From: an uncultured Candidatus Saccharibacteria bacterium | GTDB taxonomy: Bacteria > Patescibacteriota > UBA1384 > CAILIB01 | Length of the DNA: 64,000 nucleotides | Assembly (NCBI GenBank): GCA_964593885.1 | Contig: CAZQKK010000001.1 | Location: 233,929 to 297,928, forward strand | Direction: 5' to 3' | In this document: one piece after another, positions 1 through 64,000 of the stretch | How the letters are laid out: the number at the start of each line of letters is the position of its first letter | How positions within the stretch are numbered: position 1 is the stretch's first letter | Notes under the pieces: generated by a model | The model's input: the letters and a program-made list of their open reading frames with translations, nothing else | Database searches by the model: none | What the model was told of the DNA's origin: nothing | Translations under genes and position numbers: made by a program

Positions 1-10252: not shown

Positions 10253-10329
10253 TTCTATTTGACAGTATCTTTCATGCACCCCTACAATGTAACTACAACC
10301 TGTTTACGTTTTAACCTTTAAGGAGGCTT

Positions 10330-10734
10330 ATGAATCTCTCCCGCACTTCAGCAAAAATATCAGCTGCTATTACAACCTCCCTCCTCTTGGGTGTAAGTAG
10401 CATCCACGCTGCCGCTCCACCATCAATTCAGCCAGAAGGTTCTATTGATAAAACGTTTGATTTTGTAAAATTCTTTACCAATGGTATTGGCAGCATTATT
10501 AACATCATTTTCTTCTTGGCTGGAGCTGCGGCCATCATCTACCTCATCTGGGCAGGTATCAAGTACATTACTGCAGGTGGCGATACAAAGAAGGCTGGTG
10601 AGGCACGCACAGCGATTATTAATGCCGTAATCGGTATTGCAGTTATTGTAGGTGCTTACACCCTGATCAACATCGCTTTCGGTATCAATAAGACGGTTAA
10701 CAGCATTCAAAGCAGTGAAGCAACTTTCCAGTAG
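10330..10734 (+). CDS. VirB2/TrbC-like pilin family protein (paralogue 4)
   Basis: AAGGAGG RBS upstream. Signal peptide. Core IYLIWAGIKYITAGGDTKKAGEARTAIINAVIGIAVIV. Followed by a strong terminator. Confidence 0.55.
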   Translation: MNLSRTSAKISAAITTSLLLGVSSIHAAAPPSIQPEGSIDKTFDFVKFFTNGIGSIINIIFFLAGAAAIIYLIWAGIKYITAGGDTKKAGEARTAIINAVIGIAVIVGAYTLINIAFGINKTVNSIQSSEATFQ

Positions 10735-10752
10735 GTAGGTAGTAGTCACCTA

Positions 10753-10782
10753 AAAAGAGCCTCGTTGGAGGCTCTTTTTTGT
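10753..10782. terminator. Bidirectional rho-independent terminator
   Basis: aaaaAGAGCCTCgttgGAGGCTCTttttt: perfect 8-bp stem, T-run on + and A-run giving a T-run on -. Confidence 0.75.
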
Positions 10783-10784
10783 TG

Positions 10785-11198
10785 TTACTTTACAAGGTAA
10801 TCTACCCAGAGCTCAATATTTGTTTGCCCTGAAGGAGCTTTTGTCTTTTGTGTTGATATATCAGGAACTGTGCTTGCCAACTGGTCTAAACTCTTTGGGT
10901 TGTAGGATTCAGGTAAGGCATACACCTTCTCATCACTCTTCGCCAAGAGTAATGCTCTTCGTAACTCCTTTTCCTTGAAAGAGTCTGTTTTGTAGTAAAC
11001 GATAAGCGCTTCAAGTTTTTGCTTCTCAATGTTAGCCGCAGAAAGCTTCTCCTGAAGCTCAAGGGTAATTTGTTGGGTATGGTAATTCCTAACAACTGCC
11101 TGACTTGCAGAAACCGCGAGGTATGAGGCAAGTGCAATGAGCCAGAGGTAGCTGAAAGAGAGCTGGAGGTACTTAATGAGTGTTTTGAACATCAACAA
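10785..11198 (-). CDS. FtsB/DivIC-like septum formation initiator (N-terminal TM plus coiled coil)
   Basis: 137 aa with a single N-terminal TM, a heptad-rich coiled coil, and a C-terminal ..ELRRALLLAKSDEKVY motif resembling FtsB/FtsL family tails. Confidence 0.4.
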   Translation of the reverse strand: MLMFKTLIKYLQLSFSYLWLIALASYLAVSASQAVVRNYHTQQITLELQEKLSAANIEKQKLEALIVYYKTDSFKEKELRRALLLAKSDEKVYALPESYNPKSLDQLASTVPDISTQKTKAPSGQTNIELWVDYLVK

Positions 11199-11236
11199 TA
11201 GTATACCTCATTCCCAAAACGCTAACTGCCGAATAC

Positions 11237-11818
11237 TTACCTTGCGCCAAACATTTGAACGGTGATCAAGACATCTTCACCGTTACTACCAGTAATATGG
11301 CCTGTAGCGAAACCAACATCTGTGTACTTTGACGAAAGCAGGTTTGCGCGGTGGCTTGGGCTGGCCATCCAGGCTGCAGTAATACCATGTGCTGTTTCAA
11401 ATCCCCTAGCAAGGTTCTCTCCTGCAACTGTGTACCTATAACCCGCTTCACGAATAAAATCCCATGGAGCCTTTCTATCGCTTGGACGGAAGTGGTCCCA
11501 ATATCCAAACTGCTCCATGTCAGTTACCTTCTGCTGCGCAGCCCTAGAAAGATCTGCATTCTCAGTTAACTGTGAAAGACCATTACTTTCACGGACAAGA
11601 TTCGTCTCATTGAGAAAACTTACAACTGAAACTGGTGAAAGATCCTCAACATTCGAAGCAACAACTACACGAACTTGCTGGCTATCAGGAATTGTTGCCG
11701 CAACTGCTAGACTTGGGGTTGTACTAAGCGACACAAGACGCACCACCAGTGCGAGCGGAACAAGGTGGTGGCGAAATGATGTAGCGAAAGTATTTTTTAC
11801 AACCTGAGAACCAATCAT
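11237..11818 (-). CDS. Secreted CAP-domain (SCP/YkwD-like) protein
   Basis: Signal peptide. CAP-family motifs GENLA and SPSHRANLL..KYTDVGFA. Confidence 0.7.
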   Translation of the reverse strand: MIGSQVVKNTFATSFRHHLVPLALVVRLVSLSTTPSLAVAATIPDSQQVRVVVASNVEDLSPVSVVSFLNETNLVRESNGLSQLTENADLSRAAQQKVTDMEQFGYWDHFRPSDRKAPWDFIREAGYRYTVAGENLARGFETAHGITAAWMASPSHRANLLSSKYTDVGFATGHITGSNGEDVLITVQMFGAR

Positions 11819-11891
11819 ATTTGTTTTTTTCTTTTCTTTTTTGTTTCAAGAAATTAGATAATTATACCTTTTTTCAGGTTATCTGTCAAGA

Positions 11892-13643
11892 TTGCCATCT
11901 CCAACGTATACTAGATACATGAACGAACTATTTGTTGGTTTTTTTGAGCAGCTCGGATTGGTTGTGGTCATCGCTGCTGTTTGTGCCCTTATAAGTAGGG
12001 CACTTAAACTCCCCCTTCTTGTAGGCTACATAGCTGCAGGAATAATTATTGGAAGCACTGCAGCAACATCTAGTGATGGCCATATTGTTCTTCAAGCAAC
12101 CTCAAAAATTGGACTTATTCTTCTTCTCTTTCTAGTTGGTCTTGAACTTAACTGGGATCAAGCAAGAAAACAGTTTAAAAACGCACTAGGCCTCGGACTC
12201 ATCCAAGTTGCCTCAAGTGTGGTTATTGGTTTCGGTATTTCATATACTTTTTCACTCAGTATTCTCTCTGGCCTCTACCTCGGTATTGCTTTGTCTTTTG
12301 CCTCTACAGTTGTTGTAATCAAGCTCCTATCTGAGGTACGTGACCTTAACACGCTCCACGGTAGACTAGCGATAAGCGTACTTCTCATACAAGACCTATT
12401 CGCCATTATTGCGCTAATGCTACTCAGTGGATTTGCAAGTACCCAAAGTAGCTTACCAGTACCCCTAGAACTCCTTTGGTTAGCAGCGAAAACGGTTGGA
12501 GTATTACTACTGGCATGGAGCTGTAACAGACTCATTTTACCAACTGCGTTTAAACGGATCGCACACTCAACTGAATTACTCTTTCTCTGTAGTATCGCGT
12601 GGTGTTTTCTTTGGGTTATTGGAATGAAGGCTCTAGATGTCCCTATGGAAGTTGGGGCACTTATTGCAGGAGTAAGTTTAGCAACTCTTCCATACAGTCT
12701 TGAAATAGTAAGCAAGATTCGAGTGCTCCGAGACTTCTTTGTCGTACTTCTTTTCGTAGGAATTGGGAGTGAAGTTCACGCTCCGGATGCTGCGGCGCTG
12801 CCACTCATCTTATCTCTTATTGCTGCGGTAAGTATTGGAAAGCCTTTAGTTTCGTTCATCACACTTGCTCTATCTGGTTACAGGATCCGAACAGCTTTTC
12901 TCGCAGCAATTACCCAGAGTCAAGTTAGTGAGTTCTCAATCATCCTTGTTGGAATTGGCGTCAGCTCAGGGCAAGTAGATAGCTCACTCAGTGGAGTAAT
13001 TGCAACAACTGCGGCATTCTCAATTATCGTAGCGACCCTTCTATTTAACGCTAGAAAGCCCTTGTACCACCTTCTAAAACCCATCCTTAGGGTTTTTGAG
13101 AGAGGTCACCACAAACACACCTCCCTCGTACTAGGTGAACGTGCAGAGATTGACTCGCTAGCTAACCACATTGTCATCTTTGGATACCATCGTATGGGCT
13201 TCCCAATTCTAAAGACAGTACTCGACCTCAAGAGATCTGTGGTTGTTGTAGATATGAATCCAGAAATTGTTACTCATCTCCGGCAAGGCGGAGTACAGGC
13301 CATTTACGGTGACGTTGAAGATGAAGAGGTATTTGATGCAGCTCACGTTGCAGAGGCTGACTATATTATTTCCACCATCCCTCATATCGAAGAAACGCTC
13401 TTCCTCATTAGCGAAGTAAGAAAACGCTCGAAGCACGCAAAGATAATTGTTACGGCACACTCGGTAGAACATGCCCTTATGTACTACAAGCGTCATGCTG
13501 ACTATGTACTCATGCCTCATATGCTTGGAGGCAAGCTCCTCGCAGAGCTGATTTCTAAACCCATGGGTTCGTACAGAAAGCAGCAACTACTTGAGGAGAA
13601 AGAACTCATGAAAGATACGAGAAACAACCTGTTCTTCGAGTAG
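11892..13643 (+). CDS. Monovalent cation:proton antiporter-2 (KefB-like) with C-terminal RCK/TrkA-N domain
   Basis: About 12 TM helices followed by a Rossmann-like IVIFGYHRMG..VVVVDMNPE..YGDVEDEEVF TrkA-N domain. Confidence 0.8.
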   Translation: MPSPTYTRYMNELFVGFFEQLGLVVVIAAVCALISRALKLPLLVGYIAAGIIIGSTAATSSDGHIVLQATSKIGLILLLFLVGLELNWDQARKQFKNALGLGLIQVASSVVIGFGISYTFSLSILSGLYLGIALSFASTVVVIKLLSEVRDLNTLHGRLAISVLLIQDLFAIIALMLLSGFASTQSSLPVPLELLWLAAKTVGVLLLAWSCNRLILPTAFKRIAHSTELLFLCSIAWCFLWVIGMKALDVPMEVGALIAGVSLATLPYSLEIVSKIRVLRDFFVVLLFVGIGSEVHAPDAAALPLILSLIAAVSIGKPLVSFITLALSGYRIRTAFLAAITQSQVSEFSIILVGIGVSSGQVDSSLSGVIATTAAFSIIVATLLFNARKPLYHLLKPILRVFERGHHKHTSLVLGERAEIDSLANHIVIFGYHRMGFPILKTVLDLKRSVVVVDMNPEIVTHLRQGGVQAIYGDVEDEEVFDAAHVAEADYIISTIPHIEETLFLISEVRKRSKHAKIIVTAHSVEHALMYYKRHADYVLMPHMLGGKLLAELISKPMGSYRKQQLLEEKELMKDTRNNLFFE

Positions 13644-13670
13644 ACGCTCGCAGAAACTAGCACCAGCAAT

Positions 13671-13692
13671 CCAGGATACCCCTGGTTTTTTT
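13671..13692 (+). terminator. Rho-independent terminator after kefB-like gene
   Basis: CCAGGatacCCCTGG hairpin followed by TTTTTTT. Confidence 0.6.
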
Positions 13693-13802
13693 ATTTTTAC
13701 AGGTTATTGTTCAGTATTTCATATATCATCATATGTATTGGTATCCCTGTTCGGAAAACTCTTTCCCCAACTTTTTCCACATGTGGATAAGTTGTGCACA
13801 AT

Positions 13803-13829
13803 TGCTCCATTTACCCCATGGAGTATACT
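13803..13829 (+). promoter_or_regulatory. Putative sigma70-like promoter giving a leaderless transcript
   Basis: TTGCTC, 15 nt spacer, TATACT. The ATG at 13836 lies 6 nt after the -10 box with no Shine-Dalgarno sequence. Confidence 0.35.
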
Positions 13830-13835
13830 GATCAT

Positions 13836-14207
13836 ATGGCTGATAACCTCTTTTCTTCTGGGACTACCATTACCCCTGATTCAGGGACATCTCTCTTTTC
13901 TCCTTTTTCGTTTTTTAGCGGGTCGGACCCTCTTTCAATCGTTTATAATAATGCAATAAATTGGCTTTTTTCAGCTGTAGGCGCTGCTTTAATTGCCTAC
14001 CTTATTTGGGCAGGCATTAAGTACATCACTGCGGGAGGCGATCCTAAGAAGGCTGGTGATGCGAAATCTAGCGTAATAAACGCTGCTATCGGTATTCTTA
14101 TCTTTATCAGTATTTACACTCTCCTAAGTATCGGGATTGGCCTTGGGAATGCTGGACGATCAATCGAGACTGGTCAGATAACCATCCCTCCTGCCACGAA
14201 AAAGTGA
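13836..14207 (+). CDS. VirB2/TrbC-like pilin family protein (dispersed paralogue 5)
   Basis: Start chosen at the Met downstream of the predicted promoter; the track ORF begins at 13794. Core IAYLIWAGIKYITAGGDPKKAGDAKSSVINAAIGILIFI is near-identical to the 10330-10734 paralogue. Confidence 0.45.
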   Translation: MADNLFSSGTTITPDSGTSLFSPFSFFSGSDPLSIVYNNAINWLFSAVGAALIAYLIWAGIKYITAGGDPKKAGDAKSSVINAAIGILIFISIYTLLSIGIGLGNAGRSIETGQITIPPATKK

Positions 14208-14774
14208 CCCCTCGATAAGAAGTTCACTTCCATCTCGAACAAATTGATCCATTCCCTCTCCGTCTGGCCGATACACCAGAATGTTCTCTGGAAATATTCC
14301 ACTTTCATAAAGGAGGATCCTTGCATCTTGTGAAATGAGGATTGGCTTACCTGCTGCGTGAAAATCACAGAGAAGCCTCTGAATTACTATGTCTTTTCTG
14401 AGTAGATCAACACTCAAGCCCCCTCCAGGGACTGCTATTGCATCGTAATGACTAGGTTGTACTAGCTCGATTGGAAAGTCTGTGTGTACCCACTCCTCAT
14501 TGCCATGTCTACCTATTCCTCTAACTTTCCTTCCACTCTGGAGTGATGTTAAGTAGACGCTCGCATACTCAGCCTCAAAACCATTTTTCATCGCATATAG
14601 CTCCTCTAGGTTAACCCCATCGGAAACTAAGGTGATAATCTTTTTTGCGTGTAGTTTCATGTTTTCCTCATTCAGCTGAGGGCAGGAGTAAATTGACATC
14701 ACTGCCACAACCTTTCCAGCTACATAATGTGCTTTAACCCCCTTACTGGGTTGCCATTGGTATTGCACCATCAT
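14160..14774 (-). CDS. DJ-1/PfpI (class I glutamine amidotransferase-like) superfamily protein, probably non-catalytic
   Basis: DAIAVPGG motif and overall DJ-1 layout. The nucleophile-elbow Cys is replaced (PILISQDARIL). 48-nt convergent overlap with the pilin gene. Confidence 0.45.
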   Translation of the reverse strand: MMVQYQWQPSKGVKAHYVAGKVVAVMSIYSCPQLNEENMKLHAKKIITLVSDGVNLEELYAMKNGFEAEYASVYLTSLQSGRKVRGIGRHGNEEWVHTDFPIELVQPSHYDAIAVPGGGLSVDLLRKDIVIQRLLCDFHAAGKPILISQDARILLYESGIFPENILVYRPDGEGMDQFVRDGSELLIEGSLFRGRRDGYLTSLD

Positions 14775-14925
14775 CGTAGCTACACATGCCCACCCTCAGC
14801 ATCATCTATGGTACTTATGCCTATGTATATTCTTGGATTCATACTCACTGAAGCATAGCTTGGGCGCTTATGTTGTTTTTGAAGTATGAATATCCAAGTG
14901 ACCACAAGGTACTACGATCCTGTTC

Positions 14926-15495
14926 TTAGATACTCTGCGTGCCGTTAATCATAAGGTGATAGGAAATCGTATCTGTTTGACTTTCAACACTTGTAGACAT
15001 ACTTGTACTCAAGCGAAAGCGTTGGGTTTCTCCCCTTGGAAGAACCACTCCCATTGGTATCTCACCGTTACTGAGCGAGGTTAATGACCCGTACAGTGGT
15101 TGGTGACCAACAAGGTCATTACCCAGCTCATCTACTGGCATTATTTCAATTTGAATAGTTGGCAGCATCGCCATAGAGCCTGAGATAACAGTAACTGTTG
15201 CTGATAAATCAAAGCTAACTGCTGCATCACTAGCATTCTTTACAAGAAAGAACTTACTGACACTTTGACCTGGCACTAACTCAGCAGAAAAACCAGGTCG
15301 AGACTCTTCAAATATCGTTGAATTTGGGTTTTGTGAATTACTAATGCGTAAGTCTGATGTCCCAGTTGTGATAACGTTATCTGTCAGTGTTACTTGATCT
15401 TTAAATAACGAGTAACTTCCCGTGGCTACCAAACTAGTCCAGGCCAGAAGTGCGAGGCCAGCAATTACGACCCGCTGTTTCTTTGATATCTTCAT
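14926..15495 (-). CDS. TasA/camelysin (peptidase M73)-like secreted protein with SipW-cognate-type signal peptide
   Basis: N-terminus KQRVVIAGLALLAWTSLVATGSYSLFKDQ..TTGTSDL resembles TasA AAFND..ASGTLDL. Beta-rich remainder. Confidence 0.45.
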   Translation of the reverse strand: MKISKKQRVVIAGLALLAWTSLVATGSYSLFKDQVTLTDNVITTGTSDLRISNSQNPNSTIFEESRPGFSAELVPGQSVSKFFLVKNASDAAVSFDLSATVTVISGSMAMLPTIQIEIMPVDELGNDLVGHQPLYGSLTSLSNGEIPMGVVLPRGETQRFRLSTSMSTSVESQTDTISYHLMINGTQSI

Positions 15496-15594
15496 AATCC
15501 TCCTACAAGTTAGTATTCATTCGGTCGACCAGTAGTTTCCTACCCGTGCGATCAGACTAACTACGAAAGATTACACTATCCCAAAACAATTGTT

Positions 15595-16437
15595 TCAGGG
15601 CACTAACTCAATTGAATATCCTGTCTGTAAGGACTTTTTACCAATTTCTTGTATTAGCTCAACACTACGTAGGATTGATTTACCCTCTGCATTGAAGATT
15701 TGTTCGATTACCCTCTGAAAAGTAGTGGGGTATGTTGCAGTAGCGTAAATATTGGCTAGCAAATGGACGTGTGGACTTGAGATTCTGTGTAGGTTTTTTA
15801 CTAAAGGGAGAAATTCATCTTCAAGTCTCCAGATTTCCCCTTTTGTACCCCTACCAAATACAGGTGGATCAAAAATAATGATATCGTACTTGGCGCCTCT
15901 CCGTACTTCTCGCTCAACAAACTTTCTTACGTCCTCAACTATCCATCGAATTGAGGAAAGATTGTTCAACTTTGCGTTTTCACTCGCCCAAGTTACTGAA
16001 CTTTTAGATGCATCGACGTGCGTTACTTCAGCACCTGCATTAGCAGCGGCAAGAGACATTATACCTGTATAAGCAAACAAGTTGAGGACTTTTACACCTT
16101 TAGTAGACTCTTTTACCCATTTTTCAACAAGCTCCCACTGGGTTACTTGTTCAGGGAATACTCCAAGGTGTCTAAATGTAGTGGGACGAATTTTGAAGCG
16201 TAGTGAATTCCAAGAAATGACAAAGCCATCTTCCATCGATGTATCGGTGAAATACCACCCATCCCTAAACGTTGCGTCTGGTTGTACCCAACCTGCGTGA
16301 CTAGGATTTTCAGGCTCCCAAAGAGCGTGTGGCTCTGGCCGCACAAAGTACTTATCACCAAAGCGTTCTAGGCGCTCATGGTTACCTGTATCAATTAAGC
16401 TATAGTCAGACCAATCTTGAGTTGAGTAGTGATGCAT
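15595..16437 (-). CDS. Class I SAM-dependent methyltransferase (RlmI/YccW-like rRNA MTase family)
   Basis: LNLFAYTGIMSLAAANAGA SAM-binding glycine-rich motif and DIIIFDPPVFGR motif IV. Confidence 0.65.
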   Translation of the reverse strand: MHHYSTQDWSDYSLIDTGNHERLERFGDKYFVRPEPHALWEPENPSHAGWVQPDATFRDGWYFTDTSMEDGFVISWNSLRFKIRPTTFRHLGVFPEQVTQWELVEKWVKESTKGVKVLNLFAYTGIMSLAAANAGAEVTHVDASKSSVTWASENAKLNNLSSIRWIVEDVRKFVEREVRRGAKYDIIIFDPPVFGRGTKGEIWRLEDEFLPLVKNLHRISSPHVHLLANIYATATYPTTFQRVIEQIFNAEGKSILRSVELIQEIGKKSLQTGYSIELVP

Positions 16438-16447
16438 ATGATGTTGT

Positions 16448-16523
16448 TGGCGCGCTCGGTAGGAATCGGACCTACGGCCTTCAGGACCGGAACCTGACGC
16501 TCTATCCCCTGAGCTACGAGCGC
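16448..16523 (-). tRNA. tRNA-Arg(CCG): tRNA-Arg (anticodon CCG)
   Basis: Reverse complement gives GCGCTCG..GCTCAGGGGATAGAGC..TCAGG-TTCCGGT-CCTGA..GGTCCGATTCC..CGAGCGC-G-CCA. Confidence 0.8.
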
Positions 16524-16565
16524 GCAGCGACAGCAGACTACCAGATCACCAATACATGCACAATG

Positions 16566-17318
16566 CTACTTTGTCTTCGTTTGGTTAACAACTGCGTCTA
16601 TCTTTGCCTGGATCTCTGCTGGATCTCCTAGGAAATAGTGTCTGATTGGAGATAAGTCTTCATTGAGCTCGTACACAAGTGGCACACCAACTGGCATGGT
16701 AAGTTCTGTAATATCTTGGTCAGAAATGTTATCTAAGTGTTTAATGAGCGCCCTAAGGCTATTTCCGTGCGCAGCGATAATAACTGACTTTCCATTTTTT
16801 ATCTGAGGAGTTATTTCAGAATCCCAAAATGGTAGCACTCTCTCCATGGTCGTTTTGAGAGATTCTGAGGCTGGCAACTCTTCAGGAGAAACACCAGCAT
16901 ACCTTGGGTCATGAGACGGGTGCCTAGGGTCTGATACCTCCAGTGGTTCAGGAGGAGTATCATAGCCACGACGCCAAATCTTTACCTTCTCTTCCCCATA
17001 CTTTTCTACAGTCTCTTTCTTGTTGAGACCCTGTAGAGCACCGTAGTGTCGCTCATTCAGACGCCAGGTTTTAATAACCGGCACCCAGAGCTCATCCATT
17101 TCTTTTTGGATAGACCAAAGCGTATTTATTGCTCGTTTTAGGACCGACGTATAGGCAATATCAAAGTGGTAACCTTCTTCTTTTAGTAACTTCCCTGCCT
17201 GGTGAGCGTCTTGCCACCCCTGATCCGAAAGATCATTTCCCTGATCACACCACCCCGCAAACAGGTTTAGTCGGTTAAATTCACTCTCACCGTGACGGAT
17301 TAGCACAAGCTTATACAT
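16566..17318 (-). CDS. gpmA: 2,3-bisphosphoglycerate-dependent phosphoglycerate mutase
   Basis: [20 protein letters not shown] catalytic His motif. 250 aa. Confidence 0.9.
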
Positions 17319-17423
17319 GGTTGTTCTTAGCTAGTTTCTCTTTCTATCGTATCATTTTTTGACTTTTGGATTTAATCTTAATTTAATATTCTAACTGATA
17401 GTATCGCGTTGTAGTCGAAACAC

Positions 17424-18134
17424 ATGAGAATACTCCTCGTTGAAGACCAACTTGATATTGCTGAGCCAATTATCCGTTGTCTTAGACGTGATTTTCCTGT
17501 CGATCACGCAACAACCTGTACAGAAGCTCGTTTGCTCCTCGACCTACATACATATGATCTATTAATTATTGACATAGGTTTACCTGATGGAAGTGGGGCA
17601 GATATTTGTAGGGAGAAACTTGAAAAAAAGCTTCCCGGCTTTACCATAATACTTAGTGGAGATTTTTCGGAGCAAAGTAAGGTTTTCCATCTTGAAAACT
17701 TTGCAGATGACTACATTGCAAAGCCATTTTCTCTAGCGGAGCTACGTACACGCGTAACAAAATTCAGTAAACGATTAACTGAAATTACACCAACCACTAT
17801 TGCAGGAAACGGATTAGTGTTACAGAGATCACACAAGCAAGCTTTCATTCATGGAAAGTCTATCAACTTACGAAGAAAAGAATTTGAAGTTCTTGCTGTA
17901 CTCGATAGATACATTGAAAAACCAGTACTAAAGAGTGCACTTCTTGAAGAAGTGTGGGATGAACAAAATGAGCCCTTTTCGAATACTATTGATGCCCACA
18001 TATGTGCACTCCGCAAAGCAATAAGAAAAGTTTCAAGTGATTACACAATCCAAACAATTCGAGGAATTGGCTATCAACTAACACAACAACATGCACGATC
18101 TCATCCTAAATTACATTCTAGAAACCAAGGGTGA
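17424..18134 (+). CDS. OmpR-family two-component response regulator
   Basis: Receiver domain (MRILLVEDQ..DLLIIDIGLPDGSG) plus winged-helix C-terminus (RGIGYQL). Confidence 0.85.
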   Translation: MRILLVEDQLDIAEPIIRCLRRDFPVDHATTCTEARLLLDLHTYDLLIIDIGLPDGSGADICREKLEKKLPGFTIILSGDFSEQSKVFHLENFADDYIAKPFSLAELRTRVTKFSKRLTEITPTTIAGNGLVLQRSHKQAFIHGKSINLRRKEFEVLAVLDRYIEKPVLKSALLEEVWDEQNEPFSNTIDAHICALRKAIRKVSSDYTIQTIRGIGYQLTQQHARSHPKLHSRNQG

Positions 18135-19573
18135 AACTACCTCATCCCAAGTTGCGAAAAGCGAACTTGCGTCTCAGGAAATGGTTCCTTGGTTTAATGA
18201 AGGAGAACCAAAATGACCAAATTCTTACGTTAGAGCAATCAAGAATAATTATTTGGCCAGTTATCCTTTTCGTAACGCTTCTCGCATTTTCTGCCTTTCT
18301 CCTGTCCATTGTATCAATCCTGTACTACGCTCCTGAAAACGGTTATCAACTCACAAATGCAGTGTTAACAAGCGGTATTACGCTAACTATTTTCACCGCA
18401 TTAACGTGGTCCGCAAAGAGATACACCATACCAGCTTCAGCTCTATTCACCTTAACCCTACTATTTGCATCCTTAAGGTGCGCAACCAGCTACGGTGTGG
18501 TTACTCCACAAGCAATGCTCGGGGTAGCAATCGCAATCCTCTGCTCAGGCATCTTACTTGGCAAGATAACGGCAAACATCTTGTTGGCTCTCTCTACAAC
18601 ATACCTCATAGTCATTTCATTTCTACAAATTACCCATAAGATTACCCTCCCCGAGTGGTCGAACTATGATGAGACCTGGGGAGACACCATACTGTTTATC
18701 ATTACTTTCTTTGGTATCGCATACTTCACTAATGTTTTCAGTAGAGAGAATAAGAGATCCCTTGAGCGAGCACTAGTTGCTGAGAGTTCGGCTAGGCAGG
18801 AGAGTAGAGCGCTTGAAAGAAATATTTCCTATGAGGACGACACCCTAACGCAACATCTCCTTGAGTTTAGAGAACGGATGGGAGAAGCATTCCACGATGT
18901 TGCAAACCCCATTAGCGGGATCGCACTTGCAACGGAAACGCTGCTTTCCGAGACAGGAATAAGTCCGGAAGAGCAGCGAGAAATAATACTATCTACCTCA
19001 AAAAACGCCGAGTTAGCATGCGCACTTATTCATAATCTTCGTGAAGAGATTAGTGATTCACCTCAGAGTCTGCGCTGGTTTTCAATTGGTGCGGTACTTG
19101 AGGAGTTGAGGGAAATGATGAGCTACAAGCTTAGAGCTGAGGGAGTAATTCTTACAGTAAGCGCGGATCGTTCAATATATCTCTATGGCTCACCACTTTC
19201 ATTCTCAAGAATAGTGAAAAACCTAGTACAGAATTCATCAGAAGCATACGCAAAATCAAACCTAGATCAAAAAGTGATTGCTGTGGCTTTGCGAGACTCT
19301 GATAAACAAATCGAATTAACAATACATGATAGCGCTGGTGGTATCCCAGAATCAGTTCTAAAGCACATCTTTTCACCCCGATTTTCATCTAAGAACAACA
19401 CCTTTTCTGGTATTGGACTAAATATTGTTCAAAAAAAGTTACAGCACGAGTTTCGAGGAAATATTTTCACAGCTTCCAAAGGCAACGAAACAACTTTCAC
19501 AATTACAATTAATAAACATGCTAACAATATCACTTCTGCAAAAATCACTACGGAAAGCGACACTATACGTTAA
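18131..19573 (+). CDS. Membrane sensor histidine kinase
   Basis: Several N-terminal TM helices, H-box HDVANPISGI, HATPase_c G-boxes (GGIPESV, GIGLNIV). 4-nt overlap with the regulator. Confidence 0.8.
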   Translation: MKLPHPKLRKANLRLRKWFLGLMKENQNDQILTLEQSRIIIWPVILFVTLLAFSAFLLSIVSILYYAPENGYQLTNAVLTSGITLTIFTALTWSAKRYTIPASALFTLTLLFASLRCATSYGVVTPQAMLGVAIAILCSGILLGKITANILLALSTTYLIVISFLQITHKITLPEWSNYDETWGDTILFIITFFGIAYFTNVFSRENKRSLERALVAESSARQESRALERNISYEDDTLTQHLLEFRERMGEAFHDVANPISGIALATETLLSETGISPEEQREIILSTSKNAELACALIHNLREEISDSPQSLRWFSIGAVLEELREMMSYKLRAEGVILTVSADRSIYLYGSPLSFSRIVKNLVQNSSEAYAKSNLDQKVIAVALRDSDKQIELTIHDSAGGIPESVLKHIFSPRFSSKNNTFSGIGLNIVQKKLQHEFRGNIFTASKGNETTFTITINKHANNITSAKITTESDTIR

Positions 19574-21182
19574 TCGTACACAACAACAGGATGGTTCATT
19601 TCCCTCTGAATCAAAAAATGATACATCACATACAAGAAAGCTACAGACCACTGTATTCTTTAATGCTGAGATACTTTACCAACTCAACCAGGTAGATGGG
19701 GTTGGATCATTGCATCTAACAAGAAAGCGATTATCAAATTTTGTTCTCACTCAAAGGGCACACGACGGATCCTTCAACTATTGGTGTAGGACACCCGAAA
19801 AACAACGGTTGCCAAATGACATAGACGACTCAGCTTGCGCCCTTCTAGCGCTTGTAGAAAGCCTTCCTGCGAATCAATCCGTAAGATTGGCATCTGCATT
19901 TATTAATCTTGTAAAAGCTCAGTACAACAGAGGAAAAATCTACACGTGGTTTGCTGGTGGAGTATTCAAAGAAGATTACGATATTGTAGTCCAGCTAAAC
20001 GTAAAAGCCGCGTTACTAAGTTTAGGTGTAAATTTTCCAATCTATAACCCAAAACAGTATTTACTCAATAACTGGCAAACTAAATCAAAGTACTATGTCG
20101 ACAAATTCTTCTCCTCTTACCTAGCAAATCGATCTGAAACGATTTTTGATAAGACAGCACTAATAGCTGAAGTAGCTCAACCTACCAGCTCTTGGAAACT
20201 TGCTATATCTCTAATTGTTCTCAAGCAAAAGCCGACTTTCCAGCAAATAGATTTTCTTCTCCATTCACAGCATTCTGATGGATCCTGGCTTGGCGATGAT
20301 GTAATTCTTGAAGGATATACGAATGAGGAAAGACAAACATATGCTAGCTCAAAAGTGCTTGCCACTGTTTTTATTATGAATATTCTTCAGAGATACATTA
20401 TTGATGGTGAAAACACAAAGCTAGCCAAGCTACTGCTTTCAGTGAACAGAATGGTACTCCCTATACCTGGTTCATTAGACTATTATCTCGTGACAACACC
20501 CCTATTAGTTATACGAAATTCAATAACTTCATTAAAGTATTCTGATTACACGAAACTTGTTTCCGCTTCACTTTCGGGGTTGTATGGCCTCCGCTGGCTC
20601 AATGCTTTTGTCGATAATAAGCGCATTGATATTAACCCTTGGGTGTCTGCTGAAAGTTTAATGCGGTATATTGAATATTTCTTGGCAAATAATACCCCAA
20701 AACAATTCAAAAAGTTCCTCGCCTCAAGCCTATACCACCAGTTTGTCCCACCCGATAAGTCAAGCTACTTACTGAAATACCAAAACAGCTACGAAAAGCG
20801 TGTAAAAATTGGCTACGCACTATCAGAAACTATTCCAAAAAGTTTTGGAGTACAAATTTCAAAACAGTTTGAAAAAATACTGGAGCTTACTCTTATTATC
20901 AGATCTATCTCTGATGATATCCTCGACCTAGAATCGGATATCAACAACAACATTGCTACTGGTGCTACTGCTCTTGCAAGTGATTACGGTATAAAAGGCG
21001 CTGTACAAATATCGTACGCACGCATAATTAAGCTTACTGAGAAAGTATACATGCTATTCTCTGCAAACCCTGAAGTAGCACCTTACGAATACCGTACTTT
21101 GCAAATACTAAAACATTCATATAAAAACGCAAAAACGCAGTATCTTTCTGAAAAAGTTGCGCGACTTCTTCGCCTAAGCTAG
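19425..21182 (+). CDS. Protein with prenyltransferase/squalene-cyclase-type alpha/alpha-toroid repeats (start uncertain)
   Basis: Repeats QQDGSFPSE, HDGSFNYW, DDSACALLAL, HSDGSWLGD. A DDILDLESD Asp-rich motif near the C-terminus. The ORF-track start overlaps the kinase 3' end by 149 nt in another frame; an internal Met at 19518 is possible. Confidence 0.4.
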   Translation: MFKKSYSTSFEEIFSQLPKATKQLSQLQLINMLTISLLQKSLRKATLYVNRTQQQDGSFPSESKNDTSHTRKLQTTVFFNAEILYQLNQVDGVGSLHLTRKRLSNFVLTQRAHDGSFNYWCRTPEKQRLPNDIDDSACALLALVESLPANQSVRLASAFINLVKAQYNRGKIYTWFAGGVFKEDYDIVVQLNVKAALLSLGVNFPIYNPKQYLLNNWQTKSKYYVDKFFSSYLANRSETIFDKTALIAEVAQPTSSWKLAISLIVLKQKPTFQQIDFLLHSQHSDGSWLGDDVILEGYTNEERQTYASSKVLATVFIMNILQRYIIDGENTKLAKLLLSVNRMVLPIPGSLDYYLVTTPLLVIRNSITSLKYSDYTKLVSASLSGLYGLRWLNAFVDNKRIDINPWVSAESLMRYIEYFLANNTPKQFKKFLASSLYHQFVPPDKSSYLLKYQNSYEKRVKIGYALSETIPKSFGVQISKQFEKILELTLIIRSISDDILDLESDINNNIATGATALASDYGIKGAVQISYARIIKLTEKVYMLFSANPEVAPYEYRTLQILKHSYKNAKTQYLSEKVARLLRLS

Positions 21183-21620
21183 ATTTTCAGTGTTTCTAAG
21201 CTTTACATCAAGATCTTGCATAATGGTCTTATCACCAAGTCTTGCTGCTAACGGCACGTAGTAGCTTAGTGTTTCAGCTATAATTCTTTTCTGCCTATTC
21301 AGTTCAAGGTGCGAAAGTGTTGAAAGGTTATGAATTCTGTCAGCCAACTTAACGTACGCAATGCGCTTATCATACTCAAAAAGAGTGCTGATTTTGTTTT
21401 GAGTTAACATATCAGCAACCTCCCTTTCCGCGTGTTCAACTTTTGTTGCACCATCAACCAGCATCGCCACTTCTTTACCGAATTGATACTCAATCTCCTC
21501 AAGTGTTCCTTCTGTATCCTCTACAACATCGTGTAATAGGGTGGCTACAACTGTATCTACTTCACAACCCCAGCAACACACTATCTCGGCCGCACTTACT
21601 AGGTGTGTCATATACGGCAC
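21174..21620 (-). CDS. Small HD-domain (p)ppGpp hydrolase (RelA/SpoT-type hydrolase domain only; SAH/Mesh1-like)
   Basis: LLHDVVEDT and KLADRIHNLSTL match RelA/SpoT HD-domain signature motifs. Confidence 0.7.
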   Translation of the reverse strand: MPYMTHLVSAAEIVCCWGCEVDTVVATLLHDVVEDTEGTLEEIEYQFGKEVAMLVDGATKVEHAEREVADMLTQNKISTLFEYDKRIAYVKLADRIHNLSTLSHLELNRQKRIIAETLSYYVPLAARLGDKTIMQDLDVKLRNTENLA

Positions 21621-21739
21621 CCCTTCTTGCCGCTTTTGATGACGGTGAACGTTGTTAGCATAATCTACCGCTCGTAAAATGCAGCTCTGCTCTGTAACTG
21701 AAAACCTTTCAAGGTAATGCTACTCTATTGTGAATAACA

Positions 21740-22219
21740 CTAGTACGCAACTACAAAAAATATAACGAGAAACGTACAAGCCAACACAAAGTTTGCGATG
21801 GTACCAGCAATTGCACCTGCCAATCCCGATAATCCAGCTTGTAAAGCATGGTGCATAGCTTTTATTTGCACTACCTCAGCAATGAATATCCCGAGGAATA
21901 GACCTATGAATGTCCCTACTAGCGGTAAAGCAAAGGTACCAATCAGCGAGCCAATAAATCCCCATAGTGCTGCCTGTTTTGTTGCACCACCAAACTTACT
22001 ACCAATGACCCCCGATGTATAGTCTATTACTAAGCTTACTAGGGCTATGGCAGCAAGCAGTAGTAACCAGCCAACTGTGAGACTTTGAAATTTTGTAAGG
22101 ATGGCATAGATAAGTGCAACAACAAACATGAATGGAATACCCGGAAAGATAGGGAGTAAGACGCCAATTAGTCCTATCCCCATCAGAACTATTACTAGAA
22201 TAGTAAGCACAATACTCAT
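21740..22219 (-). CDS. DUF456-like small polytopic membrane protein
   Basis: Start taken at the internal Met (MSIVLTILVIVLMGIGLIGVLLPIFPGIPF). Four TM helices. Confidence 0.45.
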   Translation of the reverse strand: MSIVLTILVIVLMGIGLIGVLLPIFPGIPFMFVVALIYAILTKFQSLTVGWLLLLAAIALVSLVIDYTSGVIGSKFGGATKQAALWGFIGSLIGTFALPLVGTFIGLFLGIFIAEVVQIKAMHHALQAGLSGLAGAIAGTIANFVLACTFLVIFFVVAY

Positions 22220-22227
22220 GCAAATTG

Positions 22228-23082
22228 TTATGCAGGTATTAGCTCTGGGCGAGATGCCGCACATCCATCGCAGCAAATAAAGTGAGGCCTACCTTCTTGT
22301 GAATCATCGTTCACAAATCTCTCACATTGCTGGTTGCAGTACTTACATCGCCCTACGATAGTATGTTTGGGGTCATCGATTTTAAAACCCATTACTACCC
22401 TCCTATCAAACACGTAGAGTTTGCCTTGAAAGTCTTCATTTGGGTACATCTCCATGTACGAAACAATTCCGCCAAAGAGCTGGTAAACCTCTCTAAACCC
22501 CCTCTTCAGAAGGTAGCCTGCTGCTTTTTCACACCTTACTCCCCCAGTACAAACTGTAACAACTGTTCGATCCTTTAGACTCATCAACTTATCAACTGCA
22601 CTAGGTAGATCACGAAAATTTTTGCACTCAGGAAGAACTGAGTTATTAAACCTCCCCGCGTCATGTTCGTAGGTATTCCGCATATCTATAATCACGAAGT
22701 CCTTACCCGATTCAATCCAACTCTTTAGCTCTGCTGGTTGAATGTAGGGTGCGGTAAAGGTTGCAGGGTTAAAATCTTCATCACCTAGATGGGCGCTTAC
22801 AATTTCGCTACGTAGTTTCACTGAAAGCTTTGGAAACGCATTGCCTGTACCCACACTCCGTTTCATGTGTATTTGAGAGAAGCGCGGGTCGCTCATTAAC
22901 AGAGCAACATACTTCTCCGTATTCTCAACAGTCCCCTCAAGCGTACCATTCAAGCCCTCCTCAGCGATAATGAGCCGACCGGTTAAACCCAGTTCTTTGC
23001 ACAGGTTCTTTTGCGCAACAACCAGTTCAGCTGCATCAGGGAGCACGCCATAGTAGTAGTAGAGCAGCACTTGGTAATTCAT
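22228..23082 (-). CDS. trhO: Rhodanese-domain tRNA uridine(34) hydroxylase TrhO (YceA/UPF0176) with extra C-terminal Cys-rich tail
   Basis: UPF0176 N-domain, rhodanese active-site CTGGVRCEKA, C-terminal CKYCN..CCDGC. Confidence 0.75.
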   Translation of the reverse strand: MNYQVLLYYYYGVLPDAAELVVAQKNLCKELGLTGRLIIAEEGLNGTLEGTVENTEKYVALLMSDPRFSQIHMKRSVGTGNAFPKLSVKLRSEIVSAHLGDEDFNPATFTAPYIQPAELKSWIESGKDFVIIDMRNTYEHDAGRFNNSVLPECKNFRDLPSAVDKLMSLKDRTVVTVCTGGVRCEKAAGYLLKRGFREVYQLFGGIVSYMEMYPNEDFQGKLYVFDRRVVMGFKIDDPKHTIVGRCKYCNQQCERFVNDDSQEGRPHFICCDGCAASRPELIPA

Positions 23083-23165
23083 GTGTTGCCATCTTGCCAG
23101 ATTTGGGAGATATTTTCAATCGAGAGCAGTGGGACAGTTGAAAAACATCGTGATAGAATAGCGGC

Positions 23166-23906
23166 ATGAAAACACAAACTACACTAGCTGACGGGAAAAT
23201 CATTGCACTTGGCATAGTGGTACTGTTGGTTTGCGGGACAGTTTTCTGGAAACCTTGGATAACTACTTCAACTAAAACATTTGAGGTCATTGCTGAAGGT
23301 ACGGTAAAAGCCCTGCCTGATGAGTATACGTTTAATCCGGCCTACCAAGAGTCAGGAGACACCACCCTACAGGCAACCGAGAAAGTTAGTGAAAAAGGTA
23401 ATACGGTAGTTGCAAAACTAAAGGAGCTTGGCGTCTCAACAGATGATATTACGACGAGTGTCTCTGTATACCAGAACTACTCCCCAGGCTACGGAAGTGG
23501 TCCGTTCATAGCCACCTTTACCATTGCGGCATCGGTACCAGACCAGGTACTTGCCGAAAAGGTAACCACCTACATCGCAACCACAGGCGCAACAAGTTCA
23601 GTTACCCCCCAGGCAACCTTCAAAGAAGAGACGCGAGCAAAGTTGGAACTTGAGGCAAGAAAAAAGTCTCTAGACGCCGCAAAAGCTAAGGCTGAACAGA
23701 CAGCAAGTGCAATGGGTGTGCGTTTAGGAAAAATTACAAAAATTGCTGATGCAAGTAGCAGTTTCCCCGTTCCGTACCCTATGTATGCAACGTCTCTAGA
23801 AGCTGGCAAAGCCACAGATAGTGCCGCACCCAGCAATACCACCACCCTTCAAACCGGTAAGCAAGAGATACACTACTCTGTCACGGTTACATACCGCTAC
23901 TACTAG
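23166..23906 (+). CDS. SIMPL/DUF541 (BP26-like) periplasmic/secreted protein
   Basis: N-terminal TM/signal, DUF541-like repeats, C-terminal VTVTYRYY. Confidence 0.6.
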   Translation: MKTQTTLADGKIIALGIVVLLVCGTVFWKPWITTSTKTFEVIAEGTVKALPDEYTFNPAYQESGDTTLQATEKVSEKGNTVVAKLKELGVSTDDITTSVSVYQNYSPGYGSGPFIATFTIAASVPDQVLAEKVTTYIATTGATSSVTPQATFKEETRAKLELEARKKSLDAAKAKAEQTASAMGVRLGKITKIADASSSFPVPYPMYATSLEAGKATDSAAPSNTTTLQTGKQEIHYSVTVTYRYY

Positions 23907-23952
23907 GCAAATAAAAAAAGACCCTCGTAGGATCTTCGTAACGCAAAGCGAC

Positions 23953-24423
23953 CTAAGCCGATTTGTTACAGACCACGCCAAAGGCGTGATCGATGACTTC
24001 GAATGCTTCCCCCAAGCTTGCCGGAAACCGGCGCGCAATGATCGCGTGACCAGCAGCAATCCTCTCATAGAGCGCTGTTAGGTTCACCTCCTCAGCCTGG
24101 GTGAAACCCTCACTCCTCTTGCTCTTGTTCATCTGGGCAACTTTTTTCTCGAAGTCACTCACCAGAAGGTGAATTAAGAGGATGTCTCCCTCTTCGCAAG
24201 CAACAGTGAAGTTGCTTTCAGGTCGCGGAGCATCTTCTTGCCCGAGGAACTCAGCAACCATCCGGTCTCGCGCTAGCTCAGCGGTGCTGATCCGTGCATC
24301 AGGATTACTCCCAAGCCTCCCTCTAGGAGAGGTAACAACCATGAGAGCCGCCGCAATGAGGCCCTCCACATCAAGTTTTAAATCAGTCGACATAATTCTC
24401 CACAACCATAGCACCATTGCCAT
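23953..24423 (-). CDS. Hypothetical protein
   Basis: 156-aa ORF with no recognisable motif. Start may be the internal MSTDLK. Confidence 0.3.
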   Translation of the reverse strand: MAMVLWLWRIMSTDLKLDVEGLIAAALMVVTSPRGRLGSNPDARISTAELARDRMVAEFLGQEDAPRPESNFTVACEEGDILLIHLLVSDFEKKVAQMNKSKRSEGFTQAEEVNLTALYERIAAGHAIIARRFPASLGEAFEVIDHAFGVVCNKSA

Positions 24424-24471
24424 AGTTGAACTTCCAATTTTTACCAGATTACGGACATTCTTTCAAGTCCT

Positions 24472-25080
24472 TTGCAAAATCGTTACTATCGCTATCCTGA
24501 AAGTATGGTAGGTAAACAAGGTAAGTTGGTGCTGTACGTTGGACCAATGAAATCAGGGAAAACTGGTCGACTCCTTTCTGACGTCGGCCCACTCGAGCAC
24601 TCTTCCGTAATCCCCTACACGGTGATACAGCCAGAGAAAAATGTGAGAGATGGTCGCCTTCTCAAATCCAGGAGCGGTAGTCAGCTTGGGAGCAACATCC
24701 TTTTCGTGAGTGAAATGCCCCCCTTTGAGGCTCTCGGCGATAACCAACTCGTAGCAATTGAAGAATTCCACTTCTTTGGCCAAGAAATGGTTGATGTTAT
24801 CGAGAAACTTCTCAAACACGGTGTAGATGTATGTGCAGCTGGACTGGATATGGACTACAGGGGCGAGCAAACATCTCGTTACCATGACTTACTCCAACTA
24901 GCGCCACATAAGGTTATCTACTGCAGAGCAGTCTGCATGGAATGCGGTGTTTACAACGCTCAGTACACCCAGATTTACAAATCTGGTGAGCCAATGTTGG
25001 AAGGACTCCCACAGGTTCTCCCTGAAGACGGCACTTTCGTGTACAAGCCAGTTTGCAGGCACTGCTTCAAGCGTTCCTAA
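24472..25080 (+). CDS. tdk: Thymidine kinase
   Basis: GKLVLYVGPMKSGKTGRLL P-loop, C-terminal zinc-binding Cys pairs (CMECG..CRHCF). True start probably the Met at 24505. Confidence 0.8.
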   Translation: MQNRYYRYPESMVGKQGKLVLYVGPMKSGKTGRLLSDVGPLEHSSVIPYTVIQPEKNVRDGRLLKSRSGSQLGSNILFVSEMPPFEALGDNQLVAIEEFHFFGQEMVDVIEKLLKHGVDVCAAGLDMDYRGEQTSRYHDLLQLAPHKVIYCRAVCMECGVYNAQYTQIYKSGEPMLEGLPQVLPEDGTFVYKPVCRHCFKRS

Positions 25081-25102
25081 CCAGCTATCTAGCTGGTTTT
25101 TT
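25081..25102 (+). terminator. Rho-independent terminator after tdk
   Basis: CCAGCTatctAGCTGG hairpin followed by TTTTTT. Confidence 0.6.
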
Positions 25103-25117
25103 GGTATACTCACCGTG

Positions 25118-26017
25118 ATGCTAAGTCTCCCCAACCTCCAAACAAACGTAGTTGTAGCACCCTTCACCACGTACAGAATTGGTGGACCTGCAGACTACTT
25201 CATCGAGGTTACTACCTCACAGCAGCTTCGTGAGGCAGTACTTGCTGCGCGAGAAGCCAGCATCCCCTACTTCATCCTGGGCACTGGGGCAAATATCTTG
25301 ATGAGTGATAAGGGATTTAGGGGATTGGTGATTAAAAATAATGCAGAACACGCGCATATTGATGGAACTACCGTTTGTGCAGAGAGTGGCGCAACCATCG
25401 CACAGCTCATTGAGCTCACTGCAAACCTTGGCCTTTCAGGTTTTGAACACTACGCGGGTATTCCCAGTACAGTTGGGGGAGCAATCTGGCAAAATCTCCA
25501 CTTCCTTTCACCAGATCGGCAGAGTACAAAGTTTATCCAGGAGATTGTTTTTGAAGCTGAGGTCCTCCTAGAAAATGGCTCCACTGAGACGGTGGGAGTA
25601 GATTTTTTCCAGTTTGGCTACGATGAAAGCAGACTCCACCACGAGGAAATTATCGTGCTCACCGTCTGCTTCAACCTAACACGTGCGCCAGAATCAGATA
25701 TTCGCCACCAGGTGAGTGAAAATCTTAAGTGGAGATGGGAAAAGCAGCCGCAGCTTGAGGAGTTTCCGTCCTGTGGGTCAGTATTCAAGAAGATAGAAGG
25801 GGTAGGCGCCGGTAGGCTCATTGAGCAAGTTGGCCTCAAGGGTCATCAAATTGGTGGCATTCAGAGCTCGCCTCAGCATGCCAACTTCCTGGTAAACCTG
25901 GGTGGTGGAACCGCAGCAGATGTCCGAAGTCTCATTAGCCTCATTCAAGAAACGGTACGAGAAAAAACAGGCTACTTCCTTGAAACAGAAATACGGATGG
26001 TAGGTGAGTGGGATTAG
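25118..26017 (+). CDS. murB: UDP-N-acetylenolpyruvoylglucosamine reductase
   Basis: FAD-binding N-terminus YRIGGPADYF..ILGTGANIL. C-terminal GSVFKK..AGRLIEQVGLKGHQIGG..SPQHANFLVN. Start set at the Met after the tdk terminator; the track ORF from 24947 overlaps tdk. Confidence 0.85.
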   Translation: MLSLPNLQTNVVVAPFTTYRIGGPADYFIEVTTSQQLREAVLAAREASIPYFILGTGANILMSDKGFRGLVIKNNAEHAHIDGTTVCAESGATIAQLIELTANLGLSGFEHYAGIPSTVGGAIWQNLHFLSPDRQSTKFIQEIVFEAEVLLENGSTETVGVDFFQFGYDESRLHHEEIIVLTVCFNLTRAPESDIRHQVSENLKWRWEKQPQLEEFPSCGSVFKKIEGVGAGRLIEQVGLKGHQIGGIQSSPQHANFLVNLGGGTAADVRSLISLIQETVREKTGYFLETEIRMVGEWD

Positions 26018-26508
26018 CTACAAGAGTTAACTCCCATTGATCCCCCGCCAAGTACGCATAGCTTCTGTACCAGGTCTTTGAGTGATAGCCCCTCAAGATC
26101 ACACCTTTCAACGCGCGCGATGAGCAGTCCTTCAAGGATGTGCTTTGCCTTTCTGCCATCTTCCTTACGTAGGTTGCTAATGCTCGTCCAGATGCCACCT
26201 GGCCCTGAAACAAGCACCCTCAGTGTTGCGTACAGAGGTGTAGTCTCAAGGTCGATATCCCTAATTTCATCGAGCATGATGGTGTGCTCGGTGGTTACCC
26301 CCAGAAACTGCCGAGAATAAATGGTCAACTTACTCATATCAATCACCAACTTGTCTGGCCAGAGATCAAGTGGGAAGATTGATCGGATTTGGAGAAGTAC
26401 CAGGTGCGAACGGACAATGAGGCTCTCAAGTGCCTGCCCCGCTCGGTCTTGAATGCCACGTATGACCTCTGTTTGCATTGGGTATTGTGTCTCGAGTGTT
26501 CGATTCAT
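26014..26508 (-). CDS. Hypothetical protein
   Basis: 164-aa ORF, 4-nt overlap with the murB stop, no recognisable motif. Confidence 0.3.
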   Translation of the reverse strand: MNRTLETQYPMQTEVIRGIQDRAGQALESLIVRSHLVLLQIRSIFPLDLWPDKLVIDMSKLTIYSRQFLGVTTEHTIMLDEIRDIDLETTPLYATLRVLVSGPGGIWTSISNLRKEDGRKAKHILEGLLIARVERCDLEGLSLKDLVQKLCVLGGGSMGVNSCS

Positions 26509-26679
26509 GGCGTAGTGTTACGCAGATGAACTACGGTATCTCTAGATCCTCAATAGCCGGCCAAAAGGTTTTGTGGGTATAGATAGTTGAAAAATATTCT
26601 TCTACTAGAAAATAGTCAACACACCCAAAAAATTATCCACAGGAATACTCGCTCTGGTAGTCAATAATTGCCGAAATAT

Positions 26680-27048
26680 CTACTCTTGCACGGTCCTACA
26701 CGTCACTGCTGAGAACTTAGTAGCCCTATCCTCAAGAGGAACAGTGTAGCTCTGCTCTGTCACTTTGGCATCACTAGCTACCCGGAAGCACCGAGCGCTA
26801 ATAATGGGCCTCCCTGATCCATTCTGAACGTAAGCAACGTACCAATCAGTCCCAACCCTCTCAATTGTTATGGAACGCGGAACCAATCCTCCACCTGTAG
26901 AAAGCAACTCAGGGTACTTCCCTTGCAGGTAGGCCGTCACCTCGTTAGCTGTTGCAAACCCATGCGTCTTTGGCTTTGTTGAAACGAGTAGCGCAACAAG
27001 TAGCACTACACAACCAGCAATAATGAGAACTCCCCTAGGCAGCTTCAT
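26680..27048 (-). CDS. Secreted hypothetical protein
   Basis: Signal peptide MKLPRGVLIIAGCVVLLVALLV. ATGA overlap with the upstream gene. Confidence 0.35.
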   Translation of the reverse strand: MKLPRGVLIIAGCVVLLVALLVSTKPKTHGFATANEVTAYLQGKYPELLSTGGGLVPRSITIERVGTDWYVAYVQNGSGRPIISARCFRVASDAKVTEQSYTVPLEDRATKFSAVTCRTVQE

Positions 27049-27485
27049 TGTAAGCTGTCGTTCGTTTCTTCAATAATCAAGACAGGGTGTTTCTGGTAGT
27101 CACTAAACCGCCACCATGTTGGAGTAAACCTCAGGTAGGCAGTGTCAGGACCATCGTGAGAAGCGGCATCAGGATTCTTTGCATAGTGCACTTGCTTGAA
27201 ATCTGCCACCTCGTCTGTATCCTTTACCATCTCAAGGAAGCCGTGTACCTGCATTGTTTTCCATTCCACTTCACTCGTGCCAACCGTCAGTGAAGCGAGC
27301 ACCTTCTCTGTCGTAGCAAAAGGTGAACACTTTACGCTATCGCTACCGGTTTGCACGTAGATGCAGAAGGGCTCATCCCTCTGTGAGTAGTGGACGGCCG
27401 CGGTATGCGGAGTACCATCAGAGAGATTTACACCTAGTACTCCAACCCTATTTGCAGCGAGGTAGCTCTGTAGCTCAGCTTTCAT
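27045..27485 (-). CDS. Pyridoxamine 5'-phosphate oxidase-like FMN-binding split-barrel protein
   Basis: N-terminal ..NRVGVLGV..DGTPHTAAVHY.. pattern typical of the PNPOx-like / general stress protein 26 family. Confidence 0.5.
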   Translation of the reverse strand: MKAELQSYLAANRVGVLGVNLSDGTPHTAAVHYSQRDEPFCIYVQTGSDSVKCSPFATTEKVLASLTVGTSEVEWKTMQVHGFLEMVKDTDEVADFKQVHYAKNPDAASHDGPDTAYLRFTPTWWRFSDYQKHPVLIIEETNDSLQ

Positions 27486-27589
27486 GGGAACATCTTACAA
27501 GTTCAGTGGTACCCAAAGTATACACCAGACCTCATTGCCCCTCTACGCACAAGGGATATACTTGGAGTACCTAGACGTAACACAAAGAC

Positions 27590-27859
27590 ATGGCAAAACA
27601 GTGTCAGAGTTGCGGAATGCCACTTCAGTCAAAGAAAGCTGGTGACTGTCGGGGTAGCGAAAGTGATGGTAGCAAGAGCGAGAAGTGGTGTAAGCTCTGC
27701 TACGAAAACGGCAGCTTTATTGGGGGTGATTGTACGTTAGAGGAGATGAAGGAGATTGTTGATAAGGCACTCATTGAAAATGGGAGTGGCAAGATCATGC
27801 GCTGGCTAGCACAAATGCAGCTTCCCCACCTTGAGCGTTGGAAGGGTAAAGGAAAGTAA
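27590..27859 (+). CDS. Zinc-ribbon domain small protein
   Basis: CQSCG..16 aa..CKLCY four-Cys ribbon at the N-terminus. Confidence 0.4.
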   Translation: MAKQCQSCGMPLQSKKAGDCRGSESDGSKSEKWCKLCYENGSFIGGDCTLEEMKEIVDKALIENGSGKIMRWLAQMQLPHLERWKGKGK

Positions 27860-27861
27860 CT

Positions 27862-27937
27862 GGTCCTCGTCCCCAGATAGTACCCAACGAAAAAACCCAG
27901 CACATGCTGGGCATTTTCGTTGGCTCCCCCGGCTGGA
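27862..27937. repeat. Direct repeat copy 1 (76 bp): duplicate of the tRNA-Asn 3' end plus its terminator hairpin
   Basis: Identical to 27986-28061. Contains TCCAGCCGGGGGAGCCA (tRNA 3' end, minus strand) and the CCCAGCATGTGCTGGG hairpin. Confidence 0.8.
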
Positions 27938-27985
27938 CACGCTACATCAGACAGCGTCGCTCACTGAAGGGTTCGCGAACGGACC

Positions 27986-28061
27986 GGTCCTCGTCCCCAG
28001 ATAGTACCCAACGAAAAAACCCAGCACATGCTGGGCATTTTCGTTGGCTCCCCCGGCTGGA
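27986..28061. repeat. Direct repeat copy 2 (76 bp), overlapping the genuine 3' end of tRNA-Asn and its terminator
   Basis: Perfect match to 27862-27937; the copies are separated by 48 bp. Confidence 0.8.
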
Positions 28062-28120
28062 CTCGGACCAGCGACATCCTCGTTAACAGCGAGGCGCTCT
28101 ACCAACTGAGCTACAGGGGA
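28045..28120 (-). tRNA. tRNA-Asn(GUU): tRNA-Asn (anticodon GUU)
   Basis: Reverse complement: TCCCCTG-TA-GCTCAGTTGGTAGAGC-G-CCTCG-CTGTTAA-CGAGG-ATGTC-GCTGGTCCGAGTCCAGC-CGGGGGA-G-CCA. Confidence 0.8.
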
Positions 28121-28167
28121 TCATCAGATTTTGTACCCCAATACAGTAGCAAGAACGCACGTCACTT

Positions 28168-28509
28168 TCAACCTTTAGTACTCAAGAGAACAAAGGCCAC
28201 TACAGCAAGGGTCATACCGAGAAGCTGGAGCAAACTAAGCTTCTCATCAAAGATTACCACACCAATTACCGTGGTAATTACCGTTCCTGCAAGGAGAAAT
28301 ATCGCTCCCGCTATTGCTAGTGAACCCTTGTGGAGCACTAATGGAAGCCAGAATAGCCCGCAGATTGCGTATGCAAGCACAACAGCTGTTATGAGCATGC
28401 CACTCGGGTGGTTTGCCCAGAGCTTTGAGAGGTACTCACCAACTGCGTAGAAGCTGCACGAAAAGGTGAGCCAAAACCAAAAAGGAAGTGCCAGGGCAAG
28501 TGTGCGCAT
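28168..28509 (-). CDS. Small multidrug resistance (SMR/DMT-superfamily)-like four-TM protein
   Basis: 113 aa, four TM helices, conserved-looking membrane-embedded Glu in TM1 (AVGEYLSKL). Confidence 0.45.
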   Translation of the reverse strand: MRTLALALPFWFWLTFSCSFYAVGEYLSKLWANHPSGMLITAVVLAYAICGLFWLPLVLHKGSLAIAGAIFLLAGTVITTVIGVVIFDEKLSLLQLLGMTLAVVAFVLLSTKG

Positions 28510-28545
28510 ACCTCATGCTACCAAGTGAGGTGGTAAAATACAGCC

Positions 28546-29109
28546 ATGCTAAACACTCTCAAGGGAACCCTGGTTATTCTCAACTTTGGAATGGGGATTG
28601 CTGCACTCATCTACGATGCCCCCGTAATCGCCCACCTCCCTTGGTACGCAGCACCTTTCATTGTGATTTGCCCCCTCTACCCCATCCTCCTCTCACTCCA
28701 CCTCAGTTCCCGCACAGAGCACCCATGGCTCCGTGCTTTTGCTACCATCCCACCAACCGTTTATGGTGGCCTCGCGCTCTGCTTCTATCCCCTCAGTATG
28801 GCCTCGGGAGGCTTTAGTTGGAATGATACTGGTCAAATTTTTTGGGTGCTCACCTACGCCGTTCAGGCGGCTTTCTTCCTACCTACACGTGTCTCGGTAG
28901 CAACCGCAGCAGCTTCCCTATTCATGGTAGTCAGCCTCATCATCCTCTACGTAACAAATAGCTATGGCTACCTTGCCATAGCAGACCTCTCGTCAAGCCA
29001 AAAGCTAGGCCTACTCTTCCTAGGCTTCTTCCTGGTAGGCTTGACCACGAGCATGATCAAGTACCACACGCTGTTCAATCGAAGCAAGCAGCTTGCGAAG
29101 CTCGGTTAA
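28546..29109 (+). CDS. Polytopic membrane protein, hypothetical
   Basis: 187 aa, about 5 TM helices. 3' end overlaps the convergent pps-like gene by 90 nt, so one of the two ends may be mis-set. Confidence 0.35.
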   Translation: MLNTLKGTLVILNFGMGIAALIYDAPVIAHLPWYAAPFIVICPLYPILLSLHLSSRTEHPWLRAFATIPPTVYGGLALCFYPLSMASGGFSWNDTGQIFWVLTYAVQAAFFLPTRVSVATAAASLFMVVSLIILYVTNSYGYLAIADLSSSQKLGLLFLGFFLVGLTTSMIKYHTLFNRSKQLAKLG

Positions 29110-31212
29110 CTGAGAAGTTGGAGCGATAACCTCTTGGAGGCCAGCCAGTACTGCCTCTTCAAGAACCCTCGGTTGCATCTGGTAGCCCTCAGAGATAATT
29201 GAGGTCTGGACACCCTCGGATCTACAGGTTGCAATGGCGAAGTGTAGGGCATCAAGCACTGATTCATGGTCTTGGATAAGGTGGTGTCCTACTTGGTGGT
29301 TATCACCATCAAATCCATTAATGAGTTCGGCAAGAATTGGTACATCAAACACTACTCCCGTAACACCTGTTTCACAGAGATCACGAGCACCAATGAGGAG
29401 CGAAGGAGCAGCACACCTCGCCCAAATCTCTGGAAGCGCTTCCCCAGCAGGCCAGTGTTTGGCAATCAGCGAGATCAGTGATACCACTTCTGTGGTAGAC
29501 CTCACTGCTGGGAGGAGAATCCTCACATTTTCCAATCCTGCACGCATGAGCGACGCCAACACTTCAACCTCAACTGCTACTAGCTCTGGCTCTTCTAAAA
29601 TGCGGTGAGAGCCTCTGTACCCAAGCTTTGGATTAGGCTCATGTCGGTGTCTTCCCCTAGTCTCTTCACTGAGGTCGTGGAGCTGGTAGGTTACTGGGAG
29701 CGGGTAGGCAAGGCGCGAGGTTCTCTCAACCACCTCATTGAGGATCTCTCGGTAGTCTTCAACAAGCTCCTTCTCGTACACTTCATGAGGGTGGAGACCA
29801 GAAAGGTTGAGGAGAAACTCTCCTCTCAGTAAGCCAATGCCGTCAGAACCCTCAAATGCAGTGGCTTGGACATGGAGAGGATCTTCAATCAAAGTCATTA
29901 CCTTTGTGGCAGTAACGGTACTCTGGATGCTCTGCTTAGGAACGGTAAGCTGCAGCCTGCCTGCGTGCACCTCACCACGGTAGCCATCCAGGGTAATTAT
30001 CTGACCTTGGCGAATGTGGAGCATTGCGTGAACAGCGCTTACGGCAACAATGCCCAGTTTTGACGCAACAGCCGCCTCAATTGATGCTTGGTGTCCCGTC
30101 TCAACTACCACTCCAGCAGCAGGAGCCAACCATGAGGCATCTTTTTCGGTCAGCACGCTGACAACAGCAATTTCGCCAACCTGGAGATCATCCCTATCGT
30201 GCTTACTCTTGATTAGCCTTGCCTTCCCGGTAACCCTACCTGGAACACAACCAATTCCCCTCACCAAGAGGCTTGGGGTAAAGGTTTGAAGATCAGTCTG
30301 TACTTCAGGAAGTCTAGTTATGCCAGTAACCACCAGTTGGCTATTCTGTATCGCCCAAGTGATCTGTACTGTATCTAACCTGTCAGCTTGAGCCTGCTTT
30401 ACGAGCCTAGCCACCCTTGCAGCAATGACTCCTCCATCCTCATAGCCACCTGCAACATGGGTATGGGTGCCATGAGCTTTCCTGGCCACATGGAGCTGGT
30501 GCTTACTACTATCGAGGAGAACCAGTGACTTTCTATCAAACCTGTAGGTATCTACCGTGTGAGTTTTCCTGTGCCCTTTTGTCATTTCTACAACCACGGT
30601 TTCTCCATCAACCGCATCAGCATCAAAACACTGTGAGGTACCGGTAAGTTCAGCCTCCGGTGAGTACCTGAAAACAATAGCTGTAATTGTTGGAACCAGT
30701 GGCTGGTTGTTCCTCATTCTGAGAACAAGTGCCTCAGGAGAAAAGAGGGGCATGATGAGCTTAGAAAAAGCTGCAACAACAGTTTTCCAGTTGCTGGTCT
30801 CAGTCCAGAAAGGTGGTAGCATCTCTTCACCTGCATCACCGTAGATAGTTAGCTCAAGAGGAAGCTTGCTTCCTGGGGTATGGAGTACCTTTTGCTCCAG
30901 TAAGTCCATGTAGGCAGCAACCTCAGCGTGGAGCTGTTTTGGAAACTCTGCTTTAGCAATTTCCTTTTGAACTGCTGCGGCAATTTTACCTAGCTTTGCA
31001 GCAGGCAGGACAGATGCCTCATCTAAGTGCTTCAGTACAGCCTTACGCAAACTTGGCTGCAGGAAGAAGGATTTCACCCCATCCGCATTTACAACAAAAG
31101 AAGGTGCTAGGGGAAGACCTTTTTGACTGAGTTGAGATAACTCAACAACCCCACCACCCCAGGTTTGGGAGGCAGGAGAGCTAACCAGGTGTACCCACTC
31201 CACATACTTCAT
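29020..31212 (-). CDS. Phosphoenolpyruvate synthase / PEP-utilising enzyme family protein
   Basis: N-terminal PPDK_N-type ATP-grasp region, central phospho-His mobile domain (TGHQASIEAAVASKLGIV), C-terminal PEP-utilisers TIM barrel (EGSDGIGLLRGEFL). Confidence 0.6.
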   Translation of the reverse strand: MKYVEWVHLVSSPASQTWGGGVVELSQLSQKGLPLAPSFVVNADGVKSFFLQPSLRKAVLKHLDEASVLPAAKLGKIAAAVQKEIAKAEFPKQLHAEVAAYMDLLEQKVLHTPGSKLPLELTIYGDAGEEMLPPFWTETSNWKTVVAAFSKLIMPLFSPEALVLRMRNNQPLVPTITAIVFRYSPEAELTGTSQCFDADAVDGETVVVEMTKGHRKTHTVDTYRFDRKSLVLLDSSKHQLHVARKAHGTHTHVAGGYEDGGVIAARVARLVKQAQADRLDTVQITWAIQNSQLVVTGITRLPEVQTDLQTFTPSLLVRGIGCVPGRVTGKARLIKSKHDRDDLQVGEIAVVSVLTEKDASWLAPAAGVVVETGHQASIEAAVASKLGIVAVSAVHAMLHIRQGQIITLDGYRGEVHAGRLQLTVPKQSIQSTVTATKVMTLIEDPLHVQATAFEGSDGIGLLRGEFLLNLSGLHPHEVYEKELVEDYREILNEVVERTSRLAYPLPVTYQLHDLSEETRGRHRHEPNPKLGYRGSHRILEEPELVAVEVEVLASLMRAGLENVRILLPAVRSTTEVVSLISLIAKHWPAGEALPEIWARCAAPSLLIGARDLCETGVTGVVFDVPILAELINGFDGDNHQVGHHLIQDHESVLDALHFAIATCRSEGVQTSIISEGYQMQPRVLEEAVLAGLQEVIAPTSQLTELRKLLASIEQRVVLDHARGQAYQEEA

Positions 31213-31667
31213 GGTTTCAGTATACGCATCACCAGGTCTGTAGGAAAGCCACGTCTCAGGAGTACCCCAGCCATACGGCGTTTGTAGACTTCTGGGGGTA
31301 GGTGTTGGTACTGTCTCTCTTTTCGCGCAATCACCAACCTTGCGCGTTCTTCCTCGGTCATACCAACCTCTTCTTTTCGCTCCTCTTCTCGAAGTGAGAG
31401 AGCCTTTTGCATAGTCGCCTTATCAATTCCTTTCTGAGTTAGTTCAAGTCTGAGCACGTTACCGCCTCGAGGTGAAAGCCTGTCTCTCGTAGCAATCCAA
31501 GCCTTGGCAAACCGTAGATCATTTATGAGATCAACTTCGGTTAACTCATTGATAAGGTCCTCAACCTCATCTGCTGGCACCTCACGACGCAAAAGCGCCT
31601 GGCGTAGTTCCCAGGCGCTCCTCAAACGTACCTTGAGCAAACGTAGCGCGTAGCTGCGAGAGCTCAC
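31209..31667 (-). CDS. recX: RecA regulator RecX
   Basis: Three-helix-repeat Arg/Lys-rich 152-aa protein immediately downstream of recA. YALRLL..R..S..EL RecX-type start. Confidence 0.7.
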   Translation of the reverse strand: MSSRSYALRLLKVRLRSAWELRQALLRREVPADEVEDLINELTEVDLINDLRFAKAWIATRDRLSPRGGNVLRLELTQKGIDKATMQKALSLREEERKEEVGMTEEERARLVIARKERQYQHLPPEVYKRRMAGVLLRRGFPTDLVMRILKP

Positions 31668-31673
31668 GGTTGC

Positions 31674-32744
31674 CTACTTACCCTTCTTTTCCTTTGTTTG
31701 CTTTGGCTCTGCATCTCCCGTTGAGAGTGGGGCATCTGACTTTTTGGTAAGGCCAAGCTTTTCGCGAATTTCCTTATCAATCTTTGCCGTAATCTCTGGA
31801 TTTGCCTTGAGGAACTCTCGAGCTCCCTCTTTCCCTTGCCCAAGCTTCTCTTCCCCGTGGTAGTACCATGCACCTGACTTCCTGACAACATCGTGTGCAG
31901 CACCTACTTCAAGGAGGTCTCCCTCTTTGGAGATACCCTCTCCGTACACGAGGTCAAACAGTGCGGTTCTGAATGGCGGCGCAATCTTGTTCTTTACCAC
32001 CTTAATACCAGTGGTTACCCCGATAACCTGATCGCCCTCTTTCAGTTGCTCCTTACGCCTAATTTCAATTCTGAGCGAAGCGTAGAACTTGAGCGCGTTT
32101 CCACCAGTAGTTGTCTCAGGGTTACCAAACATCACCCCAATTTTCATTCTGATCTGGTTGATGAAGATAACGGTGGTCTTGGACTTTGAGATAGCACCTG
32201 TAAGCTTCCTAAGTGCTTGTGACATGAGCCTAGCCTGTACACCAACCATTGCATCCCCCATCTCACCTTCAATCTCTGCACGGGGCACCAGGGCAGCCAC
32301 AGAGTCTACCACAATGATGTCTACTGCGTTTGATCGTACCAGTGTCTCAGTGATCTCGAGAGCTTGCTCACCGGTATCAGGCTGTGAAACCAGGAGGCTT
32401 GGTAGGTCTACGCCGAGGGTTTTTGCGTAATCTGGATCGAAAGCGTGCTCAGCATCCACAAAGGCTGCAAGTCCTCCTCGCTTCTGCACCTGGCCAATGA
32501 TAAAACTTGCCAGGGTAGTCTTTCCCGATGACTCAGGCCCGTAGATCTCAATAATTCTCCCCCGTGGAATACCTCCACCAAGAGCAAGATCGATTGAGAG
32601 AATCCCCGTTGGGATGATTTCAACAGATCCGATGGCGTTGTCGCCACCCATGGTCATGATCGCTCCTCTACCAAACTGCTTCTCAATCGAAGCAATTGCC
32701 ATATCTAGCGCAGCTTTACGCCCCGCATTCTCAGTACTATCCAT
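31674..32744 (-). CDS. recA: Recombinase RecA
   Basis: [18 protein letters not shown], Walker [15 protein letters not shown], complete conserved RecA core. Confidence 0.97.
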
Positions 32745-32819
32745 GTTCCTCCGTAATAAGTTAGGCGCCCGAGCTAAACTTCAGTGCTAGTCTACCCACT
32801 GTGGGACGTGCTGACAAGG

Positions 32820-33524
32820 CTACTTTACCGTTACCGTAAGCGTTTCCGTGGTAGTATTCCCCGCCAAGCTTGTTGCTGAAACCATAATGGCATTCACACC
32901 TTTCTGCACAGGGACCTGTTGGGTGAAACTACCATCTGAGAGTACTGGTACCACTTGGCCGTTCACCGTTACGGTAGCTCCAGTTGTGGTTCTGCCGTTG
33001 AGAGCAAAGGAGTCAGTGAAGAGCTCTAGCTGAGACGTACCAGTTTCCTTTGCCTGTGCAGGTTTTGCGAGCTCGAGGAAAGGCGCAGCAGTAAAGCGCT
33101 TAACCTGGTATCCCACCACACCAGCAAAGGCGAGGGCGAGGCAGATCACGAAAGTGGTGACAAAGAGTTTTGGTGTAACGATAAATCGAGATCCTGGCAT
33201 CCGCGATACTGGGGCAAGCTCAACAACCTCGTTAGTATCGTGCCTCCAGTAGGTAGCACGTGACCTGTCGTACTGTTTCATCATCTCTTCAACAGGTAGC
33301 TGAAGAAAATCTGCATAGGCTTCTAGGTAGCCCCTGCCGTACACTTCTGAAGGAATCTGATCCCAGGAGTCACTCTCGAGAGCGAGAATGAACTTGGCCC
33401 TAATCCGTGTCTGTTCCTCTACCTCCGCAACGGTGATCTTTTTCCTCGTGCGGGCACGTTTGAGGCGGTCACCAATAGACTGCTCAACTTTCACCTTCCG
33501 AGTTCTGAATCCTGCTGCTGTCAT
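32820..33524 (-). CDS. RodZ-like cytoskeleton-associated protein (XRE-type HTH plus TM plus C-terminal beta domain)
   Basis: N-terminal HTH (LKRARTRKKITVAEVEEQTRIRAKFILALE), single TM, C-terminal Thr/Val-rich domain. Confidence 0.55.
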   Translation of the reverse strand: MTAAGFRTRKVKVEQSIGDRLKRARTRKKITVAEVEEQTRIRAKFILALESDSWDQIPSEVYGRGYLEAYADFLQLPVEEMMKQYDRSRATYWRHDTNEVVELAPVSRMPGSRFIVTPKLFVTTFVICLALAFAGVVGYQVKRFTAAPFLELAKPAQAKETGTSQLELFTDSFALNGRTTTGATVTVNGQVVPVLSDGSFTQQVPVQKGVNAIMVSATSLAGNTTTETLTVTVK

Positions 33525-33538
33525 ACGTAAGCTATATC

Positions 33539-35680
33539 TTACTCATTTTCAGGGTATGCGACAATGCCTGAATCTGAATCTTCCTCACCACCACCCTCGC
33601 CAGGCATATCGATATTGAAAACTTCACGCTGCTTACCACCGCGCTCAGGACCAATCATTCCCCGTTCTTCCATGGCGGTAACAATTCGCTTTGCCTTGTT
33701 GTAGCCAAGCTTCATGTAGGTCTGGAGCATGCTGGTTGAGGCACGTCTGTGCTTCCTTACCAGCTCGTACGCCTCACGGAGGAGCGACTCTTCTTCGTCG
33801 TCCAGACCGCCTGCTTGGACGAAGCGAGACTCAACAGCTTCCTCAAGGACGGTTGGATCGTAACGGTTCCCTGATTCCTGTTGGCGGATGTGGGCAATGA
33901 TACTGGTAATTTCCTCTTCACTACTGAACACACCCTGCACACGACGAGGTTTGCCTTGGTCGGTACTCATGTAGAGCATGTCTCCAAGTCCAAGGAGCTT
34001 CTCTGCGCCGGTAGAATCTATGATAGTTCTAGAGTCAATCTGGCTGGTTACCGCAAAGGCAATACGAGTAGGAATGTTTGCCTTAATGAGACCGGTAATG
34101 ACGTCTACCGATGGTCTCTGGGTAGCCACAACGAGGTGGATACCAACGGCGCGCGCCATCTGGGCAAGCCTTACAATCTTGCTCTCTACCTCTCGTGCTG
34201 ATGCCATCATCAGGTCTGCCAACTCATCGATAACTACCACGATGAAAGGCATGGGGCCTTCGCCCAGCTCTGGGTTCTGGTTGTACTGCTCAATGTTTCG
34301 TTTGCCAGTTGAAGCCAGCACCTTGTACCTTCGCTCCATTTCACGCACACACCAGTTGAGGGCCTTCACGGTATCCTTAGGCTCATGAATTACCGGGGCG
34401 AGGAGGTGTGGAATGCCATTGTAGAGGGTGAGCTCTACGCGCTTTGGGTCTACCAAAATCATTCGCAACTCATCAGGTGAGTTGTTCATGAGGAGGGAAA
34501 GGATGGTGGTGTTAATACAGACAGACTTACCCGATCCAGTTGCTCCAGCAATCAGGACGTGAGGCATTCTGGTTAGATCGGCAACAGCGGGTTCACCAGC
34601 TGAATCCCTCCCCAGTGCAATGGTTAGTTTGGAACCGCTAGCAACGAAAGGCTTACTCTTAAGGAGATCCTTGAGACCAACCATGGCCTTTTTGTCGTTT
34701 GGTATCTCAACTCCTACGAGGCTCTTTCCTGGAATTGGCGCCTCAACACGGAGTGACTCAGCGGCAAGAGCAAGGGCGAGGTCATCCTGCCTTGCGGTGA
34801 TCTGGGTAAGCTTCACCCCATCAGCGGGACGTAGGGTGTACTGGCTAACCGTTGGCCCAATCCTTACATCAGTCATGGTGACATCGATACCAAAGTCCTT
34901 GAGGGTTTTCTGAATCAGCTCCATCTTCTTGTGAAGGTTTCCTGCTTGCGGTTTCTCATCAATATTCTTCAGGAGATCAAGAGGTGGGTAGTTCCAGTTG
35001 GTACTTCGCTTTAGTACTGGCATGGTCTTAACCGGAACTGCCTCAGAAGGAGCCGTGGGCTTATTCAGGCGCTGCTGGAGGCGTTGGAGAGGGCCCGGCC
35101 TAAGTTCGCCCATAACTTTAACCTTTGCATCTTCCTGCTCATCCTGTTCTTCATCCTCAGCATCTGGGTTCTCGTGAACGTGTAGGTACTGGAGTAAGAC
35201 CTTATCGAGGATGAGAACGAGGGAGATGAGGGCGAAAACCGTAAGGAAGAGTCTACTGATCACACTACCAAAGGCACTGTAGAGGCCACTAAATACGAGT
35301 TGACCAATCCAACCACCACCAAGCCCAGCTGCCGCGGCTGCTGCCTTATCACCTACTGCAAAGCTGTGCAGGAAGCCCGAGATACTCAGGGTAAAGAGAA
35401 TGGCGCCAAGAATAGTGGTAAAACGGGGCGAGATAACAGCAGGAAAAAGCCGCTTTCCTGCGTACCAGAGCATAAAGAAACCAATGAAAGGTGTAGCACC
35501 TCCTAAGAGTAGACGGTAGAACTTGTGAACCGCAGCAATGGCACTTCCGTTATCCGAGAAAACTGCTGCAAAGAAAAAGGTGAAGACACCAAAGAATACC
35601 AGTGCCTTTACCGTACTAGCAGCGGTGCTCTTGTGTGCCTTAGAGGCTGAAGATGATGATCGTTTCTTTCGCTTCGCCAT
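33539..35680 (-). CDS. ftsK: DNA translocase FtsK/SpoIIIE
   Basis: N-terminal TM helices, motor-domain P-loop AGATGSGKSVCIN, C-terminal gamma winged-helix (MLQTYMKLGYNKAKRIV). Confidence 0.9.
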   Translation of the reverse strand: MAKRKKRSSSSASKAHKSTAASTVKALVFFGVFTFFFAAVFSDNGSAIAAVHKFYRLLLGGATPFIGFFMLWYAGKRLFPAVISPRFTTILGAILFTLSISGFLHSFAVGDKAAAAAAGLGGGWIGQLVFSGLYSAFGSVISRLFLTVFALISLVLILDKVLLQYLHVHENPDAEDEEQDEQEDAKVKVMGELRPGPLQRLQQRLNKPTAPSEAVPVKTMPVLKRSTNWNYPPLDLLKNIDEKPQAGNLHKKMELIQKTLKDFGIDVTMTDVRIGPTVSQYTLRPADGVKLTQITARQDDLALALAAESLRVEAPIPGKSLVGVEIPNDKKAMVGLKDLLKSKPFVASGSKLTIALGRDSAGEPAVADLTRMPHVLIAGATGSGKSVCINTTILSLLMNNSPDELRMILVDPKRVELTLYNGIPHLLAPVIHEPKDTVKALNWCVREMERRYKVLASTGKRNIEQYNQNPELGEGPMPFIVVVIDELADLMMASAREVESKIVRLAQMARAVGIHLVVATQRPSVDVITGLIKANIPTRIAFAVTSQIDSRTIIDSTGAEKLLGLGDMLYMSTDQGKPRRVQGVFSSEEEITSIIAHIRQQESGNRYDPTVLEEAVESRFVQAGGLDDEEESLLREAYELVRKHRRASTSMLQTYMKLGYNKAKRIVTAMEERGMIGPERGGKQREVFNIDMPGEGGGEEDSDSGIVAYPENE

Positions 35681-35713
35681 AGCTTACGTTGTACCTAATC
35701 TAATCATAGACCA

Positions 35714-35736
35714 GCATACCATATTCTGGTATGCTA
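35714..35736. promoter_or_regulatory. Perfect 9-bp inverted repeat in the divergent ftsK/ychF intergenic region (candidate operator)
   Basis: AGCATACCA-tattc-TGGTATGCT, centred between the divergent start codons at 35680 and 35745. Confidence 0.35.
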
Positions 35737-35744
35737 CAAGCCAT

Positions 35745-36860
35745 ATGAGTTCACTTTCCCTCGGTATCGTAGGGCTCCCAAACGTTGGGAAGTCCACCCT
35801 CTTCAATGCCCTCGTTAAAAATGGTCAGGCTGCTGCAAGTAACTACCCCTTCTGCACCATCGATCCTAACGTAGGGATTGTTGAGGTTCCGGACAGTCGC
35901 CTAGCCGCCTTATCAGAACTCGTTCACCCAGAGCGAATTCTCCCTGCTGTAGTTGAATTCTACGACATTGCCGGAATTATTAAAGGCGCCTCACAGGGAG
36001 AAGGACTTGGGAACAAGTTCCTCTCACACATCAGGGAAACCTCAGCAATTATCCTGGTGGCACGTTTCTTTGATCACCCAGATATCATCCATGTTACAGG
36101 TGAGGTAAACCCAAAGTCAGATCTAGAAACCGTTCTCTTAGAACTTATCCTTGCGGATGTAGAAACAGTCACCAAAGCAAGAGACAGGTACGCCAAGCAA
36201 GCACGAGGGAATGATGCTGATGCCAAGCAAGCACTTGAGGTGCTTGATAGGCTTGCAGAAGCACTCAACACACAGCAGCTTGCCAGCTCAGTTCTCAAAG
36301 ATGAAGTGAGTGAGACTGCAAAGAAGCTTGCAAGAGATTTGCAACTCCTTACCTCAAAGCCAATGCTCGTGGTGGCAAACGTGAGCGAAGATATGCTCAC
36401 CGTCAGCCCAGAGAAGCTTTTCAGTGAGTACAACCTCTCTGAAATTGTTCCTTCTGCAGATTGGATTATCCCAATTTGCGCCAAGCTTGAGGCAGAGTTG
36501 GTCTCACTTCCAGAAGAGGAACAGGCCGAGTTTCTTGCAGAGTATGGTCTTAAAGAATCTGGTCTCATTAGGCTCGTGCAGTCCGCATACTCTCTACTCA
36601 ACCTAGAAACCTACTTCACAGCAGGGGTAAAAGAGGTACGAGCCTGGACTATGCCAAAAAACTGTAAGGCTCCCCAAGCAGCTGGAATCATCCACACAGA
36701 TTTTGAGAAAGGTTTCATCAGAGCTGAGACCATCTCTTTCACAGACTATGTTGCTTGTAAGGGCGAGCAGGGTGCCAAAGATGCTGGCAAGCTCCGCTCA
36801 GAAGGCAAAGAGTACACTATGCGAGATGGTGACGTTGTACACTTCAGGTTTAACGTCTAA
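35745..36860 (+). CDS. ychF: Ribosome-binding ATPase YchF
   Basis: GIVGLPNVGKSTLFNAL G1 motif, TGS-like C-terminus. Start set at MSSLSLGIVG; the track ORF extends upstream into ftsK. Confidence 0.9.
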   Translation: MSSLSLGIVGLPNVGKSTLFNALVKNGQAAASNYPFCTIDPNVGIVEVPDSRLAALSELVHPERILPAVVEFYDIAGIIKGASQGEGLGNKFLSHIRETSAIILVARFFDHPDIIHVTGEVNPKSDLETVLLELILADVETVTKARDRYAKQARGNDADAKQALEVLDRLAEALNTQQLASSVLKDEVSETAKKLARDLQLLTSKPMLVVANVSEDMLTVSPEKLFSEYNLSEIVPSADWIIPICAKLEAELVSLPEEEQAEFLAEYGLKESGLIRLVQSAYSLLNLETYFTAGVKEVRAWTMPKNCKAPQAAGIIHTDFEKGFIRAETISFTDYVACKGEQGAKDAGKLRSEGKEYTMRDGDVVHFRFNV

Positions 36861-36877
36861 AAAAGTACCTAGGGGTG

Positions 36878-37240
36878 CTAGGTACAGGGAATACGGTGTT
36901 CGATTCTGAGCTTCAGCTCAAGTTCTCGCAGTTTCAGTTCTGCGGCCAAGATATCGTCACTGGTGATCTCACGAAGCACCTTCAACTCAGCAAGGTACTT
37001 TTCAACGCATGCAATAGCTTGAGGGTTTCCGCTCTGTGTCTTCAGTACCGCAAGCCTTGTCTCAAAAGCGGTGATCCTCAGGTTGAGTACCTCACGGTGT
37101 GACCTGTGTTTAGGATGCTGCTTCTTACGACGCAGGAGCATCCACCCAAGGCCAATCACCCCACCAACGAGCACGGCACCTACAACCATGCGCTTGAGCA
37201 TCACTGCATCTTCATCGCCTTGTAAAGGTTTCATGTTCAC
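36878..37240 (-). CDS. Hypothetical single-TM coiled-coil protein
   Basis: 120 aa. TM at aa 17-36, a basic stretch, then a coiled-coil region. Confidence 0.3.
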   Translation of the reverse strand: MNMKPLQGDEDAVMLKRMVVGAVLVGGVIGLGWMLLRRKKQHPKHRSHREVLNLRITAFETRLAVLKTQSGNPQAIACVEKYLAELKVLREITSDDILAAELKLRELELKLRIEHRIPCT

Positions 37241-37269
37241 AGGCTAGCAAGTACACACCAAACAAAAAA

Positions 37270-37295
37270 GCCCCGGTTCAGACGCGGGGCTTTTT
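37270..37295. terminator. Bidirectional rho-independent terminator (main use: minus-strand gene 37311-37496)
   Basis: GCCCCGgttcagacgCGGGGC GC-rich hairpin with T-runs on both strands. Confidence 0.7.
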
Positions 37296-37310
37296 AGTAT
37301 TTTTTACTGC

Positions 37311-37496
37311 TTAAGCAGCGAGGGTAGCCATCTGGTAGAACGTGCCGAAAGTTACGGCAAGAACCAGGGCGAGTGACATACTTACCGCCTCAATGGCGTT
37401 AAGGTTGTTGTAGTCAACATGCTTAGTAGAGATAAGCGTGTATGACTTCTGCATTGGGTGAACAGCCTGCTCACCAACGTTAGTACTATTTTCCAC
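37311..37496 (-). CDS. Small hydrophobic-tailed protein, hypothetical
   Basis: 61-aa ORF with its own strong terminator and an AT-rich upstream region. Coding status unproven. Confidence 0.3.
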   Translation of the reverse strand: MENSTNVGEQAVHPMQKSYTLISTKHVDYNNLNAIEAVSMSLALVLAVTFGTFYQMATLAA

Positions 37497-37624
37497 AAAC
37501 CCACCTTTCTAACTCGGAACCTATGTATTTTTTAAATTGTTTTTTGTTTTCCGAATTGACACAAGTATACCTAAAATGTGTCTCTATGTCAAGATTCTAT
37601 ACCTGGAAAATACGGATAAAATGG

Positions 37625-37930
37625 CTACTGGAGCTCTAAGAACGAGGAAATTTTTCCGCCAACATTTCGGAGAATATTACTCTTAGCATTGAGAATGACA
37701 GCACTTGAGAGTACCACTGCAACTACCGCCATGTAGAGGAGAATCCTACGAATCTCACCCCTGATGTGGCTGTAGTCATCTGAGCTCACCACCTTACTAG
37801 GCGTTGCTACACCTTGTGCTAACCTCGATCCCAGAGCAGTTTCTGTTGGAATAACCCTCATTTCCTGAGGTTTCTGAAGTGGCTTTGTTTGCTGGCCCTT
37901 TTGGCGCTTCTGACGGCTCTTTTTTCCCAT
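37625..37930 (-). CDS. Hypothetical single-TM protein with basic N-terminus
   Basis: 101 aa, KRQKGQQTKPLQKP N-terminus, one TM helix. Confidence 0.3.
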   Translation of the reverse strand: MGKKSRQKRQKGQQTKPLQKPQEMRVIPTETALGSRLAQGVATPSKVVSSDDYSHIRGEIRRILLYMAVVAVVLSSAVILNAKSNILRNVGGKISSFLELQ

Positions 37931-38020
37931 ATGGAGTGCTTAATCCTTACTGATGTGCTTACTATACCCAGGACTTGTCAGGTATCGCAAGTTACGCTAA
38001 TCTAAATCGAGTCTGAACCT

Positions 38021-38095
38021 GCGGGTATCGTATAATGGTTATTACATCACCTTGCCATGGTGGAGATACGGGTTCGATTCCCGTTACCCGCTCCA
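38021..38095 (+). tRNA. tRNA-Gly(GCC): tRNA-Gly (anticodon GCC)
   Basis: GCGGGTA..TCACC-TTGCCAT-GGTGG..ACGGGTTCGATTCCCGT-TACCCGC-T-CCA. Confidence 0.8.
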
Positions 38096-38132
38096 AGATG
38101 AACTAACAATTCAAACGCGTGGAGCACCACAC

Positions 38133-38206
<74 letters not shown>

Positions 38207-38219
38207 ATAGTCCCCTCAT

Positions 38220-38438
38220 ATGCTTGCACTGCAAATTGTTCACATCATCATCTCAGCCCTCCTAGTAGCTAGCATCCTGCTCCAGCAACGAAGTAGCGGT
38301 TTGGGTGAAGCTTTTGGTGGCGATTCAACTGTTTTCAGTAGCCGTAGAGGTGTTGAAAAGATTCTCTACTACGCAACTATCGTCTTTGGCGTTAGTTTCG
38401 GAGTAATTGCTATCCTCCAGCTCATCATCGGCGGGTAG
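38220..38438 (+). CDS. secG: Preprotein translocase subunit SecG
   Basis: 72 aa, two TM helices flanking a Gly-rich loop (LLQQRSSGLGEAFGGDSTVFSSRRGVEKIL). Lies immediately upstream of a tRNA-Leu, as secG does in E. coli. Confidence 0.7.
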   Translation: MLALQIVHIIISALLVASILLQQRSSGLGEAFGGDSTVFSSRRGVEKILYYATIVFGVSFGVIAILQLIIGG

Positions 38439-38452
38439 GCAGAAAGGTTTCT

Positions 38453-38539
<87 letters not shown>

Positions 38540-38554
38540 CGACTCTTACAACCT

Positions 38555-38629
38555 GCCGAAGTAGCTCAGTGGTAGAGCAGTGGCCTGAAGAGCCTCGTGT
38601 CGTCAGTTCGATTCTGACCTTCGGCACCA
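38555..38629 (+). tRNA. tRNA-Phe(GAA): tRNA-Phe (anticodon GAA)
   Basis: GCCGAAG-TA-GCTCAGTGGTAGAGC..loop CTGAAGA..GTTCGATTC..CTTCGGC-A-CCA. One 28:42 mismatch in the anticodon stem. Confidence 0.75.
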
Positions 38630-38688
38630 TGAAAATTTGGTAGAATAGTTGAGAAAGTTTGATAGAAACAATCGCCCGGAGAAAGGAT

Positions 38689-38760
38689 TCTGTAAACTAT
38701 TGAGCGTACACCGTAGGTGTACATACAGATACTTCCACTAGCGATTTGTTTACAGAATAC
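38689..38760 (+). other. Structured spacer: 11-bp inverted repeat enclosing an internal 7-bp palindrome, between tRNA-Phe and tRNA-Val
   Basis: ATTCTGTAAAC ... GTACACCgtaGGTGTAC ... GTTTACAGAAT. Confidence 0.4.
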
Positions 38761-38768
38761 TTTCGTAG

Positions 38769-38844
38769 GGGCTCTTAGCTCAGTTGGTAGAGCGCCTCGT
38801 TTACACCGAGGATGTCAGAGGTTCGAGTCCTCTAGGGCCCACCA
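38769..38844 (+). tRNA. tRNA-Val(UAC): tRNA-Val (anticodon UAC)
   Basis: GGGCTCT-TA-GCTCAGTTGGTAGAGC-G-CCTCG-TTTACAC-CGAGG..AGAGGTTCGAGTCCTCT-AGGGCCC-A-CCA. Confidence 0.8.
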
Positions 38845-38847
38845 TAC

Positions 38848-38876
38848 AAAAAGAACCATTTCGATGGTTCTTTTTG
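38848..38876 (+). terminator. Rho-independent terminator after the tRNA cluster
   Basis: AGAACCATttcgATGGTTCT followed by TTTTT. Confidence 0.75.
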
Positions 38877-38879
38877 TAT

Positions 38880-39016
38880 GTGTCACGTATGGGTGAGTCC
38901 TCTATAGCCATGGTATTACCATGGCTATCACAAGTGTCATATTCAGATGAAATCTGACTTGATACGCAGTATTGGCCCACCAAGAAAAAAGATAGTCGCA
39001 AGACTGTCTTTTTTCT
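38880..39016 (+). ncRNA. Candidate small structured RNA (three consecutive hairpins, the last a terminator)
   Basis: ATAGCCATGG-tatta-CCATGGCTAT (10 bp), TCAGAT-gaaa-ATCTGA (GNRA loop), AGATAGTC-gcaa-GACTGTCT followed by TTTTTT. No ORF. Confidence 0.3.
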
Positions 39017-39070
39017 TTTTCTGTTACCTTCACTCAACAGTTGCGTGCCTGTTTGTGATTAAATAGATGC

Positions 39071-39433
39071 ATGCAGGAACTTCTCTCTTTTTGGTTCATC
39101 TCTAGTGCTCCGCGAGCTCTCGCGGCATACCGCAGAACCATTGCTGGTTTTGAAGCAAACCTTGCAGTTGCCACTACTGCAAAAAACCTCGGAAAACCCC
39201 TCTTTCAAGATTACACCTTCCAGGGAAGGGTTATTGGCTTTGGCTTTAGAATCTTGCGCATTGTTTTTGGTTCGCTGCTCTACGTCATGATTGGAATACT
39301 CTTCGCCATTGCCTACCTTGCCTGGCTAGGCTTCCCCCTCTTCTGCATAGTTAGCTTAGTAGGGAGCTTTGTTGCCCCACCGCTCTCGGCAAGCTCTCAA
39401 CAACAGCAAATTGAGGATACATGGAGACCGTAA
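39071..39433 (+). CDS. Hypothetical membrane protein
   Basis: 120 aa, 2-3 TM helices, 13-nt overlap with the downstream Clp-like gene. Confidence 0.3.
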   Translation: MQELLSFWFISSAPRALAAYRRTIAGFEANLAVATTAKNLGKPLFQDYTFQGRVIGFGFRILRIVFGSLLYVMIGILFAIAYLAWLGFPLFCIVSLVGSFVAPPLSASSQQQQIEDTWRP

Positions 39434-42039
39434 CACTCACCCCCTGCCAGACCTGTGGAAGCTTAGGCTTGGTTGCTGGAATCTCCTGCGACACCTGTTT
39501 TGGATCAGGCTACCTACTCTCTATAGGCTCACAACCAGCAACCCTAACCGTACCTGGTGTTATTGCTCCTGGAATGACCTCAAGGAGGAAGGTAGCAACT
39601 GCAATTACGGTAGCGGCTGGCACCGTTACCTCCGTAGTCTGCATAGGTTGCTTTAGCTTGCTCCTGAGAGATGCATGGCCAAACCTCGCTCGAATCTTCT
39701 GGCAACACGGGTCAGTAGCAGGCATCTTTGGACTATCAGGCCTCCTCAGCATGGGAAGTCTTTCAGTCATGCCTGCTTCACGTACTGCAGGGAAGAATCT
39801 CCTCCAGATACCTACAACTGGCGACAGCTCCCCTCTCAATCTTTCTGACTACGCAAGCTCAAGCTACAACGATTTTCTTTCAGAGGCAGTAGTAACAGCT
39901 GGCAGCCTGGGGGCAGAGTACATCGAGGCTGATCACGTTCTCCTCACTCTCTGTGGCCTACCCCGGATACAGCTCATGCTCGCTCGTCTCGAGGTATCGC
40001 CAAGTCAACTTGTTGATGAGCTCAAACGGGTTATCACATCTGCAGGGTCGTCACACCAGCACGCACTACCTGTTGCACAGTCTTCTCGCTTACTCATGCT
40101 CAAAGCATTTGAGCAGGCAGTTACCCACCGTTTCCCAACAGTTGAGATTGAAGATATTTTCCTTGCCTACCTAGCTGAGACACAGGTGACTTCTCCTGAA
40201 ATTGTAGAGGTCCTTACTGCTTTTGGGATCACCCACCAGAAGTTCTTGGCAGTGAGTACCTGGTATGCAGGCGATGAGGCGCGCCACCAGAGGTGGAAGT
40301 TTTGGATTGAGCAGGCTCGAAGCCACCCGAAGAGCTACATGAATCGTGCCTGGACTGCACTCCCAACCCCACTCCTCGATAGCGTTGGAAAAGACCTCAC
40401 CCTTCTTGCTAGTTACGGAAAGATGTCTGATGGGACGAGTAGGGAGAAGGAGCTCGAGATGACGCTCCAAACACTCTCAGGTGGAAGCATAAAAAATGTC
40501 ATCCTTATTGGGGAAGACGGATCAGGGAGGAGTAGCATTATCTCCGCCCTGGCTACACGGATACTTGAAGACACCGTACCTGAGACGCTCAAGGATAGGC
40601 GTCTGGTTGAGCTTGACCTCAACCAGCTTCTAACCCAGGGAGATGGGACCTCAAACTTGCAGGCAGTAATCAACGAGGTTGTTCAGGCTGGCAACGTCAT
40701 CCTCTCTATTCCAGATGTAAAAGTGCTTGCAGGGACAGGCGAAGCTTTGGACGGCTCAACCATTCTCGCATCAGCTCTCAAAGACGGTTCAATTCAGGTA
40801 ATTACTACCTCAAACTACCAGGATTTCCACCGGTACGTGGAGCAAAACAGCAGCCTCAAGAGCCAGCTTCAAGCTGTTGAGATGCACGAACTTGAGCCTG
40901 GTGAGGTCTTGCCTATTCTTGAGGTGTTCACCGGCAAACTAGAGGCTGAATACGGTACCACCATTACCTACCCCGCTCTCGAGGCAGCAGCAAACCTAGC
41001 TCCACGCTACCTTTCGGAAAAGCCAGCTCCGGCAGGAGCGAAGCAGCTCCTAGAAACTGCCTGTAAAGTTGCCAAGAGCTCTGGGAGAAAGTGGGTGAGA
41101 AAACAGGAGGTTGAAGCTGCTATTGAGACCATGGTTCAGGTACCCGTCTCGCAGGCTTCAGGGGACGAGGCTGCTAACCTCCTCAACCTTGAAGAGACCC
41201 TCCATCAGAGAATCATTGGCCAAAACATTGCTGTCAGCGCCGTAGCTGAAGCACTGAGAAGGGCACGGTCTGGCCTGAATAGTGGCGATAGACCTCTCGG
41301 ATCCTTCCTCTTTGTGGGTCCTACAGGTGTTGGTAAAACTGAGCTCGCGAAAGCACTCTGCGAGAGCTACTTTGGCCCAGAGAGTGAAATGTTGAGGTTT
41401 GATATGTCTGAGTACCAGAACAAGGAGAGTCTGAGTACGCTGATTGGTACCACCGAAACCCAGGGAGGTACACTTACCCAAGCTATTCGTGAGAAACCTT
41501 TCAGTCTCGTACTCTTTGATGAGCTTGAGAAAGCCCACCCAGATATCCTCAACCTGTTTCTCCAGGTTCTCGACGAGGGAAGGCTTACCGAGGCAAGTGG
41601 GAGAACAGCAAACTTCAGAAACTCCATTATCATCGCTACCTCAAACGCCCAGGCACGGCAGGTGGGAGAGGCTGTTCAGAAGGGAGCAGACCAGAATGAG
41701 GTTATGCAGATTCTTGAGGCAAACTTTAAACCTGAGTTCTTGAACAGGTTTGATGGCATCATCCCCTTCATGCCGCTTCTCCCTGATGAGATTTTCAAGA
41801 TTACTGAGCTCCTCTGCGCGAATATCACCGCAAAAGCTGCGACGAAAGGCATCACTCTCACCCTTGAACCTGCCGCTGTCACGAGACTTGCAGAACTTGG
41901 CTTTGATCCGCTGTACGGCGCTCGCCCGCTCCGCAGGGTTGTTGAACAAAAACTTGAAGGAATACTCTCAAAGTTACTGCTTTCCCAGCAACTTTCAGAG
42001 GGTAGTTCATTGCAGATTACCCGTGCCATGTTAGACTAA
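39421..42039 (+). CDS. Clp/Hsp100-family AAA+ ATPase with N-terminal zinc ribbon, membrane anchor, Clp_N repeats, degenerate D1 and intact D2
   Basis: CQTCG..12 aa..CDTCFG ribbon. Hydrophobic segments aa 60-140. Two Clp_N-like repeats. D1 P-loop degenerate (GEDGSGRS, no DE Walker B). D2 intact (GPTGVGKTELAKAL, LVLFDELEKAHPD, GARPLRR). No obvious ClpP-binding loop. Confidence 0.75.
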   Translation: METVTLTPCQTCGSLGLVAGISCDTCFGSGYLLSIGSQPATLTVPGVIAPGMTSRRKVATAITVAAGTVTSVVCIGCFSLLLRDAWPNLARIFWQHGSVAGIFGLSGLLSMGSLSVMPASRTAGKNLLQIPTTGDSSPLNLSDYASSSYNDFLSEAVVTAGSLGAEYIEADHVLLTLCGLPRIQLMLARLEVSPSQLVDELKRVITSAGSSHQHALPVAQSSRLLMLKAFEQAVTHRFPTVEIEDIFLAYLAETQVTSPEIVEVLTAFGITHQKFLAVSTWYAGDEARHQRWKFWIEQARSHPKSYMNRAWTALPTPLLDSVGKDLTLLASYGKMSDGTSREKELEMTLQTLSGGSIKNVILIGEDGSGRSSIISALATRILEDTVPETLKDRRLVELDLNQLLTQGDGTSNLQAVINEVVQAGNVILSIPDVKVLAGTGEALDGSTILASALKDGSIQVITTSNYQDFHRYVEQNSSLKSQLQAVEMHELEPGEVLPILEVFTGKLEAEYGTTITYPALEAAANLAPRYLSEKPAPAGAKQLLETACKVAKSSGRKWVRKQEVEAAIETMVQVPVSQASGDEAANLLNLEETLHQRIIGQNIAVSAVAEALRRARSGLNSGDRPLGSFLFVGPTGVGKTELAKALCESYFGPESEMLRFDMSEYQNKESLSTLIGTTETQGGTLTQAIREKPFSLVLFDELEKAHPDILNLFLQVLDEGRLTEASGRTANFRNSIIIATSNAQARQVGEAVQKGADQNEVMQILEANFKPEFLNRFDGIIPFMPLLPDEIFKITELLCANITAKAATKGITLTLEPAAVTRLAELGFDPLYGARPLRRVVEQKLEGILSKLLLSQQLSEGSSLQITRAMLD

Positions 42040-42043
42040 ATTT

Positions 42044-42613
42044 ATGCAAAAACGCGGCTTTACCCTCATCGAGCTCTTGGTTACCATCGTCATTATTGGT
42101 CTGCTCACTACCATCGCAACCACCAGTTTTTTGACAGCTCAGAGGAACGCCAGAGACAACGCACGAAGGACTTCTCTCACCGCCATTGGAGCCGCGCTAG
42201 AGGCATACAAGCTTGTTGAGGGAACCTACCCTGGTGTAGTAAACCCAACTACAAGTCTACCGAATGATCCCAATCATGTTTCAAACACAAAGTGTGCGGT
42301 AAATGACACCTACTACTACAACCCAAATGCAACAGGTACAAGCGTCTGCCCAGATGCATTTAAACCAACACCAAACTGGATTCCAAAGCTTGCAAAATAC
42401 CTCACGCCAACCCCTATCGAGAAGCGTTACCTAGACTCAACAGCGGGGACCACTGGTGATGGTGTATTCGCTACTGCCGTCGGTTTTGAGGGCACACCTA
42501 ATCTCAATACCAGAACCTACTCATACAAAAAGACAGCCACTGGCTACAACGCATACGTCAGAATTGAAGGTACTGCCTGTGGAGGTACCACCATCTGTTC
42601 AATTGGAAAGTAA
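42044..42613 (+). CDS. Type IV pilin / pseudopilin (prepilin-type N-terminal cleavage/methylation domain)
   Basis: MQKRGFTLIELLVTIVIIGLL class III signal (G-1, F+1, E+5). 5-bp gap from the Clp-like gene. Confidence 0.85.
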   Translation: MQKRGFTLIELLVTIVIIGLLTTIATTSFLTAQRNARDNARRTSLTAIGAALEAYKLVEGTYPGVVNPTTSLPNDPNHVSNTKCAVNDTYYYNPNATGTSVCPDAFKPTPNWIPKLAKYLTPTPIEKRYLDSTAGTTGDGVFATAVGFEGTPNLNTRTYSYKKTATGYNAYVRIEGTACGGTTICSIGK

Positions 42614-42614
42614 C

Positions 42615-43166
42615 GTGAAATTTCGCGGTTTTATCCTCATTGAGCTTCTGGTAACCATTAGCATTATTGGACTGCTCATTGCTGCGGCAGCATTTTCGCT
42701 CACCAAATCAAGGATAAGTGCCCGGGATGCAGCCAGGTTTTCTGATGGCATCACCATTAGTAAGGCTCTCGATAGCTATTCTGCTATTAACAAGGGAAGC
42801 TACCCCATGACACAAGTTGCAACTTGCACGGATACCCTGCAGAGCTCTCTTGCTAGCTACCTACCTAACGCGAAGGCTATCCCTCAAGACCCAAAGCCAG
42901 AGCTCTCAAGCGGTAACACCAACTTCCGCAAGTGCTACACCGTCTACCGTAATGAGACTGGCACACTGGGAACGGGTCCTGCTGATAAAGCAAAGTACAC
43001 CTACGTACTTGAGATTGGATCAGAGAACACCGCTCCTTCAGACCTCTCAAGCTACATGACTAAGGATGAAATGATGATTGCCGCTTCACCATGGATTCCT
43101 GAAGACAGCCTGGTGAGAACTCCCTACTACTACACTGGACCATACTGCGACACAACCTGCCCGTAG
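42615..43166 (+). CDS. Type IV pilin / pseudopilin, second copy (GTG start)
   Basis: VKFRGFILIELLVTISIIGLL prepilin signal beginning 2 nt after the previous stop. C-terminal Cys pair (CDTTC). Confidence 0.75.
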   Translation: MKFRGFILIELLVTISIIGLLIAAAAFSLTKSRISARDAARFSDGITISKALDSYSAINKGSYPMTQVATCTDTLQSSLASYLPNAKAIPQDPKPELSSGNTNFRKCYTVYRNETGTLGTGPADKAKYTYVLEIGSENTAPSDLSSYMTKDEMMIAASPWIPEDSLVRTPYYYTGPYCDTTCP

Positions 43167-43252
43167 TCACCTCACAACACGAGTAGGTGGGGCTATTTTT
43201 TTAATTGACCATAGAGTATAAATTGGCTATAGTAGCCAGTATCAAATACCCC

Positions 43253-44530
43253 ATGGCAACCACCGAACTCACCCCAAAGCAGCAGTTTGCCGAACTGGTT
43301 AAGAACAGCCAGTCTATTTTGCTCGTTACCCACCACAATCCAGATGGGGACGCTGCAGGCTCAATCCTCGCCATGAAGCTTGGTCTCGAGAAGCTAGGTA
43401 AAGATGTAAGTGTTGTTGCAAGCGGAGATGCCCAGGAACCTCTCGCCTTCCTCCCTTCTTTCAGCTCCCTCAAAGAAGAGGTTTCACTCCAGAAAGAACT
43501 CCTCATTGTCCTTGATGAGACCCAGGCCAAAATTGGCAACATTTCGCTTAAGCGAATTGCCGAGAACAAGCTGGTTGTTGTGGTTACCCCTAAAGGTGGC
43601 ACCATCACTCCTTCAAATGTCAGGATTGAAGAGGGAAGTTTCAAGGTAGACCTCATCATCGCCCTTGATTGTGCCAACCTCGAGCGCGTAGGCAACCTGT
43701 ACGAAGAGAATACTGAACTCTTCTACGAAGTCCCTGTCGTCAACATTGACCACCACGCTTCAAACAACAACTTTGGTAAGGTAAATCTGGTAGATATCAC
43801 AGCTTCCTCTACTGCAGAAATCCTGGTCTCGCTCCTTGAAACCATCGGGAAAGATGTCACCGGAATGATTGATGCTGAGATTGCCACCTGTCTCCTCACT
43901 GGAATCACCACAGACACCGGTAGCTTCCAGAACGCCAATACCACTCCTAAGTCTCTCACCGTTGCCGCTCAACTAGTTGCTGCTGGAGGCCGTCAACAGG
44001 AAATTATCAAGCACATCTTCAGAACTCGCTCACTCTCAACCCTGAGACTCTGGGGTAGGGCACTCTCATACATCAAGGAAGACAGAGACCTAGCCTTTGC
44101 CTGGTCAACCCTTTCAAAGGCCGACTTTGTTGCTGCTCAAGCATCACAAGAAGAGTCTTCTGGCGTTATCGATGAGCTGCTGAAAACTGCCATGGGTATG
44201 AACTTTGTCCTCCTGCTTTCTGAGCGAGAAGGATCACTGCATGGCTCTTTCCGCGCCGTGAACCCTAGTACAGATGTTTCAGTGCTTGCCACCCTCTTTG
44301 GTGGAGGTGGTCACCCACAAGCTGCAGCCTTCAGTATGGCAAACGCTAACCTGAAAGATCAGGAAAATGAGGTTATCAAGAAGCTTCGAGAGCACCTCAA
44401 CGATCCAGTAGAAAAGCCCCAAGAGCCTTCTACCCCTCAAAAATCTACACCAAAACAGGTAAAGCAGCCTGAAAGCATCTTGAAGGATGGGGAAGAGACT
44501 GTGGTTTCGCTCCCAGAGCCATCTGCTTGA
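43253..44530 (+). CDS. DHH-family phosphoesterase (NrnA-like nanoRNase / pAp phosphatase) with low-complexity C-terminal tail
   Basis: DHH motif LLVTHHNPDGDAAGS. DHHA1 motif GGGGHPQAAAF. C-terminal KPQEPSTPQKSTPKQ tail. Start at the Met after a possible promoter (track ORF 43205). Confidence 0.7.
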   Translation: MATTELTPKQQFAELVKNSQSILLVTHHNPDGDAAGSILAMKLGLEKLGKDVSVVASGDAQEPLAFLPSFSSLKEEVSLQKELLIVLDETQAKIGNISLKRIAENKLVVVVTPKGGTITPSNVRIEEGSFKVDLIIALDCANLERVGNLYEENTELFYEVPVVNIDHHASNNNFGKVNLVDITASSTAEILVSLLETIGKDVTGMIDAEIATCLLTGITTDTGSFQNANTTPKSLTVAAQLVAAGGRQQEIIKHIFRTRSLSTLRLWGRALSYIKEDRDLAFAWSTLSKADFVAAQASQEESSGVIDELLKTAMGMNFVLLLSEREGSLHGSFRAVNPSTDVSVLATLFGGGGHPQAAAFSMANANLKDQENEVIKKLREHLNDPVEKPQEPSTPQKSTPKQVKQPESILKDGEETVVSLPEPSA

Positions 44531-44588
44531 TTCCTGGTGTAGTTTCCCGTATAGTCAACAACGAATTCCGTAATCCCCTCTTTCCCGT

Positions 44589-44843
44589 ATGGCAAGTAAA
44601 GACCTCGTAAAAAAGTACCAAACCCACGAAGGTGACACTGGCTCAACTCAAGTCCAGGTTGCCCTCCTTACTGAGCGCGTTAACGAGCTCACCGATCACC
44701 TCAAACAGCACAAGAAAGACTTTGACTCACGTTCAGGTCTCTTGAAGCTTGTAGGACGCCGCCGAAGGCTCCTCAACTACCTTGCATCTATTCAGCCAGA
44801 GGTATACCAGCAGCTCATCAAAGACCTGGACCTCCGCAAATAA
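44589..44843 (+). CDS. rpsO: 30S ribosomal protein S15
   Basis: [51 protein letters not shown], canonical S15. Confidence 0.95.
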
Positions 44844-44855
44844 ATAACGTTTTCT

Positions 44856-46967
44856 ATGGCCCCAACCAGACACACTGCTCAGTTAGGTGATACTGAGCTA
44901 GTTATTGAGTATGGTCGTTACGCTGAGCAGGCTCACGCCGCTGTAACCGTACAGGCTGGTGAGACTATTGTTCTTGCCACCGTTGTTACCTCAAGCTCTG
45001 TTCGTGACGGTATCGACTACTTCCCTCTCATGGTTGAATACCAGGAGCGACTCTACGCTGCCGGTAAGATCTCAGGTTCGCGTTTCATTAAGCGTGAAGG
45101 ACGACCATCAGAGCAGGCAGTACTCACTTCACGTCTGGTAGATAGGCCACTTCGTCCCCTCTTTGATAAGAGTTTCAGGAACGATGTCCAGATTGTGATC
45201 ACCGCACTCTCTGTTGATGGTGAGAATGACACTGATATTCTCGCGATCATCGCTGCATCGTGCGCCCTCATGAAAGCTGGAACCGCTCCTTTCAAGGCCC
45301 CGGTTGGTGCCTGCCGTATTGGTTGCGTTGATGGCAAGCTGGTAGTAAACCCTACCAAGAGCCAGATGGAGAAATCTACCCTAGACCTCGTTGTTGCCGG
45401 TACTAAGGACCGGGTAATGATGGTTGAAGCAGGTGCTAGCGAGGTACCCGAAAGTACCATGCTGGAAGCCCTCAGAATGGCCCAGGATGCCATGCAGGGA
45501 GTTATTGCGGTACAACACACCTTCACTAAGAAGTTTGAGCCTGCAGTGGCTGTGGTGAAGGAAGGTGTTTCAGTTGAAGACGCCGTCACTGCTTTCGCCA
45601 AGAAAGATATTGCCGAGGCACTCAAGAACAAAGACCGCTCACTCAGGAAGCAACTGGTAGATGACATCCAGGCTGCAGCCTGCCTCAAGTTTGAGGGAGA
45701 CTACAAGCAAGCTGATATTAAGGCTGTTATTACCAAGATCTTCGAGAAGGCTGTTAGAGAAGCCATCCTCCTCCACGATGACCGTCCAGATGGAAGGGCT
45801 ATCACCGAGATCAGGCAGATTACCGTTGAAACTGGACTCCTCCCACGCACCCACGGGTCAGCCCTCTTCACCCGCGGTCAGACACAGGCCCTTACCATTG
45901 CAACCCTTGGAAGCGCCGGGGACGAACAGACAGTTGAAACTATGGATGTTGAAGGCACTAAGCGCTACATGCACCACTACAACTTCCCTCCTTACTCCAC
46001 TGGTGAGGCATCACCTATCCGTGGAACCTCAAGGAGAGAAATTGGTCACGGCGCCCTGGCTGAACGTGCCCTCGTGCCAGTTCTTCCTTCAAAAGAAGAC
46101 TTCCCGTACACCATCAGGCTCGTTTCTGAGATTCTCTCCTCAAACGGATCTTCTTCAATGGCCTCAACCTGTGGTTCTACCCTCGCCCTCATGGATGCCG
46201 GTGTTCCAATCAAGAAGCCAGTAGCAGGAATTGCTATGGGTCTCGTGACCAACGAAGACGCTTCACAGTTTAAGGTTCTCTCTGACCTCCAGGGTCTTGA
46301 AGACTTTGCTGGAGACATGGACTTCAAGATCGCTGGAACGAAAGATGGCATCACTGCCATTCAGATGGACACCAAGATTGAAGGTCTAACCTGGCCAATC
46401 ATTGAGCAGACGCTTACCCAGGCCTACACCGGACGTATGCACATCATGCAGAAGATGCTCGATGTCCTTCCTGAACCTAGGAAAGACCTCTCACCTTACG
46501 CACCGCGTATCCAGGTTGTCATGATTGATCCTGAAAAGATTGGTGAGCTCATCGGACCTGGTGGCAAGAACATCAATAGGATTATTGATAGCTGCGGTGG
46601 CAAAGAGGTTCTCACCATTGATATCGAGGATGATGGTACCGTGATGGTTGCCTCCAACAATCCTGAAATGGCCGCCAAAGCCCTTGAAGAAGTGAAGCTC
46701 ATTGGACGAAGCATCGAGGTAGGTGAGGTCTTTGAGGGACCTGTTATCCAGATCATCCGAGACAGAATGGACCCTAAGAAAGAAATTGGCGCTGTGGTTC
46801 AGTTCCTCCCTAACCGAGAAGGAATGGTGCACATTTCACAGGTAGCAAAAGAGAGAATCAACCTTGTATCTGACTACCTGAAGGTAGGAGATGTAGTAAA
46901 GGTTAAGGTTGTCGCAATTGATGTTGAAAAAGGCAGGTACTCACTGAGTATCAAAGACCTCTTGTAA
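44856..46967 (+). CDS. pnp: Polyribonucleotide nucleotidyltransferase (PNPase)
   Basis: Two RNase PH domains, KH (IGPGGKNI) and S1 domains, 703 aa, directly downstream of rpsO. Confidence 0.95.
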   Translation: MAPTRHTAQLGDTELVIEYGRYAEQAHAAVTVQAGETIVLATVVTSSSVRDGIDYFPLMVEYQERLYAAGKISGSRFIKREGRPSEQAVLTSRLVDRPLRPLFDKSFRNDVQIVITALSVDGENDTDILAIIAASCALMKAGTAPFKAPVGACRIGCVDGKLVVNPTKSQMEKSTLDLVVAGTKDRVMMVEAGASEVPESTMLEALRMAQDAMQGVIAVQHTFTKKFEPAVAVVKEGVSVEDAVTAFAKKDIAEALKNKDRSLRKQLVDDIQAAACLKFEGDYKQADIKAVITKIFEKAVREAILLHDDRPDGRAITEIRQITVETGLLPRTHGSALFTRGQTQALTIATLGSAGDEQTVETMDVEGTKRYMHHYNFPPYSTGEASPIRGTSRREIGHGALAERALVPVLPSKEDFPYTIRLVSEILSSNGSSSMASTCGSTLALMDAGVPIKKPVAGIAMGLVTNEDASQFKVLSDLQGLEDFAGDMDFKIAGTKDGITAIQMDTKIEGLTWPIIEQTLTQAYTGRMHIMQKMLDVLPEPRKDLSPYAPRIQVVMIDPEKIGELIGPGGKNINRIIDSCGGKEVLTIDIEDDGTVMVASNNPEMAAKALEEVKLIGRSIEVGEVFEGPVIQIIRDRMDPKKEIGAVVQFLPNREGMVHISQVAKERINLVSDYLKVGDVVKVKVVAIDVEKGRYSLSIKDLL

Positions 46968-46969
46968 GC

Positions 46970-47191
46970 CTACTCAGGCACCTCAAAGGTCTTAACCCGC
47001 CCAGTTCTCCCCGCACGGAGGATGAGGCGGGTTTTTGCTATCCCAAGCTCTTTTGCGAGAAGCTCGTGAATCTGCACTGTTGCTGCACCTTTGAGAGGTT
47101 TGGATGTACACCAAATGGTAGCGTGCATCTCATCGTCCCAAACTACCTTGTTTGTTCCCGAACCTGGTTTTGCGGTAATAATGTATTTCAT
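46970..47191 (-). CDS. DUF167 (YggU-like) small protein
   Basis: KYIITAKPGSGTNKV..LKGAATVQIHELLAKELGIAKTRLILRAGRTGRVKTFEV fits the DUF167 pattern. Start set at MKYII to avoid the adjacent tRNA. Confidence 0.55.
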   Translation of the reverse strand: MKYIITAKPGSGTNKVVWDDEMHATIWCTSKPLKGAATVQIHELLAKELGIAKTRLILRAGRTGRVKTFEVPE

Positions 47192-47196
47192 GAAGT

Positions 47197-47273
47197 TGGT
47201 CGGCCCAGCGGGACTCGAACCCGCGACCAACGCCTTATAAGAGCGCTGCTCTAACCAACTGAGCTATGGGCCG
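47197..47273 (-). tRNA. tRNA-Ile(UAU): tRNA-Ile-like with anticodon UAU (as read); unusual
   Basis: Reverse complement: CGGCCCA-TA-GCTCAGTTGGTTAGAGC-A-GCGCT-CTTATAA-GGCGT-TGGTC-GCGGGTTCGAGTCCCGC-TGGGCCG-A-CCA. Body resembles tRNA-Ile but the anticodon loop reads UAU, not GAU or CAU. Confidence 0.6.
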
Positions 47274-47315
47274 ATACCTCATGCTAGTATGCCACAAACT
47301 TACCCGCTGTACAGG

Positions 47316-48704
47316 TTACAAGTTTGCCGGGCGATAGCGGTAGCTAAGCGCCTCCTCAACTGCGCATACATTTACGTGGTTTGCAGCATCCAGGTTTGTG
47401 ATAACCTGTGAAACACGCTTCACGTTAACCTGCGTACGCGGTGTAAGCTTTTCAGCATGTACCACACCATCAAAAAACACCTCAGCCTCTCGCGTGAAGT
47501 CTGGCGAAGTGCTCGTACCCCAAGCACGCCTAATTGCCTCAGCAACTTCCTTAGCCTTAGGGGCAGTCTCTGTTTCTTGAGGAGCCGACATGTAGATTGA
47601 AAGGGGAAACCTCTGGTAGATTGCTTCTGAAAAGCTGCGCTGGTACCTTGCAAGATCACCGGGTGAACAGGTACAGGTTCCTGTACTCTCGCCAAATCTA
47701 CCACAAAAGCAGGTATTCTGTGCCGCAACTATTGCCGTTGCATAGCCAGTACCACCTTGTGGAGTTTCTAGTACCTGACGGAGCGTATCAACAACTTCCT
47801 TTCCCCTCTCTGGTAGCTCATCTAAGAATAGTACCCCTGAAGATGCTAGTGCTGCATAGCCACCTGGTAATAACCCTAGCTTCCTAAACAGTTGAGTAGG
47901 AGTTGACTCTAGGTTTGGAGTTAGCACACACCTCTCAAAAGTCTTTGGCGTAGCGAGGCCAGCACGTGTGTAGGCAGCTGACATGACTGCGTACTCTGTT
48001 TCAGAAAATTGGGGGAGCAGCTCTCCCGCTGATCTCACGAGTAGCGTTTTACCAACCCCTGAAGGACCAGTAACAAGCAGGGGTATTTTTCCAGCAAGTG
48101 AAATGCTGAGTACCCGCTTGGCTACGGCATGACCCACCACTTGATCAAAAAGGTACTTTTTATTCTCTCTAACTTTCAGAGAAGCTGCCTCATGTTTACT
48201 CTTAGTGCGGAAAGCAACTGGAAGCTGAGAGATCCTACCAAGCGACGTGTAGGAAACCCCTGAAACCTCCTGGAGTAAGTACCTCATCACCTCAGGCAAA
48301 AGGCAAAGCTCTCTTTCAAGACCAGCTCTGCGAAGTATGGAGGTAGCGTGTTGAAATTCTCGAACTTCACCTGTAAGTGATACTTCACCAAGAACAACTA
48401 TGCCTTCAGGAATGATAACCTGCCTATCGGCCGCAAGGATAGCTGCCGCAATAGCCAGATCTAGCGAATTCCCTTCTTTCAACCTTTCTGTGGGCGAAAC
48501 ACAAATGTACACCTTACCCTTTGGCCACGAGTAGCCGGATGCCCTTAGTGATGTTTCCAGTCTTTTTATGCCCTCAAGTGCACTTTTACTCAAGTTGCCC
48601 GTCACCTCAACACTAGGAAGGCCTGGTCTAATGGCAACTTCAACCATCACCTTACAGGCCTCCCTTGATGACATGCAGTACGATTGAGTAGTTGCTATCT
48701 TCAT
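47316..48704 (-). CDS. comM: Mg-chelatase-like AAA+ ATPase YifB/ComM
   Basis: N-terminal Lon-protease-like domain, AAA+ VVGHAVAKRVLSISLAGKIPLLVTGPSGVGKTLL, C-terminal Mg-chelatase ChlI-like domain. Confidence 0.85.
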   Translation of the reverse strand: MKIATTQSYCMSSREACKVMVEVAIRPGLPSVEVTGNLSKSALEGIKRLETSLRASGYSWPKGKVYICVSPTERLKEGNSLDLAIAAAILAADRQVIIPEGIVVLGEVSLTGEVREFQHATSILRRAGLERELCLLPEVMRYLLQEVSGVSYTSLGRISQLPVAFRTKSKHEAASLKVRENKKYLFDQVVGHAVAKRVLSISLAGKIPLLVTGPSGVGKTLLVRSAGELLPQFSETEYAVMSAAYTRAGLATPKTFERCVLTPNLESTPTQLFRKLGLLPGGYAALASSGVLFLDELPERGKEVVDTLRQVLETPQGGTGYATAIVAAQNTCFCGRFGESTGTCTCSPGDLARYQRSFSEAIYQRFPLSIYMSAPQETETAPKAKEVAEAIRRAWGTSTSPDFTREAEVFFDGVVHAEKLTPRTQVNVKRVSQVITNLDAANHVNVCAVEEALSYRYRPANL

Positions 48705-48832
48705 ACTTGCATTACTACCACTGAGTAGGCAGAGCAGCTAGTCTATTCCAAGCTTTCGTCAAACCGGACTAGTTGCTTTGGTAACCCTGTACAGAACAAA
48801 ACTATCCTGGTATATTCATTAGGCTTTCGCAC

Positions 48833-48918
48833 GCCGCGATGGTGGAATTGGTATACACACTAGCTTGAGGGGCTAGCCTAGTAATAGGGTCAGGGTTCGA
48901 GTCCCTGTCGCGGCACCA
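48833..48918 (+). tRNA. tRNA-Leu(GAG): tRNA-Leu (anticodon GAG)
   Basis: GCCGCGA..CTAGC-TTGAGGG-GCTAG, long variable arm, GGTTCGAGTCCC, TCGCGGC-A-CCA. Confidence 0.8.
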
Positions 48919-48924
48919 AAACAT

Positions 48925-49341
48925 ATGCAAGATTTTCTCCAGAAGTACAACCTTACGGCTCTGTGGCAGCCGGCTGAGCTTCTCATGGCACGACCACCTA
49001 AGCAGTGGGAACTCATGTGGGCATACGTTACCTTTGTTGGTATCTTTGCCATCTCCGCAGTAGCACTGTTGTTCTTGAGAAAAAAGCTCTCAGTTGAGCT
49101 CCACACTCAGCTCAGTAGCCTCAGTTGGACGGTAGCAATTCTCGGAACTATTCTTTTCTTCTTCAGGTACGTGAGGATTCCTTACCTGGGGACTGATCTC
49201 CTTAGACTCATCCTTGAACTTGCAGCTCTCATCTGGCTAGGCTACATAGTAGTTAGTCTCAAGCGAGCAGCACCAGTTGCAAAGCTTGCTAACCTGGTTG
49301 AAGAGCGAAGAGAGAAGTACCTTCCAAAACCAAAAAAGTAG
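48925..49341 (+). CDS. Hypothetical membrane protein
   Basis: 138 aa, three TM helices, basic C-terminus. Confidence 0.3.
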   Translation: MQDFLQKYNLTALWQPAELLMARPPKQWELMWAYVTFVGIFAISAVALLFLRKKLSVELHTQLSSLSWTVAILGTILFFFRYVRIPYLGTDLLRLILELAALIWLGYIVVSLKRAAPVAKLANLVEERREKYLPKPKK

Positions 49342-49429
49342 TTGTTTATCCGCGTAGGCAGAGTTGATTACGAATCAGTTCCCCTCTGCGGATAACCAGA
49401 GTGTTACCCAGAAGAAGGAGTCATGTCTC

Positions 49430-50653
49430 ATGACCAAAAAAGTATCTGAAGATTCCCAGACAATGGAATCACTCATCAAGGAGCAGGGCGGAAAAGTCGT
49501 ACCGTTCACCCCTGGTGCAGTTATTGAAGGAAAAGTTATCTCATCATCAGCTACCCGTATTTGGGTAGATATTGATGGTGTTGCGGTAGGTGTTATTCCT
49601 GAGCGAGAGCTATCCATGCTTTCAGGCGAACTTAAGGCAGGTGACCCAGTAGTTGCTTCAGTACTCGTACTCGAAGACGACCGCGGAAACATCGTCCTTT
49701 CACTTCGTCGTGCCGACCGTGAGCGCATTACCAATGAGCTTACCGGCCGCCTCAAGGATGGTCAGCCTATGCAGGTTAAGATTACCGACGCCAATAAGGG
49801 CGGTCTCTTGGTTGAGCTTGGTGACTACACAGGGTTCCTCCCCGTTTCACAGCTTGCCTCAGAGCACTACCCACGTGTTGAGAACGGTAACGCTGACGAG
49901 ATTTACGCACGTCTCAAAGAGTTGGTTGGTCAATCGCTCAACGTTAAGGTACTTACCTTCGACGGACAGCAGGGTAAGCTTATCTTCTCCGAGAAAGCTG
50001 CGGGCGACGCACTCCAGGAAGAGAAACTCAAGAGCATCAAAGAGAACGATGTTCTCGAGGGAACCATTACTGGTATCGTTGACTTCGGTCTCTTCGTTCG
50101 CCTAGGCGAAGGTGAGAGCGCCCTCGAAGGCCTCGTTCACATCTCTGAGATTGCTTGGGGACGTGTTACCGACATTGCTGCAATCTACAACGTAGGAGAT
50201 ACCGTTAAGGTTCTCGTTGTTTCTACTGCAGACAACAGGGTATCACTCTCAATGAAGCGACTCCTGCCAGATCCTTGGCAAGAGGCAGCTGCCAAGTACA
50301 AGGTGAACGATAATGTCAAAGGAACTGTCACTCGCGTAACCCCATTTGGTGTGTTCGTGAGGTTGGACAATGAGATTGATGGCCTCGTTCACATCTCTGA
50401 GATTGCTAATGAGAGAATTACCGACCCAGGTACTATCCTGCACATGGGAGAGACATTTGAGTTCAAGATCATTTCAATTGATCCAACCCAGCACCGTCTC
50501 GGTCTCTCATACAAGCGATTGAACGAACCTGAAGAGAAGGAAGCTGTTGCTGAAGATGGTAAGGAAAAGAAGGTTGCGAAGAAGAAAGCCACAACCAAGA
50601 AGAAACTCCTTGACCAGATTGAACGCAGTGAAGACGAAGAAGTAGCCGCTTAA
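49430..50653 (+). CDS. rpsA: 30S ribosomal protein S1 (short form, about 4 S1 domains) with Lys-rich C-terminal tail
   Basis: Repeated S1 OB-fold signatures (G.V.G.V..I..FG.FV). AAGGAG RBS 11 nt upstream of the chosen ATG; the track ORF starts at 49364. Confidence 0.85.
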   Translation: MTKKVSEDSQTMESLIKEQGGKVVPFTPGAVIEGKVISSSATRIWVDIDGVAVGVIPERELSMLSGELKAGDPVVASVLVLEDDRGNIVLSLRRADRERITNELTGRLKDGQPMQVKITDANKGGLLVELGDYTGFLPVSQLASEHYPRVENGNADEIYARLKELVGQSLNVKVLTFDGQQGKLIFSEKAAGDALQEEKLKSIKENDVLEGTITGIVDFGLFVRLGEGESALEGLVHISEIAWGRVTDIAAIYNVGDTVKVLVVSTADNRVSLSMKRLLPDPWQEAAAKYKVNDNVKGTVTRVTPFGVFVRLDNEIDGLVHISEIANERITDPGTILHMGETFEFKIISIDPTQHRLGLSYKRLNEPEEKEAVAEDGKEKKVAKKKATTKKKLLDQIERSEDEEVAA

Positions 50654-50662
50654 CGCCTATCC

Positions 50663-51133
50663 ATGATTATCTCCTACACAGCTACTGGTGATGTTCAGCT
50701 CAAAACGAAAACTGAACCAGTAGTTCTGGGTAGTAGCATCAAGGTTGGTAGTTACACGATTCCAGGCCCCGGCGAGTACGACATTGCCTCCATCCAGTGT
50801 GAGGGGCAGGCCGTATCTGGGGCTTTCGTGTATCTTGTCAGGGACGAAGATCTCCTGATCACCCTACTCACCACCCTTGACCCCGCTGCTGCCAAACTTG
50901 ATGGCATTTCAGACACCGCAGTGCTGGTACTTGATATTAGGAGCGATGACACGCCAGAGGCAGCTAAGAGCATCATCAAAGCCATTGAGCCTGCCTACGT
51001 ATTCCTCATTGGAGCAGGTGCCACCCCAGCTTTCATTACACAACTTGGTATACCAGTTGCAGAGTCAGCAAGCCTTAAGGTGACAAAGATTGGCTTACCT
51101 CTAGAAGGAACTACCGTTATCCCTAACGCCTAG
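50663..51133 (+). CDS. Hypothetical protein
   Basis: 156-aa ORF between rpsA and the DHH gene, no motif recognised. Confidence 0.3.
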   Translation: MIISYTATGDVQLKTKTEPVVLGSSIKVGSYTIPGPGEYDIASIQCEGQAVSGAFVYLVRDEDLLITLLTTLDPAAAKLDGISDTAVLVLDIRSDDTPEAAKSIIKAIEPAYVFLIGAGATPAFITQLGIPVAESASLKVTKIGLPLEGTTVIPNA

Positions 51134-51135
51134 CC

Positions 51136-52110
51136 GTGGATAGCCTTGTTGCTCACCTTCGTGAGCATAGCCGCTTCATCCTCGTATCTCATGTCAGGCC
51201 TGATGGGGATGCGGTAGGGTCGCTCCTAGGTCTCTCGTACGGCCTCCACCAACTGGGAAAGGAGGTGACTCCTGTTCTTGTTGATGGTGTACCGAAAGCT
51301 TTCACGTTTTTGACTGATCGAATCCTCCCTGTACAAGAAGTACTTCCTAAGCCAGATACTGAGAGCATCTGCGTGCTCCTTGATGCCGCTGATGCCTCTC
51401 GGTGTGGTGATAGGGAAACCCTGCGCGAGTACGCAAATCGTCAGCGACTCATGGTTATCGATCACCACCCACTTGGTGATCTAGAGCCGAAAGCCCTTGC
51501 CTACTTTCACAACCTGGAAGCCTCCTCTACCTCAGAGATGGTTTACCATATTCTCGTTCAGCTTGGGTGCAGGATTACCCCGCAGATTGCGACATGCCTC
51601 TACTGTGGGATGTACACAGACACATCAGGCTTTAGGCACAGCAACACGACAACTACCACACTTGAAGTTGCCGCCGAACTCCTCAAACGGGGAGCAAACT
51701 TACGAAAAATTGTTGCTGAAATAGGTCAACAGAAGAGCATCTCAAGGTTACGCCTTACAGGTATTGCTATGCGGCGTGTCATGGTGAGCAAACGTTGGAA
51801 TACTGCATACTCGGTAGTGCAGCACGCTGATATTCTGGAGAACGAAGCAACTCCCGATGACGTAACGGGGATTGTGAACCAGGTGAGCGTCTTACCTGGT
51901 GTATCAAGCTTCATGATGCTCACCGAGGAGAAACCAGGAGTAATTAAGGGATCACTCAGAGTACCAGATGGAACTAAGCACAAGATTTCAGTGAGACCGC
52001 TTGCTAAGCTACTTGGCGGTGGTGGTCACAGCAGTGCGGCTGGGTTTGAAATCACCGGTTCGCTCAACCATACTGATGGGGCACATGGGGGGAGTTGGCG
52101 AGTAGACTAG
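51136..52110 (+). CDS. DHH-family phosphoesterase (NrnA-like), second paralogue
   Basis: DHH motif ILVSHVRPDGDAVGS, DHHA1 motif GGGGHSSAAGFE. Confidence 0.7.
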   Translation: MDSLVAHLREHSRFILVSHVRPDGDAVGSLLGLSYGLHQLGKEVTPVLVDGVPKAFTFLTDRILPVQEVLPKPDTESICVLLDAADASRCGDRETLREYANRQRLMVIDHHPLGDLEPKALAYFHNLEASSTSEMVYHILVQLGCRITPQIATCLYCGMYTDTSGFRHSNTTTTTLEVAAELLKRGANLRKIVAEIGQQKSISRLRLTGIAMRRVMVSKRWNTAYSVVQHADILENEATPDDVTGIVNQVSVLPGVSSFMMLTEEKPGVIKGSLRVPDGTKHKISVRPLAKLLGGGGHSSAAGFEITGSLNHTDGAHGGSWRVD

Positions 52111-52193
52111 CCGCGGTGGTGGAATGGTATACACAGGGGACTTAAAATCCCCAGAGGCAACTCATGCGGGTTCGAGTCCCGCCCGCGGTACCA
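52110..52193 (+). tRNA. tRNA-Leu(UAA): tRNA-Leu (anticodon UAA)
   Basis: GCCGCGG..GGGGA-CTTAAAA-TCCCC, long variable arm, GGGTTCGAGTCCC, CCGCGGT-A-CCA. Confidence 0.8.
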
Positions 52194-52198
52194 CAAAA

Positions 52199-52222
52199 AA
52201 TACCCCAAACGGGGTATTTTTT
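52199..52222 (+). terminator. Rho-independent terminator after tRNA-Leu(UAA)
   Basis: TACCCCaaacGGGGTA followed by TTTTTT. Confidence 0.75.
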
Positions 52223-52238
52223 GTTTTGAGGAACCCTT

Positions 52239-52532
52239 CTAGCGCGGACGCTTGAGGAAGCTTCCTGCAAACACTGAAAGTAGGATTCCAGTTCCAAGGC
52301 AGCTTGCTGCTGTCCAGAGTGCCGGAACCGCATACAGTGTCAGGTTGTCAGTCAGTGAAAAGAATAGGGCGACTAGGAGGAATAGAAAACCGAATAGCGA
52401 AATGCCACCTGCAATCAGAATGAGCACCACACCAGCGGCAAGCTTCTTGAGGTATGGAGCGAGGGGTGAAACCGCACGCTTAACCGAGTACTCAATCTGC
52501 TCCTCTAAGAGTGCACCAAAAAATTTGAACAC
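52239..52532 (-). CDS. YqjE-like (DUF1469/holin-X-like) small membrane protein
   Basis: 97 aa, two TM helices. Sits directly downstream of a DUF883 gene, as in the E. coli yqjD-yqjE pair. Confidence 0.45.
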   Translation of the reverse strand: MFKFFGALLEEQIEYSVKRAVSPLAPYLKKLAAGVVLILIAGGISLFGFLFLLVALFFSLTDNLTLYAVPALWTAASCLGTGILLSVFAGSFLKRPR

Positions 52533-52536
52533 TTGG

Positions 52537-52848
52537 TTAGTCTCGTGACTTTCTGATCAAGAAACCGAGGAGGAGACCAACGGCACCTGCAACTGCTGCA
52601 ACCTGCCAAGGATTCTCTTCTGCATAGGCTTGCGTCTTATCAGCTGCAAGCTTTGCTTTCTCTCTTCCCATTTCACCGTAGTGTCGAGCCTTGCTCATGA
52701 GGTGCATCATTTTTTCACGAGCATCTTCTACTTCTTCCTCAAATAGCTCTTCACCTTTTTCCACACCCTTACCCACAAGTTGAGAGACATCCCTACGTAG
52801 TGCCTCCAGGTCTCGCTTTAGGTCCTTGAGTTCTGTGTTTCGTTCCAT
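52537..52848 (-). CDS. DUF883 (ElaB/YqjD/YgaM-like) ribosome- and membrane-associated protein
   Basis: Coiled-coil N-terminus. C-terminal ENPWQVAAVAGAVGLLLGFLIRKSR is the characteristic DUF883 TM tail. Confidence 0.65.
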   Translation of the reverse strand: MERNTELKDLKRDLEALRRDVSQLVGKGVEKGEELFEEEVEDAREKMMHLMSKARHYGEMGREKAKLAADKTQAYAEENPWQVAAVAGAVGLLLGFLIRKSRD

Positions 52849-52905
52849 GCGTTACTTTACGGCTAGGTAAGCCCCTTATACCACCCTGGACTAGGATTAG
52901 CAAGG

Positions 52906-53418
52906 ATGCAGCTTCCTTTCACTCTCTTTGAGCCGTATACTAGTCATATGCAGTTTCAGGTGCCGCAAAACATCGCAATGGAGGATCGAATTGTTGGTCC
53001 GCTAACGGTGATACAGTTCGTCATCGTCGTAGTTGGTGGTGGAATCGCGTTTTTCATCTTCAACCAAAACTCACTCCCACCTGTTCTCACTAGGAGCGTA
53101 GCCGGAAGCATCGCCCTCCTCACCGCAATCATTGCAATCGGGAAATTCAATGACCAGCCGATGTACCGGTTTTTCAAGTACATCATTGCATTTGTTATCA
53201 CGCCTAAAACCAGGGTTTGGCACAAGAACGGTGGAGAGGTAAACCTGATCAAGCCGAGCGAAGCTAAAGATGAGGGTTCGCACCTCCACGCTCCAAAACG
53301 GGTTTCTAAGGCCGACATTGCTCGCCTAGCAAGCGTACTCGATAGTAGGGGAAGAGAAGGAAGTCTACCCCGAGTTACATCCCCTAGTTCACCTCAAAAG
53401 AGCAGCAAGAATCCATGA
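52906..53418 (+). CDS. PrgI-family / VirB3-like type IV secretion membrane protein
   Basis: Two TM helices (LTVIQFVIVVVGGGIAFFIF, SIALLTAIIAIG) then KYIIAFVITPKTRVW. Position immediately upstream of the VirB4-like genes. ATGA overlap with the next gene. Confidence 0.5.
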   Translation: MQLPFTLFEPYTSHMQFQVPQNIAMEDRIVGPLTVIQFVIVVVGGGIAFFIFNQNSLPPVLTRSVAGSIALLTAIIAIGKFNDQPMYRFFKYIIAFVITPKTRVWHKNGGEVNLIKPSEAKDEGSHLHAPKRVSKADIARLASVLDSRGREGSLPRVTSPSSPQKSSKNP

Positions 53419-54251
53419 GCACAAACGTTCACTCAACTCAGGATCACCTCCCCATCGCTGGAATCCAGGATGGCGTGGTTATTATGAATGACGGCAGCCT
53501 CCGTGTGGTTCTGAAAGCCGAACCTGTCAACTTTGAGCTGAAATCTGAGAACGAGCAGAATGCCATCATCTACAGCTACCAGTCGTTCCTCAACTCTCTA
53601 GACTTCCCTATCCAAATTCTCATTCAGTCTAAGAAGCTTGATCTCGAGCAGTACCTCATCAGGATGCAAGAGAACGAGAAGCTCCTCACCAACGAGCTCC
53701 TCAAGATTCAGATTAACGATTACACAGGATTCGTGAGACGCTTGATTAGTGTTGCCAACATCATGGCAAAGCGTTTTTACGTAGTGATCAGCCACAGCAT
53801 CGTGAACAAGCACACGAGCATGAACCAGATTAACTCGCTCATCCCCCACAGGCCAACCGGGCCACTCTTAGAGCAGAATGAGTTTGACCTCATGAGATCA
53901 GAAGCTTACAACAAGGCGGGAATTGCTGCGGGAGGACTGAGCAGGCTAGGTGTTAAGGCAAGTGCCCTAGAAACCCAGGAACTGATTGAGCTCTTCTATG
54001 CCATCTACAACCCGGATGTGGCAGCTGAGGAGCGTCTGACAAGCCTCCAGAACCTCAGCACCGGTATCGTAACCTCACCCGAGGCTGAAGCACTTGCGGT
54101 AGAGCAGATTATTAACCAAGCAGACGCCCTTACAAACGCTACTATGCCGCCAGCCCCTGAAGCAACACCTAGAGAAGTACCAGATGAGATGTTGGTAGAT
54201 ACCATGCCAGGCGACACACTGCCAATTGAGAACCAAGAACCGGAGGTTTAG
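53415..54251 (+). CDS. VirB4-family N-terminal region (first part of a VirB4-like protein interrupted by an in-frame TAG)
   Basis: N-terminus IAGIQDGVVIMNDGSLRVVLKAEPVNFELKSENEQNAIIYSYQSFLNSL resembles the start of Gram-positive VirB4 homologues (TraE/PrgJ/TcpF type). Same reading frame as 54255-56051. Confidence 0.45.
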   Translation: MSTNVHSTQDHLPIAGIQDGVVIMNDGSLRVVLKAEPVNFELKSENEQNAIIYSYQSFLNSLDFPIQILIQSKKLDLEQYLIRMQENEKLLTNELLKIQINDYTGFVRRLISVANIMAKRFYVVISHSIVNKHTSMNQINSLIPHRPTGPLLEQNEFDLMRSEAYNKAGIAAGGLSRLGVKASALETQELIELFYAIYNPDVAAEERLTSLQNLSTGIVTSPEAEALAVEQIINQADALTNATMPPAPEATPREVPDEMLVDTMPGDTLPIENQEPEV

Positions 54252-54254
54252 CAC

Positions 54255-56051
54255 ATGAAATTTCCATTCTTCAATAAATCTAACGGTGATGAGGCGGTAA
54301 TTGCCCAGCAAGACGCTGCCCTTTCTGCATACCAAGAAGGTCTCACCACTACCCGTGACATCATTGCCCCTTCTGATTTCCTGGTAACTACCAACTACAT
54401 CCAGCTTGGGACCTACTTTGTGAGGACCATTTTCGTCTACACCTACCCAAGGTTCCTCAACACCAACTGGCTCTCACCAATCATCAACTACGACTTCACG
54501 ATGGACATAAGCATGTTCATCATTCCTGAGGACGGTAGACAGGTAATGGAGTCGCTCAAGCGAAAGATGACCCAGCTTGAATCAACTAGAATGGTTGAGC
54601 AGGAGAAGGGATTAGTGCGAGACCCTGAGCTTGATACCGCCATCCACGACATCGACGAGCTCCGCGAGAGCCTCTCCCAGGGGCAGAACCGCCTCTTCCA
54701 GTACTCGCTCTACTTCACCATCTACGCAAAGAGCCTTGAGGAGTTGAACACCTTGAGCAAACAGCTTGAGTCTACCCTAGGAGGATCGCTCATTTACACC
54801 AAGGAGGCGGTTGTCCAGATGGAGCAAGGATTCAATTCCACCATTCCAATCATGTCTGATCAGCTGAGTATCCTGCGTAACCTGGACACCGCCTCACTCT
54901 CAACAACCTTCCCCTTCTCCTCAGCTGAGCTCACCTCAGACAACGGCATCCTCTACGGCATTAACCGTCACAACGACTCGCTCATTCTGTTTGATAGGTT
55001 CAACCTAGAGAACGCAAACTCTGTGGTGTTTGCCACATCTGGCGCTGGAAAGTCCTACTTCGTGAAGCTTGAGATTCTGAGGTACCTGATGCTCGGAACC
55101 GACGTGGTAATTATCGACCCAGAAAATGAGTACCAGAAACTAGCCGAGGCTGTGGGAGGTAACTACCTCGAGATTAGCCTCAACTCTGCCCAGAGAATCA
55201 ATCCTTTTGATCTCCCCGTTACTAGCCACCCAGAGGATGAGGCTGAAGATCTGCTTAGGTCTAACATCACCACCCTCCACGGTCTCATTAGGTTGATGGT
55301 AGGAGGACTTACCCCTGAGGAAGATGCATTGCTTGATAAGGCCCTCTACGAGGCATACGCGCTTCGCGATATCACCTCTGACCCCTCAACCCAGAGGAAT
55401 ACTCCCCCAGTTATGTCAGACCTGATTGCAGTTCTTGCAAACCTTAGGGGTGCCGAGAACCTCATTCTTCGCCTAGGCAAGTACGTTGAGGGAACCTTTG
55501 CCAACCTGTTCAACCAGCCTACCAACTTTAAGCTAGACAGCGGCCTCGTAGTCTTTTCAGTACGAGACCTTGAAGAGTCTCTTCGCCCCATTGCCATCTT
55601 CATGATCCTCAACTACATCTGGAATAACGTGAGGGCTGAGATGAAGCGAAGGCTCATGGTAGTTGATGAGGCGTGGTGGATGATGCAGTACGAGGACTCT
55701 GCCAGGTTCCTCTACGGCCTAGCCAAACGTGCCCGTAAGTACTTCCTTGGCCTCACCATCATTTCGCAGGACGTTGAAGACTTCCTTGCCAACAAGTACG
55801 GGAAGGCAGTGGTATCAAACTCGGCTATGCAGATCCTCTTGAAGCAGAGTACCTCGTCAATTGACGTGATTAGCCAGGTATTCAACCTCACTGAGCAGGA
55901 GAAGTACCTCCTCATTAACGCCTCGGTAGGGGAAGGGCTCTTCTTTGCTGGTCTCAACCATGTGGCAGTAAAGATTACCGCCTCCTACACTGAGGATCAG
56001 ATCATTACCTCAGACCCAAAGCAGCTCTTAGCAATGCGTTCAGCCTCGTAA
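54255..56051 (+). CDS. VirB4/TraC/CagE-family type IV secretion ATPase (ATPase part)
   Basis: IAPSDFLVTTNYIQLGTYFVRTIFVYTYPR domain, Walker A VVFATSGAGKSYFVK, Walker B RLMVVDEAWWMM, ISQDVEDF. GGAGG RBS 9 nt upstream. Confidence 0.8.
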   Translation: MKFPFFNKSNGDEAVIAQQDAALSAYQEGLTTTRDIIAPSDFLVTTNYIQLGTYFVRTIFVYTYPRFLNTNWLSPIINYDFTMDISMFIIPEDGRQVMESLKRKMTQLESTRMVEQEKGLVRDPELDTAIHDIDELRESLSQGQNRLFQYSLYFTIYAKSLEELNTLSKQLESTLGGSLIYTKEAVVQMEQGFNSTIPIMSDQLSILRNLDTASLSTTFPFSSAELTSDNGILYGINRHNDSLILFDRFNLENANSVVFATSGAGKSYFVKLEILRYLMLGTDVVIIDPENEYQKLAEAVGGNYLEISLNSAQRINPFDLPVTSHPEDEAEDLLRSNITTLHGLIRLMVGGLTPEEDALLDKALYEAYALRDITSDPSTQRNTPPVMSDLIAVLANLRGAENLILRLGKYVEGTFANLFNQPTNFKLDSGLVVFSVRDLEESLRPIAIFMILNYIWNNVRAEMKRRLMVVDEAWWMMQYEDSARFLYGLAKRARKYFLGLTIISQDVEDFLANKYGKAVVSNSAMQILLKQSTSSIDVISQVFNLTEQEKYLLINASVGEGLFFAGLNHVAVKITASYTEDQIITSDPKQLLAMRSAS

Positions 56052-56055
56052 ACCT

Positions 56056-56496
56056 ATGCGCAAACTGTTCCTCTCACTCCTTCTAGCACTGTGCATTCTT
56101 GCACCATTTAGTGGGTCGGTTACTAGTGTACGTGCAGAAAAAATAGAGGAGGTAAGCTTAGGTAGGGACAAAAACGGGAACCCAACAAGGGTGGAGAAGA
56201 ATTGCTACTGGGATAAAGATACGAAGGGTATCCTCGTTGACTACAAAGTTGTTCAGGGAACAGCCCCAGGTAGTGAAAAGGTCTTCACGTGCTACCTGAG
56301 GGTTTTCCTAGCCGGAAACAGCGCACTCATCGTCACTGTTGCGGTGATTATTGTGGTGTTTTCAGGCATCCAGTACATGCTTGCCCTTGGAAACAGTGGC
56401 ACCCAGGCTAAGGCGAAGCAACGCGTGGTAAGCGTTCTTACGGGAGTTGTTTTTCTAACCCTCATCAGGTTCTTCCTAACGATAATCAAGGGGTAG
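56056..56496 (+). CDS. VirB2/TrbC-like pilin family protein (T4SS-linked paralogue 6)
   Basis: Signal peptide. Two TM helices separated by a Lys-rich loop (ALGNSGTQAKAKQR). Confidence 0.5.
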   Translation: MRKLFLSLLLALCILAPFSGSVTSVRAEKIEEVSLGRDKNGNPTRVEKNCYWDKDTKGILVDYKVVQGTAPGSEKVFTCYLRVFLAGNSALIVTVAVIIVVFSGIQYMLALGNSGTQAKAKQRVVSVLTGVVFLTLIRFFLTIIKG

Positions 56497-56497
56497 C

Positions 56498-57757
56498 ATG
56501 GAGCCTTCCCGCGCCAAAGCAAACCCATTCAAGAAAAAGCAGCAGCGCTCAAGGGTTCTCCTGATGACACTGGCGGCGGCCTCTCTCCTTGTAATTTCTG
56601 GAGGATTCTACCTCTACCTACGATCTCAAGAAACCGGCATTCTCATCTTAGACAGTACTAAGAACCTGGTGGTAAGCCTTAATGGCAGGCAGGTGCAAAC
56701 CCAAACTCAATCACGAGGTATCTTCGTCCCGGTGTACTCTGGCACCTATCGCCTACAAATTGACAAGCCAAACTACCAACCATTTATCACCGATGTCACC
56801 ACTGAGCCTGGGGATATTGCTGAGATTAGGCCGGCATTTACCCTAGTTCCCAGCTTAAAGGAGGCAGTCGGAGATGCTGTTGATTTTGTTCAACCTTCAT
56901 TTGATGAGAAGTACGTCTACTACCTGGGCGATTTTAGGCAGCGCCTCTTCAGGTACGATGTAGCCGCCCAGCAGAGTACGCCACTCACCATAGAGGCACT
57001 CAACGGTGTGAGGGATGTCCAGTGGGGTGGAAACCCTGAAGTTGCCCTTATCGTTCAGGCTGATGGGACCTACCTCCATGAGGTTCCCACCTTTGACTTT
57101 AAGCACCAGATCTTTGCAAAGGTTGCCGGCCCTGAAGTTGTATCACCCATTTGGGATCCAATGAATTCAGAACGTCTTGCTGCTGCCTACATTACACCTA
57201 GAGGAGAGCGGTCTCTCATCACCTCTGATAAGAGATTTACCTCAATTAGCAGACTGGCTAGCCTTGATAGCATTCCTAACCCAGATATCACCTGGTCTCC
57301 TGATGGGAATCTTCTCCTCCTGAGAGGGGTGGACAGCAACCCACAGCGAAATAACCTCTGGCTCTACCGTATGGCCACTGCTGAGTTCACCCAGCTCACC
57401 TCAACTGGAGGTGTTACTTCTGCCTCATTCAACCCAACCTCAGAAAAGGTACTCTACGATACGAGCCTCTCTTCGGGAAATCAGCGCGCCGTTATCACCA
57501 TTGCCGATCAGAGCACCTCACAGCTACCGCTAGATGGCGTAGGTAGTGCGATCGCCTGGAAGGATGCAGGTAGCTACTTCGCCCCAAGCTCTGGCGGTTC
57601 TCTCAACCTTGTTACCCTACAGGGAGCGGTTACCACCTTCCCGATTACCATTCCTACACAGGAAGAAATCACATCACTGACCTACGTAAGCAGCTTAAAG
57701 CGTCTGGTGTTTGCCACCTCAACTGCCGTTTACAGCATAGATCTAGAGAGTAACTAG
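56498..57757 (+). CDS. Membrane-anchored protein with PEGA-like domain and TolB-like beta-propeller repeats
   Basis: N-terminal TM. PEGA-like segment LNGRQVQTQTQSRGIFVPVYSGTYRLQIDKPNY. Repeated ..SPDG../..DP.. blade motifs (ITWSPDGNLLLL). Confidence 0.4.
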   Translation: MEPSRAKANPFKKKQQRSRVLLMTLAAASLLVISGGFYLYLRSQETGILILDSTKNLVVSLNGRQVQTQTQSRGIFVPVYSGTYRLQIDKPNYQPFITDVTTEPGDIAEIRPAFTLVPSLKEAVGDAVDFVQPSFDEKYVYYLGDFRQRLFRYDVAAQQSTPLTIEALNGVRDVQWGGNPEVALIVQADGTYLHEVPTFDFKHQIFAKVAGPEVVSPIWDPMNSERLAAAYITPRGERSLITSDKRFTSISRLASLDSIPNPDITWSPDGNLLLLRGVDSNPQRNNLWLYRMATAEFTQLTSTGGVTSASFNPTSEKVLYDTSLSSGNQRAVITIADQSTSQLPLDGVGSAIAWKDAGSYFAPSSGGSLNLVTLQGAVTTFPITIPTQEEITSLTYVSSLKRLVFATSTAVYSIDLESN

Positions 57758-57758
57758 T

Positions 57759-59801
57759 ATGCCAGTTCTTGAACCACCTACTGACGACTTGACTAGGCGA
57801 GTAACTAGTGACGAGCTATCCCCAGATGGCCTAGATTTGGATACTGGAATTAACCCCCTAGTAGACCAGCCGCTGTTTATTGGTGAAAACAGAGCTCCTG
57901 GTATCCAACCCAACCCAGCTAACAGCAACTCAGCCGATCAACGTGAGAAGAGTTTCCGCGACGAGTACCGCGATCGGAAACAGGCAAAGAAGGATGGCAC
58001 AGAGCCTCGCGGTAAAGAGCTCCCTTCTACAAAGAACCAGCACGCAATTACCCCTCAAGATCAGCAGCTCATTAGTCAAATTGAGGAGCTGGTAAAGAAC
58101 AAAAAGTACGGCCGTGCGCTCGCCATGATTGCTGGCAACCCAAAGGTGAGAGAGCTGATGCGTAGCAAGGTGAGCGAGATTAGGAACCAGATGGCCCTTG
58201 AGGCTGCCAAGGCTAGGGTGAAGATGCTCATCAAGAACGCAATCAGGAGTGCTGTAATGGACATCTTAGTTGCGACCTCACCGTGGTGGGAGATTATCCT
58301 CGTGGTGATTCTCTGTATCATCGCTCTCGTGATAGGAATTGCCATCATGATGAGTAGACCAGTTGATAACCCTCCAAGCGACGTTCCTCTGGGCATAACT
58401 AACGGTAACGAAACTGGGGTTTACCTGAGCAGTAGCATCATGACGCCAAGCATGAAGGTTAGTGACAACTCTGGGAAAACTAATGCGAGAACGCGAGAGC
58501 TCCACCTTGAAACCACCGCTGGTGGTTGGAGCCCAGAAGAGGCTGTAGATGCTCGAGGAAGCAACTGGTGTATTCCTGGAAAGGGATGCCTATCCATGGG
58601 AAGCATTCTTGGCGGGAGCGTTACTGAAGAAGACATGGAGAGCTACGCAACTGCGCGTTTTCCCTACGTGTATGGCTTTGACTTTGACTACCGTGGATCT
58701 AAAGATGGAGCGCCAAGGCAAGGTTGGGGAGAGATGAAAGACTACGCCGGGAAAAAGATCATAATGTTCAATCCAAAGACAAAGAAAGCAGTTGTGGCTT
58801 TGGCTGCAGAATTTGGACCTGCACCATGGACCGGAGTCTGCGCGGATCGAGATTCTGGATCAAATAACTCATCGAATAAGCGCATTACCGTTCCGTGCAG
58901 TGAGCAACGAACATCATGGAATGCCCGTGATGTCGTTGCAGGCCCAAAGAGCCGCACTATACCCAAAGACCTCCGTGCATACGACATCACCCCTCCTGCC
59001 GGCTACTCTGGCCGTATTGCAGGAGGAGAGCCAAAACTTGCTGCAAAAATCGGGATTGGTACTGACCAAGTGGTGATCATCGGTTACGCTGCCGATCAGA
59101 GTTTAAAACCCGGCACCGTTCTCACCATCAAAGATTCTGACATCCTTACCGTAGGAGGCGGTGAGAAACGTGTTGCAGGTGTCCTTCCGGTACCTGGAGT
59201 CTCCGAGGGTCAAAAGAGTGACTGTGGTGATGCTAGTGGTGTCATGACGGCTCTCTACTACGCATCAGATAAGGGTGCAAAAACCCTCACCTACGACCAG
59301 CTCCCACCGGGAATAAAGAACCAGGTTGAGGTGGTTCCACCAGATTTGCAGGCAACAGCTGGTAGGTTTAAAACAAAATCTACCAACGGTGCAGGGGTTT
59401 GCTTGAGTCCTAACTTCATCAACCAGATAAGCGGTTCAGGTGGCGATTGGCAATTTGTCAGCAAAGTCACTGAACCTAAGGGCTTTGAAAAAGCAGTCAC
59501 ATCTATAAAAAATGGAGATCCTGTCGTCATGTATACCCGCGCAGGTGGGTTCTACGGAAACACACAACACATCTTTGTTCTCGTCGGTTACGATGAAACA
59601 ACCAAAGAGTTTATTGTAAACAACCCAACCTGTAATGGTGCAGCTGCTAATGGTGGAAAGTGTACCCCACCAGAGGTAAATGTTGGAATTAAGGGTGGAG
59701 AAGCAGGAGCACCGAGACTGTCATTTGAACACCTCTTTAACTACCAGGGATCTGGGACGTACGGTCATTCTCTAATCATTCGTAAGAAATGGTGGCAGTA
59801 A
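57759..59801 (+). CDS. Membrane-anchored protein with C-terminal papain-like (peptidase C39-like/CHAP-like) domain; candidate cell-wall hydrolase of the secretion apparatus
   Basis: Central TM (IILVVILCIIALVIGIAIMM). Candidate Cys (GKGCLSMGSILGG) and C-terminal His motif HIFVLVGYDETTKEFIVNNP as in C39-like peptidases. Confidence 0.4.
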   Translation: MPVLEPPTDDLTRRVTSDELSPDGLDLDTGINPLVDQPLFIGENRAPGIQPNPANSNSADQREKSFRDEYRDRKQAKKDGTEPRGKELPSTKNQHAITPQDQQLISQIEELVKNKKYGRALAMIAGNPKVRELMRSKVSEIRNQMALEAAKARVKMLIKNAIRSAVMDILVATSPWWEIILVVILCIIALVIGIAIMMSRPVDNPPSDVPLGITNGNETGVYLSSSIMTPSMKVSDNSGKTNARTRELHLETTAGGWSPEEAVDARGSNWCIPGKGCLSMGSILGGSVTEEDMESYATARFPYVYGFDFDYRGSKDGAPRQGWGEMKDYAGKKIIMFNPKTKKAVVALAAEFGPAPWTGVCADRDSGSNNSSNKRITVPCSEQRTSWNARDVVAGPKSRTIPKDLRAYDITPPAGYSGRIAGGEPKLAAKIGIGTDQVVIIGYAADQSLKPGTVLTIKDSDILTVGGGEKRVAGVLPVPGVSEGQKSDCGDASGVMTALYYASDKGAKTLTYDQLPPGIKNQVEVVPPDLQATAGRFKTKSTNGAGVCLSPNFINQISGSGGDWQFVSKVTEPKGFEKAVTSIKNGDPVVMYTRAGGFYGNTQHIFVLVGYDETTKEFIVNNPTCNGAAANGGKCTPPEVNVGIKGGEAGAPRLSFEHLFNYQGSGTYGHSLIIRKKWWQ

Positions 59802-61036
59802 TGAGGTCAGAAGCAACGTATACTGGTGGCATGAGACGTGTCTCTGGAAATACCACTCTCATCGTTGCCGCAGTTGTTGTGGCTGTAGTCCTCATAGTAG
59901 GGGGTGCTTTTGTGGTTGGCATTGGGAGCAATCCTGCAAACCCAGTTCGAGACCAGCAAGACCCAAAACCTGTAGACCTCACTAACTCAGAAACCCAAGC
60001 CCTCTCAAAATCGCTCAGTGCAAAAATTGATAGCTGTGCCGCAATCAGAGAGAACGAGAAGTTCCTTACTGAACTCTCAGACAGCCTCACTGACGAGGGG
60101 AGTATCGGCAAGTACATCACCACCAACGTGACAGATAAGGCAAAGCGCGATGAACTCAATACCCTTCGCCAAGAAGCAAACGCTGCCCTCCAACTCCTCA
60201 TCACAAAGGGTGCTGAGTGTAGTAACAGTAAAACCGCTACTAACCTTGATAAAGAGGTGAGTGACCTCTGGGCAACTACGAGGCAAAAGATCAGCATCCT
60301 CCAGGCTGCTCTCGTGAAGTCACTTGCTGGAAAGTACTACTTCCCAGGTGTTGAGCAGGGAGCAGATAACTACTGTCAGCAGGCTGCAGCAGCTATGGTA
60401 GCCCTTACCTACCTCAGCAACTATGGTGCCACCCCTATAACCCAGCTAGATGCAGCTACTCTTCCAGCGAGCCTCCAGGAAGCTCTCGGTGGTAACTCTA
60501 GTGTAGGTGAATACCCTGCAGGATGGGCGAAGTTCAATAATGATCCTGAAAAAGTTCGGGCCGCGGTTGCCAACCGTGCCAGTATTGCATGGTTTACAAC
60601 CCCAAAGAATCCTAAATCTTGTCCAGTTGGTGACATGCACTTTGTGGTACGGCTATTCAAATCCATTGGTGCACCCATGCCAGATGACTGGGCCTACATT
60701 TCAGATGACGGATACCGAGGAATTATCACACCGGACTACAAGACTTCAGATCCTGGCATTAGAGATAAAGTGTATGCAGCTGTAAAGCTTTCACTCACAG
60801 CAGTCCCTCCTGATCCAGTTGTTGCTGACTTTACCAACCTTGGAGCCTGTAGCTACGGTCACAATATTCCACTATTCATCTTTAACGGAACTCGTTTTAT
60901 TACCAATAACCCAGGTAAAGGAAATGTAAAGTACAACCAAACAACCTGTGGGAGGAAAGAGCTCTCAGAGGAAAACGTAAAGAAGTTCGCTCGAATGGTT
61001 GTGCGTAAGAAGTACCTAACTCAAGTTGGGCTCTAG
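59789..61036 (+). CDS. Second membrane-anchored papain-like (C39-like) peptidase-domain protein
   Basis: TM (TTLIVAAVVVAVVLIVGGAFVV), Cys motif YCQQAAAAMVALTYL, His motif GDMHFVVRLF. Overlaps the upstream stop; the true start may be 59801 or 59831. Confidence 0.4.
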   Translation: MVAVMRSEATYTGGMRRVSGNTTLIVAAVVVAVVLIVGGAFVVGIGSNPANPVRDQQDPKPVDLTNSETQALSKSLSAKIDSCAAIRENEKFLTELSDSLTDEGSIGKYITTNVTDKAKRDELNTLRQEANAALQLLITKGAECSNSKTATNLDKEVSDLWATTRQKISILQAALVKSLAGKYYFPGVEQGADNYCQQAAAAMVALTYLSNYGATPITQLDAATLPASLQEALGGNSSVGEYPAGWAKFNNDPEKVRAAVANRASIAWFTTPKNPKSCPVGDMHFVVRLFKSIGAPMPDDWAYISDDGYRGIITPDYKTSDPGIRDKVYAAVKLSLTAVPPDPVVADFTNLGACSYGHNIPLFIFNGTRFITNNPGKGNVKYNQTTCGRKELSEENVKKFARMVVRKKYLTQVGL

Positions 61037-61038
61037 CC

Positions 61039-64000
61039 ATGAAGCTCACTACGTCTCCACAATTCTCAAGGTTTATCCAAGGAGTGAAGCAGCTCACACT
61101 CCTCCTCTTGATTGAGTTGATGGTGATTGAGCCGGCGCTTTTTGCATTCACTGCAACCAGTCTCCCAGGATTCCCGCAGGTTGCCCAAGCTGAAGAGACT
61201 ACTGCCAAGCCATACTATGGAAGTGCTGAGTGTTACAACACCTTCCTGAACGGGGACGAGGTGGGATCGCCTGGAAGCCTCACGATTACCAATCCGGATA
61301 CGGTTGTTCCTAATGACCTAGGGTATGTTCCTATTGATCAACTTACCATCGTCAACCCAGATTCGAGAGAGATAGTTGACTACACCCTCAACCTATCAGC
61401 TATCCTCACCGACGAGACCTACCCAATCGCCACCAGAGATAGGATTGGTAACCCCGAATACATTCACAGCGTTATTGATGAACTAGGATCAGGGGTTTTC
61501 TACGTTGAGGTTGGCGAAAACCCAGTAGGCAACCTCCCCGCTAACACGAAATGGGTGGTTACCTGTGACAACCTCTCTAGCGAGAGGTATGGTGATAGAA
61601 CTCAGGCCATCATTGATGCCTTTGACCCTCTCTTACCCATTTCACCAGGAGCATCTAACCTGGTAGATCTCTTGAGAGATCCATCGCCTAAGGTTACCTT
61701 TGTAAACCCAACTGATAAATACGCTCTCCTTGGTGAAACTTGTAACGGGGGACTAATTAGAAAACCAAGGTCACAGTGGACATCAGAGGATGTTGTATGT
61801 CCTGGCTTCAAAACTGAGGATGATGTTTTTCAGAATGGGGTATGGGATGCACCAAAGGTAGATACCAGAGTTCTTGCCACCCTCACCTACCTTGTTACCC
61901 CTATTGAACAGGGGGGTGCTGGACGTGAGTTCATCAGGGTGAAGAAGCTCATCCAGTATGATCCTTCAAATCCACTCACCCAGCCAGTGGTTGCCCCAAC
62001 ACCAGATCCTTCAGCAGACCCAGAACAGGAAGCTGAGGACTTAGATAAGATCTTAGATTCCGAGTTTGATGAGAGTGCACCTGTCACCCAAGACGAGGAG
62101 CAAACTGCTTTCCCAAGCTCCTACTACATCAACCCAAACGACCCTCCTCACCTTCCTAAGACCATTTCGAGCTCGGTAATGATCGATCAAATTGATAGGT
62201 TTAGGGTTACAACAAAAATTGAGCAGAAACGGCTGTTTGGAAACAACACCATTGAGTACAAAGTCCAGCCGGCTATGCCCGTCGATGTATCATGGCAGTC
62301 CGATGCAGGCATGCAGAAGGATCCTCCACCTGATTTTTCGAAGCTATCGATGCTCGAGAGTTCAAGGTTCCTCACCAACGCTGCCATTGTAGAGCTTCTC
62401 AACCAGTACGGTTTAGGCGACCTAGAGATCAATGTTAGTGAGACTGAGCTCAATAGCTTGGGCGATATTGCCCTTGTCGTGGGGGAGTCGCTCCTCGAAC
62501 AGCTCCTTGGCTCTCCGCGTGGATCCATGAACGGCTACAACCTCCTCTCCACGCTCAAGAGTATCGGTCTTGCGTACCTAGAGCAGAACCTCGGTCTTGT
62601 CCCAGGTTCCCTTGCTGATATGAACCCACTTGATAAGGTAGATGAAACTGCAGACTTCAGTAACCTCACTCTCAGTGTAGGGAGATCTACCGTTGAGTAT
62701 GTCCTCGGTTTTCCTAGAGGATCGCTCCGTACGAACACGGGTACCTCTAATGAACTGTTGGAGAGTGTGGGCAGGCGGTACCTTGAGAAACAGGTGTTCC
62801 AAGTTTCTGATGGCACCCTTCTAGAGACGCCTGGGTACCCTCTCAAAACCATTGGAGATCTCTTAGAGCGGCTAGGTGAGGGACGGATTGAGCAGGTCTT
62901 CAAGCTTCCAAAGCAGAGCCTCAGGAAGCCAACCTATGACAACAGTGAAACTGGAAAGAGCTTTAGGCAGAGCAGCTTTAAAGCCACCCTCATCTTCCCT
63001 AAGCTTGATGGAGTAGCCCAGGACGAGAAGATGTTTGATATGGCTGACTACGTGAGCGGCAAGCTAAGCCTCGTGCACGTACCTTACAGTGAGGTAGATG
63101 CAAATGGGAACATCGTCCCTTCAAGTGGAAGGAACATGTACGGCTTCACAGAGAATGATTTCAACTTCCCGAGCATCAACATTAGTACCTTTGACGAAGG
63201 TAGCCTCAAGAAGTTTAAGCAAATCGTAGGCAGCAGGGCAATTGAGACCAGCCTTGGAGTATATAGGAGGGAAGGCTCAAACCAGAGCCTCCTGAATGGC
63301 GATAGCAACCTCGCCCCTGTAAAGGAACTCAAGATAAATGGGATCACCTACAATGCCCGCTACCGTCCATTAAGTGAAGTAGGAGCCTGCGGTAAAGAAC
63401 GCTGTAACGGTGACGACGGCACCTCCCCATCAATCTCGTGGTGCGACAACAAGGCACTTTCCTACGTTCGTGAAGGTTCTGAGAGTAAGTGGGTGGCTAG
63501 TCCAGGTGATGGCGACACTATTGGAACGCCGAGCAACCCAAACACCGCTGCAAATATCCGCAGAACTATTGCAGGACTTCAATCAGGATGGGGAAGCCTG
63601 AACAACAACCTGAACTACAGCGATCACTCCTGTGAGAAAGACACCTCATTTGAGTGGACAGATCCTTTCTTGGGCGAAGTTAAATCTGTTGTCCTCAACA
63701 CAGTGCAGGTGAACCAAACGGTCTTTGTGAACCAAGATAATGCCCCGAAGCGTGAGAACTTCTACAACGATGGTGGAACAAGAGGTGGGGAAGATAGCCC
63801 TCAGGCACGCTACAACACTGCCACCTTGCTCTACTACAACCTGCCAGAGAACCACAAGGATGCACCAATCAACACCATCCCTACTTCGGCACACGTCACC
63901 GAAGATGGTCAAACATCTAATCCGGATGAGGTAGGATCCCCACCTAAAACGGTAGCGCAAATTCTCAACACCCTCTCGCTTGGTGGGAAGGGCGGGAAAG
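61039..64000 (+). CDS. Very large secreted/surface protein (partial, >980 aa, continues beyond the window)
   Basis: Signal peptide MKLTTSPQFSRFIQGVKQLTLLLLIELMVIEPALFAFTATSLPGFPQVAQA. I read frame 61039 codon by codon and found no stop before the window end. Only short ORFs on the other strand. Confidence 0.55.
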   Translation, partial: MKLTTSPQFSRFIQGVKQLTLLLLIELMVIEPALFAFTATSLPGFPQVAQAEETTAKPYYGSAECYNTFLNGDEVGSPGSLTITNPDTVVPNDLGYVPIDQLTIVNPDSREIVDYTLNLSAILTDETYPIATRDRIGNPEYIHSVIDELGSGVFYVEVGENPVGNLPANTKWVVTCDNLSSERYGDRTQAIIDAFDPLLPISPGASNLVDLLRDPSPKVTFVNPTDKYALLGETCNGGLIRKPRSQWTSEDVVCPGFKTEDDVFQNGVWDAPKVDTRVLATLTYLVTPIEQGGAGREFIRVKKLIQYDPSNPLTQPVVAPTPDPSADPEQEAEDLDKILDSEFDESAPVTQDEEQTAFPSSYYINPNDPPHLPKTISSSVMIDQIDRFRVTTKIEQKRLFGNNTIEYKVQPAMPVDVSWQSDAGMQKDPPPDFSKLSMLESSRFLTNAAIVELLNQYGLGDLEINVSETELNSLGDIALVVGESLLEQLLGSPRGSMNGYNLLSTLKSIGLAYLEQNLGLVPGSLADMNPLDKVDETADFSNLTLSVGRSTVEYVLGFPRGSLRTNTGTSNELLESVGRRYLEKQVFQVSDGTLLETPGYPLKTIGDLLERLGEGRIEQVFKLPKQSLRKPTYDNSETGKSFRQSSFKATLIFPKLDGVAQDEKMFDMADYVSGKLSLVHVPYSEVDANGNIVPSSGRNMYGFTENDFNFPSINISTFDEGSLKKFKQIVGSRAIETSLGVYRREGSNQSLLNGDSNLAPVKELKINGITYNARYRPLSEVGACGKERCNGDDGTSPSISWCDNKALSYVREGSESKWVASPGDGDTIGTPSNPNTAANIRRTIAGLQSGWGSLNNNLNYSDHSCEKDTSFEWTDPFLGEVKSVVLNTVQVNQTVFVNQDNAPKRENFYNDGGTRGGEDSPQARYNTATLLYYNLPENHKDAPINTIPTSAHVTEDGQTSNPDEVGSPPKTVAQILNTLSLGGKGGK

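Follow-up and report, generated by a model that had tools for sequence, protein, structure and literature searches.

A membrane-anchored Clp/Hsp100-like ATPase and its small membrane partner gene in ultra-small Patescibacteria

Why should a Clp/Hsp100-like ATPase with an apparent membrane anchor be encoded directly ahead of two type IV prepilins, and what might such a protein do? A sequence-only reading of this locus had suggested that a membrane-tethered unfoldase might serve as a dedicated pilin chaperone or disassembly factor, or form a new membrane-quality-control unit. The gene does encode an unusual, membrane-anchored ATPase of the Clp/Hsp100 type, and its family extends across ultra-small Patescibacteria (CPR). 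We give a probability of roughly 0.55 to the reading that positions 39071-42039 of the window, the 64-kb stretch of DNA analyzed, encode a CPR-wide module of this ATPase and a small membrane protein, designated up120, that would be ClpP independent, powered by the second AAA ring (D2), and probably nonthreading. The pilin link is lineage specific and does not define the system.

The ATPase gene comprises the following features.
39421..42039 (+), membrane-anchored Hsp100/Clp-like ATPase, 872 aa (open reading frame list, Pfam/NCBIfam, AlphaFold2, Foldseek)
39445..39510 (+), zinc-knuckle pair CQTCGSLG...CDTCFGSG of the DnaJ CxxCxGxG type, aa 9-30 (sequence read)
39589..39771 (+), membrane anchor of two hydrophobic helices, aa 57-83 and 98-117 (Kyte-Doolittle, AlphaFold2)
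39841..40221 (+), Clp_N-like helical N-domain, aa 141-267 (NCBIfam ClpA from residue 148; weak Pfam Clp_N)
40255..40401 (+), family-signature linker comprising a long helix and the motif PKSYMNRAWTALPTPLLD..DLT, aa 279-327 (clade alignment)
40510..40872 (+), degenerate D1 motifs (motif census versus ClpB and ClpC references)
41317..41937 (+), D2 motor (motif comparison with ClpB and ClpC references)

Domain annotation with Pfam and NCBIfam, a check that the sequence-only reading had proposed, yielded a Hsp100/Clp-like assignment, and Foldseek agreed with the 872-aa Hsp100-like protein called there. Pfam matched AAA_2, ClpB_D2-small, and AAA_lid_9; the NCBIfam ClpA model gave a single unbroken alignment over residues 148-867; Foldseek comparison with ClpC and ClpB protomers returned TM values of about 0.75-0.78; and the best sequence matches included T. 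thermophilus ClpB (E=4e-120). These matches indicate a ClpB/ClpC fold that is retained but remodeled. The Clp_N-like, D1, D2, and D2-small domains are shared with ClpB and ClpC, and the D2 catalytic motifs are identical, but the ATPase adds an N-terminal zinc knuckle and membrane hairpin and lacks the M-domain coiled coil. The spacing between P-loops is 272 residues, versus 399 in ClpB and 338 in ClpC. Comparison with these references found no M-domain, and hence ClpB-type coupling to DnaK is absent.

The N terminus had been described as a zinc ribbon with an x12 central spacing. The four cysteines are present, but they are spaced C9-x2-C12-x10-C23-x2-C26 and form two CxxCxGxG knuckles, which presumably bind metal; the Pfam DnaJ_CXXCXGXG and Anti-TRAP matches to them are sub-threshold only. 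The knuckles are kept in homologues P0002-P0010; fewer than half of the family loci (about 37 of 86) have them. ClpE and ClpX likewise carry an N-terminal Cys4 zinc module before the Clp ATPase. However, those proteins are soluble, bind ClpP via an IGF-type loop, and have intact GYVG pore loops, whereas here DnaJ-type knuckles precede membrane helices.

The proposed membrane segments were borne out. Kyte-Doolittle peaks of 2.12 (aa 57-83) and 1.67 (aa 98-117) flank a W- and R-rich loop of 14 aa, the AlphaFold2 model places helices at 53-85 and 98-122, and hydrophobic segments are conserved across the family (about 80 of 84 members). Flanking R/K residues predict an N-in/C-in topology. FtsH and Msp1/ATAD1, AAA+ machines that act on membrane proteins, likewise have a ring tethered at the cytoplasmic membrane face by N-terminal helices, and FtsH has small membrane partners as well. 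They differ in belonging to another AAA clade, in having a single ring, and in their dependence on aromatic pore loops; FtsH in addition has a protease domain. Beyond the anchor, the claimed Clp_N region holds as a helical Clp_N-like domain (helical bundle, pLDDT 76-93), with a weak Pfam match that falls short of the cut-off (E=0.012); PF02861 matches are precomputed for several homologues. The linker helix and motif that follow are invariant or near-invariant within the clade.

The first AAA module, D1, had been considered dead, and its motifs agree: the P-loop reads GEDGSGRS (aa 364-371), and the Walker B position reads ILSIPDVK (427-434), without a D-E pair. In addition, the pore loop (KYR) is deleted (aa 403-412), and the arginine-finger position reads SSLKSQLQ (477-484). 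Because the Walker B glutamate and the arginine finger, both present in ClpB/ClpC, have been lost, D1 is not expected to hydrolyze ATP. The second module had been called fully canonical. Its catalytic motifs are indeed intact: Walker A GPTGVGKT (633-640), Walker B LFDELE (696-706), sensor-1 TSN, arginine finger NRFD (771-779), and sensor-2 GAR (832-839). However, D2 is not fully canonical because the GYVG of pore loop 1 is deleted, leaving a shortened LIGTTETQGG (674-687; LIGTT------ETQGG). The absence of a ClpP-docking loop was also upheld. No [ILV]G[FL] tripeptide was found in D2 (743-770), and the sensor-1 to PEFLNR loop is 28 aa, the ClpB length, versus 40 aa with LGF in ClpC. Therefore, the ATPase is not a protease partner. 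A search for a ClpP gene, also proposed earlier, found none among the larger open reading frames of the window (64 kb of the genome).

A motif census of 80 family members, compared with the ClpB and ClpC references, gave a consistent picture. The D1 Walker B D-E pair and the D1 pore-loop aromatic residue were each found in 0/80, and the D1 RR finger was kept in 11/80. D2 kept Walker A in 79/80, the sensor-1 asparagine in 80/80, and sensor-2 GAR in 78/80, but its pore loop was shorter than in ClpB in 58/80, with G-Y/F at the canonical place in about 9/80. Loss of the D1 acidic residue, RR finger, and D2 G-Y is correlated, with all three present in 8 members and all three absent from 58. The D1 P-loop lysine is kept in 71/80, a parallel to NSF D2 and p97 D1, rings that serve assembly and keep nucleotide-binding but not hydrolysis residues. 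The parallel has limits: in the window's clade even this lysine is replaced (GSGRS), and the working ring D2 lacks pore loops, unlike NSF D1 and p97 D2.

The neighbor that characterizes this family lies upstream.
39071..39433 (+), up120, small membrane protein of 120 aa (conserved open reading frame; low-confidence AlphaFold2 model)

The ATPase gene overlaps the up120 stop by 13 nt, with a GAGGA Shine-Dalgarno sequence 5' of its start. Of 84 related loci, drawn from many CPR lineages, 81 have an up120 homologue immediately 5' of the ATPase gene in the same orientation; the other three start at a contig edge, giving 81/81 evaluable loci. This gene is the only family-wide neighbor of the ATPase and, judged by gene order, its obligate partner gene, another difference from ClpB/ClpC. 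No family match was found in Pfam or NCBIfam, and a profile search retrieved 402 cluster representatives. The N-terminal part of the protein is helical and cytoplasmic, an NL..PL[YF]QDY motif is conserved, and two hydrophobic helices connected by a W-L-x-x-P turn make up the C-terminal part; AlphaFold2 models the protein as all-helical with low confidence (pLDDT 65). In some genomes up120 and the ATPase are fused. One such fusion (P0267) is genuine: its reading frame stays open under table 11, the junction codon is TGG, and it matches Pfam AAA_2 and ClpB_D2-small. Because this fusion has an odd count of hydrophobic segments, a simple 2+2 transmembrane model does not fit. Gene order and fusions together suggest a physical up120-Clp interaction. 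The up120 gene (39071-39433) had been missed by the sequence-only reading, as had the deletion of both aromatic pore loops.

Torsin offers an analogy for such a pairing. It is a membrane-associated AAA+ protein related to Clp D2 that lacks an aromatic pore loop and needs a membrane-spanning partner (LAP1/LULL1), in analogy only to the ATPase and up120. Torsin differs in being eukaryotic, located in the ER lumen, and single-ringed, and its arginine finger is supplied by the partner, whereas that of the ATPase D2 is intact. Neither FtsH nor Msp1/ATAD1 is related to up120.

In the favored model the zinc knuckle and hydrophobic hairpin would tether the ATPase to the membrane, and its ring would sit with up120 at the cytoplasmic face. 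D1 would be a structural ring and D2 the sole motor, whose ATP hydrolysis would power conformational or remodeling work on membrane-associated clients, not processive threading. As a new membrane unit, the earlier proposal holds in a general sense. With the aromatic pore loop gone from both rings, the "unfoldase" label is open to doubt. It is possible, although unlikely, that the protein is instead a tethered threading unfoldase or disaggregase, performing ClpB-like quality control of membrane or aggregated proteins via noncanonical pore residues. The ClpB/ClpC fold, the intact D2 motor, and the analogous membrane-anchored enzymes FtsH and Msp1 would suit this function. Because a minority of the family keeps a G-Y loop, the ancestral activity may have been threading; 8-11 members retain the D1 P-loop lysine, a D-D Walker B, the RR finger, and D2 G-Y/F. 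However, the window protein and 58/80 relatives lack aromatic pore loops in both rings, and in ClpB mutation of the D2 pore tyrosine abolishes disaggregation. D1 is dead, and there is no M-domain for DnaK cooperation. The lost loops argue against threading, short of proof, and other residues may permit residual translocation.

The features downstream and at the predicted boundaries of the transcription unit bear on the pilins.
38982..39017 (+), terminator-like hairpin with T-run after a tRNA cluster (consensus scan, prediction only)
42044..42613 (+), prepilin 1, 189 aa, MQKRG/FTLIELLV (Pfam N_methyl E=2.8e-8; NCBIfam GspG N-terminal match)
42615..43166 (+), prepilin 2, 183 aa, MKFRG/FILIELLV (Pfam N_methyl)
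43205..43233 (+), sigma-70-like promoter match TTGACC-17-TATAGT (consensus scan, 10/12 matches, prediction only)

Two N_methyl prepilin genes do follow the ATPase, as claimed, but at gaps of 4 nt and 1 nt rather than 5 bp and 2 nt: the junction sequence places prepilin 1 4 nt past the Clp stop, and prepilin 2 starts at GTG 42615, 1 nt past the pilin 1 stop. Prepilin 1 has full-length homologues (over 90% query coverage) down to 34% identity, and prepilin 2 is its paralogue across the N-terminal 64 aa (48% identity). The hairpin, a 16-bp stem followed by TTTCTGTT, is probably the upstream boundary of the transcription unit, and the promoter match, between pilin 2 and a DHH/NrnA-like gene (ATG 43253), is probably the downstream one; up120-clp-pil1-pil2 are predicted to be cotranscribed in the window's lineage.

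A dedicated pilin factor, in which the tethered ATPase chaperones, extracts, or recycles the two coencoded pilins in the cytoplasmic membrane, is a still more doubtful reading. In its favor, the four genes are bracketed by the predicted terminator and promoter sites, and the Clp-pilin adjacency, which would have looked coincidental without predicted membrane helices and conserved neighbors, is repeated on 12 distinct contigs of relatives, where identity falls to about 41% for Clp and 49-59% for PNPase. Pilin orthologues are conserved in position, and Clp-to-pilin spacing is always tight (overlap to 33 nt; pilin to DHH, 58-168 nt). Because of this tight spacing a pilin connection is possible within the window's clade, where these conserved orphan pilins could be among the clients of the ATPase. 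However, the adjacency is limited to that clade, in which the whole up120-Clp-pilins-DHH-S15-PNPase block is syntenic and would tie the pilins equally to NrnA, S15, and PNPase. In about 70 members from elsewhere in the CPR, the downstream gene is not a pilin; MFS, GT4, NUDIX, GlyRS, or PolX-like genes take that place, often as tightly spaced. A close relative (L089) keeps FtsK-YchF-SecG...pilin-pilin-DHH-S15-PNPase, with both up120 and Clp missing from that locus. A search of the larger open reading frames of the 64-kb window recovered no PilB/C/M/N/O/D, the ATPase lacks pore-loop aromatics for gripping or extracting a helix, and the cytoplasm-exposed prepilin leader is only 5 residues. With up120, not the pilins, as the family-wide partner, the pilin-specific reading is poorly supported.

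The progressive loss of D1 and pore-loop features might also suggest a decaying relic, a structural scaffold with leftover ATPase features, but this is very improbable given D2 catalytic motifs almost invariant across lineages diverged to about 33-36% identity, a full-length intact open reading frame retained in tiny genomes, and the obligate link with up120. That the protein is an ordinary ClpA/ClpC orthologue partnering ClpP is scarcely credible, although JGI annotation names P0003-P0008 ClpA or ClpC and the ClpA model aligns end to end, since 76/79 members have no IGF/LGF loop (the other 3 have MGL in a ClpB-length loop), every NCBIfam Clp equivalog cut-off is far above the scores (446 versus 993 for ClpA; 480 versus 1232 for ClpB), and a dead D1, missing pore loops, and a membrane anchor also speak against it.

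The signature pattern MN[RK][AG][WM]TA retrieved 236 species genomes, the titles shown being mostly Patescibacteria/CPR, with 17 titled "Gammaproteobacteria" (title unverified). Close homologues share the Zn knuckles, hydrophobic segments, and signature motif.

The Hsp100/Clp-like gene of the window (Clp ATPase), confirmed as a genuine ORF, is preceded by a gene for a small membrane protein that we designated up120. The sequence-only reading overlooked this upstream partner gene. The features of this region are as follows.

38982 to 39017: terminator-like hairpin (predicted), 5' of up120
39071 to 39433, plus strand: up120, 120 aa, running 13 nt into the Clp ATPase ORF
39421 to 42039, plus strand: Clp ATPase, 872 aa, with a GAGGA Shine-Dalgarno sequence before its ATG
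42044 to 42613: pilin 1, MQKRG/FTLIELLV, beginning 4 nt past the Clp ATPase stop
42615 to 43166: pilin 2, GTG start, MKFRG/FILIELLV, 1 nt past pilin 1
43205 to 43233: sigma-70-like match (predicted), after pilin 2
43253 to 44530: DHH/DHHA1 (NrnA-like) gene, start taken as ATG 43253, in a conserved DHH-rpsO-pnp block right after the pilins

When all neighboring ORFs were clustered, up120 was the sole family-wide neighbor of the Clp ATPase. By profile hidden Markov model, 81 of 84 loci have up120 as the gene directly upstream, in the same orientation; in the 3 exceptions the Clp gene starts at a contig edge. No Pfam or NCBIfam family matched up120, which has a conserved NL..PL[YF]QDY motif and, at its C terminus, a pair of hydrophobic helices with a W-L-x-x-P turn between them; its structure model was of low confidence (pLDDT 65). 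Among 1.84 billion cluster representatives, a profile search recovered 402 up120 relatives, nearly all of 85 to 155 aa, and in the few longer ones the up120 domain forms the N terminus of a Clp-like protein. For example, P0267 (846 aa; L087:35-2575), in which Pfam recognized the Clp D2 domains, is an up120-Clp fusion. P0263, P0241, P0271, and P0220 are further natural fusions, and all five are without zinc knuckles. The possibility that P0267 is an artifact of TGA read-through was rejected, as the L087 DNA has no interruption under translation table 11 and carries TGG at the junction. Apparent fusions at loci L021, L046, L057, and L072 were discarded because of an in-frame stop or an over-extended ORF. 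The universal adjacency and the natural fusions suggest that up120 and the Clp ATPase act as one functional unit.

A protein search returned only about ten full-length relatives of the Clp ATPase (36 to 88% identity), each with zinc knuckles, hydrophobic segments, and the signature linker PKxYMNRAWTALPTPFLD. Two of these, P0004 and P0008, are N-terminally short in the gene calls, and longer ORFs in their loci (L006 and L004) bring the knuckles back. Scanning one genome per species for the linker motif identified 236 genomes, from which 80 loci were retained. The titles of these loci include Berkel-, Sacchari-, Uhr-, Kerfeld-, Buchanan-, Wolfe-, Jorgensen-, and Magasanikbacteria, Paceibacterota, and Microgenomates. 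Contigs of 17 of the 80 species representatives, including L022, L028 to L030, L036, L037, L041 to L044, L046, L056, L060, and L077, are titled 'uncultured Gammaproteobacteria bacterium' (TPA co-assembly bins), labels that look wrong or like placeholders; the other 63 are titled as Candidate Phyla Radiation (CPR) or unspecifically as 'bacterium'. The family is larger than 236 genomes because the linker of the fusions is a variant, VNRGWLGVPTP, that is outside the reach of the motif scan. The window pair has every feature of the module: up120 upstream on the same strand, the hydrophobic anchor, an MNRAWTA-type linker, and the combination of a dead D1 with a live D2.

The body of the Clp ATPase is clearly predicted to adopt the ClpB/ClpC fold. 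Pfam matched AAA_2 (4e-49), ClpB_D2-small (8e-19), and AAA_lid_9; the tandem AAA+ modules (D1 and D2), with a ClpB-type D2 and a D2-small domain, place the protein in Hsp100/Clp class I. The NCBIfam ClpA model covers residues 148 to 867 in a single stretch. The nearest solved structures (phmmer against PDB) were Thermus thermophilus ClpB, Staphylococcus aureus ClpC, and Bacillus subtilis ClpC, and the AlphaFold2 model (mean pLDDT 79.7) aligned with ClpC and ClpB protomers at TM scores of about 0.75 to 0.78 in Foldseek. The Pfam match to Clp_N was weak (E = 0.012; 16.2 bits versus a cut-off of 20.7), and the N-domain region is a helical bundle in the model.

The protein fell far under the cut-off of each curated Clp equivalog in NCBIfam: ClpB (TIGR03346), 480 bits versus 1232; ClpA, 446 versus 993; ClpV/TssH, 379 versus 885; ClpK, 386 versus 1900; and ClpG, 375 versus 1900. 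Neither the Clp ATPase nor up120 fits any curated family, and full-text searching found no description of the Clp ATPase family in the literature. We rate the Clp ATPase as Hsp100/Clp kin with an uncharacterized partner family, up120. The ClpA and ClpC names that homologues carry in their source annotations are misleading.

Comparison with known Hsp100 proteins indicated which elements have been lost. Unlike ClpB, with its long M-domain coiled coil between D1 and D2, the Clp ATPase has an alignment gap opposite the M-domain, and its two P-loops are 272 residues apart, versus 399 in ClpB and 338 in ClpC. In ClpC, the loop after the D2 sensor-1 is 40 aa long and includes LGF; the corresponding loop of the Clp ATPase is 28 aa long with no [ILV]G[FL] tripeptide for ClpP docking, as the sequence-only reading had proposed. 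The state of the catalytic and pore-loop motifs was as follows.

Catalytic and pore-loop motifs of the Clp ATPase of the window
D1 P-loop: GEDGSGRS, K replaced by R
D1 Walker B: ILSIPDVK, P-D instead of D-E
D1 arginine finger: KS instead of RR
D1 KYR pore loop: deleted
D2 Walker A (GPTGVGKT), Walker B (FDELE), sensor-1 (TSN), arginine finger (NRFD), and sensor-2 (GAR): all intact
D2 pore loop 1: LIGAPPGYVGYEEGG shortened to LIGTT------ETQGG

The initial description of D1 as dead was accurate, as Walker A, Walker B, and the arginine finger are all degenerate. The accompanying description of D2 as fully canonical holds for the catalytic motifs but is otherwise incorrect because pore loop 1 is cut down, a deletion that also appeared in an independent HMMER alignment to ClpB from PDB. 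The loops lost from the two rings, D1 KYR and D2 GYVG, bear the aromatic residues with which Hsp100 proteins thread substrates. The motifs thus indicate that D1 is catalytically dead and D2 catalytically complete, in a protein that has no M-domain, ClpP loop, or aromatic pore loop.

A motif census, in which about 80 family members were aligned to one ClpB and one ClpC reference, indicated that these losses are widespread. None of the roughly 80 members has the D1 Walker B D-E pair, and none of 80 has the D1 pore-loop aromatic. Across the family, the D2 catalytic motifs hardly vary. In 58/80, the D2 pore loop falls short of the ClpB length, and G-Y/F is retained in about 9/80. An acidic D1 Walker B residue, the RR finger, and the D2 G-Y were all present in 8 members and all absent from 58, with 14 intermediate. 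This correlation suggests a threading ancestor from whose mode of action the family has shifted, and the window protein lies at the degenerate extreme.

The N terminus of the Clp ATPase has four cysteines, C9-x2-C12-x10-C23-x2-C26, arranged as two CxxCxGxG knuckles, which matched DnaJ_CXXCXGXG and Anti-TRAP at sub-threshold levels only. The zinc ribbon first read as C-x2-C-x12-C-x2-C therefore stands for its four cysteines but not for its spacing, the middle interval being x10. Knuckles occur in about 37/86 family loci. A correlation between zinc ribbon and pilin adjacency was considered and dismissed, as knuckles are present at many pilin-free loci and lacking in roughly half of the family.

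The hydrophobic membrane segments expected after the cysteines were found at aa 57 to 83 and 98 to 117 (Kyte-Doolittle peaks of 2.12 and 1.67), matching helices at 53 to 85 and 98 to 122 in the AlphaFold2 model. Basic residues lie beside both segments, on their N- and C-terminal sides. This distribution would fit an N-in/C-in hairpin, with the zinc module and the AAA body then both cytoplasmic. The membrane anchor is nearly universal in the family. A linker helix at aa 272 to 301 was rejected as an interfacial amphipathic helix, its hydrophobic moment being 0.01 to 0.33 versus a protein-wide mean of 0.23. The fusion P0267 has three hydrophobic segments versus four in the unfused pair, a count that simple membrane-spanning hairpins could accommodate only if one of the segments were re-entrant.

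The two prepilin genes reported behind the Clp ATPase gene are type IV pilin/pseudopilin genes by all indications: both products have a short basic leader, the G/F site, E at +5, and a hydrophobic N-terminal helix, and both match N_methyl (PF07963; E = 2.8e-8 and 2.1e-5) as well as TIGR02532. They are paralogous over their N-terminal 64 residues (48% identity). No other prepilin ORFs are present in the 64-kb window, and PilB/GspE, PilC, PilM/N/O, PilD, ClpP, and ClpX were not found by Pfam among its 30 larger ORFs. Bracketing by the hairpin and the sigma-70-like match is the basis for predicting that up120, clp, and the two pilin genes form one transcription unit. The DHH gene more likely starts at ATG 43253 because the listed start, TTG 43205, lies within the promoter-like site.

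One possibility is that the pilins are dedicated partners of the Clp ATPase. The adjacency recurred in related genomes, but only in the window's clade (L001 to L008, L010, L012, the P0005 contig, L088, L090, and L091), in which the block up120-Clp-pilin(1-3)-DHH-S15-PNPase is syntenic down to 49 to 59% PNPase identity. Within this clade the Clp-to-pilin spacing is always short (overlap to 33 nt), versus 58 to 168 nt from pilin to DHH, so clp and the pilins are likely to be co-transcribed. However, about 70 loci of other lineages have no downstream pilin and instead have MFS_1, Glycos_transf_4, NUDIX, GlyRS, or PolX-like genes. The gap from the ATPase to these non-pilin genes is often 0 to 4 nt, and such tight spacing is therefore the norm in compact CPR genomes. 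At L089, the locus of a close relative with PNPase 71% and FtsK 69% identical, the order FtsK-YchF-SecG...pilin-pilin-DHH-S15-PNPase is kept, and up120 and Clp are absent; between SecG and the pilin pair is instead an unrelated 260-aa gene on the other strand (L089:5174-5956, minus strand) with no Pfam family. In L089, the pilins are naturally separated from the ATPase. A paper on the TM7x type IV pilus made no mention of Clp. The pilin link is weaker than at first sight, and we conclude that the partners which define the Clp system are not the pilins, these being passengers specific to one lineage or possible clients. An enrichment of membrane-protein genes directly downstream of the ATPase (36/59 versus a 37% background, drawn from few independent gene families and uncorrected for phylogeny) was set aside as too weak to serve as evidence.

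The Clp ATPase and up120 would assemble into a ring on the inner side of the membrane. D1 would be a ring for structure or nucleotide binding, comparable to NSF D2 or p97 D1, and D2 would be the sole motor. Instead of threading processively, D2 would act on membrane-associated clients by conformational change or remodeling. The pilins would be candidate clients in the window's lineage. The nearest functional analogy may be Torsin with its partners LAP1/LULL1, a Clp-D2-like AAA+ protein that has no pore aromatic and is dependent on a membrane partner. FtsH and Msp1 are analogues for the membrane tether; FtsH differs in its M41 peptidase domain, which was absent from the Clp ATPase in the Pfam scan, the C terminus being ClpB_D2-small.

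It is possible, at a rough probability of 30%, that these proteins represent an undescribed CPR-wide Hsp100 class that is hairpin anchored, has an obligate small membrane subunit, and has abandoned threading, with D2 hydrolysis devoted to a membrane-level task such as pulling on or gating clients embedded in the membrane, pilins for instance, or other envelope proteins. The suggestion that threading was abandoned comes from the dead D1 and the lack of an aromatic pore loop in either ring. One protein combines these losses, and those of the M-domain and ClpP loop, with two gains, a membrane anchor and a membrane subunit of its own. CPR (Patescibacteria) have tiny genomes and episymbiotic cells, and the recurrence of the module across many CPR lineages despite such genomes suggests a core function. 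A Clp D2 motor that is catalytically whole although both pore loops are gone would call into question the view of threading as the way in which Hsp100 proteins act, and the up120-Clp ATPase pair would be a bacterial equivalent of Torsin and other membrane-associated AAA+ proteins that depend on a partner. Automatic annotation of these genes as ClpA, ClpB, or ClpC is no evidence for ClpP-dependent proteolysis or disaggregase capacity in CPR.

Other features of the window were noted.

777 to 3176: 799-aa protein with a gametolysin-like M11 peptidase domain
4711 to 5961, minus strand: PMT-family (protein O-mannosyltransferase-like) membrane glycosyltransferase
9102 to 9809 and 54255 to 61036: type IV secretion/conjugation-like genes, including a T4SS_pilin-like protein, a TraG/VirB4-type P-loop ATPase (54255 to 56051), and a 680-aa Peptidase_C39-like protein (57759 to 59801), flanked by ORFs of 415 to 419 aa with no Pfam match
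11237 to 11818, minus strand: CAP-domain secreted protein
11892 to 13643: Na+/H+ exchanger with TrkA_N
17424 to 19573: OmpR-type response regulator and histidine kinase
19425 to 21182: 585-aa ORF with no Pfam match
38021 to 38844: five tRNA genes (Gly-GCC, Cys-GCA, Leu-CAG, Phe-GAA, and Val-TAC), immediately 5' of the predicted operon
38325 to 38630, minus strand: 101-aa ORF
47197 to 47273, minus strand: tRNA-Ile with anticodon TAT
51136 to 52110: second DHH/DHHA1 (NrnA-like) paralogue

The CAP-domain, exchanger, regulator, and 585-aa genes lie in a region (approximately 10000 to 22000) with a G+C content of 0.40 to 0.44, versus about 0.50 elsewhere, that may be an acquired island. The 101-aa ORF overlaps tRNA-Leu and tRNA-Phe and is almost certainly spurious. 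The TAT anticodon for AUA is uncommon in bacteria, which usually employ a lysidine-modified CAT tRNA.

Follow-up and report, generated by a model that had tools for sequence, protein, structure and literature searches.

What is the run of closely packed genes that closes the 64-kb window (the whole stretch of DNA analysed), and is it a new, minimal apparatus or part of a system already known? We consider it highly likely to be the core operon of the chromosomal, vertically inherited type IV secretion system (T4SS) of Patescibacteria (CPR), its epibiotic role included. A Patescibacteria T4SS with PrgI, TrsD, VirB4 and VirB2-like pilins and no relaxase has already been published (Wang 2023, PMC10633639; Quinonero-Coronel 2025, PMC12102498; PMC12857230), so the 'undescribed apparatus' proposed in an earlier description made from the letters alone (here, the sequence-only reading) is a known system, found in a Berkelbacteria-like lineage and carrying lineage-specific features. 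Chromosomal, relaxase-less sets of PrgI, TrsD, VirB4 and VirB2-like pilin arrays were reported in 2,417 of 3,035 assemblies (~80%), and a homologous cluster is essential in Southlakia epibionticum (Wang 2023, PMC10633639), for growth on its host. The present lineage is uncultivated, so that its essentiality and epibiotic lifestyle are extrapolations.

Gene Content and Core Components

An ORF check of the window recovered eight ORFs on the + strand between 52906 and 64000, at the same coordinates as in the sequence-only reading (Table 1). In module order, the spacing from gene to gene is -4, +3, +4, +1, +1, -13 and +2 nt, in agreement with the tight packing, overlap and shared direction described there. 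Spacing of 1–4 nt or overlaps throughout the module implies a single transcript.

Table 1. Genes of the T4SS module and detached pilin genes in the window.
Feature	Coordinates	Strand	Length	Evidence
PrgI/VirB3-like protein, two TM helices	52906..53418	+	170 aa	PF12666
TrsD/TraC-like free-standing VirB4 N-terminal domain, acidic Pro-rich tail	53415..54251	+	278 aa	
VirB4-family ATPase, C-terminal P-loop part, CD1110/MPF-FATA type	54255..56051	+	598 aa	
VirB2-like T4SS pilin	56056..56496	+	146 aa	PF18895, topology, jackhmmer
Single-pass membrane protein, PEGA/prealbumin-like beta-sandwich plus beta-propeller	56498..57757	+	419 aa	AF2, Foldseek
Membrane-anchored protein, C-terminal C39_2-like cysteine peptidase	57759..59801	+	680 aa	PF13529
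Membrane-anchored divergent C39_2-like cysteine peptidase	59789..61036	+	415 aa	jackhmmer
Giant exported protein, first 987 codons	61039..64000 (window end)	+		Stop-less open frame
Array of four VirB2-like T4SS pilin paralogs	8852..10734	+		PF18895, jackhmmer, topology
Array member 1	8852..9169	+		PF18895, 38.5 bits
Array member 2	9102..9809	+		PF18895, 24.6 bits
Array member 3	9806..10252	+		PF18895, 15.6 bits
Array member 4	10330..10734	+		PF18895, 38.5 bits
Fifth detached VirB2-like pilin paralog	13794..14207	+		PF18895, 47.4 bits (cut-off 26.6)

Profile searches of the ORFs, in which PrgI, VirB4 and C39_2 scored above curated cut-offs, bore out the core assignments of the sequence-only reading. 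The first protein, read there as PrgI/VirB3-like with two TM segments, matches PF12666 at 36.5 bits (cut-off 27) and has TM segments at residues 33–51 and 60–78. Its true start may be 52948, and in related loci its orthologs immediately precede the TrsD-like gene.

The VirB4 ATPase is in two parts, as had been claimed. The shorter protein is the N-domain: it matches the NCBIfam TrsD model (6.9e-8), VirB4 models match it at model positions ~6–140 only, and TraC-like PF26593 is found in its orthologs. The longer protein matches NF045971 (CD1110-type VirB4) over model positions 184–732 (365.9 bits, cut-off 325) and PF19044 at 101.6 bits; Walker A (SGAGKS) and Walker B (LMVVDE) motifs are legible in its translation. 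Across the 80 related loci the TrsD-like gene almost always adjoins VirB4; it does not where a locus is cut at VirB4. The best 80 genomic relatives of this VirB4 are all Patescibacteria-type MAGs, except for one record labelled Pacearchaeota, and the record titles of the nearest (78–84% identity) read Berkelbacteria or Patescibacteria group. Its CD1110 type, related to MPF-FATA, agrees with the description of the module as Gram-positive-style.

Pilin Paralogs

The fourth gene had been read as a VirB2/TrbC-like pilin, and this holds. Its PF18895 score (24.2 bits) is just below the cut-off of 26.6, but it has pilin topology (a signal peptide, a ~55-aa extra segment and two hydrophobic helices) and is tied by jackhmmer (iterative search) to paralogs that exceed the cut-off. 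The same search recovers all four members of an array ~43 kb upstream of virB4, each with two C-terminal hydrophobic helices. With the fifth detached gene, the window holds six pilin paralogs, namely the module pilin and five others between 8852 and 14207, so the system is not 'minimal'. A count of eight genes understates it, both for the five extra pilins and because a VirB6-like gene, absent from the locus of this clade, lies upstream of PrgI in the majority of more distant relatives.

Genes Downstream of the Pilin

For the fifth gene product, profile matches are weak at the sequence level, but structure prediction supports the proposed PEGA plus beta-propeller membrane protein. In the AF2 model (pLDDT 77.5), a TM helix is accompanied by a beta-sandwich (residues 47–110) and a propeller (129–415) of about seven blades; the best Foldseek matches are Lp49 (3bws) and TolB. 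The N-terminal module matches ~200–310-aa proteins encoded downstream of VirB4 in Saccharibacteria-named loci, which resemble the PEGA protein SEML1_0005 of S. epibionticum in size and position, and propeller-only versions are present in other lineages. The fusion of the two appears to be lineage-specific and undescribed.

The two tandem, membrane-anchored, papain-like peptidases were likewise recovered. The first matches Peptidase_C39_2 (PF13529) at 36.9 bits (cut-off 24) and comprises a cytoplasmic helical N-region, a TM segment (179–197), a conserved mid-domain (~250–460) and the C-terminal peptidase, in which Gln485, Cys489, His604 and Asn622/623 are conserved among orthologs retaining the domain. 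The mid-domain is common to multi-domain wall hydrolases, such as one in related locus L033. An AF2 model of this first peptidase protein was unusable (pLDDT 46.7). The second protein has no Pfam match; jackhmmer from the first reaches it around the Cys (residues 163–244, 5e-14) and the His (341–394, 3e-8), and Gln190, Cys196, His358 and Asn375/376 are conserved in four orthologs. By sequence it is a divergent paralog of the preceding C39_2-like domain, and its orthologs point to 59831 as the probable start of its gene. In related loci the peptidase slots after VirB4 hold Phage_lysozyme2 with C39_2, SLT with Amidase_3, M23, M15_4 with 3D, or NlpC/P60. Wall hydrolase domains in these slots support a VirB1-like wall-cutting role, and the suggestion that the two peptidases are analogues of VirB1/PrgK is plausible.

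The last gene had been noted as a signal-peptide protein of >980 aa that leaves the window; no stop occurs in its 987 codons, and in relatives it is about three times longer. Orthologs are 2,912–2,928 aa, one of them (L083:13215-21959; 2,914 aa) 93% identical, and in relatives the gene is followed by one for a PilB/GspE-type ATPase (not VirB11). The family forms 131 representative clusters with a common architecture (signal peptide, conserved N-domain at ~270–640, long variable region, C-terminal TM cluster and ~190-aa tail) and has no sequence match in Pfam or PDB. The gene lies downstream of the module in all loci with a VirB4 of at least 60% identity and enough downstream sequence, and it was undetected in the loci with VirB4 at or below 59% identity, mostly labelled Saccharibacteria. 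This giant protein appears to be lineage-specific and undescribed, a conserved putative surface protein of ~2,900 residues that the Berkelbacteria-like lineage adds to the system. The view that the non-VirB parts are lineage-specific thus stands for the giant and for the PEGA–propeller fusion, but not for PEGA and cysteine-proteinase/lysozyme proteins as such, both of which are listed in the S. epibionticum cluster (PMC10633639).

Missing Components and Proposed Function

Relaxase, VirD4, VirB6 and VirB11 domains were not detected in window ORFs of at least 300 aa, consistent with the sequence-only reading, and the one FtsK-like ATPase present is chromosomal FtsK, which carries the gamma domain. 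With no relaxase or coupling protein nearby, the module is probably not a conjugation operon, in line with the earlier 'possibly non-conjugative'. Because VirB6-, VirB8- and VirD4-like genes are absent from the 64-kb window, a complete channel is not supported here.

In the proposed mechanism, PrgI, TrsD and VirB4 would form a membrane ATPase platform that builds a pilus or conduit from the VirB2-like pilins, of which the window encodes six. Both anchored peptidases, acting like VirB1/PrgK, would make local cuts in the peptidoglycan of the cell itself, and perhaps in that of the host, allowing the machine to cross. The PEGA–propeller protein could be a wall-spanning scaffold or wall-binding subunit, and the giant protein would leave the cell through Sec, stay anchored by the TM segments near its C-terminus and extend from the surface as a host-contact or structural element. 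The roles of the propeller, peptidase and giant proteins are suggested by position, domain content and analogy. By analogy with S. epibionticum, the apparatus would serve an epibiotic lifestyle, delivering proteins to a host bacterium or taking material from it, and not plasmid conjugation.

Alternatively, the T4SS may export nothing and import DNA, as do ComB of Helicobacter and Ced of Sulfolobales, feeding host DNA or nucleotides to a cell unable to make nucleotides. Those are likewise VirB4-based machines without relaxase or coupling protein, although the direction of import is here a proposal; ComM, in conserved synteny, is encoded ~4 kb upstream, the window also contains RecA, and the literature counts the import of nucleotides or DNA among the candidate roles and notes T4SS loci of class ABY1 adjoining comF, recG and radA. 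The VirB4 does match CedB (42.8 bits) and CedD, ATPases of archaeal DNA import, but weakly and far short of the cut-offs (700 and 600 bits); its best match is to a VirB4 of conjugative type. The accessory genes differ from those of ComB and Ced, with no visible link to a DNA channel, and the module has no DNA-binding or ComEC-like gene. In S. epibionticum, deletion of comEC abolishes competence and leaves the cells viable while the T4SS is essential, so the essential role of the T4SS bypasses the known uptake channel. We regard an import machine as unlikely.

One Operon or Two

It is also quite improbable that the T4SS consists of genes 1–4 only and that genes 5–8 belong to a separate, neighbouring cell-envelope or adhesion operon. 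Such a division would suit the lack of any match between genes 5–8 and curated T4SS component models, the giant family without known domain, and the PilB/GspE-type rather than VirB11 gene beyond it; moreover, L004/L005 and the window differ in how their pilin, hydrolase and propeller genes are ordered. Despite this local shuffling, the hydrolase, PEGA/propeller and giant genes remain downstream of VirB4 in lineages with 60–84% VirB4 identity, and the spacing implies a single transcript. In S. epibionticum, the PEGA and hydrolase genes near VirB4 also share the Tn-seq essentiality calls of the core genes.

Chromosomal Setting

The Patescibacteria T4SS operon lies in otherwise housekeeping surroundings (RecA, FtsK, YchF, ClpB-like, PNPase, S1, ComM, MurB and 12 tRNAs), and GC content is even across the module border; the module is chromosomal. 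The sequence-only reading had called for a comparison of gene order, which proved to be conserved, upstream neighbours included: ComM, a 137-aa protein, S1, a 156-aa protein, DHH and PrgI through to the giant gene follow one another identically in L082, L083/L084 and L087, even though the PEGA–propeller protein of L087 is just 47% identical. Conservation down to this level indicates vertical inheritance. A part or remnant of an integrative conjugative element (ICE), for which one could cite a tRNA-Leu(taa) gene (52110–52193) ~700 bp upstream of PrgI and a VirB4 closest to an ICE-type model (CTn2 CD1110), is very improbable and already largely refuted by this conserved order, the absence of integrase, relaxase and T4CP from the window, the lack of a compositional break and a published phylogeny of class-wise vertical inheritance; an ordinary ICE with a full transfer operon was rejected on the same absences and flanking order.

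Comparison with Known Systems

The closest known systems are the T4SS of S. epibionticum ML1 (SEML1_0004-0019; PMC10633639) and the Patescibacteria VirB4 clade (PMC12102498), which share with the window the order of PrgI, TrsD-like and VirB4 genes, several sequence-divergent VirB2-like pilins and a chromosomal locus without relaxase or coupling protein. An exported PEGA-domain protein and papain-like wall hydrolases downstream of VirB4 are further features in common with S. epibionticum.

Gram-positive systems are similar in their PrgI-type VirB3, the CD1110 model that best matches VirB4, a TrsD-like protein that carries the N-domain separately (pGO1 is an example), a cell-wall hydrolase partner whose papain-like (clan CA) domain is the analogue of CHAP in PrgK and TraG, and the lack of an outer-membrane core. 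They differ in that the present locus has no relaxase, T4CP, PrgH/VirB6, PrgL/VirB8 or PrgB adhesin, carries the VirB2-like pilins that they lack, and is a chromosomal, vertically inherited, housekeeping-like locus and not a mobile element.

The locus also departs from that of S. epibionticum. The VirB6-like gene(s) found before PrgI there, and in most of the more distant loci sampled, are missing, and a Pfam search detected no lysozyme domain in either hydrolase. Most pilin genes are detached, ~43 kb away, PEGA and beta-propeller are joined in one protein, and the module ends in the ~2,900-aa protein of an unannotated family.

A Patescibacteria-Type T4SS Core

ORF calling returned the eight genes of the sequence-only reading at exactly its coordinates, all on the plus strand. 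They are separated by gaps of +1 to +4 nt or overlap slightly, and so form one tightly packed unit.

Coordinates of the module genes, of VirB2-like pilin genes elsewhere in the window, and of the ATPase gene located directly behind the giant gene in related loci
Feature	Position	Strand	Basis or remark
PrgI	52906-53418	+	PF12666, 36.5 bits (cut-off 27); VirB3-like, two TM segments; beside virB4
TrsD-like free-standing VirB4 N-domain protein, 278 aa	53415-54251	+	NCBIfam TrsD, 6.9e-8
VirB4 ATPase, 598 aa	54255-56051	+	NF045971, 365.9 bits; PF19044, 101.6 bits
VirB2-like pilin, 146 aa	56056-56496	+	T4SS_pilin PF18895, 24.2 bits, just below cut-off of 26.6
Gene 5, PEGA-propeller protein	56498-57757	+	AF2 model
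Gene 6, C39_2 peptidase, 680 aa	57759-59801	+	PF13529, 36.9 bits (cut-off 24)
Gene 7, divergent C39_2-like peptidase	59789-61036	+	Iterative search from gene 6
Gene 8, giant protein, 987 codons, open frame	61039-64000 (window end)	+	No stop in window
VirB2-like pilin	8852-9169		PF18895 type
VirB2-like pilin	9102-9809		PF18895 type
VirB2-like pilin	9806-10252		PF18895 type
VirB2-like pilin	10330-10734		PF18895 type
VirB2-like pilin, fifth, detached from array of four	13794-14207		PF18895 type
Trailing PilB/GspE-type ATPase	L083:21975-21983, L084:17582-17590, L089:11022-12581		Beyond window end

The T4SS core is confirmed by profile searches, with PrgI and VirB4 above their cut-offs and the module pilin slightly below. 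The 598-aa protein covers positions 184–732 of the CD1110-type VirB4 model (cut-off 325 bits), matches P-loop_TraG, and keeps its P-loop, with both Walker A (SGAGKS) and Walker B (LMVVDE) intact. The 278-aa protein matches VirB4/TrsD models at the first ~135 positions only, and PF26593 is recorded on its orthologs. The pilin combines a signal peptide with two hydrophobic helices. Scans for promoters and terminators were uninformative, yielding fewer sites than shuffled sequences did.

A VirB4 scan of one genome per GTDB species gave 80 best matches at 51–84% identity, all to Patescibacteria-type MAGs except for one record labelled Pacearchaeota. Record titles of the nearest (78–84% identity) read Candidatus Berkelbacteria or Patescibacteria group, while most of those at 51–59% are titled Saccharibacteria. 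The TrsD-VirB4 adjacency was found by tblastn in nearly all of the 80 related loci, the exceptions being loci cut at VirB4.

The module belongs to a known kind, the Patescibacteria T4SS, and its VirB4, of the MPF-FATA type, probably falls within the Patescibacteria clade. It had been suggested that the apparatus might be undescribed, but Patescibacteria T4SS are already in the literature (PMC12102498, PMC10633639). Quinonero-Coronel et al. 2025 (PMC12102498) found VirB4 in 2,417 of 3,035 Patescibacteria assemblies, as a clade nested in MPF-FATA, with adjoining TrsD-like and PrgI-like genes, VirB2-like pilins that are single or in arrays of 2–11, and almost never a relaxase. By Tn-seq, Wang et al. 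2023 (PMC10633639) showed that SEML1_0006–0019 of Southlakia epibionticum are essential for growth on the host; this cluster includes PrgI (0010), TrsD-like (0009) and VirB4 (0008) proteins, the wall hydrolases 0007 and 0006 (0006 combining lysozyme and cysteine-proteinase domains), VirB6-like proteins 0011 and 0013, and six pilins, with a PEGA protein at 0005. A 2025 T4SS review treats the Patescibacteria system as a new member of the superfamily, and its role is 'completely unknown' according to a perspective of 2024.

The window carries six PF18895-type genes, and three of these pass the cut-off, at 38.5, 38.5 and 47.4 bits. Five lie outside the module, about 40–45 kb from virB4, so the system is dispersed over the chromosome rather than 'minimal', as it had first appeared. 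The pilin array is preceded by a gene for a 483-aa lipoprotein-like protein (7404–8855) with no Pfam match.

The PEGA-Propeller Protein and the Two Peptidases

The AF2 model of gene 5 (pLDDT 77.5) consists of a TM helix, a beta-sandwich (residues 47–110) and a propeller of about seven blades (129–415), and in the PDB it most closely resembles Lp49, an Ig-plus-propeller antigen, and TolB. By iterative search, the TM and sandwich module matches proteins of ~200–310 aa downstream of VirB4 in Saccharibacteria-named loci, which correspond in size and position to the PEGA protein SEML1_0005. Other lineages have TM-plus-propeller proteins lacking the sandwich. Gene 5 therefore joins two modules that recur in T4SS neighbourhoods.

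Genes 6 and 7 both show the profile similarity and the Gln...Cys...His...Asn/Asp series of Peptidase_C39_2 in the papain-like clan CA. In gene 6, Gln485, Cys489, His604 and Asn622/623 are conserved in orthologs, and a conserved mid-domain is also present in multi-domain wall hydrolases. Gene 7 has no Pfam match, and was recovered from gene 6 by iterative search of a small local database in two pieces, one with the Cys (5e-14) and one with the His (3e-8); Gln190, Cys196, His358 and Asn375/376 are kept in four orthologs. By its two-piece recovery and its retained catalytic-type residues, gene 7 is a divergent paralog of the gene 6 domain with an insertion of ~100 aa. A PDB profile search with the peptidase alignment found nothing, and the AF2 model of the 680-aa gene 6 protein was too poor to use (pLDDT 46.7).

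In relatives, the slots of these two genes hold a variety of wall hydrolase domains: Phage_lysozyme2 fused to C39_2 in Saccharibacteria-named loci (L065, L067, L074), SLT with Amidase_3 (L007), Amidase_3 (L009), M15_4 with 3D (L014), M23 (L013, L033, L071) and NlpC/P60 (L005, L089). Because the same slots hold such domains elsewhere, their contents support a reading of genes 6 and 7 as putative VirB1-like wall hydrolases. Unlike wall hydrolase 0006 of the S. epibionticum T4SS, which has a lysozyme domain, the two peptidases of the window have no SLT or lysozyme domain detected by Pfam. The gene 6 ortholog of the closest relative (P0004, L083:10001-11983) keeps the N-terminal two thirds and has a different, unannotated C-terminal domain without the C39 catalytic Cys, a change that represents a recent domain swap.

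The Giant Protein

For the giant fragment, a word-indexed search for homologs returned nothing. An exhaustive HMMER search recovered 131 representative clusters (93 at E ≤ 1e-10), mostly of 1,400–3,300 aa. The full gene is known from relatives and not from the source genome; the L083 ortholog, 93% identical over the 987 residues in the window, is complete at 2,914 aa. Members of the family begin with a signal or TM segment, continue for 1,200–3,000 residues without TM segments, and end in a cluster of hydrophobic segments followed by a tail of 120–220 aa. Two regions are conserved family-wide (about 270–640 and about 2390–2735). Pfam scans of 19 diverse members gave no match, and PDB profile searches with the N-domain and the C-terminal region found nothing. 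For the C-terminus, a first metagenome scan likewise came up empty and an alignment of 18 sequences proved too divergent for searching, while a 3-sequence alignment recovered three loci in a metagenome scan. The giant was detected solely in loci with a VirB4 at least 60% identical to that of the window, and was not detected in loci with VirB4 identities of 59% or less, most of which are labelled Saccharibacteria.

A motif in the N-domain, S-x-H-x-x-G-Q-A-x-D, occurs in 69 of the 131 representatives, and we take it to resemble the H-x6-D zinc site of LAS/VanY peptidases. The hhalign program placed it weakly over the H-x6-D of the M15_4 domain of L014 (probability 4.6%, P 0.0087), and the N-domain has no conserved downstream His as third metal ligand. 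The possible LAS/M15 likeness thus has the standing of a lead rather than of a result. Within the clade of the window the motif His and Asp are replaced (GGAGR versus GGAGH in most intact-motif members; SSVMIDQID where these have GQAVDISEID), so that its N-domain would be at best a degenerate version.

A reading of the giant as an extended VirB6 was rejected. Apart from the signal peptide, the giant has one C-terminal hydrophobic cluster (2677–2724) with room for two or three helices, too few for a VirB6 (five or more needed), and no Pfam match; furthermore, locus L008 encodes a giant alongside a TrbL/VirB6-positive protein.

Short repeated segments ending in an LG-(L/F)-P-x-G-(S/T)-L-type sequence were seen around residues 500–700 and recur along the protein; they are conserved in the family consensus and have no known counterpart. 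One of them (LGLPPGT) lies just before the C-terminal TM cluster.

A Trailing ATPase and the Absence of an Adjacent VirB6

In L083/L084 and in L089, a JGI contig, the gene directly after the giant encodes a T2SSE ATPase of 506–519 aa with an MshEN N-domain, starting 16 nt from the giant gene in L083/L084 and overlapping it in L089. The GspE and PilB models score 426–446 bits against 45–63 bits for VirB11, and the length, the MshEN domain and these scores led to the rejection of a VirB11 (~330 aa) assignment. The L089 copy closes the block and has neither PilC nor PilM beside it; genes on the opposite strand come next, and dnaA lies 7 kb downstream. From the relatives, the same ATPase is expected a few kb past the end of the window.

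A VirB6-like gene near virB4 is a frequent but not universal feature of Patescibacteria-clade T4SS, and among relatives with VirB4 identities of 68% or less and enough upstream sequence, most carry one upstream of PrgI. The encoded proteins (L007 to L081, e.g., L008:4811-7543) are 600–1,250 aa long with 6–11 TM segments, and that of L008 matches TrbL at 32.6 bits. The window clade has S1-DHH-tRNA in this place instead. No VirB6-like polytopic protein was found in the window, its polytopic proteins being a Na+/H+ exchanger, a PMT-type glycosyltransferase and a histidine kinase.

Chromosomal Setting and Interpretation

Over its remaining 53 kb, the window carries genes for RecA, FtsK (with gamma domain), YchF, a ClpB-like ATPase, PNPase, ribosomal protein S1, ComM, MurB, two DHH phosphoesterases and 12 tRNAs, and GC content is flat over the module border. 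The order ComM(-)-137 aa-S1-156 aa-DHH-PrgI-TrsD-VirB4-pilin-propeller-C39 peptidase-~405 aa-giant is shared unchanged by three independent assemblies, even though the propeller protein of the most distant is just 47% identical. Across the 80 loci, tblastn showed the S1/DHH neighbours to be kept in the closest clade. A domain scan of window ORFs of at least 300 aa detected no relaxase or T4CP domains, and across its 64 kb neither an integrase, a relaxase or a coupling protein nor att sites came to light. With the core matched, these mobility genes absent and the synteny conserved, neither of the two outcomes set against the sequence-only reading (no HMM matches to the core, or a complete ICE) was found. 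That reading was partly right: it recognised a T4SS module that is probably no conjugation operon, but the apparatus, which it suggested might be undescribed and minimal, is neither.

Between the DHH gene and PrgI lie a tRNA-Leu(taa) gene (52110–52193) and two small membrane genes on the minus strand, Phage_holin_3_6-like (52239–52532) and DUF883 (52537–52848), both conserved in the syntenic loci L082 and L083.

The best-supported explanation is a non-conjugative, host-interaction T4SS. The PrgI-TrsD-VirB4 platform would assemble the VirB2-like pilins. Gene content and its conservation are what is shown; for genes 5–8 we infer that the anchored peptidases may open the wall, the PEGA-propeller protein may scaffold or bind it, and the giant protein could be a surface element. 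A less likely alternative is that the same machine works as an importer of DNA or nucleotides. Genes 5–8 might also be an unrelated envelope operon, a reading opposed by the gene spacing and the conserved linkage. An ICE remnant, or an ICE at the tRNA-Leu, was rejected on the conserved synteny and the absence of mobility genes from the window.

The window adds no new kind of system. Comparison across classes shows which parts are constant: PrgI-TrsD-VirB4, the pilins, a PEGA-type module, and anchored wall hydrolases whose chemistry is interchangeable. Specific to the lineage are the giant protein with its unannotated family, the fusion to a propeller, the PilB-type ATPase behind the giant gene, and the lack of an adjacent VirB6 (relocated or lost). 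This division provides concrete candidates for host-contact and specificity determinants, and the giant family, with its 131 representative clusters, deserves a structural look. The Patescibacteria T4SS is essential in the sole model tested, and is one of the leading candidates for the means by which these ultra-small bacteria exploit their hosts.

It is rather unlikely that this Berkelbacteria-like clade has rebuilt its T4SS into a new extracellular conduit or host-docking structure with two different secretion ATPases, the adjacent VirB6 being gone and the structure being formed by a ~2,900-aa exported, C-terminally anchored protein of an unannotated family with a degenerate LAS-like wall-binding domain, together with the PEGA-propeller fusion and the PilB/GspE-type ATPase encoded next to the giant. 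If true, it would be a T4SS/type-IV-filament hybrid not described so far.

Other Genes in the Window

Two prepilin-type genes with N-terminal methylation motifs (42044–42613 and 42456–43166) follow a gene for a ClpB-like ATPase; they code for parts of a type IV pilus or for T2SS pseudopilins, and do not belong to the T4SS. A gene at 777–3176 encodes an exported metalloprotease of 799 aa, gametolysin/M11-like, that has a long linker rich in Pro and Thr and is anchored by a C-terminal TM segment. Five tRNA genes are clustered at 38021–38841, a region with no long ORFs. The stretch 18000–22000 is low in GC (0.40–0.41 versus ~0.49) and carries a membrane histidine kinase gene (18131–19573) and a gene for a 585-aa protein (19425–21182), for which a weak match to the prenyltransferase alpha-alpha-toroid was the only one seen.

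What the first reader, a model, noticed from the sequence alone, without database searches (positions are those of the whole stretch)
53415..56051. VirB4-like gene split by an in-frame TAG codon
ORFs 53415-54251 and 54255-56051 are in the same reading frame (54255-53415 = 840 = 3x280). They are separated only by TAG-CAC before the second ATG. The first part has the typical N-terminus of Gram-positive VirB4 homologues; the second has the VirB4 middle domain and the Walker A/B ATPase. Combined length is 876 aa, which is full-length VirB4 size. The second part has a good GGAGG RBS, so this could be a genuine two-subunit VirB4, a recent nonsense mutation (pseudogenisation), a sequencing error, or stop-codon readthrough.
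Basis: seen in the sequence. Interest (0 to 1): 0.55.

Follow-up and report, generated by a model that had tools for sequence, protein, structure and literature searches.

The report
Two-gene VirB4 of a CPR bacterium
The "split" VirB4 is two ordinary neighbouring genes, a TrsD-like VirB4 N-terminal module and the VirB4 ATPase; this pairing is conserved and already described across Patescibacteria, and their shared reading frame here is coincidence.

Summary
ORF A (53415-54251, 278 aa, stop TAG) and ORF B (54255-56051, 598 aa) share a frame and are separated by TAG-CAC. GGAGG lies 8 nt before B's ATG.

A matches the N-terminal ~130 positions of full-length VirB4 profiles, and its model hits only TrwK/VirB4. 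B matches the rest of those profiles. A+B aligns collinearly (aa 5-876, 53% identity) with natural single-chain 863-910 aa proteins from another Patescibacteria clade.

The split is old and conserved:
- All 120 best homologues of A are stand-alone proteins of 194-340 aa.
- In 78 of 79 orthologous CPR loci A and B are separate genes. The A-to-B frame relations are 22/30/26, all three stop codons occur, and spacings run from overlaps to hundreds of nt.
- The closest syntenic relatives have a 4-nt overlap, a 3-nt gap and a 4-nt gap.
- TAG is the commonest stop in the window.

pSK41 has the same trsC-trsD-trsE order and the same breakpoint. Quinonero-Coronel et al. 2025 already report TrsD homologues next to virB4 throughout Patescibacteria.

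Verdict: a genuine two-gene VirB4 module. It is not a pseudogene, a sequencing error or a readthrough site. It is already known, so interest is low.

The parts
52906..53418 (+). PrgI-family (VirB3-like) small membrane protein, 170 aa. Its TGA stop overlaps A's ATG (ATGA).
   Evidence: Pfam PF12666 PrgI, E 7e-9. Two hydrophobic segments at aa 28-46 and 59-77, and the ATGA overlap. Same position in relatives and as trsC in pSK41.
53415..54251 (+). ORF A: stand-alone TrsD-like / 'TraC-like' (PF26593) protein, 278 aa, homologous to the first ~200 residues of full-length VirB4.
   Evidence: NCBIfam: aa 5-134 match N-terminal positions of TIGR00929, NF045971 and NF045975, and match NF041427 TrsD/TraD. 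hhalign against pSK41 TrsD gives E 1.6e-5 over 180 columns. The AF2 model's top 14 Foldseek PDB hits are all TrwK/VirB4. 1455 homologues; the best 120 are all 194-340 aa.
53442..54029 (+). Folded, conserved core of A (aa 10-205).
   Evidence: pLDDT is mostly 77-95 in this region, with one low loop at aa 131-150 (56-59). The invariant columns lie here.
54030..54248 (+). Variable, Pro/Glu/Gln-rich C-terminal tail of A, predicted disordered (aa 206-278). In fused relatives it corresponds to the interdomain linker.
   Evidence: pLDDT is below 60. Length and sequence are not conserved among homologues. It aligns to the low-identity linker of P0209.
54242..54246 (+). Shine-Dalgarno GGAGG for B, inside the last codons of A.
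   Evidence: Sequence. GGAG-type motifs sit 7-10 nt before B's ATG in the close relatives L082-L084.
54249..54251 (+). TAG stop codon of A, an ordinary terminator.
   Evidence: TAG ends 29 of 63 long ORFs in the window. Orthologues use TAA 55, TAG 16 and TGA 7.
54255..56051 (+). ORF B: VirB4 ATPase lacking the first N-terminal subdomain, 598 aa. Walker A at 55032-55055, Walker B at 55653-55670.
   Evidence: Pfam P-loop_TraG/AAA_10/DUF87. NF045971 (CD1110 family) scores 365.9 bits against a cutoff of 325, matching profile positions 184-732 of 752. PDB 4ag5 TpsVirB4 CTD, E 5e-49. Aligned from residue 1 with pSK41 TrsE.
56056..56496 (+). T4SS pilin-like small membrane protein, the next gene of the operon.
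   Evidence: Pfam PF18895, E 3.5e-5, below the gathering score. Three hydrophobic segments. Conserved position in relatives.
56498..61036 (+). Three further tightly packed co-directional genes (419, 680 and 415 aa). The 680-aa protein has a Peptidase_C39_2 domain. They are presumably further T4SS components.
   Evidence: ORF list. Pfam. Synteny in relatives. Function was not tested.

Best explanation
The region holds two separately translated genes of a chromosomal Patescibacteria (CPR) type IV secretion operon: PrgI/VirB3-like, then A, then B, then a pilin-like gene and three more. A is a TrsD-family ('TraC-like') protein that corresponds to the first ~200 residues of canonical VirB4. B is the rest of VirB4: the second part of the N-terminal domain plus the RecA-like ATPase. 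A terminates at a normal TAG. B starts 3 nt later at its own ATG, behind a GGAGG that lies inside A's last codons, so the two are probably translationally coupled. Shown here: the homology of A and B to consecutive parts of VirB4, the conservation of the split, and the lack of any frame conservation. Inferred: A binds B non-covalently and, like the VirB4 N-terminal domain in R388, contacts the VirB3-like PrgI at the membrane, so that PrgI+A+B together make the complete VirB4 energising unit. The shared reading frame in this genome is coincidence.
For: (1) Collinearity. A aa 5-134 matches positions 6-126 of 792 in TIGR00929 and 11-134 of 752 in NF045971. B aa 30-570 matches positions 184-732 of 752 in NF045971, and aa 32-555 match 220-726 of 792 in TIGR00929. 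(2) The AF2 model of A is folded over aa 10-205. Its 14 best Foldseek PDB hits are all TrwK/VirB4 of R388 (E 1e-4 to 3e-3) and the next hit is unrelated at E 0.017. (3) The concatenated A+B aligns in one BLASTP segment (aa 5-876) with the natural 873-aa protein P0209 at 53% identity. About 48 such 863-910 aa fused proteins are among the top 120 hits, and L048 is a fused locus. This is Rosetta-stone evidence that A and B act as one unit. (4) The split is conserved. All 120 best A homologues are 194-340 aa. 78 of 79 GTDB loci from Berkelbacteria, Saccharibacteria, Magasanikbacteria, Falkowbacteria, Uhrbacteria and Kerfeldbacteria have A then B as separate ORFs, with frame relations 22/30/26 (chi-square p = 0.54) and stops TAA 55, TAG 16, TGA 7. 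(5) The closest syntenic relatives (A 79-84% identical) have a 4-nt ATGA overlap, a TAA plus 3-nt gap, and a TAA plus 4-nt gap. Each has a GGAG before B's ATG. (6) pSK41 has the same order, trsC-trsD-trsE. TrsD aligns with the A family end to end (hhalign E 1.6e-5), and TrsE aligns with B from residue 1 of both proteins (E 4e-43), so the breakpoint is the same. (7) Literature. [quoted passage not shown] Southlakia epibionticum as essential. In R388, VirB3 wraps around the VirB4 N-terminal domain (aa 15-400), and that domain mediates VirB4 dimerisation (PMC9259494).
Against: No direct evidence of an A-B or A-PrgI interaction was obtained. An AF2 model of the concatenated chain was too poor to judge packing: mean pLDDT 60, pTM 0.44, and the B N-terminal region below 50. 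A's score against the curated TrsD/TraD model is far below its cutoff (32.5 bits against 200), so the link to staphylococcal TrsD is remote homology. The local Pfam copy gave no hit for A; PF26593 is known only from precomputed annotations of its homologues. [quoted passage not shown]
Confidence: 0.85

Rival explanations
1. A recent nonsense mutation has interrupted a once-continuous virB4, so the gene is a pseudogene or in the process of becoming one.
For: Single-chain relatives of 863-910 aa exist in another Patescibacteria clade. The window's two ORFs are in frame, with only TAG-CAC between them.
Against: The fused clade is only 49-53% identical. Every relative with B at 70% identity or more is B-only, at about 600 aa. 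78 of 79 orthologous loci are split, with random frames. The closest relatives are split with different stops and frames. B has a conserved ATG and SD. A's homologues are conserved as stand-alone proteins down to 43% identity. pSK41 shares the same breakpoint.
Confidence: 0.02
2. A sequencing or assembly error created a false stop.
For: None specific. This is a single base-level feature in what is probably a metagenome-derived genome.
Against: A Logan assembly of run SRR12404947 (L085) is 100% identical over 3176 nt, including the TAG, although it may come from the same sample. All relatives also have a stop at this position, so the stop is expected here.
Confidence: 0.01
3. Programmed readthrough or recoding of TAG yields a fused full-length VirB4, either exclusively or as a minor isoform.
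For: The geometry is in frame with a 3-nt spacer. The same in-frame short-gap geometry occurs in some relatives: L083, L003, L004, L027, L043 and L073. Fused natural proteins show that a covalent link is tolerated.
Against: Frame relations across split orthologues are uniform at 22/30/26, and the nearest relatives include +1 and +2 arrangements. There is therefore no selection for in-frame continuity. TAG is the most common ordinary stop in the window. The stop identity varies among TAA, TAG and TGA, and no conserved downstream context was seen.
Confidence: 0.03
4. A is an unrelated accessory protein that merely sits upstream of a complete short VirB4.
For: Pfam (local copy) found no domain in A. 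B alone passes the NCBIfam CD1110 VirB4 cutoff. T. pseudethanolicus VirB4, the closest solved relative of B's ATPase domain (4ag5), is from memory also a short protein of roughly 600 aa; this was not checked here.
Against: A matches the N-terminal positions of four VirB4/TrsD profiles, and B matches only from position ~184-220 onward. A's model hits only TrwK/VirB4. A+B is collinear with single-chain homologues carrying PF26593 plus P-loop_TraG.
Confidence: 0.05

Closest known systems
TrsD + VirB4 pairs of Patescibacteria T4SS (Quinonero-Coronel et al. 2025, Microb Genom, PMC12102498; essential in Ca. Southlakia epibionticum, Wang et al. 2023 as cited there)
   Same: Same phylum-level group: the nearest loci are Berkelbacteria. 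Same gene pair next to PrgI/VirB3-like and pilin-like genes, and a chromosomal location among housekeeping genes.
   Different: Nothing substantive. This window is one more instance. The in-frame TAG-plus-3-nt junction is one of many junction variants.
TrsC-TrsD-TrsE of staphylococcal plasmids pSK41/pGO1 (MPF_FATA, pGO1 subclass), covered by NCBIfam NF041427 (TrsD/TraD family)
   Same: Same gene order, VirB3-like / TrsD / VirB4. TrsD aligns with the A family over its whole length. TrsE and B align from residue 1, giving the same breakpoint.
   Different: The homology is remote: 22% identity over the hhalign columns, and A scores 32.5 bits against a cutoff of 200 for NF041427. The plasmid system is conjugative, whereas the CPR system is chromosomal and reported as essential for epibiotic growth. 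A has an extra disordered Pro/Glu-rich tail.
Single-chain VirB4/TraC-type ATPases (R388 TrwK, PDB 7o41/8rtb; C. difficile CD1110 family; the fused 863-910 aa Patescibacteria clade with PF26593 + P-loop_TraG)
   Same: A+B together are collinear with these proteins. A's fold matches TrwK, and B's ATPase matches TpsVirB4 and TrwK.
   Different: In the window the first ~200 residues are a separate polypeptide.
VirB3-VirB4 fusions (for example in Campylobacter plasmids, as cited in PMC12102498)
   Same: They show that the VirB3/VirB4 N-terminal module is prone to gene fusion and fission.
   Different: The direction is opposite (fusion, not fission) and the boundary is different. No VirB3-VirB4 fusion occurs here.

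Membership tests
TrsD/TraD family and Pfam PF26593 'TraC-like' (stand-alone VirB4 N-terminal module) | Sequence match to the family profile | tested here: inconclusive
   NF041427 gives E 6.9e-8 and 32.5 bits, far below the curated cutoff of 200. hhalign of the A family against pSK41 TrsD gives probability 79% and E 1.6e-5 over 180 columns. PF26593 is precomputed for all 120 listed homologues, including one 94% identical to A, but the local Pfam copy returned no hit for A itself.
TrsD/TraD family and Pfam PF26593 'TraC-like' (stand-alone VirB4 N-terminal module) | Small stand-alone protein encoded immediately upstream of virB4 and downstream of a VirB3-like gene | tested here: met
   The order PrgI-A-B is seen in the window, in 78 of 79 loci, in close relatives and in pSK41.
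TrsD/TraD family and Pfam PF26593 'TraC-like' (stand-alone VirB4 N-terminal module) | Homology to the N-terminal portion of VirB4 | tested here: met
   Matches to N-terminal positions of TIGR00929, NF045971 and NF045975. Foldseek returns only TrwK/VirB4 at the top. Collinear with fused relatives.
VirB4 ATPase (ORF B) | VirB4-type P-loop ATPase domain with Walker A and Walker B | tested here: met
   P-loop_TraG, E 4.9e-29. 4ag5, E 5e-49. NF045971 scores 365.9 bits, above its cutoff of 325. Motifs ATSGAGKS and LMVVDE.
VirB4 ATPase (ORF B) | Complete N-terminal domain in the same polypeptide | tested here: not met
   B starts at profile position ~184 of 752 (NF045971) or ~220 of 792 (TIGR00929). 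The missing part is encoded by A.
Pseudogene by recent nonsense mutation | Close orthologues carry an uninterrupted gene, and the downstream part lacks its own start signals | tested here: not met
   All relatives with B at 70% identity or more are split. Junctions vary. B has a GGAGG and an ATG.
Programmed stop-codon readthrough / recoding | The in-frame stop and the downstream frame are conserved among orthologues | tested here: not met
   Frames are 22/30/26, p = 0.54. Stops are TAA, TAG and TGA. TAG is a common terminator in the window.
Programmed stop-codon readthrough / recoding | A readthrough product is detectable | not testable with these tools
   This needs proteomics or ribosome profiling.

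The most novel reading that the evidence does not exclude
Keeping the VirB4 N-terminal subdomain as a free polypeptide could be functionally exploited. For example, only a subset of VirB4 copies in the machine (the PrgI-bound 'central' ones) might carry A, or A might dissociate to regulate assembly. Alternatively, in genomes with an in-frame short-gap junction like this one, low-level TAG readthrough might add a minor covalently fused isoform. The coexistence of split and fused clades within Patescibacteria would then reflect two mechanistically different machines.
Probability: 0.05. Interest if true: 0.45.

Novelty: already known. Interest (0 to 1): 0.1.

Why it matters
The main value is for annotation. 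Gene callers and curators should not flag this junction as a frameshifted or disrupted virB4, and should not merge the two ORFs. The 278-aa gene should be labelled a TrsD-like / VirB4 N-terminal-domain protein rather than 'hypothetical'. Biologically, this is one more example of the conserved two-piece VirB4 in the Patescibacteria T4SS. That system is reported as essential for their epibiotic lifestyle, and the role of the TrsD piece is still untested experimentally.

Tried and rejected
(1) An AF2 model of the concatenated A+B chain, built with 47 natural fused homologues as the alignment, gave mean pLDDT 60 and pTM 0.44, with aa 210-376 and 452-523 below 50. That is too poor to judge how A packs on B, so I did not run a fold search on it.

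(2) The local Pfam scan found nothing for A. The family name came only from precomputed annotations (PF26593 'TraC-like').

(3) A PDB sequence search with the concatenation hit only the ATPase part. The N-terminal relation needed profiles and the fold search.

(4) My first junction script reported L073 as fused. Inspection showed that tblastn had read through a TGA-TAG double stop, so L073 is split with an in-frame 3-nt gap. Only L048 is truly fused. I recomputed the statistics.

(5) Guglielmini et al. 2014 is cited by the 2025 paper for the TrsD-VirB4 homology, but its main text does not contain the word TrsD. I therefore rely on the 2025 paper's statement and on my own tests.

(6) I considered TAG reassignment and rejected it, because 29 of 63 long ORFs in the window end in TAG.
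Full report
**Observation**

ORF A runs from ATG 53415 to TAG 54249-54251 (278 aa). CAC follows, then ORF B runs from ATG 54255 to TAA 56049-56051 (598 aa), in the same frame. GGAGG lies at 54242-54246, 8 nt before B's ATG. A's own ATG overlaps the TGA of the upstream gene (ATGA). B carries Walker A (ATSGAGKS) and Walker B (LMVVDE) motifs.

**Context**

The neighbourhood is a tightly packed co-directional operon:
- 52906-53418: a PrgI-family (VirB3-like) protein with two hydrophobic segments.
- A, then B.
- 56056-56496: a T4SS-pilin-like protein.
- Three further genes up to 61036, one with a Peptidase_C39_2 domain.

The rest of the window is chromosomal housekeeping: a ClpB-like protein, PNPase, FtsK, ribosomal protein S1, DHH phosphoesterases and 12 tRNAs. 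The nearest relatives are Candidatus Berkelbacteria and other Patescibacteria/CPR genomes.

**What A and B are**

B is a VirB4 ATPase:
- Pfam P-loop_TraG/AAA_10/DUF87.
- E 5e-49 to the crystal structure of the T. pseudethanolicus VirB4 C-terminal domain (4ag5), with weaker hits to R388 TrwK.
- 365.9 bits against the NCBIfam CD1110 VirB4 model, whose cutoff is 325.

B matches these full-length profiles only from position ~184 of 752 (NF045971) or ~220 of 792 (TIGR00929) onward. A supplies the missing part. Its residues 5-134 match positions 6-126 of TIGR00929, 11-134 of NF045971 and 101-239 of the Mycoplasma ICE VirB4 model. They also match the TrsD/TraD family model NF041427 at E 7e-8, which is below that model's cutoff.

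An AlphaFold2 model of A, built from 40 homologues, is confidently folded over aa 10-205 and has a disordered tail. Its 14 best Foldseek hits in the PDB are all TrwK/VirB4 chains of the R388 T4SS (E 1e-4 to 3e-3). The next hit is unrelated, at E 0.017.

The concatenated A+B aligns in a single BLASTP segment (aa 5-876, 53% identity) with a natural 873-aa protein, P0209. The A/B junction falls in a poorly conserved Pro/Glu/Gln-rich linker.

**Is the split recent, an error, or recoded? No.**

- Homologues of A: there are 1455, and the best 120 (down to 43% identity) are all stand-alone proteins of 194-340 aa. They share a conserved ~220-aa core and a C-terminal tail of variable length.
- Survey of genomes: a scan of one genome per GTDB species found at least 594 loci. 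Of the 80 fetched, 79 have a B homologue directly downstream of A.
- Split versus fused: in 78 of these 79 the two are separate ORFs. One, L048, is a true fusion of 896 aa.
- Junctions among the 78 split loci: the A-to-B frame relation is 22 (same frame), 30 (+1) and 26 (+2), with chi-square p = 0.54. Stops are TAA 55, TAG 16 and TGA 7. Spacing ranges from overlaps to several hundred nt.
- Closest syntenic relatives (A 79-84% identical, same S1/DHH/PrgI neighbourhood): L082 has an ATGA overlap, L083 has TAA plus 3 nt in frame, and L084 has TAA plus 4 nt. Each has a GGAG motif before B's ATG.
- TAG is the commonest stop in the window, ending 29 of 63 long ORFs.
- A Logan assembly of a public run reproduces the junction exactly over 3176 nt. 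It may derive from the same sample as the window.

The shared frame in this genome is the one-in-three coincidence expected for any adjacent gene pair.

**Fused relatives**

Searching with the concatenation shows two groups. Every protein whose ATPase part is 70% or more identical to B is B-only, at about 600 aa. A more distant Patescibacteria clade (49-53% identity, about 48 of the top 120 hits, 863-910 aa) carries PF26593 'TraC-like' and P-loop_TraG in one chain. This is classic Rosetta-stone evidence that A and B work as one unit. It also shows that both architectures are viable.

**Known counterparts**

pSK41 has the same order: trsC (VirB3-like), trsD (227 aa) and trsE (672 aa). The A family aligns with TrsD end to end (hhalign probability 79%, E 1.6e-5). 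B aligns with TrsE from residue 1 of both proteins (E 4e-43), so the breakpoint is the same.

Quinonero-Coronel et al. 2025 (PMC12102498) report the following:
- TrsD was the most abundant T4SS component they retrieved in Patescibacteria: 2,272 homologues, 1,664 of them associated with virB4.
[quoted passage not shown] - The TrsD homologue of Ca. Southlakia epibionticum is listed as essential.

The arrangement is therefore already described.

**Mechanism**

Shown here:
- A and B are homologous to consecutive parts of VirB4.
- They are separately terminated and initiated.
- They are tightly linked, and the linkage is conserved.

Inferred:
- The short junction, with the SD inside A's 3' end, couples their translation.
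- A binds B non-covalently to complete the VirB4 N-terminal domain.

By analogy with R388, A (as the VirB4 N-terminal part) probably docks on the VirB3-like PrgI at the membrane. In R388, VirB3 wraps around the VirB4 N-terminal domain (aa 15-400), and that domain mediates VirB4 dimerisation (PMC9259494).

I tried to test the packing with an AF2 model of the concatenated chain. The model was too poor to use: pLDDT 60, with the region corresponding to B's N-terminal part below 50. The interaction remains inference.

**Verdict**

The interpretation 'genuine two-subunit VirB4' is supported. Pseudogene, sequencing error and readthrough are rejected. The arrangement is already known in Patescibacteria and in pSK41/pGO1-type plasmids, so interest is low. 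The practical value is for annotation: do not merge the two ORFs or flag them as disrupted, and name A as a TrsD-like VirB4 N-terminal-domain protein.

Noticed in passing
Proteins P0188-P0240; locus L048 5956-8643: A distinct Patescibacteria clade encodes the same two parts as a single 863-910 aa protein (PF26593 TraC-like + P-loop_TraG), 49-53% identical to A+B over 99% of its length. Split and fused VirB4 architectures therefore coexist within the phylum. I did not determine which state is ancestral, or whether one genome can hold both.
   Followed up: partly
window 53415-54251 versus 54255-56051, compared across L001-L080: A evolves much faster than B. In L001 A is 55% identical and B 84%. 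In Saccharibacteria loci A is ~44% and B ~67%. This is consistent with the N-terminal module being the less constrained part of VirB4.
   Followed up: no
window 52239-52848 (- strand): Two small divergent ORFs lie just upstream of the T4SS operon. One (52537-52848) has a DUF883_C glycine-zipper region. The counterpart of the other in relatives is annotated Phage_holin_3_6. The pair is syntenic in close relatives. Function is unknown.
   Followed up: no
window 38021-38841: A cluster of five tRNA genes lies within ~820 nt on the + strand. There are 12 tRNAs in the window overall.
   Followed up: no
window 43205-44530 and 51136-52110: There are two DHH/DHHA1 phosphoesterase paralogues within 8 kb. 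The second sits immediately upstream of the T4SS region and is syntenic in relatives.
   Followed up: no
window 53675-56850 = L085 (Logan SRR12404947_345517): A public-run assembly is 100% identical over 3176 nt. This suggests the window's source organism, or the same sample, is present in SRA run SRR12404947.
   Followed up: partly
L073 6640-6650: In this Patescibacteria locus A ends with a double stop (TGA TAG) followed by ATT and then ATG, in frame with B. tblastn read through it and made the locus look fused. This is a caution for automated fusion calls.
   Followed up: yes
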